A stretch of 64,000 bases of DNA from Macrostomum lignano. Taxonomy: Eukaryota. The notes beneath the pieces are model-generated. The model did not search any database, was not told the origin of the DNA, and was given only the letters and a program-made list of their open reading frames with translations. The stretch lies in assembly GCA_002269645.1 (NCBI GenBank), contig NIVC01002746.1:1-64000 (forward strand), read 5' to 3'. Position 1 is the first letter of the stretch. Every line of letters starts with the position of its first letter. The position numbers and the translations under genes are program-made. Positions 1 to 64,000 of the stretch are shown here, piece by piece.

Positions 1-231
1 ACAGAAGCCGTACCCCTCGCAGTATTTATAGTAGTTGCCAGGAGGGTTAGGAGCCTGATGGTTTGGGAGCCCCTCAACCCCTTTGGCTCCGAGACCCTCT
101 ATGGCCAGGATAGGCTCCCCTCTGACCAGCCAATCCTGGCCACTCAGTGAGACCCCTCAGGCTCCCAAACCATCAGGCTCCTAACCCCTCTTGGCAACTG
201 CTATAAATACGGCAAGGGGTGCGGCTTCTGT
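1..231. repeat. Imperfect foldback inverted repeat; arms 1-70 and 161-231, inner stem 102-116/128-142
   Basis: The reverse complement of 161-231 matches 1-70 with about 5 substitutions and 1 indel. Inner arms TGGCCAGGATAGGCT and AGCCAATCCTGGCCA pair with 1 mismatch. It may extend beyond the window start. Confidence 0.9.
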
Positions 232-621
232 TTTTCATATTTTTCTTTATCTAATTTGCTAATTATCTAGTGTTCATTCCGTGTCAATTCAAAGGTTTTC
301 GTAAGTTTGATTTCTTGTTTTTGCTCTTGCATATTTCTTACTGTGTGTATATAATTGCATTTATTTGCCTGTTTTTTATTTTGCTAATTTTGCTAATTTG
401 CTTTGATTTGTATTTCTTACTTGTGTATATACTTGCTCTTATTTGCTTTTTATTTAAAATTTGCTTCATTGCTTATCATTGCTTATTTGCTTTCATTAAT
501 TGATGCAAATTGCGAACCCATCGCTAATGGCTGAGCTGCCCACAGACGTACTGTCTGTTGAGGCAGCCAGCAGTAACAACGAAGTGATTGCGCTGCCCAC
601 GGATGAATCGTGGGCAGCTCT

Positions 622-790
622 GGCAAATGTCGGCTGGCAAACGTCCCGCAGGCAAACGTCGGCTGGCAAACGTCCGGCAGGCAAACTTCGGCTGGCAAAC
701 GTCCCACTGGCAAACGTCGGCTGGCAAATGTCGGCTGGCAAACGTCACGCAGGCAAACGTCGGCTGGCAAACGTCCGCAGGCAAACGTCG
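622..790. repeat. Degenerate short tandem motif GGCAAACGTC(G/C)GCT
   Basis: About 12 copies of GGCAAA(C/T)GTC are visible directly. Confidence 0.8.
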
Positions 791-1227
791 CTATCCCGCA
801 GGAAAAGAGTGCAGAGAGAGACAAAAAGAGGGGGGAAAGGGAAAGTACAAGAAGATAGGGTGGAGTGCAGGGGAGATAAGGTAGAGGGGAGGGTACAGAG
901 AGAGACAGGAGCTTCGGAAAGGCAGGTGTGGCGGCAGGGGAGACGGAACCAAGGCAGTAGGAGGGGGGGCAGCAGAGCGGGAGTCTCCAGGCCTGGGCGG
1001 AGACCTGGCCGAGTCTCGACAGCTCTGTGCAGAGGGTACACGGGATAGGAGGCACTTTCGAAAAAGTTCCCATGCCCTATCCCGCGACCAGAGCGTGGTT
1101 ATATCATGGGAATGAAGTGGGGGAAATTATATATTGTCTGTGGTAATCACTCGCCAGTCTATTCATCTGAATATCAATATCTCAATAGCTGAACATAGTC
1201 TGCACACATGGATGTCAAGTATGATTG

Positions 1228-2086
1228 GTGCACATGGCTGGTTGCATTGGCTATTATGGTCGGTGCACACGGGTGAACATGGCTGTTTGCAGTGGCGAGT
1301 ATGGTCGGTGCACACGGGTGAACATGGCTGTTTGCAGTGGCGACTATGGTCGGTGCACACGGGTGGTTGCAGTGGCGAGCATGGTCGGTGCACACGGGTG
1401 AACATGACTGTTTGTAGTGGCGAGCATGGTCGGCGCACACCGGTGAACATGGCTGTTTGCAGTGGCGAGTATGGTCGGTGCACACGGGTGAACATGGCTG
1501 TTTGCAGTGGCGAGTATGGTCGGTGCACACGGGTGAACATGGCTGTTTGCAGTGGCGAGTATGGTCGGTGCACACCGGTGAACATGGCTGTTTGCAGTGG
1601 CGAGTATGGTCGGTGCACACGGGTGAACATGACTGTTTGCAGTGGCGAGCATGGTCGGTGCACACGGGTGAACATGGCTATTTGCAGTGGCGAGTATGGT
1701 CGGTGCACACGGGTGAACATGGCTGTTTGCAGTGGCGAGTATGGTCGGTGGACACGGGTGGTTGCAGTGGCGAGTATGGTCGGTGCACACGGGTGAACAT
1801 GGCTGTTTGCAGTGGCGAGTATGGTCGGTGCACACGGGTGGTTGCAGTGGCGAGCATGGTCGGTGCACACGGGTGGTTGCAGTGGCGAGTATGGTCGGTG
1901 CACACGGGTGGTTGCAGTGGCGAGCATGGTCGGTGCACACGGGTGAACATGGCTGTTTGCAGTGGCGAGTATGGTCGGTGCACACGGGTGCACATAGCTG
2001 TTTGCAGTGGCGAGCATGGTCGGTGCACACGGGTGAACATGGCTGTTTGCAGTGGCGAGTATGGTCGGTGCACACGGGTGCACATG
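1228..2086. repeat. 45-bp minisatellite with 33-bp deletion variants
   Basis: Unit GGTCGGTGCACACGGGTGAACATGGCTGTTTGCAGTGGCGAGTAT. Its 15-codon period explains the overlapping repetitive ORFs on both strands. Confidence 0.95.
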
Positions 2087-3684
2087 GAATAGATCGATGT
2101 GAGAATAGATACAATAAACAAGAGAAACTCAGACACTTGAGCGAGTATAAATGAATGAACTACTCAGTGATATCCAAATTTACATCCAAATGAGGAACTT
2201 TATTAAAATTTCACCCTAGTAATAAGTGCTGTGGCATGTCTTGGCAGGAGGCTGTTAAAATTGGAAAATTGCTTGAGATAAACCAACTGACCGATGTATA
2301 TTAGTTAGTAAGTCGAGAAGGATGTTTTATATGATTCTTCTGCCATTTTTAAATCGTTTGTACATATATACTATTTATTTATGCGATTATATTTTGCTCA
2401 TGGTTTGTACATATTTTTGGATCCATAGTTGATTGGCTGACTTTGTTTCAAAGCGGTCAATTCATTGTTTTGTTAAATAATAGTATGTGTAAAGTGCATG
2501 CCGTTACCGTTCTGCATACGTTATAAAATTTGTATAAATATTTAAGTGGTTTATTGACCAACATTCCGTTGCTGGTTGTTGACGCCAAAACTGTGTCCAA
2601 GTCATGTACATACAATTTCAAATGGGTCAAGATTTTAATCATGGCCGGTTGTTGTCAAACGTGTCCTCGTAGATGCCAAAGGTGTGTGATTATAATTGTC
2701 AATGTTGCTGTGCTAGTGACTAATAAAAACTGCTAACATTGTGTATGTATGTATATATGTATGTATGTATGCGTCTGTTTGTCAAAGCTGTGCTCAATTG
2801 AGACAAATCTGAGTACATGATTAATAACCGATAAAACAGGAAAAAAATTAAAAATTCAAACCACCATACGAACAATGGATAATAACTGTCAATAAGCTGA
2901 TTAAAATTTTCGTTGAATTATAATATAGTTTCAATAAACATATAGTGACAAATGTGAGCAATTTTATTTTTTGTTTTCATTTTTTCTCGTAGTGTCAGAA
3001 GTTTTCTGGTTCGCTTCATAATAAAGTCAGTTAAATAGCTCGAGAAGGCACCGCGTCTGGACGAGGCAGCGACTGAGTAACTGGGTGACCGAGTGTTAGT
3101 CGTAGTGTCCTGCCGCTCGAATGCGAGCAGTTGTCCAGAACAAAGATGGTTGACTGTTGGCGACCACACACCTGGCAGTCAGTGGTTGGGTAGCGGTATG
3201 CTGTTGTAAGACATTAATTTAGAATTTAGAAAGTAGACGAGCTAACAAAGAACCGAATTGTTTTGTGTTTTGAACTATATTTAAATGGGTGTATGGAGAG
3301 ATGTAGTCAGACGAGAGAGATGCATACATACTATTATACAGATGCAGACAGGAGACAAGAGAATGTGAGAATTTTGAGTGACAATCGAACGGGTAGATTG
3401 GGAGACATAGTGGGTGAAGTGCATGCAGGGAGAAATAGATAGAGACGGATAGAGAGAGAGAGAGCACCATAGACAAATTTATATAGAACAGAACAGTATT
3501 TACCATAGACAACTGTTATAGAGAACAGGTTACGCTCAAACGAGGCAATGTTTTATAATGCGACGAGTCTGACTCAGTTAAGATAATCACAGCATACCAG
3601 CTTTGTTAAAATCAACTGTTGTATAGTTTAGATATTATTTTAATCATTTCATCAATCAATCAATCAATCACCAATCAGTCAATC

Positions 3685-4521
3685 ATGTCCGGTGACAACA
3701 GAAAATTACAAAAACAACAGCAACAGCAGCAGCAGCAGCAGCAACAGCAACAACATCTACATGAGTCGCATCGTTGTCAGCTGAACACTGCCAATGATCA
3801 TCTCGCCTGGGCAGACGACGTCTCAGACGCGGAGTTGGTCGCTGCGTGTGTATCGGTCGAACAACAACACACAACGCAGCAACCATTGATGAATGCGTCT
3901 GCATCGTATGCAGAGACCAGACGCGCAGTGTCAGCGCTACATTCGGCAGGCGTCGATTAGGCTGACCAGCTCGACGAAGCGATGCGCTGGTTAGACGGCG
4001 ATTTGTACGCAGCGAACGCGATTGTAACCGACGTTGCTGCGACATCGATGCCGTCTAACTCGCATAAGCGGTGTCATTCGTGCATCAGCCAAGAACACCA
4101 CCAGCGTGACATGGACGTCGATCTTGATGCCGATATCGACACCCTGATCGACCCAGAGACGCTGGCAGAATGCGACGCACTAGAAGCAGCTTATTATGCT
4201 TCTATGTGCAGCAACGACGATGCCGCTAATGAAAACGTCGAACAGCCGCCAACTGATGCGACTACTGACGATGCAAATGCGGCCGCCTCTGATGACATGT
4301 ACATGTCAGATGCGGAGCTTGTTGCCGCATGCGAAGAGGTCGAGGCGACATTCCATCTGAGCGCCATCGATCAATGTGCACCACCGGACGAAGCGTTGGC
4401 TAGCCCAATTAGTCAAGTCGATCCGTCCGTGTCGCTGTACGACTCTGATGGCAATCTGCTAGAGGAGTCCAGCTTTGCCGTTGATCGGCGGTCAGTCGCC
4501 TGCCAGGTGGATATGTGCTGA
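3685..4521 (+). pseudogene. Intronless acidic orphan ORF with N-terminal polyQ, interrupted by one in-frame TAG (3958-3960)
   Basis: ATG at 3685. ORFs 3619-3960 and 3982-4521 share a frame. The internal motif SDAELVAAC occurs twice, and the C-terminal motif is shared with ORF 5582-6136. Confidence 0.55.
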
Positions 4522-5581
4522 CATTGACGCAATCGCGCCTGGACTCTACTGTACCGTAGATGGCGTTCTCGTCGATCCACCGACTAGATAAATGGATGGA
4601 TGGATGGTCGATCGAGCCAGTACAGTCGTATGCGCCTACTGTAGTCTGCTGCCGGTCCTGACCAGGCCGTGAATCTGGTTGATTGATTGATTGATTGCTT
4701 GACTGATTAATTAACTAACTAGTAAATAATGTATGAACTTAATTATCTGATAAGTTCAGTCTATTAGTGAGTTCAGTCTATCATTGTTAGTGATTTAATG
4801 ACACTAGACATTGATTCTTGACGTTGTTTATGCATTACATTTGTAAACATGAGTAGCGTTTTGAATATAACATGTTTGTTTCCATAAATAAATGTATCAA
4901 TGTACATTGGAACGATCCGTTCTCTAACTATTAATCCCATATACTAAAATTCTATGATAGACGATACAACTGCAAAATTTATGTCATGGTATGTATGTGA
5001 TTGAGGATATGTACGAGAGACCATAGTATTATAGAGAGTGCACACGATAAAGAGTGTCCTATTTGGGAATGAGGTTATTTACTAGGAGGAAAATGAAGAT
5101 TAAAAGGATGAATGGGATTGACAATGCTAACGCGACTGAGACTGATTGAAAGTGCAGCATATTGAAAGTGATTATGAGAGACCATATGGAATATGGATTA
5201 CGGATGGATGGTAACGTACGTGATATGGGTATGTTGCGTGATTGTGTACATGCAGACACAAGAGAATCGGTAACAATAAATTCTGATAATTGTGCAGATT
5301 GTGCATATTTTAGACAAGCATAAGTACAAATGCATAAGTACAACTATTCTGTACTCAGTAAAGTTCGTAAATATTAGAATTATAGATTGTTATTAATGAT
5401 GACATTAACTATAATTTGTTCGCATCTACTGCTCATCAGTCTGTTCTATAAAGAAACTTTGTTTTAGATTTGGTATCTTGTTAATAATTAGTAATTAAAT
5501 AATAATTCAGTCCAACTGTTTGTTGTATTGTCAGTCAAACTTAAAAGCTTTTTATTAACTAACTCACTCCAAAACATCATA

Positions 5582-6136
5582 ATGAACCACTATGAGCCGA
5601 GATGTGACCTGGACGAGTCCGAGTCGACCTGCCCGCTACAAATGACTGTTGACCATGCTGACGATGTCGAAAATGTATTGTCTGACAGTGACACTGTCAT
5701 ACTAGACAACAGTGATGAAGTATACTACGGTATCGACGAGTCCGTAGAGGGCAACACAACGTATTATACGTGTAATCCAAAGCACTCGAATGGCGACTGT
5801 TGTTCAGTGACCAACGAGGAAACTGATGCAGCCGCCGACGCAGATGATCCGATGCTCGACAATCTCGACGAGGACGCCGACGAACAGATGATCGACGAAC
5901 TAGAAGAGATTGAATTTTTATATAACCAGTTTATCGCGGAACAGCACTCGTCCGGCGACAACACTGGCTTAATCAATCCACTTAGTCGATGTAGCCCGGC
6001 CGAGTCTCTGCGTGATTCAGACGATAATCTTCTAGAGGAGTCGAGTTTCTGGAGCGGCGCTCGTTCTGTCGCGTGTCAAACTGACAACATCAGACCGGGC
6101 TCTACATCAGGTCGCATCCGTAGTTGGTCTGTATAA
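5582..6136 (+). CDS. Intronless acidic orphan protein (184 aa), paralog of 3685-4521
   Basis: ATG 5582 to TAA 6136, D/E-rich. It shares SL.DSD.NLLEESSF....RSVACQ.D with the upstream ORF, and the differences are mostly synonymous. Confidence 0.6.
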   Translation: MNHYEPRCDLDESESTCPLQMTVDHADDVENVLSDSDTVILDNSDEVYYGIDESVEGNTTYYTCNPKHSNGDCCSVTNEETDAAADADDPMLDNLDEDADEQMIDELEEIEFLYNQFIAEQHSSGDNTGLINPLSRCSPAESLRDSDDNLLEESSFWSGARSVACQTDNIRPGSTSGRIRSWSV

Positions 6137-6206
6137 TATTGATTATATAGCAGCATTGTTAAAAAGACATATTAAATCTATAAAACTACAGCATAGTTAG
6201 ATAAAA

Positions 6207-6995
6207 GGTCATATCACCAGTCAACATGGTCACAACACCAGTCAACTATGTCACACCAGCAGTCCCTTTGATCACATCACCAATCTTCACAGTCACAACA
6301 CCAGTCAATCGGGTAACATCACCACTCAATCAGTCACATCACCAGTCGCCAAGGTCACATCACCAGTCGACAAGGTCGCATCACCAGTCAACCAGGTCAC
6401 ATCACCAGTCATCACAGTCACAACACCAGTCAATCGGGTCACATCACTAGCCAGCATGGTCACATCACCAGTTAACAAGGTCACATCACCAGTCAACACG
6501 GTCACATCACCATTACACGGTCACATCACGAGTCAACACGGTCACATCACCAGTCAACATGGTCACATCACTAGTCACCACGGTCACATCACCAGTCAAC
6601 AAGGTCACATCACTAGTCACCACGGTCACATCACCTGTCAACACGGTCACATCACCAGTCAACACGGTCACAACACCAGTTAACAATGTCACATCACCAG
6701 TCACCTCGGTCACATCACCAGGCAACAAAGCACATCACCAGTCAACATGGTCACATCACCAGTTAACAAGGTCACGTCACTAGTCAACACGGTCACATCA
6801 CCAGTCAACACGGTCACATCACCAGTCACCCCGGTCACATCACTAGTCAACACGGTCACATCACCAGTCAACACGGTCACATCACCAGTCAACACGGTCA
6901 CATCACCAGTCAACACGGTCACATCGCCAGTCACCATGGTCACATCGCCAGTCAATCAGGTCACATCACCAGTCAAATATGTCACACCAGCAGTC
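6207..6995. repeat. 21-bp degenerate minisatellite (GGTCACATCACCAGTCAACAC)
   Basis: Seen directly. It translates to VTSPVNT repeats, broken by stops and frameshifts. Confidence 0.9.
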
Positions 6996-9900
6996 ACTTT
7001 GACAACAATAAGCCAATAGATGAATTTTAATACAAGCCAATAGATGCGTAAAATGGATGCTAAAATTGGCGAGCATGGTATATCCTAGGGTCTCTATGCA
7101 GTATGCAGCTTAATCTAATGAATTTTGGTGTAAACTGTAAACAAGGCATTTTTACCTGAAAAGAACATCGAATGGTTATGAAACTCAAGAAATCTGTTAA
7201 ATTAGCTGTTGAGCTGTATGGAACACTGTGCATTGGTTTCAGTGCAAAATTCCTACGATTTCCCTGTTAATTAGTCCCGGAAGTAACAAGTGTCACAACC
7301 ACAAGTTATGTTTTCATTTCAGTTTTTTATCGATAATTTTTTACCCAATAAACCGAATCTCCAGAAATTGCACACAAACATGCCTCGTTATGTGAGAAAT
7401 CAGCCGTCATAAAAATAATGTCGTTTCAGTGCGTTTTTTGCCTGATTTCAAGCAAAATATAAAAAAATCACTACTCTGATCGATTTCCAATCACTTTCGA
7501 AACATGAGCACTTGTTGCAGACACCCAAAAACTAAATCAATTTTAGCCAGGCAATAGTACGACCCGCTGTAGTATTCACCTTTAATCTACTATTCTTTTA
7601 AAATTTTAATTATTCATTTTTCGCTAACCCAATCAGCCAAAATAAGTAATTATCGATTTCTGATCAATTTTTTACCCGAAATCAGCGAAATCAGACGGCG
7701 GCAATTTACACAATATAGTACAGCAACTATGCTATAAAAATTTGAAATCGACTTAATTGCACCATGTTTTCAAAATGATAATGAGCCATATGATTTTTTA
7801 AAAATCGATTTCTGTCTATTTTCTCAGCACTGCAGAATCGTAGGTAAACAAAACTTTAGACGCTTGTAGATATTTGCATTTCGCATCTAACTGCACTGCT
7901 TTGAAGTGCAAAATCGGACATCTTCGTAGTAAAAAGTAGCGAAATAAAAAATGAGGGTAATTTTTTCACCCCCAAAACCCACAAAAACTGCATAAAGATT
8001 CCGAAATTATAAATTAAAGCGCCATATACCATTTGTAAGAAATTTTAGTTGACAACTTTGATCTTCAGCTGTCGAAACCGAATCTAGTAAGGTGTACTCG
8101 AGTTTTGAGATCTCTTAGAAGCACTTTTGAAAGAATCGTCTTTCCAGTTAATTTACGGCTCAGTTAAAAACTCTCTGCACTTAAAAGTATATTCATTCGA
8201 TACTCGTAGATCCAAAAGTTTTCTATTGATCGACACCTCACTCAACTTAATCGATCCAGTGGTGTCAAAACAGGAGCACTTTTTCAGCGAAAAAACGTGA
8301 AATTTTAAAATGCATGGGAGTCTAACTTACTTACTCGTAAATACTTTCAGGCTTTTCGTAAATCGTACCTTCGGCCGCCATGGGTAAGAAATCATTCACT
8401 CGCCCTCGGCCCCTAGCGGGGCCCGGGTTCTCTCGCTCTCGCCCGACGCCGCCTTTGGCTCGGCTCGTTATAACTGGTGGAACTAGCCAGTGTCGTGTCT
8501 GATTGACCGGGCTTACTAATTTGAATAAACTGCGATATTTTACGAGCGTAATTATTTGAGCAAATTTACTGTAAAAATCAGCTCATTGACTATAGCGTGA
8601 ATGCCGTGATAGATTGTTAGCTACATTAGTACATAATTTATGAGAATATAAAAAGATTTTTTAGTTAAATCATCTTACTGTTAATAAAATCTTGAGCCGA
8701 CATCGAAATTTCGAGAAATTTCTGTCCGCAAAGATAGTCAAAAAATTAAAACGAAGAAGGCAAAGGAGTTGGTAGTTTGGTACTTACTTAAAAATCGTCT
8801 GATCCGATATCTCAGTAACAATTTTAAACTATACTAGGTTGCTATTTTTAAGTTTCTTACTCTTAGCGAACGCATCCAGCTCGATAGGAAGGGCACCTGC
8901 AGACGCGCTCTACTGGGGCGGGGTCAGTTTTTATTAACTGCTTTAAACACCACGACCCACCCCCCCCTCAAAAAAGCTTCAAATCCACTTCACCCAACCA
9001 CCCTCTCTGCCCCTTCCAGAGTCTAGACGGACATCAAGCCTCTCAGCCAATAAGAAGAGAGCTGAGGGTGAGGGAGGCAGCAGAAGCCATAGATTATCTG
9101 ACTTGGGTTGGGGGAAGGGTGAGTTTTATCGATCGATCGAAGGAACCCAGCAAGGGGTCCCCTCTGTTCGATCGTTTCTCTTAAGGCTTGGATTCGATTT
9201 AACACACTTTCCCCCCACTTGTTCGTTTTTACTGTCTGTGATGTGCGCAGACAGCGAGAAAGTCCTCTGTCTGGCGCTGGCCCATCTGCTGCTAATTGCT
9301 AATGCTGATGAAATCGGATTCTAAGTTCAATGAAAAATCGATTGAAGAGAGCTCTGTGTCTTACCGAAAATTAATTTTAAGCTGAATAAGATTGTAAAAG
9401 AACAATCTATAGCAATAGATATTGAAATGTATGCGATTTTCTTTTAAAATTAATTTATAAAAATAGATAATCAGTTTTTGGGCCCACATAGTCACATTTT
9501 TACTAGGATTATTTCGTAATTTATTTTTCAACTAAAAACAACCTGTTCTGTCTGTTAATTAACAGTTAACACGAATCCACGATTCAAAGCGTCAAGATCA
9601 GAAACCGATTATTTCTGTACTAGTTATCGAAAAAGAGAAAAAGAAATGTCTTTTTCTAGAATTTGACAAAGAAATGTCAAATTACAATATGTAATGTCTT
9701 ACCCAGCAATTAAACACTCATTTATTCAATTATTGGCCTCATCATCTATATTTTATGAATAATTATTCTATGATTTATGCTGCATAGGCAATAGCAAGTT
9801 ATTTTCAATTTCATTGTGTTCTTTGAATGCAATTTGAAGAATGAAGGTAACGTTTTCGGGTAACTGGGTAACTTTTTACACTTTACCTAGGCCCACCCTG

Positions 9901-10114
9901 TTCCTGTGGCGTGTGTTAAGATGATGTGTATGTTTATCGATCCCATGAAGCTTTTTCGACCAATTATCAATGACTGTAATTTAAAATTTATCTCTCTTTA
10001 ATCTTAGAGAGTAGACTCACATTTTTAAGTTAGGGGGGCCTAGACATTTTATGTTATAATCTCTGACTCTAAATTAGGTTAGGATGATTGATAATGCAGG
10101 TAGACAACAGGTTG

Positions 10115-11302
10115 CAGGCGCGGATCTAGAAAATTCTTGAGGAGGGGGACAAGCTATACCGAGCACTACAACCCAATATTGGAAAATAAACTGGGAATAG
10201 TCGCAGGCCAAAAAGTATGACCAAATTTTTTTTGGCCACATCTGAGAGGCTTCCAGTTAATTTGGCAACAAGCTAATTCAGCAACAAGTCAGTTTGGCAA
10301 CAGCCAATTCGGCAAATGCTATAAAAGCTACAAAACTACAAAACGAAATTTAACATATTGCCATTCGTCCTTGCCATTTAAATAAAGGTTTGTTTTAACC
10401 ATGCCAAATAACACGTTTTCAAAGAGGTTACATGTACGCCTGGGCCTACAAGTCGCATTTTAACACATTAATTATTTATTAGAGAAGTATGCATCACATC
10501 ATATTTAATTTATGATTTTATTTGTCATTGCATTTACAACTCATTTTATGTCGATGATCAAACAAATTAATGGATTGTGTGAGTGTACAAGTTAGTCTAA
10601 AACTTTTAAAAGTTGCAAAGCTAAAAAGTTTTTAAAATTGTTTTAAAAAGTTAAAACTAGATGGAATAGGCTGTACAACAATATAAAACTTAATCATTTT
10701 GGTTGGGCCATTCAGCAAGCTACACGCGTCTAGCAAGCCTTCAGCGACTCGGTGACAAGATCTTCTTGCACTGCAGTAGAGACACGGGCAGCAGCAGCAT
10801 CAGCTGAGCAGTGTAGCTCAGCAGACTTTTCTGGGACTGCGACACAGGCTGCTTTTTTTACCTCTTTTTGCTGCCTGTATTCGTTGATTGCATTGCTTGC
10901 ACTTCTAGTTGAATGAATCAACAGACTTAAGATGAGGATAGAGTCTTTTGGAGATGCCTGCACACAGAATTGAATTGACACTCGTATCATTGTACATGTA
11001 CATTGTATACCATACGTTAACTGTATTTCATGTATTCTACCAGCACCAAACTTTGGTATTTCAGTGGTACATGTTGATACGATGTTGATTTTGAAATCCG
11101 AGTAAACATGCAAACTCAAACTCAATGCAATGGATGACAAAATGACAATGGATCGCTCCCCCCTCATGTCGCCAAACTGACTGTCACCGAATTGACTTGT
11201 TGCCGAATTAGCTATCGCCAAGTCAACCTGTTGCCAAATTAACTGGTTCCCATCTGAGAGGGGGTCATGGCCCCCCTTGGCCCCCCTTTGGATCTGCCCC
11301 TG
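10115..11302. mobile_element. Possible small non-autonomous DNA transposon hosting the element below
   Basis: Ends CAGGCGCGGATCT and GGATCTGCCCCTG are imperfectly inverted. No TSD found. Confidence 0.35.
10248..11250. mobile_element. Non-autonomous Mutator(MULE)-like DNA transposon, about 1 kb
   Basis: 9-10-bp TSD CATCTGAGA(G) at 10239-10247 and 11251-11259. TIRs have a perfect 18-nt core CCAGTTAATTTGGCAACA, with subterminal GGCAA repeats. A 9-bp TSD is characteristic of MULEs. Confidence 0.75.
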
Positions 11303-13056
11303 CTTGTGCCCTGCAGCCTTGAGGCTTGAGCCACTGAGGCAGCCTGACTTGATTCTTGTCCTTGTCCCCTTGAATGCAGATTACTAGTATCAGATATAGC
11401 AATGAGCATATATATAATGTACAGGTACAGCCCACTACAATACTATGTCTTACCTATGATTTAGCTGGTGGTCAAGGCAAGGCCGCAAGGTAGGCATATC
11501 TTAGTCTTGACTCTTATTTAGATTAATTAGTTCCATTTTTTGCATTAAAATTATATTAATTAAAAGAACAATATATGCTTATTAATTTATATGTAGCTAC
11601 CAACTAGCATAAAGCATAAATTTACTTACTAATTTAGATAAAGGGCAAGTCTCAAAAGCTTTGATGATTTTTGACAAATTGTAAAAGGCTAATAATGGCT
11701 AGGTAATTTTTTGACAATTTGAGTCATAATGACAAAAATTTAATATTTTTTTGTTTTTTTGTATAAGTTGCAAATAAAGAAAAATTGTATTTTTAGTAAA
11801 ATTGAAAACTAATTTATATGGGACATGGGTAATCTAGCCATTGTAACTTATAGTTTCAAAGATTATGTATTATGTATATATTGATTTATATGTTATATAT
11901 ATAGGTTTTATAGTATAAGGTGCCTAGAAAATATTGTTAGCATAGTTTAACTTTGATTTTGAACCTATTGATAATGTTTGTAGGTCTAAATAAAGTAACT
12001 TTAAGCTATTAAACCTAAAGCTTTAGTCATTAATAGTGTTTTACCATAGTCTATAGCTAAAGCTATGGCTATAGAATCTTATAGCAAATATGGTAAAACA
12101 GGTCACTATGGCAACTACAGATATGCCTATGTTAGATAACTACTCTTGTAGCTACAAATACAGTAATATAGTTGTTGTTGTTATATTCTGTAGATTCCCA
12201 TAGCCATAGTTATTAATTAAAAAAATAAAAAATATTACAAACAGATAGAGTAAAACAAAGATATTTTGATGAACTGTATTATAGACTTATAAACTTATAG
12301 GTTGTACCTAATAAAGTACAATAAAACACTAGCAAACTCTAACTTTTATCAATGTGATAAAGTTCAGCATTAGTACTTTCAATAGTGATTAAGTATTGTT
12401 AGTCTTTGTAAAAATGATGAAATAGAATCTTACAACCCCTCATACTTTTAGCAGAGTTGAAGAATTTTCCCGTTTCAGAAGCAATTCAGAAGCAACTTTA
12501 GGACCACTATTGCTCCCTCATAATTTGCATTAAATTAATAGTACAAATATTACATGTTGATAAAAAAGTGCTAAGCTATAAATACATACATATAAACTCT
12601 ATTTACCAACTTTAATTAGTCTAAACTCATTATGAAAATAAAGGATACAGAGACAAATAGTGGGTAGTCCCTGATAGGATAACAATTTATTTCAGTTACC
12701 ATGTAAATAACACCAGCACTATTTACATGGTACTATGCAAATAATGTCTACCAAGATTGGTATATGTCACTATATGTCAATTTGTTTTAGATACCCTGGC
12801 CCCAATATCATATACCATTGCATTGCAAACCTATTGCTTATTAATATGTCTCATTTATTGTATAAAAAGTTGGCTAAGACTATATTTACTTAGGCCTAAC
12901 TTTAGCCCTTACCTATAGCCCTATAACTATGTACATATTACATAGAAAGAGCTTTCATACATATTTTGCATTGTAAATAAAAATTATTTCACTGCATGAC
13001 CAAGTCAAATCAATAGCGTTTGTTCAATAAAACTCAGAAAATTCCACAAAGCCGCA

Positions 13057-16000
13057 ATGGGCAAGAAAAATCAGCAGCCCAGAACTAAAGGCAACGCCAA
13101 GCCTTCCAGTAGTCAATCTGCTGCAGAGTTTCTTCAGCGACATCAACAATCTATGCTGATTGGCTTCGATGGCACGCTGACTACGGTAGCTTCTACGGCC
13201 GCGCCAGATGCTAGCTCTTCTCTTCTAGAAGCAGCAGCTGCGGGGGCAGCAGCGCCAGCTGATCCGGGCTTCCTTCCGGCAACAGAAGAAGCCGCACAGC
13301 AGCTGGATTCTGCACTCGACTCTGAGCTGCATTTCGTTCTGCGTAGATTAGCCAAGAAAGACGCCGTAACTAAACAGAAAGCGCTAGCCGAACTATTCGG
13401 CTTGTTTACTAATCGATCTGATGAAGCTTTGGAAGCTGCGCTGCCTTATTGGATTCGACTGTACGCTCGTCTGGCACTGGACAGCGACAGGCGAGTCCGC
13501 GAACTGTGCCAGCCAATCACGGGCGAGCTGGCGGCCAGGCTTAAGAAACGATTTGCGCCCAACCTGTTAAGGGAGACTCTGCCCTACTGGCTGATGGCTC
13601 AGGCTGACCCGGCCGAGTCGGTGGCTTCGGCCGCTCGAACGGCGTTTCAGCGGGCGTTTAGTGAGGCCAAGCGCTGCTCGGCTGTGGCGTTCGCGTTCGA
13701 TCGGACTTTGCAGGTGATTGTTTATGCTATCTGTTGTTTTGATCGGACTTTGCAGGTGATTGTTTATGCTATCTGTTGTTTTGTTCGGACTTTGCAGGTG
13801 ATTGTTTATGCTATCTGTTGTTTTGTTCGGACTTTGCAGGTGATTGTTTATGCTATCTGTTGTTTTGATCGGACTTTGCAGGTGATTGTTTATGCTATCT
13901 GTTGTTTTGATCGGACTTTGCAGGTGATTGTTTATGCTATCTGTTGTTTTGATCGGACTTTGCAGGTGATTGTTTATGCTATCTGTTGTTTTGTTCGGAC
14001 TTTGCAGGTGATTGTTTATGCTATCTGTTGTTTTGATCGGACTTTGCAGGTGATTGTTTATGCTATCTGTTGTTTTGTTCGGACTTTGCAGGTGATTGTT
14101 TATGCTATCTGTTGTTTTGATCGGACTTTGCAGGTGATTGTTTATGCTATCTGTTGTTTTGATCGGACTTTGCAGGTGATTGTTTATGCTATCTGTTGTT
14201 TTGATCGAACTTTGCAGGTGATTGTTTATGCTATCTGTTGTTTTGATCGGACTTTGCAGGTGATTGTTTATGCTATCTGTTGTTTTGATCGGACTTTGCA
14301 GGTGATTGTTTATGCTATCTGTTGTTTTGTTTATAACAACAGCCTGCAAACGAACAACCGAAATGAAGGTCAGGGGTTCGATTCTTCACCCACTCGAAAC
14401 TATTTGTGTCTTTTGAGCAAGACACTTAACACTGTTTTGCTTCAGTTCGTCCAGCTGTAAAATGGGTGCCAGCATTAGCTGGGGTGAGGGTTTGTGTGGC
14501 GACCCACCAATCCCTGGACTGAACAGCCGTACGCAGCCTTCAGATGCGCCGCGCAATAGCTGCGGCTGAGCTGTCGGTTGCACATCTGGCCCAATTGTGG
14601 CAGGTGTAATTAAGTATTATTATTATTATTACTCCCAAGCAGTTACAAGCCGCTCCAAGCCACAGATACTAGAATAACTAGATAGGCCACTCAGCTGTCT
14701 CAGCACATTTATGTGCAAGCTACTTGAAGTTCAGTAGTAAGTTAAACTGAAGCATTTTAATGTATTTTTAAAGACAAGGCTTTTTTATTGGCTCTTACCC
14801 CCCCCCCAAGCTTAAACCCTCAAACTCCACATAGAACCTCTACCCCTGCCCCGCTACCCAATTTTTATAGCCTTCCTCGGTTGTTTCAGCCTAAATCTGC
14901 CTTGTACAATTCAGTGGCTAATACAGTACATTACTGCTGAACCAATTAGCAAGTTGTTTACGTCTGCAAGCTTGGGGCTTCTAAACTTATCATTTATCAA
15001 ATCCATCTCATTCTCAGCCGCCTTTATTCTTATAAAATAGCTTATGTATTCTTCTTTGCTACTGAACTGAAAGTAGAAAGCTGTTTTGCGAAGTATATGT
15101 GCCATAGATAACCATTCATTAGAGAAATGCTTTGTTAGCCAAAAAAGTTTGCTAGGGATAAAAATATATAATAATAATCTTAGTAAAAATATCTGGTCTG
15201 TAGGCTTGATACAGCAACACCTCCCCTCCCAGCTCACCTGCCGAACTTCCCGAGTTTAAATTTTCTTACAGCAGAAAAAGCTAAAGTATTGAAAATTTGT
15301 TACTTGGTTTTTCACAGCTAGTTAATAATTGTAATGCGCAATGCAATCCATTCAAAATGCCACATTGAAATTTTATAATATAAAATGAAACACACCTAAA
15401 GTTATGAGCAATCAAAGCGCAATTATGAGGCTCTTCCTACAGTTCTCGCGCACCCCCTTCATGGCATATTCAAAGTGTCCTGTAAAATTGCTATTAAAAG
15501 CCTGTTAATATCGCCCTACTAATCCCAACACTGCTCACCAGGTTGCCATGGAGACACTCGACACATCGGCACCTTTAAAGCCAAGCGACCCCAGTCTGCT
15601 CGACTCGACCAATTGCGATTTCACCCGTTTGGTCTGCTCAGCACTGGGCTGCCTGCAATACTTGTTAAATAGCATTTCTTTAGGTTCGGAGTCGCGTCAT
15701 CGGGTTGCTATGGTAACGGCCCTGTCGGGTCAATCGGTTTGGCGCTACTCCGCCCTGTGCCAACAGTCCACGCCATTATCGGCTGCTCATCTCCGCTTAG
15801 CAACCGCCGTCTGTTCAACATTCCATGATCAATCATCAGTTGCTGAGGCAGATTCTAATATCGAAGAGGAGGAAGCCAGTTATCGCCAGTTAGTTGACCG
15901 TGTTGCCAAGGGCAACGCAGATCTAGCCATGACCTGTCTATGGTCAGAGCAGCCCAGCTTGGCGCAGTGCGGCCTTGACGCCACGCTCACTCTAGCTGGG

Positions 16001-19000
16001 GCCCGACCGCAGCTGTGCTGGAATCAGCACGCGTTTCGTAAAAAATTTCTGCCACGATTGAAAACTTTCCTAAGCACACCCAGTCCGGCAGCTCTCGGCC
16101 GCCTGTTGTATCCCAGTCTGCTTCCATTGTTCAGCATTCTACCATTGAGCCCGAGCGTTGACAAAGAGCTTGAAGAGCTGGTTAATCTGTTGCAATTGCT
16201 TGCGGAAGCGACCATTTTGAATAATGAAAGTGCAGCAGCCAACCAGCAGTTGCTGTTGCCTTCTGCTGCTTTTATGGAATGCGCCCGATATTTGATTAAA
16301 TGCTCGCTGACTGCTTCTGCTGGTGCTGCTGGCAGCTCGTCTGCTTCTGGACCTATTATTCAGGGGCATGCGGAGCGGTTGGTTACACTTCTGTGCAGTG
16401 CCTGCGCCAAGGTTCGTATTTGTCTATACAATTCTACTACTGTGTTGAGTCTATCTGATAATCAATCGCTGAGTCTATCTGATAATCAATTGCTGAGTCT
16501 ATCTGATAATCAATCGCTGAGTCTATCTGATAATCAATTGCTGAGTCTATCTGATAATCAATCGCTGAGTCTATCTGATAATCAATCGCTGAGTCTATCT
16601 GATAATCAATTGCTGAGTCTATCTGATAATCAATCGCTGAGTCTATCTGATAATCAATCGCTGAGTCTATCTGATAATCAATCGCTGAGTCTATCTGATA
16701 ATCAATCGCTGAGTCTATCTGATAATCAATCGCTGAGTCTATCTGATAATCAATTGCTGAGTCTATCTGATAATCAATCGCTGAGTCTATCTGATAATCA
16801 ATCGCTGAGTCTATCTGATAATCAATCGCTGAGTCTATCTGATAATCAATCGCTGAGTCTATCTGATAATCAATAGCTGAGTCTATCTGATAATCAATCG
16901 CTGAGTCTATCTGATAATCAATCGCTGAGTCTATCTGATAATCAATCGCTGAGTCTATCTGATAATCAATCGCTGAGTCTATCTGATAATCAATCGCTGA
17001 GTCTATCTGATAATCAATCGCTGAGTCTATCTGATAGTCAATTGCTGAGTTTATCTGATAGTCAACCGCTGAGTCTATCTGATAGTCAATTGCTGAGTCT
17101 ATCTGATAGTCAATCGCTGAGTCTATCTGATAGTCAATCGCTGAGTCTATCTGATAATCAATCGCTGAGTCTATCTGAGAATCTTAATAAATCACGCTTG
17201 AAATTCCTAAATAAATGATTGATATTAGTAGTCTAGTATCGGATGTTAAAAGTACTCTATAATCAAACTATTAACCAACAACCCCACAGATCCTGACGGA
17301 CTCAAACCTGTCCAGTTTGGTGCCTTGCGCTTGTCTTAATTGGCTGCAATTAATCAGTCTGACAAGCAGTTGCAGTAACTCCAACCTGCCAGTCCAAGCT
17401 CTACTGGAATCTCTTAGTAGAAGCCTCCAACTTGGCCAGCCACTTCACTGCGCACTGGCCGCAAAACAACTGCGATCAACTATGAGTCTTGGCAGAGCTG
17501 AAATCGATTCTCAATTAAGATTGCTACTCTCTATTGATAGTGTCAATAGTAGTAGCAGTGGTATTAGTCTGAACAACACTGCAACAACAGAATTCGATTT
17601 TGATTGGCCGCCCAACTCTGCCGAATGGCTGCCAAGCGAGTTAGTAGATCAGATTGGTCAGTTTTATTGCAGTTTATCACCGTTGGCCAGCATAGGCTTT
17701 GGTCTGACCAGTTCGATTGGGTTGGATGAATTCCTATCAGCCTGGCTGACTGACATGTCTCCGGTGTTGGCTGGTCCAATGCTCAGTGCCACTTTGACTA
17801 TGGAGCCATCGGAATTAACCAGCTTGGCCAATCAGCTGTCTCCCGAACAGCTGTCTATGGCCCTAACCTACTGGCTAGAGCCTCTGTCTAGCAGAGCTGC
17901 CAACAAGCACCCGGCTGCTAATGCACTTTTAACTCAGCTTACTCAACGATTGGACACTTGGCTATCCAGCCTAGTAGAGTCATTGTTCTCGTCAGCTGAC
18001 GGTCTGACTAGAATTCGACCAGCTTTACATTTAATCAGTAGTAATCAGTCATCGGATCGACAATTTCCCGCTAGGAACTCTCTGCGTCCTCTACTGCTCC
18101 AGTTGTTATTTAAACGGTGCGAATTTGAACTGAATCAATATTCGGACTCGAAATTGTCCAACTCTACAACTAGCAGCTGTCTAGCTCAGAGATTAGCGGA
18201 TTTAGCTGATTTGCTTGACAATTTACTGGCTAAAGGTACTGAGTTAGGGCATGAGCTGCTCCAATTGCAATGCAGCATTGCTCAATTGATTGTCAACTGT
18301 TTAGCTAGCGACTTGAGTATGGACTCCGGCGGTACAGCACCCTGGCCGAAGTGTTTCAACTCCGGCGCCTCCTACAAGCCTGTCGCTATCTCCGCAGTTG
18401 AAGCCTTAGCCAATATTTCCGCTAGCAGTGAAAGTGCCGCTGTTCTCCTGTCTCCATTAGCTGATCAGTTCATTGACCTGGCTGATAGAGTCTGGCCTAG
18501 CGATTGGCGCCCCGATGCGGTTGGGGCATTGTTGCCGTCATGTTGGACAGACTACAAGCGCTGGTTGGTAAGCTTCGGTCCGCCAGAGTTCACTTTGCCT
18601 GCCGATCGACTGGTTGCAACTGGTAAATCTTTTAACCGGCTGCTATCGCTGGCTTCTTGCACTCTTAGTTCTAAACTTATCGCCTTAGCTGGTCAAACCG
18701 GACACATTGACGAGCTGCGACTCTTCCTGATCTGCGCCTGTTGGCTGTCGCAATCGTTTGCTAATCTGGTTAATCAGAGAATTCCTAATAATGAAATTAT
18801 TTATGCCGATATTTTCAGCTTGTTTAATCGTTGGCTGCAACAGCAGTCTGATGAGAATGAGGATACAACCAATAGTGATGATGGAGGAGAAGGCGATGCG
18901 GTTGTCCAGCTTCATTTGGCAGCTTTTGTTGATGTTGCGTTTGGCAATAAACGCGGTGAATTTGGCGATAAACTGCGCGAAAGATTTCTTAGTTTTGTGG

Positions 19001-22000
19001 CTTGCTCAGTGGCTGAGATTGATCGGTTGCTTCATGTCGGAGGTCGCGACTTCGAAGCTCTGGTGAGTTGTGCTCTTCACTTCTTCAGGCCATCGATACA
19101 ATGTTTGCTTAATCCTTTCATCTTGGCTGCTGATCCTCTCACTTGGCCCCTAATCCTTTCATTTTGGCTGCTAATCCCCTCACTTGGCCCCTAATCCTTT
19201 CATCTTGCCTGATGATCCCCTCACTTGGCCCCTAATCCTTTCATCTTGGCTGCTAATCCTTTCATTTTGGCTGCTAATCCTTTCATTTTTGCTGCTAATC
19301 CTTTCATTTTGGCTGCTAATCCCCTCACTTGGCCCCTAATCCTTTCATCTTGGCTGCTGATCCCCTCACTTGGCCCCTAATCCTTTCATTTTGACTGCTA
19401 ATCCTTTCATTTTGGCTGCTAATCCTTTCATTTTGGCTGCTAATCCTTTCATTTTAGCTGCTAATCCCCTCACTTGGCCCCTAATCCTTTCATCTTGGCT
19501 GCTGATCCCCTTACTTGGCCCCTAATCCTTTCATCTTGGCTGCTGATCCCCTCACTTGGCCCCTAATCCTTTCATCTTGGCTGCTAATCCCCTCACTTGG
19601 CCCCTAATCCTTTCATCTTAGCTGCTAATCCCCTCACTTTGCCCCTAATCCTTTCATCTTGGCTGCTAATCCCCTCACTTGGTCCCTAATCCTTTCATCT
19701 TGGCTGCTGATCCCCTCACTTGGCCCCTAATCCTTTCATCTTGGCTGCTGATCCCCTCACTTGGCCCCTAATCTTTTCATCTTGGCTGCTAATCCCCTCA
19801 CTTGGCCCCTAATCCTTTCATCTTGGCTGCTGATCCCCTCACTTGGCCCCTAATTCTTTCATCTTGGCTGCTAATCCTCTCACTTGTCTCTTCCTCTTTT
19901 CCGTTTAATCCCCATTCTCCCTAGTCTACTAGTCTTTCGACTTATTTTGATTTGCGATTAGTCTTCAGCTACTTATCTTGCAAACCCCAGGTGGCCTGTA
20001 CGCCCTCAGTCCTGGACACCCTGGCTGCCGGAGACTTCACCGACCACCGCCTAGCCGACGACACAGTCTGCCGACTTCTAGCTGGCTTGTCGGCAACTGG
20101 CAGTGAAGCCCGACCAATATTCGGTCGCAGGCTTCGCCTGGCCTCCGCAGTGCTGAGTAGCGAGCGCTACAGTCACGAGTGGCCGGTAGTGCATTCGGCT
20201 ATTGAAGCTCAGATCAGTGTCGATACGGAATTCCTACTGGACACTGGCGAGGCTCTGGTTGGCTGCGATCAGATCGAACGCATAGCTGACAATGCCACCG
20301 TGTTAGCCTGTCTGCAGTCGGCCGTGTCTAGATCTGATCTATCAAAATCCCAATGGGATTTCGCTTTGTGCTCGCTGACAGCTTGGCTGGCCGCGGCCGC
20401 TTCGCTGTCTGTGGATCAGCTGACTCGGCTGTCGGCGAGGCATCCGGCCTGGCGGCTGCTGTGCCGAGCCTGTCGGGTTGCCGCTGTGGCGGCCGACCGT
20501 TTGACTCCGGGTTCCGGCGGGTGCGGCTCAGCTTTGAGCAGCGTCAGATCCGAATGGCTGGAGTTCTTTGCCCCGCATCTGCTGGAGAGTCAGCTGGCTC
20601 TGTTTAATTTGACTGTCGATTTGAATGGCTTCGCCAGGTGCGGCTGGGAGATGGGATTCTAGGAATTGGGGGATTTGGAAGTTTGAAAAACTTTTAGATT
20701 AAGTAGGCTTGGGAGAAAAGCAACTTTGAGATTTATGGAGTTTTGGGGATAAAAGAGACGGTTGGGGATTTGAAATTCTTGAGGATTAGGGAGGTTTAGG
20801 GGATTGGGGAGGTTCGAGGATTAGGGAGGTTTAGGGGATTGGGGAGGTTCGAGGATTAGGGAGGTTTGGGGATTAGAGTCTTGAGGATTAGGGAGGTTTG
20901 GGGCTTAGACAGTCTTGAGGATTAGGGAGGTTTGGGGATTAGAGAGTCTTGAGGATTAGGGAGGTTTGGGGATTAGAGAGTCTTGAGGATTAGGGAGGTT
21001 TGGGGATTAGACAGTCTTGAGGATTAGGGAGGTTTGGGGATTAGAGAGTCTTGAGGATTAGGGAGGTTTGGGGATTAGAGAGTCTTGAGGATTAGGGAGG
21101 TTTAGGGGATTGGGGAGGTTCGAGGATTAGGGAGGTTTGGGGATTAGAGTCTTGAGGATTAGGGAGGTTTGGGGCTTAGACAGTCTTGAGGATTAGGGAG
21201 GTTTGGGGATTAGAGAGTCTTGAGGATTAGGGAGGTTTGGGGATTAGAGAGTCTTGAGGATTAGGGAGGTTTGGGGATTAGACAGTCTTGAGGATTAGGG
21301 AGGTTTGGGGATTAGAGAGTCTTGAGGATTAGGGAGGTTTGGGGATTAGAGAGTCTTGAGGATTAGGGAGGTTTGGGGATTAGAGAGTCTTGAGGATTAG
21401 GGAGGTTTGGGGATTAGAGTCTTGAGGATTAGGGAGGTTTGGGGCTTAGACAGTCTTGAGGATTAGGGAGGTTTGGGGATTAGAGAGTCTTGAGGATTAG
21501 GGAGGTTTGGGGATTAGAGAGTCTTGAGGATTAGGGAGGTTTGGGGATTAGAGTCTTGAGGATTAGGGAGGTTTGGGGATTAGAGTCTTGAGGATTAGGA
21601 AGGTTTGGGGATTAGGGAGTCTTGAGGATTAGGGAGGTTTGGGGATTAGAGAGTCTTGAGGATTAGGGAGGTTTGGGGATTAGAGAGTCTTGAGGATTAG
21701 GGAGGTTTGGGGATTAGAGAGTCTTGAGGATTAGGGAGGTTTGGGGATTAGAGTCTTGAGGATTAGGGAGGTTTGGGGATTAGAGAGTCTTGAGGATTAG
21801 GGAGGTTTGGGGATTAGAGAGTCTTGAGGATTAGGGAGGTTTGGGGATTAGAGTCTTGAGGATTAGGAAGGTTTGGGGATTAGAGTCTTGAGGATTAGGG
21901 AGGTTTGGGGCTTAGGGAGTCTTGAGGATTAGGGAGGTTTGGGGATTAGAGAGTCTTGAGGATTAGGGAGGTTTGGGGATTAGAGAGTCTTGAGGATTAG

Positions 22001-24080
22001 GGAGGTTTGGGGATTAGACAGTCTTGAGGATTAGGGAGGTTTGGGGATTAGAGAGTCTTGAGGATTAGGGAGGTTTGGGGATTAGTGAGTCTTGAGGATT
22101 AGGGAGGTTTGGGGATTAGAGAGTCTTGAGGATTAGGGAGGTTTGGGGATTAGAGAGTCTTGAGGATTAGGGAGGTTTGGGGATTAGAGAGTCTTGAGGA
22201 TTAGGGAGGTTTGGGGATTAGAGAGTCTTGAGGATTAGGGAGGTTTGGGGATTAGAGTCTTGAGGATTAGGGAGGTTTGGGGCTTAGGGAGTCTTGAGGA
22301 TTAGGGAGGTTTGGGGCTTAGGGAGTCTTGAGGATTAGGGAGGTTTGGGGATTAGGGAGTCTTGAGGATTAGGGAGGTTTGAGGATTAAGGAGGTTCGAG
22401 GATTAAGGAGGTTTTGTGGATTATGGAGTTTCGGAATTAAAGAGTTCTGTAAATTAGGTAGTTTGGAGTTCATAAAGTTTTTTTTCCTTTTTTATAGATC
22501 TTTTATAGATCGAGAGATATAAAAGGTATTTGGTATTGAGTAGCTGATAGGCATGAATAGACTGGTGAGTTACATAGCATTCAGAGTTTGTGAAAGCTTA
22601 AATTCTAGAACTGAGAGCTTTAAACCAGACTCAGAAAAATTCTGCGGGCAATTTTGAATCTATTGAATTGTTTAGCATCCCAAATCCCTACTGAAACCAA
22701 CCTAACTCCGCAGAGACAGCCTGTTAGCCCGGCTGTGCCTCGCCCTGTCCTCCTGCCCGCCGCCGGTGCTGCTGGCGCATCGATTTCCGCCGGAGCTTCG
22801 TGCGGACGACGCCACCCTGCTGGCCAGCGGCCTGACCCCGGCGCTGCAGACTCTGCTGAATCGGGCCAGCCGGTTGGCCTTCGATCCTCTGCAGCCAGCC
22901 CCCGTGTCGGCTGCCTTCGCCCAGCTGATTGTCGCCTCTCTGCCCACTGTCGCTGAGGGAGTCGCTACCGCAGCCGGCGCGGCCTTCTCGTCTGCTGGCG
23001 AGTTCGGACAGGTAAGGTTATCTACTGTCTATCGAGTTCATAGCGAACTTTTCCAACAGTACTCTTTTTACTTAAAAATTCGGCTTAAAATTAAAGTGCG
23101 TGTGTACTTGAATCAAAGTGTGCGTGTACTTGACTCAAGGTGCGCGTGTACTTGAATCAAAGTGCGCGTGTCCTTGAGCAAAGTGCGCATGTACTTAATT
23201 AAGTTGCGCGTGTACTTGAATCAAAGTGCTCGTGTAGTTAAAATAAAAATAACACGCTTGCCTAAATTACCTCAAAGCATATTAACAATTACTTTGACAG
23301 AAGTACAAACAAGTGTGCAAAAAGTACATCAATCCACATCCTACGCGCAGGACTCCGCCTCCGACGCCGCGGCCGCCTCCGCCCCCGTGCCCTACTGCCT
23401 TCACGAGCGCCTCAGCCAATTCGCAGTGCCCGTCCCGGACCCGCTCTACTCCAGGCTGCTCTCTGCTGAGCCCGTCAGCGGCGCTTCCTGGCTGACTTCG
23501 CCCGGCGAATCCCGCCGCGCGGCCAGCCAGCTGTTGAACGGCTTGACGCTGCTACATCTTGTCCGGCTGGCCCGGCCGGCCGAGCTGCGGGCTCGCCTGG
23601 CCGAGTGGCTGAGCAGCAGCGGCTACTTCAATCAGCTGCTACTGATTGCCTGCCCACTGCTGCCGGCCAATCCCGCTGCGCCTGCCATGTTGCAGCCGCT
23701 GGGCGCTGACTGCGGCTCTTCTATTGGCTGGCGTTGTTACTATGGCAACGATGGTTTAGATCCGTCTAGCCTGGCCTTGGACCTGCTGGTGCTCACTCTG
23801 CGCCACGTGCCCGCCATGTTTCGCGATTGGCGCACCGGACTGACTGACAGGCGATTGGCAGGCGCTATTGACAAGTACGTCAGGAAGTGGGTGTCGCCCG
23901 TCCTGTGCCAGCACGAGCTGCGGCTGGTGCAGTCCGCCGCCGCCACCGCCTTCGGTTCGTCGGCAGCCAACGGAGCGGCTGAGGCGCGCGAATTGACAGT
24001 GAAAGCCAGGCCTGCCGCTCGGGAGATTGTGGCGTCCTATCAGGTGAGGACAGACGGACAGACAGACAGACACTAAGACC

Positions 24081-24124
<44 letters not shown>

Positions 24125-24156
24125 GGCAGACGGACAGGCAGACAGACACTAAGACC

Positions 24157-24208
<52 letters not shown>

Positions 24209-24227
24209 CTAAGACCGACAGACAGGC

Positions 24228-24260
<33 letters not shown>

Positions 24261-24279
24261 CTAAGACCGACAGACAGGC

Positions 24280-24316
<37 letters not shown>

Positions 24317-24883
24317 CTAAGACCGACAGACAGACAGACAGACAGACAGACAGGCAGACAGGCAAGCAGACAGACAGACAGACACTAAGACAGACAGACA
24401 CAGACACAGGCTCCAAGGTAGACAGACAATAACTATCAGCTAATGACACCCTACCAATGAACACCGCTTCCACCCCAGGTGACGGACGAGCACTCGGCCG
24501 AGTTGCTAATCACTTTACCAGCGGATTATCCACTCGGCCATCCCAGCGTAGAGATCAGCAAGCGAGTCGGCATCCCTAGCAACGATTGGCGCCGTTGGCA
24601 ACTGCAGATGGCCGCCTTCCTGCGCAGTCAGAATGGCTCCCTATTGGACGGCATCGAGCTGTGGAAACGAAATGTTGATAAAAAGTTCGAAGGCGTTGAA
24701 GACTGCATGATCTGCTACAGTATTCTGCACGGCTCCAACTACAGACTGCCGGATCTGCAGTGCCGGGTGTGCCGCAAGCGGTTCCACCGGGCCTGCATGC
24801 GGCAATGGTTCGAGACCTCGCAGAATCCCACTTGTCCGCTGTGTCGGAACACCTTCGATTTTATTACTAGTAACAGGTCTTGA
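13057..24883 (+). CDS. LTN1: E3 ubiquitin ligase Listerin (ribosome quality control), 7 exons, about 1780 aa
   Basis: Exons 13057-13713, 15542-16411, 17290-19062, 19991-20637, 22714-23011, 23351-24043, 24479-24883. All junctions are GT-AG with compatible phases (0,0,0,2,0,0). Family signatures: N-terminus [30 protein letters not shown] and D.DRRVRE; RWD region LPADYPLG; C-terminal C4HC3 RING (CMIC..H..C..C..FH..C..W..CPLC). Confidence 0.95.
13699..14328 (+). repeat. 42-bp tandem repeat x15 spanning the LTN1 exon1/intron1 junction
   Basis: Unit GATCGGACTTTGCAG|GTGATTGTTTATGCTATCTGTTGTTTT; 15 units counted from the translation. Confidence 0.95.
14355..14630 (+). mobile_element. 5'-truncated tRNA-derived SINE in LTN1 intron 1
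   Basis: B-box GGTTCGATTC at 14365-14374. TGTGTCTTTTGAGCAAGACACTTAAC at 14405-14430 resembles the conserved CORE-type SINE block. (TAT)n tail at 14615-14630. Confidence 0.7.
16446..17179. repeat. 24-bp minisatellite in LTN1 intron 2
   Basis: Unit CTGAGTCTATCTGATAATCAATCG, about 30 copies. Confidence 0.95.
19108..19886. repeat. 41-bp (with 21-bp subunit) C-rich minisatellite in LTN1 intron 3
   Basis: Unit CCCCTCACTTGGCCCCTAATCCTTTCATCTTGGCTGCTGAT. Confidence 0.95.
20780..22415. repeat. 34/32-bp G-rich minisatellite in LTN1 intron 4
   Basis: Unit GAGGATTAGGGAGGTTTGGGGATTAGAGAGTCTT. Confidence 0.95.
23095..23235. repeat. Degenerate 22-bp repeat in LTN1 intron 5
   Basis: About 5-6 copies of AGTGCGCGTGTACTTGAATCAA. 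Confidence 0.75.
24051..24412. repeat. (GACA)n microsatellite in LTN1 intron 6
   Basis: Seen directly, with periodic CTAAGACC interruptions. Confidence 0.95.
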
Positions 24884-24924
24884 GGCCTGGGCGGAATCGC
24901 CTATCAGACAGATCAATAAGCCTA

Positions 24925-25822
24925 CCCTCAGACTTCCATAAACCCTACCTGAGAATCGCCCCTCAGACTACCATAAACCCTACCTGAGAATCGCCCATCA
25001 GACTATCATAAACCCTATTTGAGAATTTCTATCAGACTACCATAAAACCTACCTGAGAATCGTCCATCAGACTACCATAAAACCTACCTGAGAATCGCCC
25101 TCAGACTACTATAAACCCTACCTGAAAATCGCCTATCAGACTACCATAAATCCTACCTGAAAATCGCCCATCAGACTACCATAAATCCTACCTGAAAATC
25201 GCCCATCAGACTACCATAAATCCTACCTGAAAATCGCCCATCAGACTTCCATAAACCCTACCTGAGAATCGCCCCTCAGACTTCCATAAACCCTACCTGA
25301 GAATCGCCCTCAGACTACTATAAACCCTACCTGAAAATCGCCCATCAGACTACCATAAACCCTACCTGAGAATTTCTATCAGACTACCATAAAACCTACC
25401 TGAAAATCGCCCATCAGACTACCATAAACCCTACCTGAAAATCGCCCATCAGACTACCATAAACCCTACCTGAGAATTTCTATCAGACTACCATAAAACC
25501 TACCTGAAAATCGCCCATCAGACTACCATAAACCCTACCTGAAAATCGCCCATCAGACTACCATAAACCCTACCTGAGAATTTCTATCAGACTACCATAA
25601 ACCCTACCTGAAAATCGCCCATCAGACTACCATAAACCCTACCTGAGAATTTCTATCAGACTACCATAAAACCTACCTGAAAATCGCCCATCAGACTATC
25701 ATAAACTCTACCTGAGAATTTCTATCAGACCACCATAAAACCTACCTGAGAATCGCCCATCAGACTACCATAAACCCTACCTGAAAATCTCCCTTAGTCT
25801 ACCATAAAACCTACCTGAGAAT
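24925..25822. repeat. 35-bp minisatellite just 3' of the LTN1 stop
   Basis: Unit CAGACTACCATAAACCCTACCTGAGAATCGCCCAT. Confidence 0.95.
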
Positions 25823-26199
25823 TAAAATAAAATAAAGAATTATGGGTGGCAGGGCGCTTTTTAGGCTGCGTTATTTTGTCCATGCCTAATATGAATACTG
25901 TCAGGCAAAATTTTGCACTCTCCATTGTAAAACATGCACAGCAACAACTATGAGCGAATATGAAATCTATTACTATAAAAGCCGAAAAAATATATTGCAT
26001 TGAGCCTTGGTGAAGTGAATATTACATAAAATATGCATTGAAAAATAAACTTTTCTTCATATATGAAGCAAAAAGTTCACTGCTCTGTTATTCGTTGCTT
26101 TTATTTTGTTGCTTTTAGACAGAAAATATAGTTAATGCCGATGAAATCTGTAACATATGCCTAGATTTGCATGATTTTTTATTCATTTAAACAGAATCA

Positions 26200-27135
26200 G
26201 ATAGGTGTGGGATTTCCATGTTAAAAGAATCCCTAATTATGGGTGGGATTTCCTTGTTAAAAGAGTCCCCAATTAGGTGTGGGATTTCCTTGTTAAAAGA
26301 GTCCCTAATTAGGTGTGGATTTCCTTGTTAAAAGAGTCCCTAATTAGGTGTGGGATTTCCGTGTTGAAAGAGTCCCTAATTAGGTGTGGGATTTCCGTGT
26401 TAAAAGAGTCCCTAATTAGGTGTGGATTTCCTTGTTAAAAGAGTCCCTAATTAGGTGTGGGATTTCCGTGTTAAAAGAGTCCCTAATTAGGTGTGGGATT
26501 TCCGTGTTAAAAGAATCCCTAATTAGGTTTGGGATTTCCGTGTTAAAAGAATCCCTAATTAGGTGTGGGATTTCCGTGTTAAAAGAATCCCCAAATAGGT
26601 TTGGGATTTCCGTGTTAAAAGAATCCTTATTAGGTGTGGGATTTCCATGTTAAAAGAATCCCTAATTATGGGTGGGATTTCCGTGTTAAAAGAATCCCCA
26701 AATAGGTTTGGGATTTCCGTGTTAAAAGAATCCTTATTAGGTGTGGGATTTCCATGTTAAAAGAATCCCTAATTATGGGTGGGATTTCCTTGTTAAAAGA
26801 GTCCCCAATTAGGTGTGGGATTTCCTTGTTAAAAGAGTCCCTAATTAGGTGTGGATTTCCTTGTTAAAAGAGTCCCTAATTAGGTGTGGGATTTCCGTGT
26901 TGAAAGAGTCCCTAATTAGGTGTGGGATTTACGTGTTAAAAGAGTCCCTAATTAGGTGTGGATTTCCTTGTTAAAAGAGTCCCTAATTAGGTGTGGATTT
27001 CCATCTTAAAAGATTCCCTAATTAGGTGTGGGATTTCCTTGTTTAAAGAATCCTTAATTAGGTGTGGGATTTCCTTGTTTAAAAGAATCTAATTAGGTTT
27101 GGTGATTTCCGTCTTAAAGGAATCCCTAATCAGGT
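26200..27135. repeat. 36-bp minisatellite upstream of the ABRA exon
   Basis: Unit CCCTAATTAGGTGTGGGATTTCCGTGTTAAAAGAGT. Confidence 0.95.
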
Positions 27136-27215
27136 GTCGGATTCCCACATACAAAGAGTCAGTTAAGTGTGGAATTTGCACCCAAAAAATCCTCATTTTG
27201 CTCTAATATACTCAG

Positions 27216-30200
27216 GCAGATCCCAGCACCGGTGAGGAATCGGTCCCGGACTCGAGCCCCGCAATCGCAGATCGCGTGTCGGTCTGGAACAGCCGCTCCC
27301 ATGCGGCCTTTGCCGAGCAGGCGCGCAATCCGTTCTCCTCGCGATTCGCTGCCATCGAAAGCTCTTCGTCAGCCGCGGGACGACGGCGAGATCCCGGCTA
27401 CGGAAAGCCACCGGAAGGATCTCGAACAGAGGCCAGGGGATTTGCTGCGCACGATAGGATTAGCGCCGAGATTACTGAACTGTGCGAATTGATCAAACAG
27501 ATTGGCCGGCGGGTTGTGCTCAGCGATGGGAAACAGGTGACATTTTACAGGGCGTTAATTTCGGCTTAGGATTTCAATATGGTATTGCAATTTAAATTAA
27601 GAATCGAAATTGAATGGGGGATGATTGGCGAGGGGAAGAAGTTTGGGGAGATTGGCAGATTAGGAAGAATGGGAATTCGGGAAGATTGGGGATTTGGGGA
27701 AGAATGGAGGTTAGGGAAGAATAAGGATTAGGAAAGCAAGGGGATGAGGGAAGATAGGAGATTAGCGAATAATGGGGATTAGCGAAGAAATGGTGTTTGT
27801 GGAAGAATGGGGATTAGCGAATAATGGGGATTAGCGAAGAAATGGTGCTTGTGGAAGAATGGGGATTAGCGAAAATGGGGATTAAGGAAGAATGAGGATT
27901 AGCGAATAATGGGGATTAGCGAAGAATGGTGCTTGTGGAAGAATGGGGATTAGCGAAGAATGGTGCTTGTGGAAGAATGGGGATTAGCGAAGAAATGGTG
28001 TTTGTGGAAGAATGGGGATTAGCGAATAATGGGGATTAGCGAAGAAATGGTGATTGTGGAAGAATGGGGATTAGCGAATAATGGGGATTAGCGAAGAAAT
28101 GGTGATTGTGGAAGAATGGGGATTAGCGAAGAATGGTGCTTGTGGAAGAATGGGGATTAGCGAATAATGGGGATTAGCGAAGAAATGGTGATTGTGGAAG
28201 AATGGGGATTAGCGAAGAAATGGTGTTTGTGGAAGAATGGGGATTAGCGAATAATGGGCATTAGCGAAGAAATGGTGATTGTGGAAGAATGGGCATTAGC
28301 GAAGAAATGGTGTTTGTGGAAGAATGGGGATTAGCGAATAATGGGCATTAGCGAAGAAATGGTGATTGTGGAAGAATGGGGATTAGCGAAGAAATGGTGT
28401 TTGTGGAAGAATGGGGATTAGCGAATAATGGGCATTAGCGAAGAAATGGTGATTGTGGAAGAATGGGGATTAGCGAAGAATGGTGCTTTTGGAAGAATGG
28501 GGATTAGCGAATAATGGTGCTTGTGGAAGAATGGGGATTAGCGAATAATGGTGCTTGTGGAAGAATGGGGATTAGCGAATAATGGTGCTTGTGGAAGAAT
28601 GGGGATTAGCGAATAATGGTGCTTGTGGAAGAATGGGGATTAGCGAAGAATGGTGCTTGTGGAAGAATGGGGATTAGCGAAGAATGGTGCTTGTGGAAGA
28701 ATGGGGATTAGCGAAGAATGGTGCTTGTGGAAGAATGGGGATTAGCGAATAATGGTGCTTGTGGAAGAATGGGGGTTAGCGAAGAATGGTGCTTGTGGAA
28801 GAATGGGGATTAGCGAAGAATGGTGCTTGTGGAAGAATGGGGATTAGCGAAGAATGGTGCTTGTGGAAGAATGGGGATTAGCGAAGAATGGTGCTTGTGG
28901 AAGAATGGGGATTAGCGAATAATGGTGCTTGTGGAAGAATGGGGATTAGCGAAGAATGGTGCTTGTGGAAGAATGGGGATTAGCGAAGAATGGTGCTTGT
29001 GGAAGAATGGGGATTAGCGAAGAATGGTGCTTGTGGAAGAATGGGGATTAGCGAATAATGGTGCTTGTGGAAAAATGGGGATTAGCGAATAATGGTGCTT
29101 GTGGAAGAATGGGGATTAGCGAAGAAAGGTGCTTGTGGAAGAATGGGGATTAGCGAATAATGGTGCTTGTGGAAGAATGGGGATTAGCGAATAATGGTGC
29201 TTGTGGAAGAATGGGGATTAGCGAAGAAAGGTGCTTGTGGAAGAATGGGGATTAGCGAATAATGGTGCTTGTGGAAGAATGGGGATTAGCGAAGAATGGT
29301 GCTTGTGGAAGAATGGGGATTAGCGAAGAATGGTGCTTGTGGAAGAATGGGGATTAGCGAATAATGGTGCTTGTGGAAGAATGGGGATTAGCGAATAATG
29401 GTGCTTGTGGAAGAATGGGGATTAGCGAAGAATGGTGCTTGTGGAAGAATGGGGATTAGCGAATAATGGTGCTTGTGGAAGAATGGGGATTAGCGAAGAA
29501 TGGTGCTTGTGGAAGAATGGGGATTAGCGAATAATGGTGCTTGTGGAAGAATGGGGATTAGCGAATAATGGTGCTTGTGGAAGAATGGGGATTAGCGAAT
29601 AATGGTGCTTGTGGAAGAATGGGGATTAGCGAAGAATGGTGCTTGTGGAAGAATGGGGATTAGCGAATAATGGTGCTTGTGGAAGAATGGGGATTAGCGA
29701 ATAATGGTGCTTGTGGAAGAATGGGGATTAGCGAATAATGGTGCTTGTGGAAGAATGGGGATTAGCGAAGAATGGTGCTTGTGGAAGAATGGGGATTAGC
29801 GAATAATGGTGCTTGTGGAAGAATGGGGATTAGCGAATAATGGTGCTTGTGGAAGAATGGGGATTAGCGAAGAATGGTGCTTGTGGAAGAATGGGGATTA
29901 GCGAATAATGGTGCTTGTGGAAGAATGGGGATTAGCGAATAATGGTGCTTGTGGAAGAATGGGGATTAGCGAATAATGGTGCTTGTGGAAGAATGGGGAT
30001 TAGCGAAGAATGGTGCTTGTGGAAGAATGGGGATTAGCGAATAATGGTGCTTGTGGAAGAATGGGGATTAGCGAATAATGGTGCTTGTGGAAGAATGGGG
30101 ATTAGCGAATAATGGTGCTTGTGGAAGAATGGGGATTAGCGAATAATGGTGCTTGTGGAAGAATGGGGATTAGCGAAGAATGGTGCTTGTGGAAGAATGG

Positions 30201-30591
30201 GGATTAGCGAATAATGGTGCTTGTGGAAGAATGGGGATTAGCGAAGAATGGTGCTTGTGGAAGAATGGGGATTAGGTAAGAATGCAGATTAAGAAAAATA
30301 AAAGCCAAATGCACAGCTGTCAAGTAGCGCCTCTCATCGCCTTACTAAGCAGTCCCAAACTCACCGCAGACTTGGCAGACCACATTCGGCGAGTTGTTCT
30401 CAGTGTACGAGCGAATCTCCAACAAGGTGGTGGGCGTCCTGCTGCGGGCCAGGAAGCACGGCCTGGTGGACTTCCAAGGCGAGATGCTGTTCCAAGGCCG
30501 GGACGCCGCAGTGGCTGTCACCCTGCTGAAGGATCCCACTGATGACGGTCAACTGCTGCTGAGACCGTGTGATATGCACAGGGCTGACTAA
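27216..30591 (+). CDS. ABRA: Actin-binding Rho-activating protein (STARS/Costars domain) homolog; start exon not identified
   Basis: Exons 27216-27536 and 30379 (or 30370)-30591, phase 0. NPFS..GYGKPPEGSRTEAR and TFGELFSVYERISNKVVGVLLRARKHGLVDFQGEMLFQGRD match the ABRA C-terminal signature. AATAAA at 30715-30720. Confidence 0.88.
27620..30275. repeat. 34-bp G/A-rich minisatellite filling the ABRA intron
   Basis: Unit GAAGAATGGGGATTAGCGAA(G/T)AATGGTGCTTGTG; degenerate at the 5' end, homogeneous from about 28480. Confidence 0.95.
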
Positions 30592-30740
30592 CCTACCTAG
30601 GGTCGCTAGTAGGCGTGCGACAGTATTTTACTTAGCTATTTCTGTTTTCTGTAGTTTTCGTGTCTTCATTCTCTAATGGATTTTTTGTTAAAGTTGCAAT
30701 TATTTGTATAACCAAATAAACTGCTGGGAATGACCTCCTT

Positions 30741-33055
30741 CTAGTCTTCCGTGTTTTCACTGCAAATTGTAATTTACTGCTTTCAGGTTTTTTTTTACTT
30801 CACTAGTTCACTGACTGACTGACTGACTGACTGACTGACTGACTGACTGACTGACTGACTGACTGACTGACTGACTGACTGACTGACTGACTGACTGACT
30901 GACTGACTGACTGACTGACTGACTGACTGACTGACTGACTGACTGACTGACTGACTGACTGACTGACTGACTGACTGACTGACTGACTGACTGACTGACT
31001 GACTGACTGACTGACTGACTGACTGACTGACTGACTGACTGACTGACTGACTGACTGACTGACTGACTGACTGACTGACTGACTGACTGACTGACTGACT
31101 GACTGACTGACTGACTGACTGACTGACTGACTGACTGACTGACTGACTGACTGACTGACTGACTGACTGACTGACTGACTGACTGACTGACTGACTGACT
31201 GACTGACTGACTGACTGACTGACTGACTGACTGACTGACTGACTCACTGACTGACTGACTGACTGACTGACTGACTCACTGACTGACTGACTCACTGACT
31301 GACTGACTGACTGACTGACTGACTGACTGACTGACTGACTGACTGACTGCCTGACTGACTGACTGACTGACTGACTGACTGACTGACTGACTGACTGACT
31401 GACTGACTGACTGACTGACTGACTGACTGACTGACTGACTGACTGCCTGACTGACTGACTGACTGACTGACTGACTGACTGACTGACTGACTGACTGACT
31501 GACTGACTGACTGACTGACTGACTGACTGACTGACTGACTGACTGACTGACTGACTGACTGACTGACTCACTGACTGACTGACTCACTGACTCACTGACT
31601 GACTGACTGACTGACTGACTGACTGACTGACTGACTGACTGCCTGACTGACTGACTGACTGACTGACTGACTGACTGACTGACTGACTGACTGACTGACT
31701 GACTGACTGACTGACTGACTGACTGCCTGACTGACTGACTGACTGACTGACTGACTGACTGACTGACTGACTGACTGACTGACTGACTCACTGACTGACT
31801 GACTGACTGACTGACTGACTGACTGACTGACTGACTCACTGACTGAGCTCACTTCTTGTCCTTGTTGGCAAGCAATCGCCTGTTGATTTCCATCGGCTCC
31901 GGAACCGAAGCCAGTGCTGCGGCATGATCGCCTAGCAATGGCTCAAAGCCAAAGGCGGCTCTAAAGATAAATGGAGGCATATGAACTAACATTGTCTGCT
32001 ACAGTATAGAAATATGCTTTATAAAATATACTTGATTCTCTATAAACTTTATTACTTTCATATTTTACCTGCACGGCGAGAAGCCTGTCACCGAATGTCG
32101 GCGGCTGTTGTATGCGAGTTGAACATCATTCAGCATGGAATCCCAGTTAGTTGGTTCCTCAGAATCACACCGCTTTCTCAGTAGATTAATGCACGTTTGG
32201 TTGAGGCGCTCAGTTTGACCGTTTGTCTGGAGAAAATTAGTGATCTACTCGTACTTAAAAAATGATGCACCACTGCTACATAATATCAGAAGCATAAAAC
32301 ATTACTGTTAAGGTTACCTGTGGGTGGTAAGCACTGGTCACTCTTCTTTGCGTTCCTCCGGACTGCAGCAGGGCGTCCAAGACAGAGTTGCAAAACTCGC
32401 GTCCTTGATCGCTGAGAATGACCAATGGCCAGCCAAAAAGCGCGAAGATGCTTTTTAACTCGGCTGCGATAGTCAGCGCTTTGATGTTCGGCAACGCCCG
32501 AAAAATGGCAAATTTTGTAAACTTGCAGCATACAGTCAGGATATACTTCGAAGCGTTTGATGTGGTAGTCGGCATTGTGATGCAGTCCATGCACAAAAAG
32601 CCGAAGAGGCGCTCTGCATTCCTGTGAACTTCAATCGGATGCAGCTCCTTCTGCGCTGAAGAAAACTTCTTGTTGACCATTTCGCACCTCGCACACGCCT
32701 GAACCACAGCTTTGGCAATCGGTGTTACAGGTATATCGGCATAGTACCTTGCCGTGAAAAGACTCACGGTGCTGTTCACGCCAACATGGCTCCCTTGAGA
32801 ATGAAGGCTCAAAACCTTTTCTTGCACTTCTTGCTCGGTAAACAGCACCTTGCGTCTGTCTTCGGGCCGCATGCGCTTACTGCCATCTTTATTTTTCACC
32901 ATGTAATACAATGCTCCATCGTGAATGCTAAAATTTCTGCTCTTTTCCCTGATGCGCCTCTTCAAATTGCTTTTCTCTCTCGAGTTCAAGTCGACAGGAA
33001 TTTGTGCGTAGTCGTTGTTCAGTACATAAAAGAATATTTGATTCAAAGTAGCCAT
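30741..33055 (-). CDS. Intron-containing Gypsy-type DDE integrase without RT (Ginger/GIN-like)
   Basis: Exons 33055-32318, 32226-32069, 31960-31853 and a tentative 30759-30741. GT-AG junctions restore SAYHPQ|TNGQTER and TGFSPCR|AAFGFEP. HHCC finger (H-x4-H..C-x2-C), catalytic D (LCMDC), D (LSDQG) and E 35 residues later. The last exon is uncertain; TGA at 31851-31849 ends the ORF if unspliced. Confidence 0.8.
30811..31846. repeat. (GACT)n microsatellite, about 1 kb
   Basis: Seen directly. Confidence 0.98.
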
Positions 33056-33643
33056 TTGACAAGTAGAAAGTAAAGATAACCGCAAACAGACAATTACTCA
33101 CAATATGTTTTATTTCACTGCTTATATATGACAATCAAATCCCTCGACAAATGCACAGAGACGAAAAATGATGCACAAGTCTGGCCAACCCTAAATTTAG
33201 CCCTCACAGGGCGCATGCAAATGTACGATGTACTAGATGGATGAACTCATCGAAAAAGTTGCGCAAGCTATAGGCTGCTCACGAGCTGGGCTTTCTAGAA
33301 TCAGAGAAATGTAATTTATCTCTTATCTTCCAATTTTCTAAGATAATAATACTCCGGAGAGTCTAGCATGGCGGCGATCTGTAACCTTATCTTATGTCAT
33401 GGTTCCTGATATCCGTGAGGGCGATTGTAAAATCGCGTAATTTTTTTGGTTGGATCGTCGGGCCGGAGATCCTTAACTCCGGAGAGCAGAAACCCTAACA
33501 CCGGGCTCGAGGATTCTAGGAATGCTTGTGCGTGTTTTATTCAAGTCGAAAACTTTTTAATACTTTCAGTATGAATAGCTACGCCGAGTTTGTCGCGATT
33601 AGTACGGTGATTGATTGAATAAGACTGCTTGCGCCACGGTTCA

Positions 33644-34508
33644 AGCCTAGTGGTTGTTGTAGCCTAGTGGTTGTAGCCTAGTGGTTGTTGTAGCCTAGTG
33701 GTTGTAGCCTAGTGGTTGTAGCCTAGTGGTTGTTGTAGCCTAGTGGTTGTAGCCTAGTGGTTGTAGCCTAGTGGTTGTAGCCTAGTGGTTGTAGCCTAGT
33801 GGTTGTAGCCTAGTGGTTGTAGCCTAGTGGTTGTAGCCTAGTGGTTGTAGCCTAGTGGTTGTAGCCTAGTGGTTGTAGCCTAGTGGTTGTAGCCTAGTGG
33901 TTGTTGTAGCCTAGTGGTTGTAGCCTAGTGGTTGTAGCCTAGTGGTTGTAGCCTAGTGGTTGTTGTAGCCTAGTGGTTGTAGCCTAGTGGTTGTAGCCTA
34001 GTGGTTGTAGCCTAGTGGTTGTAGCCTAGTGGTTGTAGCCTAGTGGTTGTTGTAGCCTAGTGGTTGTAGCCTAGTGGTTGTAGCCTAGTGGTTGTAGCCT
34101 AGTGGTTGTAGCCTAGTGGCTGTAGCCTAGTGGTTGTTGTAGCCTAGTGGTTGTTGTAGCCTAGTGGTTGTAGCCTAGTGGTTGTAGCCTAGTGGTTGTA
34201 GCCTAGTGGTTGTAGCCTAGTGGTTGTTGTAGCCTAGTGGTTGTTGTAGCCTAGTGGTTGTAGCCTAGTGGTTGTAGCCTAGTGGTTGTAGCCTAGTGGT
34301 TGTAGCCTAGTGGTTGTAGCCTAGTGGTTGTAGCCTAGTGGTTGTAGCCTAGTGGTTGTAGCCTAGTGGTTGTAGCCTAGTGGTTGTAGCCTAGTGGTTG
34401 TAGCCTAGTGGTTGTTGTAGCCTAGTGGTTGTAGCCTAGTGGTTGTAGCCTAGTGGTTGTAGCCTAGTGGTTGTAGCCTAGTGGTTGTAGCCTAGTGGTT
34501 GTAGCCTA
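33644..34508. repeat. 14-bp minisatellite GTAGCCTAGTGGTT (17-bp variants)
   Basis: Seen directly. Confidence 0.97.
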
Positions 34509-34569
34509 CGCATAGCCTACGTTGTTTTGTGCCTACGCATGGGGGCGCGTATTCTGAGTAGCTCATATA

Positions 34570-35146
34570 CTGTCCGTCAAAAGTTCCGGAACCCTGGCTA
34601 CGATGTCTTCTAGCGGACATAATTTCAGTCCGTTTCAATTGTAACTTGATTCAAATGAAAGCTGCGGATCTCAGCTCCATGATGTGGTCAAGAAAAAGTT
34701 TATTCGAAGGAGCGCGTGTGAACAGGGAAAAGAGGAACAGAGAAAAAAAGTGAGGAAAAGACAAACAAGCAATTGTCTATGGTTGCTGAGTCTATGGAGC
34801 AAACACACATGGGAAGGAATCGGTTTGCGCGCAGTGTTCAGCCTGGCTAACATTAGTCTATGGCCAAAACTTGTGTTGAAATCAACAGGCTCTTATGGAT
34901 TCTTGTGCAGTCAGCTTTCATGGGAGAGTCAATTGCTTGTGTGTCTTTTCCTCACTTTTTTTCTATAACCTTTATGTACATAACACTGGCCTGTTCACAC
35001 GCGCTCCTTCGAATAAACTTTTTCTTGACCACATCATGGAGCTGAGATCCACAGCTTTCATTTGAATCAAGTTACAATTGAAACGGACTGAAATTATGTC
35101 CGCTAGAAGACATCGTAGCCAGGGTTCCGGAACTTTTGACGGACAG
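34570..35146. mobile_element. 577-bp foldback MITE, Tc1/mariner-type TA target
   Basis: 157-bp TIRs (34570-34726, 34990-35146) with one mismatch seen. Flanked by TA on both sides. A second internal inverted pair lies at about 34740-34779/34928-34966. No ORF. Confidence 0.88.
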
Positions 35147-36256
35147 TATAGTTAGACCGGCATAGAGTTTTAAATCACCAATCCAAACAAAAATATTCTC
35201 ATTAAGTTGTTTGCATGAAAATTTTAATAACAACTGTAAATTAATTTTGTTTTTTATTTTTTTACAATTTATTTGTTTTATTAATTAGCGTCATTTCAAC
35301 CATTCGAATCATTCTAAGCCGTTAAAGCTACCCACCCGAACAGCGTCCATTTTTTTTGTTTTCGTATTTGTCATTTTAAGAATTCTATCGCTTAAATATT
35401 GTTTCAGACAACGGGAACTTTACCTACTACAGAGCGCATTCGCTTCATAGCGCCGACATCTGCAAGGTGTGCGGCTCGTTTGAATGTCCCTGCTGCCCAG
35501 ACTACAATGATGCCGCGACGGTTGCAGACTTCGCCTATCTGGTAGTTTTGATAGTTGTTCAACTGACTTTCGTGCTGCGAAAGTCATTTTGACTAAACTG
35601 CTTTAGCTTACTCTAGCTCGTAATAGCCATAAAATATGTAGTTTTGTCTTTATAAATGTACTTTTGAATCAGGATATTAATATCCTTCGTGCCCACAGCA
35701 CCAAGGGTAGCGTCTGCAAAACTTTTTCTGGTAGCCAAATATAGATGGTGCCACGCTGATCCATATGGGTTCATGCAGTCACAATGGGTGCAGTATCATC
35801 CATTATATCTCCAATGTAATTCCATCAGGAAAGTACATGTATTTGTTTAAAAAGATTGTCTTTAGTGAACACATTTCTAGTTGCGCCACGACCCCGAGGG
35901 TTCGATTCCGTCTGGAGGAGGTCGTTTTCGAGGTTATGAAGGCTAACCCCCCTCCCGGAAGTCTCTGATGTCCCTAATCAAGCCTCAACTGCTGAGTATC
36001 AAAGCTTAAGAAGATGTTTAATAAAACTTTATTTTAACAAGAATCGTGCTTTTCTCAGAAATTTCTCCCAAGTCAGATTTGAATTTTTGTCACGAATTCG
36101 AAAAACAATTTTTGTCGTGCCATTGTTTCTCAGCTTTGCCCGCGGTTTAATTAAATTGTTTTCTCTCAATAACGCGACACGTTAGTGTCAGTTTTACACG
36201 CAGTTTCCAGACTTTCTATTTAATTTCCGTTGGTAAAGCATTCGCTTTCCAGCTGT

Positions 36257-37415
36257 TCAATCGGAGTCGCAGAGCTGCTGGAGCTGCTCAAACTCGCTGG
36301 CGCTCAGCACTTTTGCGCTGAATGCGTAGCAGAGCATGACGCCGTTGAGGCAGTTGGCATCAACCAGCGATTGCCCCAGGCGAAGGCACTCGAACAGACT
36401 TGTCGAATAAGAGTTCGCCTCTGAGTAGGTATAGAAAACCGGAGCGATGGAGCCGTTGAAGAAGAATTGCTGATGCGCAGTTCTGTTGAATGTGAAACCA
36501 ATAGAAATCTCTTTTTGCATGCCACCGGAGGGTAGAAATGATGGCGACAATGAGAACAGCACGGCATTGTTGTTGAGCACAGCTCCGTTGTAGATGTAGT
36601 CGTTGCTTTTAGCAAAAGTGTTTCCCGTGTTTCCGTTGCACTGCTGGAATCTGTGGTAGAACTGATAGCTGAAATAAAGATTATGTAAAGTAACTGTATT
36701 TTACGGATGAACTAAACTAGAATTGCAACATGTACTTTGAAAAAAAAGTGCAATACCCAATGCCAAAAGGGTGTCTGACTCTAGTAAACGCTGAGAATTC
36801 TTGGTTCATCGATAGAAAGTTCCAGAACCCGGGAGTCTCGGTGCTCAGGTAGGAGCTTGTTTCACCAGCAAAGTGGGCACCAGCTGCATCAATTGTCACA
36901 TCGTGAGCCCTGAGACAGGACAGTCTCGGGTTGACCTCATTCTTCAGACCGCTCCGAGAGAACTTGTAGAACAGCTTCAGCTTGAGCTGTTTCACCAGGG
37001 GCTCAGAAGACTCTGCAGTGATAAATGCATAATCAATTTAAACAAAGTAAAAATTTCATTGGAGAGACGCAGAGCTGTCACGACAGCAGCCACCGAGCCG
37101 CTCACCGCAGTCTCCGCACAGCACATCGGTGTACTTGTAAGAGTCGCAGTCGCCGTCAGTCCATTGCTCGAGTTGGGAACACGCGTCTCCATGGTAACAC
37201 TGGCGGGTGGCGATGTCGAAGTGGAATGCGTTGCAGGTGCGAAGTCGGGAGCAGGCGGCGGCGCACTGCAGCTTGTTGGCCAGGCGGTGCGGCAGCGGAG
37301 AGGCGGCCGCGGTGGGGCAGCGTCGGGTCTTTGTCGCTGCGAATTTCGGCAGCACCTCGGCGCTTGAAGTCGCCGCCAGCAGGCAGCTGAGCAGCAGGAG
37401 GCAGAGCACTCTCAT
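36257..37415 (-). CDS. Secreted PAN/apple + LamG/ConA-like protein, copy A (intact, about 325 aa)
   Basis: Exons 37415-37106, 37012-36757, 36668-36257; phases 1 and 2; GT-AG. Signal peptide MRVLCLLLLSCLLAATSSA; PAN pattern LQCAAACSRLRTCNAFHF..C; LKLFYKF..AHFAG..SYL resembles LamG-like folds (domain call by eye). Confidence 0.8.
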
Positions 37416-38793
37416 TTGAATTTGTGGCTTCCAGCTCAGTTTGTGCCAGTACAAAAATTATTACCATGTGGCTTATAAGTTTAGTCAAGATAGGTTGTAT
37501 CGATTTGAATTTAGCAATTATTTATTTAGCTGGCCCTGCTTTTATTGGTTGTCCAGTCAGCCAAGAGAATTTCAAAGGCTTCGTTTAAGATTAAATGGGC
37601 GCACCAGCTATTCGTCTGAATTGTTTTGTCACGTGCTTGACTGAGTTTTAATGTGCATTCATGTATTCAGTGTGACTTTGACATTGATTGATTCTTACAT
37701 GTACCATGAAGTGAGTCTTGAACAAGAAACGAAACCTGAGCCTGTGCTTCAGACTAGAGATTTTTACGGGCAATTAAGGGGTAGGAGAGGTTCACCCTGA
37801 CAATTTTTAGTCTGCGACGGAACAGAGTATCGCAAGCGCACGAAATTTAAGAAGACGCGTGCTACTCTTTGATGCGCAAACTTGTTGCTCAACCAAGAAT
37901 CAAGTCCCCAGCCCTTCCGACCGTCTAGATATTCAACGATTCTGCCAGAAGGTCAAATACCTTGACAAGCCTCCTAACTTCATCATCACGTCGACCGAAT
38001 GTGCAGCCTGCATCAGCTCTGACTTTATTGGTCACTGGCCCTCAACCAGGTAGAGCTTCTGGACCTTTAACAGGTGCGGCACCAGGTGACTATGGACAAC
38101 CTGTTGCGAGTTTCTCTATAGTTTCGTTGATCAAGCCTCCACAGTAGACAAACCTCAACTGGTGGTCATCCTCTGAAAATCTTGCTCACCATGGACTTAT
38201 CGTCGACCGTCAGCAGCGTCTGGCTTGAGACCGAGAGACGGTTAGAAAAATCCGTTTAATAGCTTAGAGTCATATCTAAAGTGAAGAAAATCTTTGAATA
38301 ACGTTTAAAATAGTTAACTTTTTATTTATTAGAAATATCATTAATTTTAAATATTCCTTACTGTTCAAATAAAAATTGTGAGTTTCACAATGTTGCTAGG
38401 AGAGTGCAAGTGCTTACAGTACTTCTCATTGTTAATTTTTCCTGGCTGATATACAAAAAATAATTTTAGTGTTTAATTACTAATTTTAGTGTTTTAATCA
38501 TAATAAATTGATTCAGATATTTAATTAGATAAGAAGAATGGGTGTAAGCAGGCATTATCGACTCTGCATGGTTTAACAAAATATAGTCGTAGTGCAACGA
38601 CAGATTATAGTTAAAATAATTTTTAGAAAAGCAGAGATATTAACTTCTACTTGAGTACTACGAAGAAATAGTAGTACTCAGGTTAGTATAGTAGTAATAG
38701 TAGTACTACTACCATTTCTAATGGTAGTTGGATGTTAAAATGTAAAAAAAATATTCGTTTCACTTGAGTTAACCGTGGTGCTTCATCTGTGAT

Positions 38794-39146
38794 TTAGCTA
38801 CTGCTGAGCCAGTAGTTAGTGCAGAGCTGATCCAGATGCTGAAACTCGCTCAGGTTCAGCGCTTTATCGCTGAACCCGAAGCAGTGCATCGTGCCGTTGA
38901 GGTTCTGGCTACCAGATCCAGCCTTGCCCAGAGTTAGACATTCGAAGAAACGAGAGTACATGGACAAATCATTTCCTGATGTCATCGCTTGAACATGGTC
39001 CACAAATGCAGTTGAGCCTTTTGAATAAAAGTGCGATGGTGCAACACGTTAAAGCATATCCAGCTGTGATGGTCGCTCGCCTCCCATCGGTAGGCAAAAC
39101 TGCGGCCGAGTGGCCGATTAGTCCAGTAATCGATGATTCGGTTTTC
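38794..39146 (-). pseudogene. Orphan, frameshifted exon 3 of the PAN-LamG family
   Basis: VLPTDG..AGYAL in one frame, FECLTLG..LNGTMHC..LDQLC in another. Upstream exons are absent. Near-identical to 45805-46146. Confidence 0.75.
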
Positions 39147-40885
39147 CAAGCCCCGAAACCTCGAAGGGCGAGGCAAAAGAGCACAATGGAACCCCTGGAA
39201 AGCTATTAGATAGGCGAACAGAAGCAGCTTTAAGATAATTATTCAACTGTCAAGTCAATTTGAATAGCCGAATCTAATAAAGCCCCTTTTCATTCCAGTC
39301 AGTAGCGACACCCCGCCGCAGGCACAATGGCGACTAAACCGGCTGGGAAAAGCAAACTGAGCAGCGGCCAGCTTAGAGAACAACGCGGCACGCGGCATCT
39401 TCTGGCGCACCCTGAGGGAGAAAACGTGAGGCCCACCTACAGACTCCTATTCAACCCGAAGCTGCCCAAGAAGGCGAGATCAACCCCAAGCTGCCTGACA
39501 ACCGAGAGAAACAGAGGACTGTTTAATCATTCATAGACAGAGTTAAGAGACGGAAAATTAAGCTCTTTTTCTATAATCTTTCTATCCCAAATTCTATCTA
39601 ACTCAACACATAGATTTGCGAAACCCCGAGTAATCTCTAACCCTCACACTTAGCAACCTACTAGAACTAACTGAATTCATGTACAACTAGGGGACTGAGT
39701 CCCAGATTTTTATTGCTTAAAACCCCCCGCCGTTGCTAACCACGCGAAGACACCCCACCGGCGGCGGGGGAGGTCAAAAATGCTAATTGGTATAAATAGA
39801 CGCTCATCTCAAACTGGAGCGGCGCTTCGTTTTTCTTGCGCAGTTTTCGATCTCGAATTGTTCCCTTTGAATTGGCCTCTGGATTATCCAGTTGGCACAA
39901 ATCTAAGTCTTCAATACAGTTATTTGTCTTAATTGTCACGCAGAGCAAATCCGAGAAAGAGTCAAACTCAGCTTCAGATACTAGGAGATCCCGTCAGTTT
40001 ATACGGTTTTCTCTGACGGCCTGATGAGAGAAATTAGAGCTTTACGAACCTTAGACCGCTAGACATCTATCTTAAGAAAGTGAGAACACCAACTCAAAGG
40101 CTCCAGAAAAAAACGCGTATAACCAGTATTATTATAATTAAGCCATGATCCGCTTAGCAAAATATGTAGATCGTTTACAGTTTAAAGTTATTGTTTATAG
40201 CTAGTCAGATAGGCGCTCCGAGATATAAACAATTGAATGGGAGAAAAATACTTGTATTGAAAAATGCGTGTATTTGCCGATAAAAAATATATGATATCGA
40301 GGGACGGCCTTACCTAGGTAGTCTTCCATTAAAACCCGAGAGACGTACTCCATGAAAACATTGTAACTTACATTAGATAGTCACGTGAGATTGCTTGCGT
40401 ATGAAAATTACGCAATACAGAGTTACGCCAGACTTGTGTACATTGTGATAATTACGCTCATAGATGAACTCTACTGCTTGGAAGTATAAGAAAGACGATT
40501 GCAAAAATAACGAGAGCCTTGACAAAGAGATTACATTCTCTGTTTGTTGTTTTTAGTAAATATGCTGAGTTAGCTCAGTTATTATGGATAAATAATTGTT
40601 TAAATAAGAGCGTATATTTTAGAGTGATTGACCAAATATAAGTATGAAAAACAAATAAATAAATAATTCGGTATATGAAAATAAATGAAACTCTTTAACG
40701 GTAGGTTAAAAATTAAAATATTTCGTTAAAAATTTGCAATTTTCTCAACATAAAATCAAATTGTAAAGCGCCGTTTCTTCTACTCGAAAATATTGCAAAA
40801 AAAATTAAGAATGATCTAGCCATTATAAGCTGGGACAAACACGTGGTTCTACAAGAGTTGGTATTGGTACAGCAGACTCGAATAC

Positions 40886-41895
40886 CGAATATTTGAGTGG
40901 TGAATATTTTAGTAGTGAATTTTTGAGTAGTGAATATTTGAGTAGTAAATATTTGAGTAGTGAATATTTGAGTAGTGAATTTTTGAGTAGTGAATATTTG
41001 AGTAGTGAATTTTTGAGTAGTGAATATTTTAGTAGTGAATTTTTGAGTAGTGAATATTTGAGTAGTGAATATTTGAGTAGTGAATATTTGAGTAGTGAAT
41101 ATTTGAGTAGTGAATATTTGAGTAGTGAATTTTTGAGTAGTGAATATTTTAGTAGTGAATTTTTGAGTAGTGAATATTTGAGTAGTGAATTTTTGAGTAG
41201 TGAATATTTGAGTAGTGAATTTTTGAGTAGTGAATATTTGAGTAGTGAATATTTGAGTAGTGAATATTTGAGTAGTGAATATTGAGTAGTAAATATTTGA
41301 GTAGTGAATATTTGAGTAGTGAATATTTGAGTAGTAAATATTTGAGTAGTGAATATTTGAGTAGTGAATATTTGAGTAGTGAATATTTGAGTAGTAAATA
41401 TTTGAGTAGTGAATATTTGAGTAGTGAATATTTGAGTAGTGAATATTTGAGTAGTGAATATTTGAGTAGTGAATATTTGAGTAGTGAATATTTGAGTAGT
41501 GAATATTTGAGTAGTGAATATTTGAGTAGTAAATATTTGAGTAGTGAATATTTGAGTAGTGAATATTTGAGTAGTGAATATTTGAGTAGTGAATATTTGA
41601 GTAGTGAATATTTGAGTAGTAAATATTTGAGTAGTGAATATTTGAGTAGTGAATATTTGAGTAGTAAATATTTGAGTAGTGAATATTTGAGTAGTGAATA
41701 TTTGAGTAGTGAATATTTGAGTAGTGAATATTTGAGTAGTGAATATTTGAGTAGTGAATATTTGAGTAGTGAATATTTGAGTAGTAAATATTTGAGTAGT
41801 GAATATTTGAGTAGTGAATATTTGAGTAGTGAATATTTGAGTAGTGAATATTTGAGTAGTGAATATTGAGTAGTGAATATTTAAGTAGTGAATAG
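40886..41895. repeat. 15-bp minisatellite GAGTAGTGAATATTT, about 67 units
   Basis: Seen directly. The paralogous site at about 47865-47930 has only about 4 units. Confidence 0.97.
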
Positions 41896-42065
41896 TAAAT
41901 ATTCAAATAATGAACAGTGAATATTTGTCTGCTTGTTGAATTTCTTCCGAAAACATTGTCTCAGCAATCGTTAGAACGAATTAAAGTTCATGAATTCCAT
42001 CAGCGTTTGCTAGCTGTTCAATTCAACGTCCAACGAGCCGTTTTTGCCCAGTGAAAAAAACCATT

Positions 42066-43294
42066 TTAGTCCGAATTGCACAGCTTCCGGATTAGCTCAA
42101 ACTCGATCAGGCTGAGCATCTTGGTGCTCATTCCGTAGCAGCTCATGCTGCCGCTAAGACTTTTGGAATCCATCTTACCTTGGCCAAGATGCAGACACCC
42201 GAAATCGCTTGGAGAATACAAGCCTCCGGATGGAAATAAGCCAGCAGGTGTCACAGAGTCATTCAAGAAAAATCCCTGGTTAGAGAGGCCGCCAAAAGCA
42301 AATCCTGTTGACATTTGGTGCTGCAGGCCGTCAGTGGGCAAGACAGAGGGTGACGAATAATAGAAACCAAGAACAGAACCGTTGCTTAATAAATGCGTTG
42401 TTTGCAAAGTTAATTTATTGTTCCACTTGTAAAGCGAGTTTCCGGCATACACCTGGGTCCCGCAGCGCAGGAAACGATGGTAGTAAACCCACCTGCAGAT
42501 CATAATTGATGGTCAGAATATGATAATGTTTTTTTAGAAAATAATTGGAACTATTTTACCATGCTTTCATTGGGGTATTTAAACAGTTAAACTTACCCAG
42601 CATCAAAAATGTGCTTTACTTGAAAATAGATGGAGTATTCAGTAGCAGAGTCCAGAAGCTTCTCAAAACCGGGAGTCTCAGTGCTCAGGTAGGAGCTCCT
42701 GTTGCCCTTGAAGTGAGCACCTGCTGCATCAATTGTCACGTCGTGAGCCTTGAGACAGGACAGTCTCGGGTTGACCTCATTCTTCAGACCGCTCCGAGAG
42801 AACTTGTAGAACAGCTTCAGCTTGAGCTGTTTCACCAGCGGCTCAGAAGTTTCTGCAGTGATAAATGCATAATGAGTTTAAACAAAAAAATGATTTTATT
42901 GGAGAGACGCAGAGCTGTCAAGACAGCAGCCACCGAGCCGCTCACCGCAGTCTCCGCACAGCACATCGGTGTACTTGTAAGAGTCGCAGTCGCCGTCAGT
43001 CCATTGCTCGAGTTGGGAACACGCGTCTCCATGGTAACACAGGCGGGTGGCGATGTCGAAGTGGAATGCGTTGCAGGTGGGCAGTCGGGAGCAGGCGGCG
43101 GCGCACTGCAGCTTGCTGGCCAGGCGGTGCGGCAGCGGAGAGGCGGCCGCGGTGGGACAGCGTCGGGTCTTCTCGAATGCCAGCACATCGGTGGCCGAGA
43201 CACAGCAGGCCATGTCACTCAGGCAGAGCAGCAAGAGAAGTGGAGCTCGCAGCTCAGCAAGACTCAAGCGAAACTTACATGCAAAAAGCTTCAT
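42066..43294 (-). CDS. PAN + LamG-like protein, copy B (intact, about 343 aa)
   Basis: Exons 43294-42946, 42852-42597, 42492-42066; donors GTGAGC and GTAAGT; frame open throughout. Confidence 0.8.
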
Positions 43295-45804
43295 TTTGAA
43301 TTCAAGACGCTAATTCTTAATCTACCACAGAAGACTTCTGCAGCTTTCTTAATGCATTTTATGCAACCCGCGATGGATGCAAAAAAGAAGTTTTCTTTCA
43401 TTATGCTTGTATCCGGTTGTCTCTGCACTGGTCTCTGGGATGGTAATAGCCTGGTAGCTTTTAAATCTTAGCGTTGACTGGGCCTAGCAAAGTCCCCGTA
43501 TTCTGGCAGGAAACTCACCAGCAACCTCAGACCAGCTCAGGAAGAAGCAGACAATTTGAAGTAAAGATATCTCCAGTAGAGTTTTTGCTTTTCCGCTTTT
43601 GTTGCGAAAGAAGAAACTTTTTACTGATGCATTTCTCGCATATGTTGAAGCCATGAACGGCTTCTAGCGTTTGTTCTAGCTATTTTCGCTTACTCAAACA
43701 ATCCACTATAGCCCCTATAGAAGATTGACTGACGAGTGACAACGTTTGAGTCGGACAATATCCCGCTAGTGTTGCGGCCGTCACTGCATCACTCTGAAGT
43801 TCTGAGCACAGAGCAACTCGTAAAATTAACGGAATTTGGCTGAAAGTTTATGATGGAAAACTTTGCACAGACTGATTGTTCACGGTCGTTTGTTAAAATC
43901 ATTCAATTTTTCAAATGCTATTCAGTCCCATGCTGTGGTTCTGTTGCAGAAAATTCGACAAATACAATTATGAGACGTTATAACTCACTAGTGGCGACAG
44001 CGGACCCCAATCAAACTGATTGCCAATGATTTTTATCGTTTAAATCGATCGACGATTCAAGACTTGCTTTATGTAAGCTAGATCGCGGCTACTAACTAGT
44101 AGCTGGCGAAAAAAGAATACAAAGTAAAGCTTCTGCAGTTTCGGGAAACGGATGTTGGAGCGGATCATTTCAAAAGTCTACGTGTATGAAAGTGAGGACT
44201 GTATAGCTTGCTCTTGCGGTTAAGACCGGCTAAAAGCAGTCGGAGTTAGAAACCGCGGTCCCTGACTTACTTTGTATGCAAGTTTGAATCTTCCATTTGA
44301 TAGACACTCGATCCATGGAAACATTTTAACCTATATTAAATAGTTAGGTGTGGTGCTTCCATATAAACATGACGCAATACAGAGTTCGCAAGGATTTAGC
44401 ACCTTGTGTCCTGTGTCCTTGTTTCTGTCCACAGAACACTTCAGTGGTTCTGTCTAAATGTCAATTTTCTACGCATTAATCACAATGTAAAGAGAAAATG
44501 TTAATATTGACTCGCGAATCTTACTAACTTACTTGCAAATACACTGAAAGTTTGATACAAGAATCTTACAAAAGACCGTCGATGGACAGCATGGTTTGGG
44601 AAGTGGAGAAGAGCGCAAATCTGATTCCAAGTAACGCCAAGCCAAAATCCGCCTGTCGAAAAAGGGATGATTTCCACAGGCATCTTTTTATGCGCCCGAA
44701 CGCGGCAACGCGCACACAACTGTCAAGAAGACAGGCTAATTTTTGTTGCACACCTCAAACAAGAATCAAGTCGCCAGCCTTCCGGACTGTCGAGATATTC
44801 AACGATTTTGCCAAAAAGTCGAATTTTTCCTTGAGCATTTAAGTATTCAACAGAATCAGCACTGCCGAGCCTCAAAATTTCATCAGCTCGTTGCCCACTC
44901 CGCCTTCTGGTGATTATGCTGATTATGGACAACCTGTTGCGAATTTTTTTAGTTTTGCTGATGATCAAGCCTCGACCGTGGGCAAGTCTCAGCTGGTGAC
45001 CATACTCTGAAAAACCTGCTTGTTATGTTTTCAGGTTACTTCAGTATGCTTAAGACGTTAGTTATTAGTGCTGATATCATAGCAGACTTTTACGCTGCTC
45101 CAAGGTTCTTAGCCTTGCTCTTATTTCTCTTTATTTAACATTCTCACAGCGGGCTTTTAACCCAAGCCTGTTTTGCAGCTTCATTTAGTCCATAGATAAA
45201 ACAAAACGCGTCAAAATGCATATGCAATTAAAATAATATCAAGATTATAGTCACGTCATATCACTGCTCGCCATGGACTCATCGTCGACTGTTAGCAGCG
45301 TCTGGTTCGAGACCGAGAGACGGTTAGAAAAATCAGTTTCATTGCTTAGATTCATATCTAATTTGAACAAAATCGTAAACTTTTTTATTAGTAAAATTAA
45401 TTATTTAAAATATCCCATACTGCTCAAGTTAAAATTGTGAGTTTTAGAAAGGTTGCTATGAGAGTGCAAGTGCTTACAGTACTTTTGATTGTTAAATTTT
45501 CCTGGCTGATATACTAAAAATATTTTAGTGTTTTAATCATAATAAATGGATTCAGATATTTAATTAGATAAGAAGAATGGGTGTAAGCAGGCATTATCGA
45601 CTCTGCATGGTTTAACAAAATATAGTCGTAGTGCAACGACAGATTATAGTTAAAATAATTTTTAGAAAAAGCAGAGATATTAACTTCTACCTGAGTACTA
45701 CGAAGAAATATTTCTAATGGTAGTTGGATGTTAAAATGTAATAAAAAGATTCGTTTCACTTGAGTTAACCGTGGTGCTTCATCTGTGATTTAACTACTGC
45801 TGAG

Positions 45805-46905
45805 TCAGTAGTCAGTGCAGAGCTGATCCAGATGCTGAAACTCACTCAGGCTCCACGCTTTATCGCTGAACCAGAAGCAGTGCATCGTGCCGTTGAGGTT
45901 CTGGCTACCAGATCCAGCCTTGCCCAGAGTTAGACATTCGAAGAAACGAGAGTACATGGACAAATCATTTCCTGATGTCATCGCTTGAACATGGTCCACA
46001 AATGCAGTTGAGCCTTTTGAATAAAAGTGCGATGGTGCCACACGTTAAAGCATATCCAGCTGTGATGGTCGCTCGCCTCCCATCGGTAGGCAAAACTGCG
46101 GCCGAGTGGCCGATTAGTCCAGTAATCGATGATTCGGTTTTCCAAGTTCGAGTTCAAGAAAGAATGCACCGGTTCATCGAAAGTTGCGACTCAATAAGTG
46201 TGTAATAAAATACGAGCGTATAAGAGCAACCAATCATAACTGTAAATCCGCTTTACTTCTACTTCGTATTCGGGGCTTGTGCACCAAAAACTCATATTGA
46301 CGAACACCAAGGCACCGAGAGAGTACGTGCCTGGTGATATAAAAATAAACCATTGTGAATTACACAATCCTACTGAAAATACCGGTATTATCATAGATCG
46401 TTTACAGTTTATAGTTACTGTTTACAGCTCGTCACATAGCCACAGACAATGGAGTGGGAGAAAAGCACTTACCCGGTTTCGAAGGCGTGTCGGATACTAA
46501 CAAAAGCCAAGAATTCAAAAGGTTTTGGCTGGAGAAATTCGTTCAACTAGAGAGTCTCAGTACTCAGAAAGGAACCAGAGTTGCCAGCAAAGTGAGCACC
46601 GGCTGCATCAACTGTCACATCGTGAGCCCTGAGACAGGACAGTCTCGGGTTGACCTCATTCTTCAGACCGCTCCGAGAGAACTTGTAGAACAGCTTCAGC
46701 TTGAGCTGTTTCACCAGCGGCTCAGAAGACTCAGCAATGATAAATGCATAATCAGTTTAAACAAAGTAAATGATTTCATTGGAGAGACGCAGAGCTGTCA
46801 AGACAGCAGCCGCTGAGCCGCTCAACGCAATCTCCGCAAAGCACATCGGTGTACTTGTAAAAGTCGCAGTCACCGTCAGTCCATTGCTCGAGTTTGGAAC
46901 ACTTT
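45805..46905 (-). pseudogene. PAN-LamG copy C, pseudogene
   Basis: Exon 1 is 5'-truncated. Intron-1 donor GT>TT and acceptor CAG>CTG. In-frame TAG at 46549-46547 in exon 2. Stops and a frameshift in exon 3. Confidence 0.85.
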
Positions 46906-48101
46906 GAGTCAGACAATTGCCTCTGTTGCTACATCATTCGGAATTGTTCTGAATAAAGTCTGAGTACAGAGAGCGACTTCGTTCAAACAAAATTTGACAG
47001 AATGGCGATTTCTGCTCAGACTTGATTTTTCACACGAGTCTTTTGCATGTGAGTATTTGCCGATAAAAAATAGATGATCGAGGGACGGGCTTACCTCGCC
47101 AGTAGTGTCGACAGCAGACCTCAATCAAACACGGACTGTCAGGCAATTCTAAGACTTGCACCCATTTTACAAAGATCGTTTCAAAATATTCATCTGACAA
47201 TGGGACTGTACGAGAAAGCTTGCTCTTGCGGTTGAAGTCAGTTTGCTCAAAGTCTTGGCGAGGCTAGATATCGGTCTTACTTTATTTGTATTGAGTTTGA
47301 GTCTTCCATTAAAACCCGAGAGACGTACTCCATGAAAACATTGTAACTTACATTAGATAGTCACGTGAGATTGCTTGCGTATGAAAATTACGCAATACAG
47401 AGTTACGCCAGACTTGTGTACATTGTGATAATTACTCTTTTTAGATGAACTCTATTGCTTGGAAGTATAAGAAAGACGGTTGCAAAGAGAAAGAGAGCCT
47501 TGACAAAGAGTTTACCTTCTCTGTTTGTGTTGTTTTTAGTAAATATGCTCAGTTGGGTCAGTTATTATGGATAAAAAATTGTGTATATAAGAGCGTATAT
47601 TTTAGAGTGATTGACCAAATAAGTATGAAAAACAAATAAATAAATAATTCGGTATATGAAAATAAATGACACTCTTAAACGGTAGTTTGAAATATTTCGT
47701 TAAAAAATTGCAATTTTCTCAACAAAAAATCATATTGTAAAGCGCTGTGTCTTCAACTCACGAAAATATTGCAAAACAATTTTAAGAATGACCTAGCTAT
47801 TAGAAGCTGGGACAAGCACGTGGTTCTACCAGAGTTGGTATTGGTACAACAGACTCGAATAGCGAATATTTGAGTAGTGAATATTTGAGTAGTGAATATT
47901 TGAGTAAAGTGAATATTTGAGTAGTGAATAGTAAATATTCAAATAATGAACAGTGAATATTTGTCTGCTTGTTAAAGTTCTTCCCAAAAACATTGTCTCA
48001 GCAATCGTTAAAACAAATTAAAGTTCATGAATTCCATCAGCGTTTGCTAGCTGTTCAATTCAACGTCCAGAAAACCGTTTTTGCCCAGGTAACAAACCAT
48101 T

Positions 48102-49318
48102 TTAGTCCGAATCGCACAGCTTCCGGATTTGCTCAAACTCGTTCAGGCTGAGCATCTTGGTGCTCATTCCGTAGCAGCTCATGCTGCCGCTAAGACTGCT
48201 GGAATCCATCTTAGCTTGGCCAAGATGCAGACACCCGAAATCGCTTTGAGAATACAAGCCTCCTGATGGAAATAAGCCAGCAGGTGTCACAGAGTCATTC
48301 AAGAAAAATCCCTGGTTAGAGAGGCCGCCAAACGCAAATCCAGTTGACATTTGGTGCTGCAGACCGTCAGTGGGCAAGACAGAGGGTGACGAATAATAAA
48401 AACCCAGAACAGTGCCGTTGCTTAATAAATGTGTTGTTTGCAAAGTGAATTTACTACTCAACTTGTAAAGCAAGTTTCCGGCATACATCTGGTTCCCGCA
48501 GCGCAGGAAACGGTGGTAGAAAATTCGCCTGCAGATCATTGATGGTCAGAATATGGTAACGGCTTTTTAAAAGAAAATTGGAACTAAAATAACATGCTTT
48601 TATCGGGGTAATTAAGCAGTTAAACTTACCCACTGGAATGAAAATCGTGGTTTACTTGAAAATAGATAGAGTACTCAGAAGCAGAGTCTAGAAGCTTCTC
48701 AAAACCAGGAGTCTCAGTGCTCAGGTAGGAGCTTGTATTGCCTTTAAAGTGAGCACCAGCTGCATCAATTGTCACATCGTGAGCCCTGAGACAGGACAGT
48801 CTCGGGTTGACCTCATTCTTCAGACCACTCCGAGAGAACTTGTAGAACAGCTTTAGCTTGAGCTGTTTCACCAGCGGCTCAGAAGACTCTGCAGTGATAA
48901 ATGCATAATCAATTTTCCTACAAAGTAAATGACTTCATTGGAGCAATACGCTCGTAGAATTGTCAAGACAGCAGCCGCTGAGCCGCTCACCGCAGTCTCC
49001 GCAAAGCACATCGGTGTACTTGTAAGAGTCGCAGTCGCCGTCAGTCCATTGCTCGACTTGGGAACACGCGTCTCCATGGTAACACAGGCGGGTGGTGATG
49101 TTGAAGTGGAATGCGTTGCAGGTGGGCAGTCGGGAGCAGGCGGCGGCGCACTGCAGCTTACTGGCCAGGCGGTGCCGCAGCGGAGAGGCGTCTGCGGTGG
49201 GACACTTTTTAACAGTCACGAAGGACACGAGCTGGCTGCCAGCAGCCGGGCCCAGGCAGGGCAACAAAAATAGCAGCATCAGAACCGCCATGCAACTCGA
49301 GACTCTGTACCAATGCAT
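48102..49318 (-). CDS. PAN + LamG-like protein, copy D (intact, about 337 aa)
   Basis: Exons 49318-48991, 48888-48630, 48528-48102. Signal MHWYRVSSCMAVLMLLFLLPCLGPAAG; exon 3 closely related to copy B. Confidence 0.8.
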
Positions 49319-51390
49319 TGTGAGAACTCCGATCGCGATGCGAAATTCGGCTCACAACTGATGCTTTTAAGCTGTCAGAAAGATATCGATCTGGTTTGGT
49401 GAAGAAAAACGTCCGTATGCAATGATTGTCAGCTCAACTGCTTTCCGGAAGTCTGAATCAGCAATTCCCGTCTCGACTTTCAGCGAGTGAGCTTTCTTTA
49501 CATCCATTTTGTTCGATTTGAAAGAGACATCGGCAGTTGATCAGGTCTGGAACAATTGCAAAGCAAGCATTCAGACAGTCGTCACTGTTGCGAAGACAAT
49601 GGACGCATCAGGGTCGCTTTTCTATGCAAGGGGTGGTAAAAGCATCACATGACTGTATGACTAGGCTCCAGAATTTTCAGGTTTACCTTAAAACCTTTCC
49701 CAGGCACATAAATGTAGCTGTTGGAGTTGCGGCTCCCCATGGCATCGCATGTGTTGTCACTTTTCTCCATCACTGCTCTCTGATTTCCGCAGGCAAACAC
49801 ACGCACGCGCTGTCTGTCTTACAAACATTGAGAGTCTGGTCCTTTTCCGTGATTGTGGGGAAGACTTGGTCTGAAAAAGCGCTGTTTTGTCAAAAAGTTT
49901 CAGACATTTCGGAACACTTTCAGACACGAAGAATGGCCGACTGGAAAAAAAGTATTAGGAAAACAAGCGACAGGTCAAAGGACCTGAGGGATACTACTTG
50001 CAGCAGACAAACAACACTCGTAGTGGATCTAGATAACTCCGAACTTTAAACGGAGGTCATACTCGGATGTTCAAAAGATTAGAATAGCTATTGTGAACTT
50101 TTGAATTCTTATAAACTCTCTCAAAGACCACTAGAAGTTACCGTTGTTTCCGGATGTAACTTTTGAAGTCCCACTTGTTTGCATTGCAGCTAAACTTTAA
50201 ATGCTCATAACTCTAAATCTGTCGAATAGAATGCATTTTCGAAAGCAAGCATCGCTAAATACACGTGAGCAATTGCGTTTTTTTAGTCTACGAGCGTACA
50301 TTTGTTACATACAACTATAGCAGGACTGAGAAATATTTCTCAGTCCTTGTTTGGGGACTGATAAATAGTTCTCAGTCCTCCTACAACCGATAAATTACAA
50401 TAGAAGTTGTTGTGTCTCGGGAAAAGGATGAGACTGGGAAAGAGGCGAGAAATGCACTTTCTGTAGGTTAACTTCCAATAATTTAGCAATATTTATGAGT
50501 CTTACGTCCTGATACAATAATAACTTCTAGGTGGTCCTTGGACTCTCTTTCTCACCAAGAAATTTCGCAGCGAAAGTCGGAAATTTGTTAGTACTAATCA
50601 ACTTTATACATCCACAACTAGTGATCTTTGGGTTGAATGATTCCAAAACTATATTGAATTTGTATATCGTACAAAATCGAAGTAAAAAAGTCGATTTGAC
50701 TGATTTGTTTTGTCCTTTTGGCCGTTGAACACATAGATAATGCTGGACTCGAAAGCTGGTGAATGTTTAAAACCCGTTAGCCCTAATGATGGCAGTTAGT
50801 GAACAATATTAATAGCGACTCTACAATGCACAAAGTATTATCATTAGGTAAAAAATGTGTTTTTTTTACGAATTTACACTGCTGCAGAGTTGGTGGCGAA
50901 ATTGTCAGTAAATATTGAAGGTTTTTGCTGAGAGAGTTTACTTAACGGATAGCCCAATACGAGTGCAAATGCATTCTAACAGCCTGCAGTTAGTATATGG
51001 ACTAGCTCTGTGCCCTTGTGCCTTGGCAAAAAGTCGATGAGAGTTGATTGTTTCCGGAAATATTTAAACTTAAATTTTTAACGTATTTTTAACGTACACA
51101 CTTCTTTGCACAGGTCTGCACATCACTTGCACATCACATCAGATGCCCCTACTATGCGTACAGCCGATCCCGACGCCAGCCGAATCCTTTTTGATGTTCC
51201 CATGGTTCCGTTCCTTGCCTATTGTAAGCGCCTGATCACCCAAAACCCAAAGTGCAAAATTTTGTTAGGCCTCAATTGTTATATTAAACGCTTGATATCG
51301 TTGTTTATTTAATCGAGGAGTGAACGAGCCTTAAGCCTCAGATCCTTAGAAATCCATGCAAAATCGGCTTTGGGTAACTTAAATCAAGTC

Positions 51391-52410
51391 TCAATCGGTT
51401 TCACACAGCCGCTCAACCGCAGCAAAGTCAGCTAATCCGAAGGCTTTTGCAGCCAGACCGTAGCAGGCCATGCTGCCCTTCAGGCATTTCTCCTGGAAGC
51501 TGTGGTAGCCCAGCCGAAGGCAGTGAAACTCCTCACGTGGCACCGGAGAAAACCCGCCGCTTAACGCATCAATCATTGACAGTGCGCCGTTGAAGTAGAA
51601 GTGCATCTGTTTCTTAGCTGAGAAGACAACGCCAATCGACAGTTTGCGCAAAGCATCGGTGGTGTCAAGAAGCTCTGAGGATGACGCCCGAAGGTACCCA
51701 GCGCCATCGAAGCGAACGGTCCAGGCCGCGTAGTTGTAGATGCCACCGAGACTGCGGCCGAATGTGTTCGCCGGAGTGCTCGTCTCGTCTTTGCATAGCT
51801 GGTAGCGATGGTAGATTGTGTTGCTGTGGCGCAAAGAGAGGTGTTTAAAATGCCTTACTAATCAGAATCTACCTTATTGAATTGTTCTTTATAACAACTC
51901 ACACGCCTTCCATTGCATCAGCGAACTTCAAAAAGAAGGAGTAGTTCTTTCCATAGTCCAGAAGCTTCTCAAAACCAGGAGTTTCAGTGCTCAGGTAGGA
52001 GCTTGTATTGCCTTTAAAGTGAGCACCAGCTGCATCAATTGTTACATCGTAAGCCTTGAGACAGGACATTCTCGGGTTGACCTCATTCTTCAGACCGCTC
52101 CGAGAGAACTTGTAGAACAGCTTCAGCTTGAGCTGTTTCACCAGGGGCTCAGAAGACTCTGCAATGTTAATTTTGTAATCAATCTTTTTTGATTAATTGT
52201 AAATGATTTCATCGGAGCGATAGAATAATAGGCGGCGGCGCACTGCAGCTTACTGGCCAGGCGGTGCCGCAGCGGAGAGGCGTCTGCGGTGGGACACTTT
52301 TTAACAGTCACGAAGGACACGAGCTGGCTGCCAGCAGCCGGGCCCAGGCAGGGCAACAAAAATAGCAGCATCAGAACCGCCATGCAACTCGAGACTCTGT
52401 ACCAATGCAT
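51391..52410 (-). pseudogene. PAN-LamG copy E: exon 1 truncated, intron-1 donor lost
   Basis: The D-type 5' end stops after LQCAAA and runs into intron-like sequence. Exons 52158-51903 and 51823-51391 are intact and nearly identical to copy F. Confidence 0.75.
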
Positions 52411-54073
52411 TGTGAGAACTCCGATCGCGATGCGAAATTCGGCTCACAACTGATGCTTTTAAGCTGTCAGAAAGATATCGATCTGGTTTGGTGAAGAAAA
52501 ACGTCCGTATGCAATGATTGTCAGCTCAAGTCTCGACTTTCAGCGAGTGAGCTTTCTTTACATCCATTTTGTTTGATTTGAAAGAGACATCGGCAGTTGA
52601 TCAGGTCTGGAACATTTGCAAAGCAAGCATTCAGACAGTCGTCACTGTTGCGAAGACAATGGACGCATCAGGGTTGCTTTTCTATGCAAGGGGTGGTAAA
52701 AGCATCACATGACTGTATGACGAGGCTCCAGAATTTTCAGGTTTACCTTAAACCTTTCCCAGGCACATAAATGTAGCTGTTGGAGTTGCGGCTCCCCATG
52801 GCATCGGATGTGTTGTCACTTTTCTCCATCACCGCTCTCTGATTTCCGCAGGCAAACACACGCACGCGCTGTCTGTCTTACAAACATTGAGAGTCTGGTC
52901 CTTTTCCGTGATTGTGGGGAAGACTTGGTCTGAAAAAGCGCTGTTTTGTCAGAAAGTTTCAGACATTTTGAAACACTTTCAAACACGAATAAATGGCCGA
53001 CTGGAAAAAAGTATTAGGAAAACAAGCGACAGGTCAAAGGACCTGAGGGATACTACTTGCAGCAGACAAACAACGCTCGTAGTGGATCTAGATAACTCCG
53101 AGCTTTAAACAAAACGCGTACTCGGATGTTTAAAAGATTAGAATAGCTATTGTGAACTTTTGAATTCTTATAAACTCTCTCAAAGACCACTAGAAGTTAC
53201 CGTTGTTTCAGGATGTAACTTTTGAAGTCCCGCTTGTTTGCATTGCAGCTAAACTTTAAATGCTCATAACTCTAAATCTGTCGAATAGAATGCATTTTCG
53301 AAAGCAAGCATCGCTAAATACACGTGAACAATTGCGGTTTTTTAGTCTACGAGCGTACATTTGTTACATAGAACTATAGCAGGACTGAGAACTATATACC
53401 ATTGACATATGGCCAAGCATTCTTAAATGGATTTACTGCACGGCTTGGGATTTACTGCACAGTCGCGTTATCTATCTATGTCTATGGCTAAAACCAGAAG
53501 AATGCTTTGCTCATAAATCAATGAATCTATCTCTAGGTTCCTTCGTGCGTAAATAGTCTTGGCACGAGTGCGCGTTAGCGCACTTACAGATGACCTACAT
53601 CTACATGAGGTAGGTCATACCTACATCTACAATGCACCTACAGAAAGTGCATTTCTCGCCTCTTTCCCAAGTCTCATCCTTTTCCCGAGAAACAACAACT
53701 TCTATGGTAATTTATCGGTTGTAGGACTGAGAACTATTTATCAGTCCCCAAACGAGGACTGAGAAATGGTAGATTTATCTCTAGGTTCCTTCGTGCGTAA
53801 ATAGTCTGCACATCACTTGCACATCACATCAGATGCCCCTACTATACGTACAGCCGATCCCGACGCCAGCCGAATCCTTTTTGATGTTCCCATGGTTCCG
53901 TTCCTTGCCTATTTTAAGCGCCTGATCACCCAAAACCCAAAGTGCAAAATTTTGTTAGGCCTCAATTGTTATATTAAACGCTTGATATCGTTGTTTATTT
54001 AATCGAGGAGTGAACGAGCCTTAAGCCTCAGATCCTTAGAAATCCATGGAAAACCGGCTTTGGGTAACTTAAA

Positions 54074-55251
54074 TCAAGTCTCAATCGGTTCACACAGCCG
54101 CTCAACCGCAGCAAAGTCAGCTAATCCGAAGGCTTTTGCAGCCAGACCGTAGCAGGCCATGCTGCCCTTCAGGCATTTCTCCTGGAAGCTGTGGTAGCCC
54201 AGCCGAAGGCAGTGAAACTCCTCACGTGGCACCGGAGAAAACCCGCCGCTTAACGCATCAATCATTGACAGTGCGCCGTTGAAGTAGAAGTGCATCTGTT
54301 TCTTAGCTGAGAAGACAACGCCAATCGACAGTCTGCGCAAAGCATCGGTGGTGTCAAGCAGCTCTGAGGATGACGCCCGAAGGTACCCAGCGCCATCGAA
54401 GCGAACGGTCCAGGCCGCGTAGTTGTAGATGCCACCGAGACTGCGGCCGAATGTGTTCGCCGGAGTGCTCGTCTCGTCTTTGCATAGCTGGTAGCGATGG
54501 TAGATTGTGTTGCTGTGGCGCAGAGAGAGGTGTTTAAAATGCCTTACTAATCAGAATCTACCTTATTGAATTGTTCTTTATAACAACTCACACGCCTTCC
54601 ATAGCATCAGCGAACTTCAAAAAGAAGGAGTAGTTCTTTCCATAGTCCAGAAGCTTCTCAAAACCAGGAGTTTCAGTGCTCAGGTAGGAGCTTGTATTGC
54701 CTTTAAAGTGAGCACCAGCTGCATCAATTGTTACATCGTAAGCCTTGAGACAGGACATTCTCGGGTTGACCTCATTCTTCAGACCGCTCCGAGAGAACTT
54801 GTAGAACAGCTTCAGCTTGAGCTGTTTCACCAGCGGCTCAGAAGACTCTGCGATGATAAATGCATAATCAATTTAAACAAAGTAACTGATTTCATTGGAG
54901 AGACGCAGAGCTGTCAAGACAGCAGCCGCTGAGCCGCTCACCGCAATCTCCGCACAGCACATCGGTGTACTTGTAAGAGTCGCAGTCGCCGTCAGTCCAT
55001 TGCTCGAGTTGGGAACACGCGTCTCCATGGTAACACAGGCGGGTGGCGATGTCGAAGTGGAATGCGTTGCAGGTGGGCAGTCGGGAGCAGGCGGCGGCGC
55101 ACTGCAGCTTGTTGGCCAGGCGGTGCGGCAGCGTAGAGGCGGCCGCGGTGGGGCAGCGTCGGGTCTTTGTTGCTGCGAAGTTTGGCAGCACCTTGGCGCT
55201 TGAAGTCGCCGCCAGCAGGCAGCTGAGCAGCAGGAGGCAGAGCACTGACAT
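54074..55251 (-). CDS. PAN + LamG-like protein, copy F (intact, about 334 aa)
   Basis: Exons 55251-54942, 54847-54592, 54512-54074. A-type signal peptide. A 1-nt deletion changes the tail to EPIET versus ETD in copy E. Confidence 0.8.
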
Positions 55252-56431
55252 TCGGATGGACTTTGCCTTAGCTAATTGTAGGGCAGCTCTCTTGTTAAAA
55301 CCTGTAGCTAGTGTATTTTAGACACGGGTTGGTTTATCTTAACTTAAAATTTGGTTCCAGTTCCATATAGCTATTCCTTTTCAGAAATGGGCGATGCTTC
55401 ATTCTTGAGTGTTTATAGTGATTGACGCGCAGGTTTTGAGAATAGAATTTTGTACGAGTTTTTGGATATTTGTATGCTGTCTTCTTTAATTCAAGGGGAG
55501 GGGCAGACCATGCACTTCAAATCCTCTATAACTGATGTCGGTGGCTCGTAGGTGTCCTCTTCACAGTGCCAATTTTACACGCAAATCGTTTTGGATTGAC
55601 ACTTACCAATTGCTGTCCCATTCTCTCATTGTTTCATCAACCTAGGTGAAGTGTCGATGCAAGAATTAGACAGACGATGCGGGTTCATCTGCACTGCTCA
55701 GTACGCTGATTGCTTGTTTAAAAAACAGCAAATTGGTTGTCTGACCAAGCGAAATCAACTCGAGCGTTTTCTCTGACGCTTTGTGTTGCAGTTTTAAAAA
55801 TCTATTTCAGCCTTATCGCACCACTACAGAAAGGTCGCTGCAGCACCTGGACTTGAGATCCTCTGACCAACTTTTGAACTTTTCTGTGGATGGCTCGACT
55901 CGTGCTGCCGTCTGAGGACCTCAGAGCAGTCAGCATGGCCCTCTCTGGGCATGGCTGCTCTCCTTCAGCGCCAGGTAAGTGAGGAGCGGTGCCCCTTCTG
56001 TCGCTCAGGAAGTTTGTCGTTTGATTGGCGTTATTTAATGAATTAAAGCAGCTGCTCAAAGGCTCAAAAACAGCGCCAAGGGCTCGAGCAAAACAAAGCA
56101 AAGTTGAGCAGGCTTGAGCAGTTACCGATTTTCGATTGCACGAATTAGGACCATCAGAATAAGGACAAAGAGGAATTACAAATCCACCAAACCTACCAAA
56201 AGCAAAATTGTGAGCACTTATCATGATTGGAGTTGCGCCGGGGTGAGTTGAGCCGAGATTGTTGTTGCCTCGACAATTAACTGATTGAATTTGAATTAAT
56301 AAACACAAATTGATCATGATTGTCGAAGCAGCGCCACAGATACGACTCGTACTCGTAGGTCTATTTAATTGCTGGCTCAAAGCAGCAGCCGAGTCAAGGA
56401 CTAGCTGTTAGTTGGAGAAATTCCGGAAAAA

Positions 56432-57616
56432 ATGAAGAACTGGAACGCAATTCAACTACACTTCACCTGCCTCCTACTACTCAGCTGCCTGGCGGTGACT
56501 TCAAGCGCCAAGGTGCAGCCGAAGTTCGCCGCGACAAAGACCCGACGCTGCCCAACCGCGGCCGCCTCTCCGCTGCCGCACCGCCTGGCCAGCAAGCTGC
56601 AGTGCGCCACCGCCTGCTCCCGACTGCCCACCTGCAACGCATTCCACTTCGACATCGCCACCCGCCTGTGTTACCATGGAGACGCGTGTTCCCAACTCGA
56701 GCAATGGACTGACGGCGACTGCGACTCTTACAAGTACACCGATGTGCTGTGCGGAGACTGCGGTGAGCGGCTCGGTGGCTGCTGTCTTGACAGCTCTGCG
56801 TCTCTCCAATAAAATCATTTTTTTGTTTAAACTCATTATAAATTTATCACTGCAGAAACTTCTGAGCCGCTGGTGAAACAGCTCAAGCTGAAGCTGTTCT
56901 ACAAGTTCTCTCGGAGCGGTCTGAAGAATGAGGTCAACCGGAGACTGTCCTGTCTCAGGGCTCACGACGTGACAATTGATGCAGCTGGTGCTCACTTCAA
57001 GGGCAACACGGGCTCCTACTTGAGCACTGAGACCCCCGGTTTTGAGAAGTTTCTTGGAGTCGGTTCCACCTACTCGACTTTTGCGCAGGTTCGGCACGCC
57101 ATGTCTGGCGGGTGAGAAAGAATTCACTCTGCTTTTAACATTAAATTGCTTGTAACTTACATGCATCACCTCTCTTGTATCACCTACCTCTGTGCATATA
57201 GGTGGCAGTACTACAGCAGATTCCAAGAGTGCTCTGGAAATTACGCCAGCAATTCAATTTCCCAGTTTCAAGACTATTTCTACGTCTTTAATTGGCTGTC
57301 TACCAACACCGGCGAGGTTCTGTACGGACTATCACCAAACTTCCTCCCTACCGACGGCTCTGTGCATCTCCTGTCGGCTGGATTCACCTACGACGGACTC
57401 GAGTTTAGGGACGTGTATAGGAACGGCACTTTGGAGGCGATTTATCGGACGGCTTACAACACTTATAGTTCTTCCATCGCCGCCTTTCAATGCCTCCGAC
57501 TGGGATTTCATCTCACAAGCGACCGTTGTCTCAACGGCTCAATGAGTTGCTTCGCCCTGAGCACTAAGATGCTCAATCAGACCGAATACGAGATGCTGCA
57601 GCAGCTCTGCTACTGA
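56432..57616 (+). CDS. PAN + LamG-like protein, copy G (intact, inverted, about 333 aa)
   Basis: Exons 56432-56762, 56856-57111, 57202-57616; GT-AG; open frame. Confidence 0.8.
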
Positions 57617-58096
57617 TTCAACATAACCATCAGCACGAGTTGCAGTACAACCTGTTCCAAATGAGAAACCTACTTTTTGAAGTCAATTAGAAATTTGGAC
57701 TTTTGCTTTTACTGACATGTGCATGTAAAACGATTTCTGACCGCCAAGTCTCGAAAAAAATGAATACGACTGAATGGACCGATTAATTACGACCAATATT
57801 ATTTAAAGCACGAAAGCTTCAAGTGAGTAGTGCGAAGCAAGAAAATGAAGACTTTGCTTTTTAATTATTGCACTGCCAAGAGTTAATAGAATCGGGAATT
57901 CACTGCCGCGTCAATTACTGGTGCTTTTAGCATTGCGCAAGCACAGTTCATGGGGAGAGATTAGATTGGTTAGACTATAGTTTCAGCTTCCGTTGGTGAT
58001 TCCCTGTGCACTGTACAGAACAGTGAACAGTGATTCCCTTAATCGCCTGGGGGGTGGGGTTGGGCGCGGCGGATATCAAAAACCTGTAGGCAATTG

Positions 58097-58252
58097 AGTG
58101 CCTGTGGCGCTAAAATGCGTGCCTGCGGCGCCAAAATGAGTGCCTGCGGCGCCAAAATGAGTGCCTGCAGCGCAAAAATGAGTGCCTGCGGCGCCAAAAT
58201 GAGTGCCTGCGGCGCCAAAATGAATGCCTGCGGCGCTTAAATGAGTGCCTGC
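58097..58252. repeat. 21-bp minisatellite, left part (split by the LTR element)
   Basis: Unit GAGTGCCTGCGGCGCCAAAAT. Confidence 0.9.
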
Positions 58253-61200
58253 TTTTGTGGCCGCTGGCCAAATGAATGAAATCAATTCACGTAAGGCGAA
58301 GGAGAGGAGAGGTGGCTCTCAGCTACAGTGAGCTGGCCAATATATATTATCTGACTGATATGAGCTAGATGTACATCGATGCGCGTACGTTACATAATAG
58401 CATTGAGCATGCACATTCACAACATCATCCCCCCGTGCAAAGAGGTGACAGATTACGGGTGGGATAAGCAGACGCATTAAAAAGCAAGCAATGTCAATGG
58501 AACAGTTTTCGGTGCATGAGCAGTCAGTTAGTCAAGTCAGTCAATCGTGAGTCACAACGTTGCCGAACCATTGAGGCGGTGCACGAAGTCTCTCAGAGCG
58601 GCGCAGCGGTGGCGTTGGCGGTGGCGCCGCCTCTGGTCTCCCGCCGTCCGGCTGTTGCAGAGCCTCTGTGTCGTCGGCCCCGTCACCCCAGCCGTGGTGG
58701 TCATCAAGGATGCAGCGGCTGATGTGCCAGCGGCTGCCATCGGTCAGAGTGATGGTGTTGCCCTCGCGACTGACGACTGTCTGTGGCTCGGAGACGCCGC
58801 TGCTGAGCTTTCCGCGCCTCGGCCGGCGGACGCGGACGCGGCTCCCGACAGTCAACGCTGCGTCCTTCAGCGGCTGGTTCCGCTTGCGCATCCGGCGGCG
58901 GCTCTTGGCCCGCTGCTGTCGCTCCGTGACGCTGCGCCGCAGCTCCTGGTCCGTCGTTGACTCGGTGCTTGCTGGTTGAAGACGATCGAGAGGCAGGCGG
59001 AGCTTCCGTCCCAGCATCAGTTCAGCCGGCGACTTCTTGGTCAGCGCGTGCTCAGATGATCGATACGCGAGCAGCAGCTCCTGAACCGCCTGCTTCACTG
59101 GCACACTGTCGGCGAGTAGTGCGCGCAGTGACGTCTTGATGAAGCCGTTGAATCTCTCGACTCCGCCATTCTGCTGTGGACAGTAGAACGGAGTGCGACG
59201 GTGCTTGATGCCGAGCGAGCTGAGGAAGTCCGTAAACTCGGTTGACACAAACTGAGGTCCGTTGTCCGTGGTAATTTCGTCTGGAAGCCCCCAGCGGACG
59301 AACAGGCTGCGAAGGGCTTCGATACACGCAGCGGAAGTCACGGATGAAGATGCGATGATCTCAGGCCACTTGGAGTAGAGATCGTGGACGACAATGAAAA
59401 ATCGATGGGACTGAGGCACATTGGCTTCCGGCAGCTCTCCAACTATATCGACTTGCAGCTGTCGCCATGGACCCGCTGGTAGCTCCGTCGTTGACCATGG
59501 GACCTTGATCGGCTTGAACGCTTTCTCGGACAGGACGCAGGCGCTGCAGTTCCGCACGAAGGCTTCCACGTCGCTGTCGATGCGCGGCCACCAGACCGTA
59601 TCGCGGCACCGCGCCTTGACCTTGGCGACGCCGAGATGTCCTTGATGCGCCTCTGCCAGCACAAGGTCGCGGAGGTCAGTCGGGATGACGGCTCGGCTGC
59701 CTCTCGCCAGGCAGCAACCATCGTTCCACAGGTAGAGCTCGTGTTGCACCTGGTGGAAGCCCTTCAGGTCGGCTGGAACCTCGACTGGCCATCCGTTGAT
59801 GAGGAACCCGATGACTCGCTGCAGTTGGTTGTCGCTCTTGGTTGCGTCGGCCAGTTGAGTGACTGAGATCGGCTCGGCGCTTCTGGCCAGCACCAGGTTG
59901 ATGTCGGACTCGCTCTGGTGCTGCTCATTGGACTCGTTGGCTGCGCTCTTGCCGTCGTAGCCGTAGCGAGACAGAAAGTCGGGCTGGACGTTGAGCTTGC
60001 CGGGGACGTACTCGATGTCGAAGTCGTAGACGAAGAGTCGCTCGCACCAGCGCTGAAGTCGAAGAGGTCGTTGGCCGACTCCTCGAGGTGACAGCAGGGT
60101 CGTCAGCGCTTGATGGTCGGTGAGAAGCTTGAACTTGCGACCGTACAGCAGCAGGTGCCAATGCTCGCAGCTCCAGAAAGAGGCCAAGGCCTCTTTCTCT
60201 GACGCAGAGTAGCGGCGCTCGGTGTCGGATAGGGCTCGCGAAGCAAAGGCGACTGGCCGCAGCTGTCCGTGCTCGTCGACTTGGCTCAGGGTCGCGCCCA
60301 GGGAGACGTCGCTGCTGTCGCAGGAGACGACGGTTTCGTGATCTTGGTCGAAGAACTTCAGGCACGGTGCTGATGAGATGAGCCGCTTCACCTCGCTGAA
60401 GGCCGCCTCGCATTTCGCGTCCCAGTTCCATGGCGCGTCCTTGCGCAGGAGCGCTGTCAGCGGCTCGGCGACGTGAGACAGGTTCTTGATGTAGAACTGG
60501 AAGAACTTTGCAAAGCCGAGGAATGAAGCCAACTCTGCCGTATTTGTGGGTGCCTTGAGTTCCGATACGGACTCGGTGTGCGACTGGAGAGGTTGAATTC
60601 CCGCTGCGCTGACGCGGTGTCCGACGAACTCGATCTCCGACGCCTTGAAGATGCACTTCTTGAGGTTGACGGTTACTCGATGCTGCAGCAACTTGTCCAG
60701 TACCTGAAGTACGCGAATTTCGTGCTCGGCTTCCGTAGCGGCGTGAACGGCGATGTCGTCTTGATAGTGAACGACGCCTCTGATGCCTTGGAGGATCTTG
60801 CCGACGACCTTCTGGAAAGCCGCCGGAGCCGAGCTGATGCCGAACGGCATCCATCTGAATCGGTAGAGGCCGGATTCGGTGTGGAAGCAGGTCAGATTCT
60901 TGGCGTCATCATGCAGAGGCAGCTGTAGATACGACTGGTTGAGGTCGATCCTTGAGAAAAACTTCGAATTGGTGAATTCGGTCACCAGGTCGGCGAAGGT
61001 AGGCAGTGACATCGAGTCCGGGATGATCGCCTTGTTGACGCTTCGCAGATCAACGCAGAGGCGCAGCTTCCCATCGGCCTTGCGGGCACAGGTGACGTTG
61101 GACTGCCAGTCAGGGATGTCGCCGTCGACTCGCTCGATGATGCCTTCTTCCTCCCAGCGTTGAATCTCGCTGTCGCACTCCTGGCGCAGCGCTAGAGGCA

Positions 61201-62869
61201 GTCGGCGCAGACGCTGAGCTACGGGAGGCACAGTTGGGTCAACTCTGGGACGGTGGCAGAACCCTTTGATCTCACCGAGTCCGGTGCCCAAGGCGTGGTA
61301 CTTAGCTGGAATCCATTCGGGCATCGACGTGGTCGGAGGCTCCTCGGACTCGACCGCAGCAATCTGATGTCCGGAAGGCCCGAGAACTCTGCAGTTCAGC
61401 TTGTCCATCAGGTCGATTCCCATCAGGTCATCGCCGTCCATGACGACGGTGAAGGTGAACGACGGGAGCTGGACGCAGTCGAACTCGACCGTGGCGTCGA
61501 CCTCGCCGGCGACGCTGATGCTGGAGCCGTTGTACGACACGAGATGTCTCTCCGACGGTCGCAGGGGGACCTTGGGTCCGAAAATCTTCCTGCAGGTCTG
61601 CATGTTGATGATGGAGACCTTGGCAGCTGTGTCCACCAACAGCGGAGTGCTGAACCCGTTGATCCTGACGCTGGCTCTCTTGTACTCGCCCTTCTTGTCC
61701 GTGCTGACGGCGAAGATGCTTTGCTGAGCGGAGCTGTCGAAGTCGACACATTGAACCTTCTTCTGAGCCGAGTGCGGTGCCGTGGTGCTGCTCTTGCACA
61801 CGCTGGCGAAGTGGTTAAGCTTCCCGCACTTCTTACACGCTTTGCCACGGGCAGCGCAGCGCGGGTCGCTGCCTGTGCGGTGGCCCGGCTTACCGCAGTG
61901 CGAGCAGCAGGACTCTTGCGGTGGTCGCGCTGCCTGGCCTCTGGTGCCAGTCGGAGCTCTCTTGGCGTTGATCTTCCTGATGCCGTCGTCAGCTGCATTC
62001 TTGCCGGTCAAGGACTTCTCACTCTGGATAGCTTTTTCCACCTGGGCGGCAATCTGGATTGCTCCGTCCAGGGTGAGCTCTTGCTCTAGCAGGAGGCGTT
62101 CGCGCACCTTCGCTGATGAAGTGCCGAAGATCAGCTGGTCCAGGATGAGGTCGTCGTGAAGGCTCTGGAACTCACAGTCTCTGGCGGCATGACGCAAGTT
62201 TGCCACGAATGCGTGCACGCCTTCGCCGCTCCGCTGGACGCACTTCCGGAAGTCATGGCGCTTGGCATACACGCTGACGGTGGCTGAAAGTGCTCCTTAA
62301 GCAGTTTGCATGCCGCTTTGAGTGTCGCTGGAGCTTCAGCTGGAGACTTGATAAGAGTCCGGTAGACTCGCACTCCTTCCCGCCCGAGGCAGTGCATGAG
62401 CAGTGCGATCTTCCTGGCTTCTTGCAAGCCGTCGACTCCTGACGCTAGCAGGTAGGTGTCGAACTCAGCGGCTCAAGTTTCCATGAAACCACAGGTGTTC
62501 CTGGGTTGTCGAGAAATGGAGGCGGTTCTCTCAGGTTTAGTCGTAGCGCTGGCGCTGTGGCGTTCATTTCTAACTTCACTGAGTTGAGTTTGCAGAATTG
62601 CAAGGCGATAGCGAGAGTTTGACTTGTGTGCCTTGGCTGCCGTGAGTTGAGTTTTGCGCGGGGTAGTTTTTCGCTAAGTCCCTGCTTGCGATGCCAGTGT
62701 TGTGGCCGCTGGCCAAGTGAATGAAATCAATTCACGTAAGGCGAAGGAGAGGAGAGGTGGCTCTCAGCTACAGTGAGCTGGCCAATATATATTATCTGAC
62801 TGATATGAGCTAGATGTACATCGATGCGCGTACGTTACATAATAGCATTGGGCATGCACATTCAAAACA
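58253..62869 (-). mobile_element. Full-length Ty3/Gypsy LTR retrotransposon (4617 bp), probably Mag-like
   Basis: 172-bp LTRs at 58253-58424 and 62698-62869 with 4 differences; 5-bp TSD CCTGC; PBS-like TGGCATCGCAAGCAGGG at 62696-62680; PPT GGGGGGATGA at 58434-58425; domain order PR-RT-RH-IN. The clade call is inferred from short LTRs, single gag-pol frame and two CCHC knuckles. Confidence 0.95.
58541..62567 (-). CDS. Gag-Pol polyprotein; two apparent frameshifts in 5' gag; main open frame 62272-58541
   Basis: ATG at 62567 (MNATAPALRLNLREPPPF); shifts near 62475 and 62282. Two CCHC knuckles, protease LVDTAA, RT YQDD, RNase H, and integrase with HHCC plus TDNGPQF..ERFN. Confidence 0.9.
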
Positions 62870-63112
62870 CCTGCGGCGCCAAAATGTGCCTGCGGCGCCA
62901 AATTGAGTGCCTGCGGCGCCAAAATGAGTGCCTGTGGCGCTAAAATGCGTGCCTGCAGCGCTAAAATGAGTGCCTGCGGCGCCAGAATGAGTGCCTGCGG
63001 CGCCAAATTGAGTGCCTGCGGCGCTAAAATGAGTGCCTGCGGCGCTAAAATGAGTGCCTGCGGCGCTAAAATGAGTGCCTGCGGCGCTAAAATGAGTGCC
63101 TGAGGCGCTAAA
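62870..63112. repeat. 21-bp minisatellite, right part
   Basis: Same unit as 58097-58252. Confidence 0.9.
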
Positions 63113-63265
63113 AGTGGCAATGACATAAGGCATGGCCAGCCAGGCCAATCCGCCCCCCCCACCTAATTGAAATTCCTGGCATTTTGACTTAATACTTGAC
63201 AGTTATAGTTACTTCTGCCGTTTACCCAAAGTTGCGTTAATTTTGCTTTAGGGTTTTTTACATGT

Positions 63266-63360
63266 AAGTCGCATTTTTGTTAAAACTAAGTCGCATTTTT
63301 GTTAAAACTAAGTCGCATTTTTGTTAAAACTAAGTCGCATTTTTGTTAAAACTAAGTCGC
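63266..63360. repeat. 22-bp tandem repeat, about 4 copies
   Basis: Unit GTCGCATTTTTGTTAAAACTAA. Confidence 0.85.
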
Positions 63361-64000
63361 ACGGCCGACCGAATTTTGGAGGTTGCGCATGTATGGACAA
63401 GAGTGAGACAAGAGTGATATTGTATGCTTGATAATACAATATCAAGCATCCCGACTGCAGAAGAATACACCATTATTTATTATGCTCTCAATAAATCGTT
63501 TTTTCAACCTATGGTTGAAATATAGGTTTCTTAGAAATGAACTGAAGACCGGTATGAACGAATGCGTAAATCACGAGGGCTGAAGGCCCGACGGATTTAT
63601 AAAATAGCTGCCGAAAAAGGCATGCCTTATATAGTCAAAAAGATTTTACGGGACATTATTGAATATTGGCAAATAAAATCCCGGAGAACACAAATAATGC
63701 CCGGAAAATGTTTTTATCTATGTTTTATGCAAATTCGTTGATACCGGTCTTCAGTTCATTTCTAACAAAATCGAGCGTAGCGTTCTACTGCAGTTGTAAA
63801 TGGCTGTTGAAAGCTAGGACGGCAAACTCCCGGTCCGTGGAAGCCTCTCTATCCGGCCCTCGGCTTTTTTGAAACTTCACACTATATAGCAATCTGGCCC
63901 GCTCATTAGGTTGTGCCTCTTCTCAGCTGTCTTTCTCTTCTCTACTCTCCTCTATTCCTGGCTCTCTTCTTCTCTCCCTTTCTCTCCCCCTCTTCTCTGC

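Follow-up and report, generated by a model that had tools for sequence, protein, structure and literature searches.

A short island of probable gene conversion within a tandem array of predicted PAN/jelly-roll genes in Macrostomum lignano

Human Siglec-11 and Siglec-16 are subject to 5′ gene conversion, and the SmPoMuc mucin genes of Schistosoma recombine. In both systems one part of the gene is converted, introns included, while the adjoining part stays divergent, and chimeras and pseudogenes arise from recombination between members. In the FREPs, VCBPs, Sp185/333 and conotoxin/venom-type families the variable part shows dN/dS >1 or somatic or allelic hypervariability. The M. lignano array described here shares partial conversion, chimeras and pseudogenes with the first group, although its proteins belong to an unrelated family, the edge of the tract lies within what is predicted to be one structural domain and a member in inverted orientation takes part. 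With the second group it shares a constant N-terminal and a variable C-terminal part, clustered genes for apparently secreted products and an intron conserved above an exon; it differs in its saturated synonymous sites, dN/dS <1 and lack of IgSF or fibrinogen domains.

The window, i.e. the whole stretch of DNA analysed, comprised 64,000 nt. A tblastn search with the spliced proteins located seven copies of a three-exon gene and an orphan 3′ exon at 36257-57616; no further copies were found in the rest of the window. The number agrees with the initial annotation, but C is dead and E has lost most of its PAN coding sequence, which leaves five intact copies out of seven. In the gene models the intact copies (A, B, D, F and G) have canonical GT-AG introns (phase 1 and phase 2) and products of 325-343 aa. 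The features of the array are as follows.

36257..37415 (-), gene A, intact, 325 aa, exon-3 type A; exons 37415-37106, 37012-36757 and 36668-36257 (GT-AG model with complete ORF, tblastn)
38821..39150 (-), orphan fragment lacking exons 1-2, a C-type exon 3 of which the 3′ ~330 bp are present (tblastn HSPs in two frames)
40713..41906 (no strand), array of 15-nt satellite repeats separating the orphan from gene B (repeat search)
42066..43294 (-), gene B, intact, 343 aa, exon-3 type B/D; exons 43294-42946, 42852-42597 and 42492-42066 (gene model, tblastn)
45817..46902 (-), copy C, pseudogene; exon 1 reduced to 46902-46826 (without its 5′ half, donor GT>TT), exon 2 46731-46473 (acceptor CAG>CTG, stop after 'STETL'), exon 3 ~46147-45817 (frameshifts) (tblastn, self-comparison, three-frame translation)
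48102..49318 (-), gene D, intact, 337 aa, exon-3 type B/D; exons 49318-48991, 48888-48630 and 48528-48102 (gene model, tblastn)
51391..52410 (-), copy E, chimera, exon-3 type E/F; exons from a cryptic donor 52410-52254, 52158-51903 and 51823-51391, giving a 281-aa PAN-less product (self-comparison)
54074..55251 (-), gene F, intact, 334 aa, exon-3 type E/F; exons 55251-54942, 54847-54592 and 54512-54074 (gene model, tblastn)
56432..57616 (+), gene G, intact, 333 aa, exon-3 type G, inverted and head-to-head with F; exons 56432-56762, 56856-57111 and 57202-57616 (gene model, tblastn)

Blastn self-comparison identified the B and D units, and likewise the C and orphan units, as segmental duplicates: the whole B unit (41824-43159) matches the D unit (47857-49204) at 91%, and 38183-39150 (orphan) matches 45265-46146 (C) at 86%. 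The frameshifts of the orphan fragment are those of copy C, as seen by three-frame translation. In copy E an internal deletion removes most of the PAN coding sequence and the reading frame continues via the cryptic donor. Its 5′ end and upstream region are D-like (49138-50336 versus 52230-53395, 95%) and the segment from exon 2 to the 3′ flank is F-like (51114-52220 versus 53804-54903, 97%); the public protein model P0002 (UniRef A0A1I8HM75) has exactly the exon junction of this copy. A shorter satellite relic was located at ~47774-47930, between C and D, and 40320-40951 matches 47300-47930 (repeat search and self-comparison).

The proposal that the products are secreted PAN/apple plus LamG-like proteins was examined by HMM searches and structure prediction. 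Pfam, a PDB profile search, AlphaFold2 and Foldseek agree, supporting a predicted composition of PAN/apple-like domain and ConA-like (Laminin_G_3-type) jelly roll; each protein also has a predicted signal peptide. The Pfam scores of the window proteins lie under the curated cut-offs: protein G matched PAN_1 (PF00024; E 0.006, 16.8 bits versus a cut-off of 21.4), PAN_4 (PF14295; E 0.008) and Laminin_G_3 (PF13385; E 0.013, 16.1 bits versus 27.6). Across the family, PAN_1 matches 13 of the 22 members (best E 2e-4) and Laminin_G_3 four of the 22 (best E 4.2e-6). In the PDB the family profile matched 6ryw in its PAN domain (E 1.4e-4), as well as MIC4 and the HGF N domain (E 0.002-0.2); phmmer with protein G returned nothing useful from this database. 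An AlphaFold2 model was built on the 22-sequence family alignment (pLDDT 87.6, pTM 0.85); prediction from a single sequence or a shallow alignment (six close sequences) was discarded (pLDDT 38.9).

The modelled PAN region consists of a strand (8-15), a helix (29-38) and three further strands (42-48, 53-58 and 66-76), with pLDDT mostly 75-89. As in PAN/apple proteins (PAN_1/PAN_4, the HGF N domain, the apple domains of plasma prekallikrein, Toxoplasma MIC4), this N-terminal module of ~75 aa is cysteine-rich, with a predicted helix on a β-sheet, and the matches from Pfam and the PDB profile search, though weak, are consistent. Unlike them, it scores under the Pfam cut-offs in the window and has nine cysteines in place of the canonical four to six; the spacing C..C...C.....C...........C is conserved across the family alignment. 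The jelly roll was modelled with pLDDT 90-98 across most of residues 90-307, and has the predicted β-sandwich fold of the ConA-like lectin/glucanase superfamily. Foldseek gave 232 matches in the PDB at E<=1e-3, the top ones being ConA-like jelly rolls (E 1e-8, probability 1.0), and the C-terminal motif 'LxLG...LxGxMxCxxxSxKxLSxxEFxxLxxLC' resembles that of Laminin_G_3. Among solved structures, the closest in fold are those of the receptor-binding fragment of clostridial neurotoxins, in its N-terminal jelly-roll half (HCN), a likeness at fold level only (12-18% sequence identity); protease, translocation and β-trefoil ganglioside-binding domains are all missing from the flatworm proteins, and nothing suggests toxicity. 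To our knowledge, no architecture in which a PAN/apple domain is fused to a ConA-like jelly roll has been described.

A ~490-bp island (~0.5 kb) is 89-97.5% identical between copies. Starting at 'TKTRRCP' in exon 1 and ending with 'STETPG' in exon 2, it takes in the PAN-coding 3′ two-thirds of exon 1, intron 1 and exon 2 as far as the latter motif, and should code for the four or five most N-terminal strands of the modelled jelly roll. Its positions, assigned by self-comparison, are as follows.

36814-37331 (-), island in A (same basis as in G)
42654-43171 (-), island in B
46552-46902 (-), island in C
48690-49204 (-), island in D
51960-52220 (-), island in E, partial
54649-55167 (-), island in F
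56537..57054 (+), island in G (blastn self-comparison, sliding identity, dS contrast)

Near-identical DNA from the PAN domain through intron 1 to SYLSTETPG had been noted in the initial annotation. Sliding-window identity of the five intact loci gave a plateau with sharp edges, at 0.91-1.00 across most of the ~490 aligned columns, with dips to 0.73-0.85 within intron 1 and at the 3′ edge and values of 0.3-0.5 on both sides of the island. Between types, identity is 74-98% for intron 1 and 18-46% for intron 2; exon 3 is 41-55% identical at the nucleotide level, so that an intron is indeed more conserved than a coding exon, as had been claimed. Values of dS were 0.04-0.17 for the PAN part and 0.02-0.33 for the exon-2 core. 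Between the five exon-3 types, the signal peptide, the exon-2 tail and exon 3 had saturated dS values (>1 or undefined), and these regions, intron 2 and the flanks are saturated or unalignable. The variable part, previously equated with exon 3, starts inside exon 2, directly after STETPG. As coding and non-coding DNA are split alike, protein-level selection is not the cause of the island identity. GC3 is 0.67-0.75 in the island versus 0.54-0.66 in the variable half, an excess that GC-biased conversion would give.

Mosaic ancestry was assessed by triplet informative-site counts and was significant, the nearest relative switching by segment (Fisher p 1e-7 to 1e-34). F is A-like in exon 1 (61:4) and D-like in exon 2 (30:8), B is G-like in intron 1 (16:2) and D-like in exon 3 (198:8), and G is A/F-like in exon 1 and B-like in intron 1 and exon 2; the table of variable sites in the island shows a matching pattern. 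The G and B cores are 97.5% identical in the self-comparison despite the inversion of G. For the sisters B and D, dS is higher in the exon-2 core (0.26) than in exon 3 (0.13), and the nearest relatives of their cores are G for B (dS 0.07) and F for D (dS 0.10); conversion therefore postdates the B/D duplication. The island of pseudogene C retains 89-92% identity to the live copies. Since C and the orphan share frameshifts, the C type was frameshifted before the C/orphan duplication, yet C keeps its island. Low silent and intronic divergence in the tract and paralogue relationships that are incongruent from segment to segment are as expected of genes under partial concerted evolution. The homogenization of the core suggested in the initial annotation is thus borne out by the dS contrast, sliding identity, intron identities and mosaic ancestry together, and the contrast between core and variable half is explained by island-limited gene conversion and unequal recombination, not by acceleration of exon 3.

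The locus is very probably a tandem array of anciently diverged, Macrostomum-restricted secreted PAN plus jelly-roll paralogues, in which the ~0.5 kb island has been repeatedly overwritten between copies. Overwriting has occurred by non-allelic gene conversion and unequal crossing-over, with the signal-peptide region, the remaining jelly roll, intron 2 and the flanks retaining their old divergence. The island is also the recombination substrate by which the array is remodelled, copy E being a D-5′/F-3′ hybrid joined within it, with dead copies persisting. Confinement of the tract may be due to flanks too diverged for heteroduplex formation and possibly to selection against conversions that would erase the distinct C-terminal halves. 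The array offers a clean, internally controlled case of conversion limited to a short, sharp-edged tract, the 3′ edge of which cuts a single modelled domain, and inverted (G) and dead (C) members still participate.

Adaptive hypervariability would instead have the core merely conserved and the C-terminal half pushed apart by diversifying selection or targeted hypermutation. The products are predicted to be secreted and lectin-like, as this would lead one to expect, and a C-terminal half with 26-43% amino-acid identity between types stands beside a near-identical N-terminal half. The division into five exon-3 types with well under half identity is confirmed by these values (B/D 93%, E/F 98% and C/orphan 86% at the nucleotide level; A and G single), and dS between types is >1. 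However, divergence is as great at synonymous sites, in intron 2, in both flanks and in the signal peptide as in exon 3, so that the island is the anomaly and not exon 3. Site-wise dN/dS across types was set aside because synonymous sites are saturated; exon-3 dN/dS between types was 0.12-0.32, values that are unreliable for the same reason, and 0.44 for B-D, the only recent intact pair. Variability was mapped on the secondary-structure classes of the predicted model in place of three-dimensional surface exposure, and substitutions were equally frequent in predicted strands and loops. As an internal control, the variable halves of the array were found to be 27-41% identical (amino acids) among themselves and 28-38% identical to those of P0005 and P0006, two unlinked relatives with cores at only 40-51% identity to that of the array. 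The exon-3 types are thus as distant as unlinked members, and the variable half represents old paralogous divergence unreached by conversion. Neither dN/dS >1 nor variability focused on binding surfaces, as in hypervariable immune and venom families, was found. Diversification as an active process, as first suggested, is therefore not supported, nor is demonstrable hypervariability or accelerated diversification of exon 3, and adaptive hypervariability is considered improbable as the origin of the contrast. Episodic positive selection may have acted at a few sites of exon 3 between types.

The genome of M. lignano is repeat-rich and cryptically polyploid, and the 5′ ends of D and E are 100% identical over 300 bp, as might be expected if certain copies or chimeras, E, C and the orphan above all, were mis-joins, duplicated haplotypes or homeologues of a smaller cluster. 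Such an assembly artefact is given little credence, since the copies differ by 3-14% over kilobases and have distinct flanks, and five exon-3 types cannot be alleles; individual copies may nevertheless contain assembly errors. The junction and a residue specific to E (RKLS; RRLS in F) also occur in P0002, a model that may stem from the same assembly. Nucleotide-level purifying selection on the island (an antisense gene, intronic small RNA or regulatory element) in place of exchange is very improbable: the long antisense ORFs that cross the island through intron 1 in B (308 aa) and G (241 aa) are interrupted in A (164 aa), D (114 aa) and F (102 aa) and match no Pfam family, Rfam matched nothing anywhere in the window, RNAalifold gave no covariation support for structure in intron 1, and constraint alone can yield neither the segment-wise switches of nearest relative nor a B-D dS higher in the core than in exon 3.

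The array genes belong to a family of at least 22 clusters at 50% identity, the relatives in which came from M. lignano in every case looked up. No description of the family was found in the searched literature on Macrostomum, the seminal-fluid screen included, and it has carried automatic names only ('Apple domain-containing protein' for its relatives in UniProt). The initial remark that the family was not recognized stands, as no described family was matched in the sequence databases or literature searched. It is defined here as a lineage-restricted family of predicted secreted proteins combining a PAN/apple domain and a ConA-like jelly roll.

The array proteins may act in immunity, reproduction or mucus/adhesion, and an immune or recognition role is speculation. 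The constant module (PAN and N-terminal strands) common to all members would perhaps serve a shared partner, oligomerization or anchoring, and the old, different jelly-roll bodies, one per member, would bind different glycan or protein ligands. A rather doubtful extension is that the array forms a germline-encoded recognition repertoire specific to macrostomid flatworms, with a common 'handle', ancient distinct ligand-binding bodies and recombination that re-pairs them. Conversion would then keep the handle (PAN and the first jelly-roll strands) interchangeable and able to work with one shared partner, selection would preserve the bodies, and recombination in the handle would re-pair promoters and signal peptides with specificity halves, as in E; if so, new combinations of expression and specificity would arise. 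RNAi, in situ hybridization and transgenesis are available in M. lignano, making the 'constant handle, different bodies' arrangement and the role of the family directly testable. For the array genes, near-identity in the island will complicate the mapping of reads, the prediction of genes and the design of RNAi and in situ hybridization probes. Exact-sequence look-ups of two public models, P0001 and P0002, gave no match in the contig collection; both models are mis-spliced or truncated.

The window was searched by tblastn with the spliced proteins, and seven gene copies (A-G) plus one isolated 3' fragment (the orphan), the count of the initial annotation, were recovered in the sequence as assembled, all within 36257-57616 and none elsewhere in the 64 kb. 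The array genes have three exons, phase-1 and phase-2 introns and canonical GT-AG splice sites. Complete products of 325-343 aa are encoded by A, B, D and F on the minus strand and by G on the plus strand, G being arranged head-to-head with F. In copy E most of the PAN-coding sequence of exon 1 is missing; a cryptic GTAAGC donor leaves exon 2 readable and a 281-aa PAN-less protein is predicted, to which the public M. lignano protein P0002 (UniRef A0A1I8HM75) corresponds residue for residue, unusual splice junction included. Copy C is dead: exon 1 is without its 5' half, the intron-1 donor reads TT and the acceptor CTG, a stop follows 'STETL' and exon 3 requires at least two frame changes. The window is eukaryotic in character, with spliced GT-AG genes, satellites and retroelements. 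The features assigned were as follows.

38821-39150: orphan, a C-type exon 3 reduced to its 3' ~330 bp, with the same frame changes as copy C
58541-62272, minus strand: Ty3/gypsy-type LTR retrotransposon; an ORF of 1243 aa without interruption encodes aspartyl protease, reverse transcriptase, RNase H and integrase domains
~13057-24883, plus strand: large multi-exon gene for listerin (Ltn1), an E3 ubiquitin ligase, from domain matches
32276-33085, minus strand: remnant of a retroelement lying upstream of the array; partial ORF that matches the integrase core domain (rve, E 7e-10)
40713-41906, 34000-34544, 30795-31839 and 1134-2154: long micro-/minisatellite arrays

The Ltn1 N-terminal domain lies at 13057-13700 and the UBC-like and RING domains at 24479-24883; long minisatellites in the introns of this gene (e.g. 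13700-14400 and 16500-16876) lengthen its ORFs artificially. Spurious long ORFs are likewise produced on both strands by the satellite arrays (units of 15 nt, 14-17 nt, 'SQSV'-coding 12-nt repeats and others). The 15-nt array separates the orphan exon from gene B; a short remnant of it occupies the corresponding position ahead of gene D. The LTR retrotransposon directly adjoins the gene array and has short tandem repeats on either side (~58040-58290 and ~62760-63160).

Each product consists of a signal peptide, a cysteine-rich module of ~75 aa and a C-terminal domain of ~215 aa. The window proteins matched Pfam weakly, under the curated cut-offs (PAN_1, E 0.006; PAN_4, E 0.008; Laminin_G_3, E 0.013). 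HMMER, run exhaustively over 1.84 billion representatives, gave only 22 relatives, from M. lignano in every case where the source was looked up, with automatic names such as 'Apple domain-containing' and 'Lectin_legB domain-containing'; 13 of the 22 aligned members matched PAN_1 and four matched Laminin_G_3 (best E 4e-6). The family profile matched solved PAN domains (6ryw, E 1.4e-4; also MIC4 and the HGF N domain). AlphaFold2 with the 22-member alignment gave a confident model (pLDDT 87.6, pTM 0.85) of a helix-on-sheet N-terminal module followed by a β-sandwich; Foldseek with the model found 232 matches in the PDB at E<=1e-3. The best of these (E 1e-8, 12-18% identity) were to the concanavalin-A-like jelly-roll half (HCN) of the receptor-binding fragment of clostridial neurotoxins; the likeness is at the fold level only, the other toxin domains all being absent from the flatworm proteins. 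The PAN/apple plus LamG-like architecture read from the sequence agrees with the profile matches and the model and, for the LamG-like half, with the fold matches. The family itself is undescribed in the sources searched, and we know of no PAN plus ConA-like architecture elsewhere. All exon-3 types share the motifs Y.RF..C, LPTDG, S.GF.F, FY.NG, CL.LG, L.G.M.C and L..EF..L..LC, which are structural core motifs of a Laminin_G_3-type domain.

The distant member P0013 is solitary and has no intron across coding residues 2-366 in the Mlig_3_7 assembly, which makes the tandem intron-bearing array a derived sub-branch of the family. Public models of family members are often mis-built: P0001 runs into intron 1 ('CGDCGERLQALFYKF'), P0002 is truncated and named 'GON domain-containing', and P0003, P0005 and P0007 are fused to unrelated genes. 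In P0003 two family units follow one another in tandem, a hint that the genome has other arrays besides this one.

The five intact loci were aligned together with their flanks, and mean pairwise identity was profiled along the alignment. It was 0.3-0.5 upstream, 0.91-1.00 over most of a plateau of ~490 aligned columns (the island), with dips to 0.73-0.85 within intron 1 and at the 3' edge, and 0.3-0.6 again beyond. From 'TKTRRCP' in exon 1, right behind the signal peptide, the plateau extends across intron 1 as far as 'STETPG' in exon 2, in keeping with the near-identical DNA core first described. Between types, identity was 74-98% nt in intron 1, 18-46% nt in intron 2 and 41-55% nt (26-43% aa, well under half as estimated by eye) in exon 3. 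The five exon-3 types proposed initially were recovered (B/D, 93% nt within type; C/orphan, 86%; E/F, 98%; A and G single). Exon 3 is variable as claimed, but since the plateau ends in exon 2 the variable part already begins there, after 'STETPG'. In the model this boundary falls behind the fourth or fifth jelly-roll strand, so that PAN and the N-terminal strands make up the constant part, and the remainder of the same domain is variable.

Divergence was estimated by the Nei-Gojobori method. Among array copies the PAN part had a dS of 0.04-0.17 and the exon-2 core one of 0.02-0.33; between types dS exceeded 1 or was undefined (saturated) in the exon-2 tail, exon 3 and the signal-peptide region, and intron 2 and both flanks could not be aligned. 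Ancient divergence is therefore the default of these paralogues and the island is the exception. This is supported by an internal control: the variable halves are 27-41% identical to one another and 28-38% identical to those of the unlinked members P0005 and P0006, whereas the cores of P0005 and P0006 reach only 40-51% identity with the array core, compared with 90-97% within the array. The diversification of the C-terminal half suggested initially was not borne out: dN/dS was 0.12-0.32 between types, values made unreliable by saturated dS, and 0.44 for B-D, the sole recent intact pair, and predicted strands (mean conservation 2.86 out of 5) and loops (2.76) had replacements to an equal degree. 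Neither dN/dS nor these predicted classes gave any sign of accelerated or surface-focused diversification.

The island reflects partial concerted evolution, via ectopic conversion and unequal crossing-over, in a tandem array of old paralogues, and the homogenised core of the initial annotation is upheld. Low divergence is common to intron 1 and the synonymous sites of the island, so protein-level selection is not its cause. Counts of informative sites gave a mosaic of ancestry across segments (Fisher p 1e-7 to 1e-34), a pattern also visible in the variable-site table: F is nearest A in exon 1 (61:4) and nearest D in exon 2 (30:8); B is nearest G in intron 1 (16:2) and nearest D in exon 3 (198:8); G is nearest A/F in exon 1 and nearest B in both intron 1 and exon 2. 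The genes B and D are duplicates over their whole length (91% identity across 1.35 kb in the self-comparison), yet their dS is higher in the exon-2 core (0.26) than in exon 3 (0.13), the core of D now being F-like (0.10) and that of B G-like (0.07). The island is kept in pseudogene C (89-92% identical to live copies), although the C type was frameshifted before the C/orphan duplication and the two copies are now 14% apart, and in the inverted G (97.5% identical to the B island). GC3 is 0.67-0.75 in the island versus 0.54-0.66 in the variable half, as GC-biased conversion predicts.

Constraint on the island at the nucleotide level was unsupported: the window had no Rfam match, no covariation was found in intron 1, and antisense ORFs over the island, long in B and G, are broken in A, D and F and had no Pfam match.

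Remodelling of the array is driven by the island as well. In the self-comparison, 49138-50336 (the 5' end of D and upstream) matched 52230-53395 at 95%, and 51114-52220 (E, 3' flank to intron 1) matched 53804-54903 (corresponding parts of F) at 97%, the layout expected if the D and F islands recombined unequally. Such an event duplicates the interval between them and creates a hybrid gene, here E, whose 3' half is of F type and whose 5' end and promoter region are of D type; the PAN deletion of E lies at or near the hybrid junction. There are also two older duplications: the unit of C-type exon 3, satellite and B/D-type gene is present once from orphan to B and once from C to D. Between these units the stretch carrying C exons 1-2 (46146-47300, 1154 bp) is swapped for unrelated sequence of nearly equal length in the orphan unit (39150-40320, 1170 bp). 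A 134-bp segment (50335-50468 versus 53636-53767, 95%) is inverted within the otherwise collinear D-E and E-F spacers, which indicates a small inversion or inserted element later than the duplication.

The evolutionary pattern is a familiar one: gene conversion limited to one domain within clustered families, as in the Siglec-11/16 and Schistosoma SmPoMuc genes. To conotoxin-type and immune 'constant plus hypervariable' families the resemblance is superficial only, as the dN/dS above 1 that defines them was not found in the array. The converted tract would be trapped by flanks too diverged for pairing, possibly aided by selection against conversions that erase distinct C-terminal bodies. Members would then share an identical PAN 'handle' and differ in old jelly-roll bodies, which suggests a shared partner with different glycan or protein ligands. 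A literature search found no paper or expression table tied to these genes; their role may be immune, reproductive, mucus-related or adhesive.

The PAN domain of P0001, which is unlinked or lies beyond the window, differs from the array proteins by one residue, and its exon-2 core has many differences (82% over the whole core). From this likeness, exchange of the PAN exon may reach members beyond the window.
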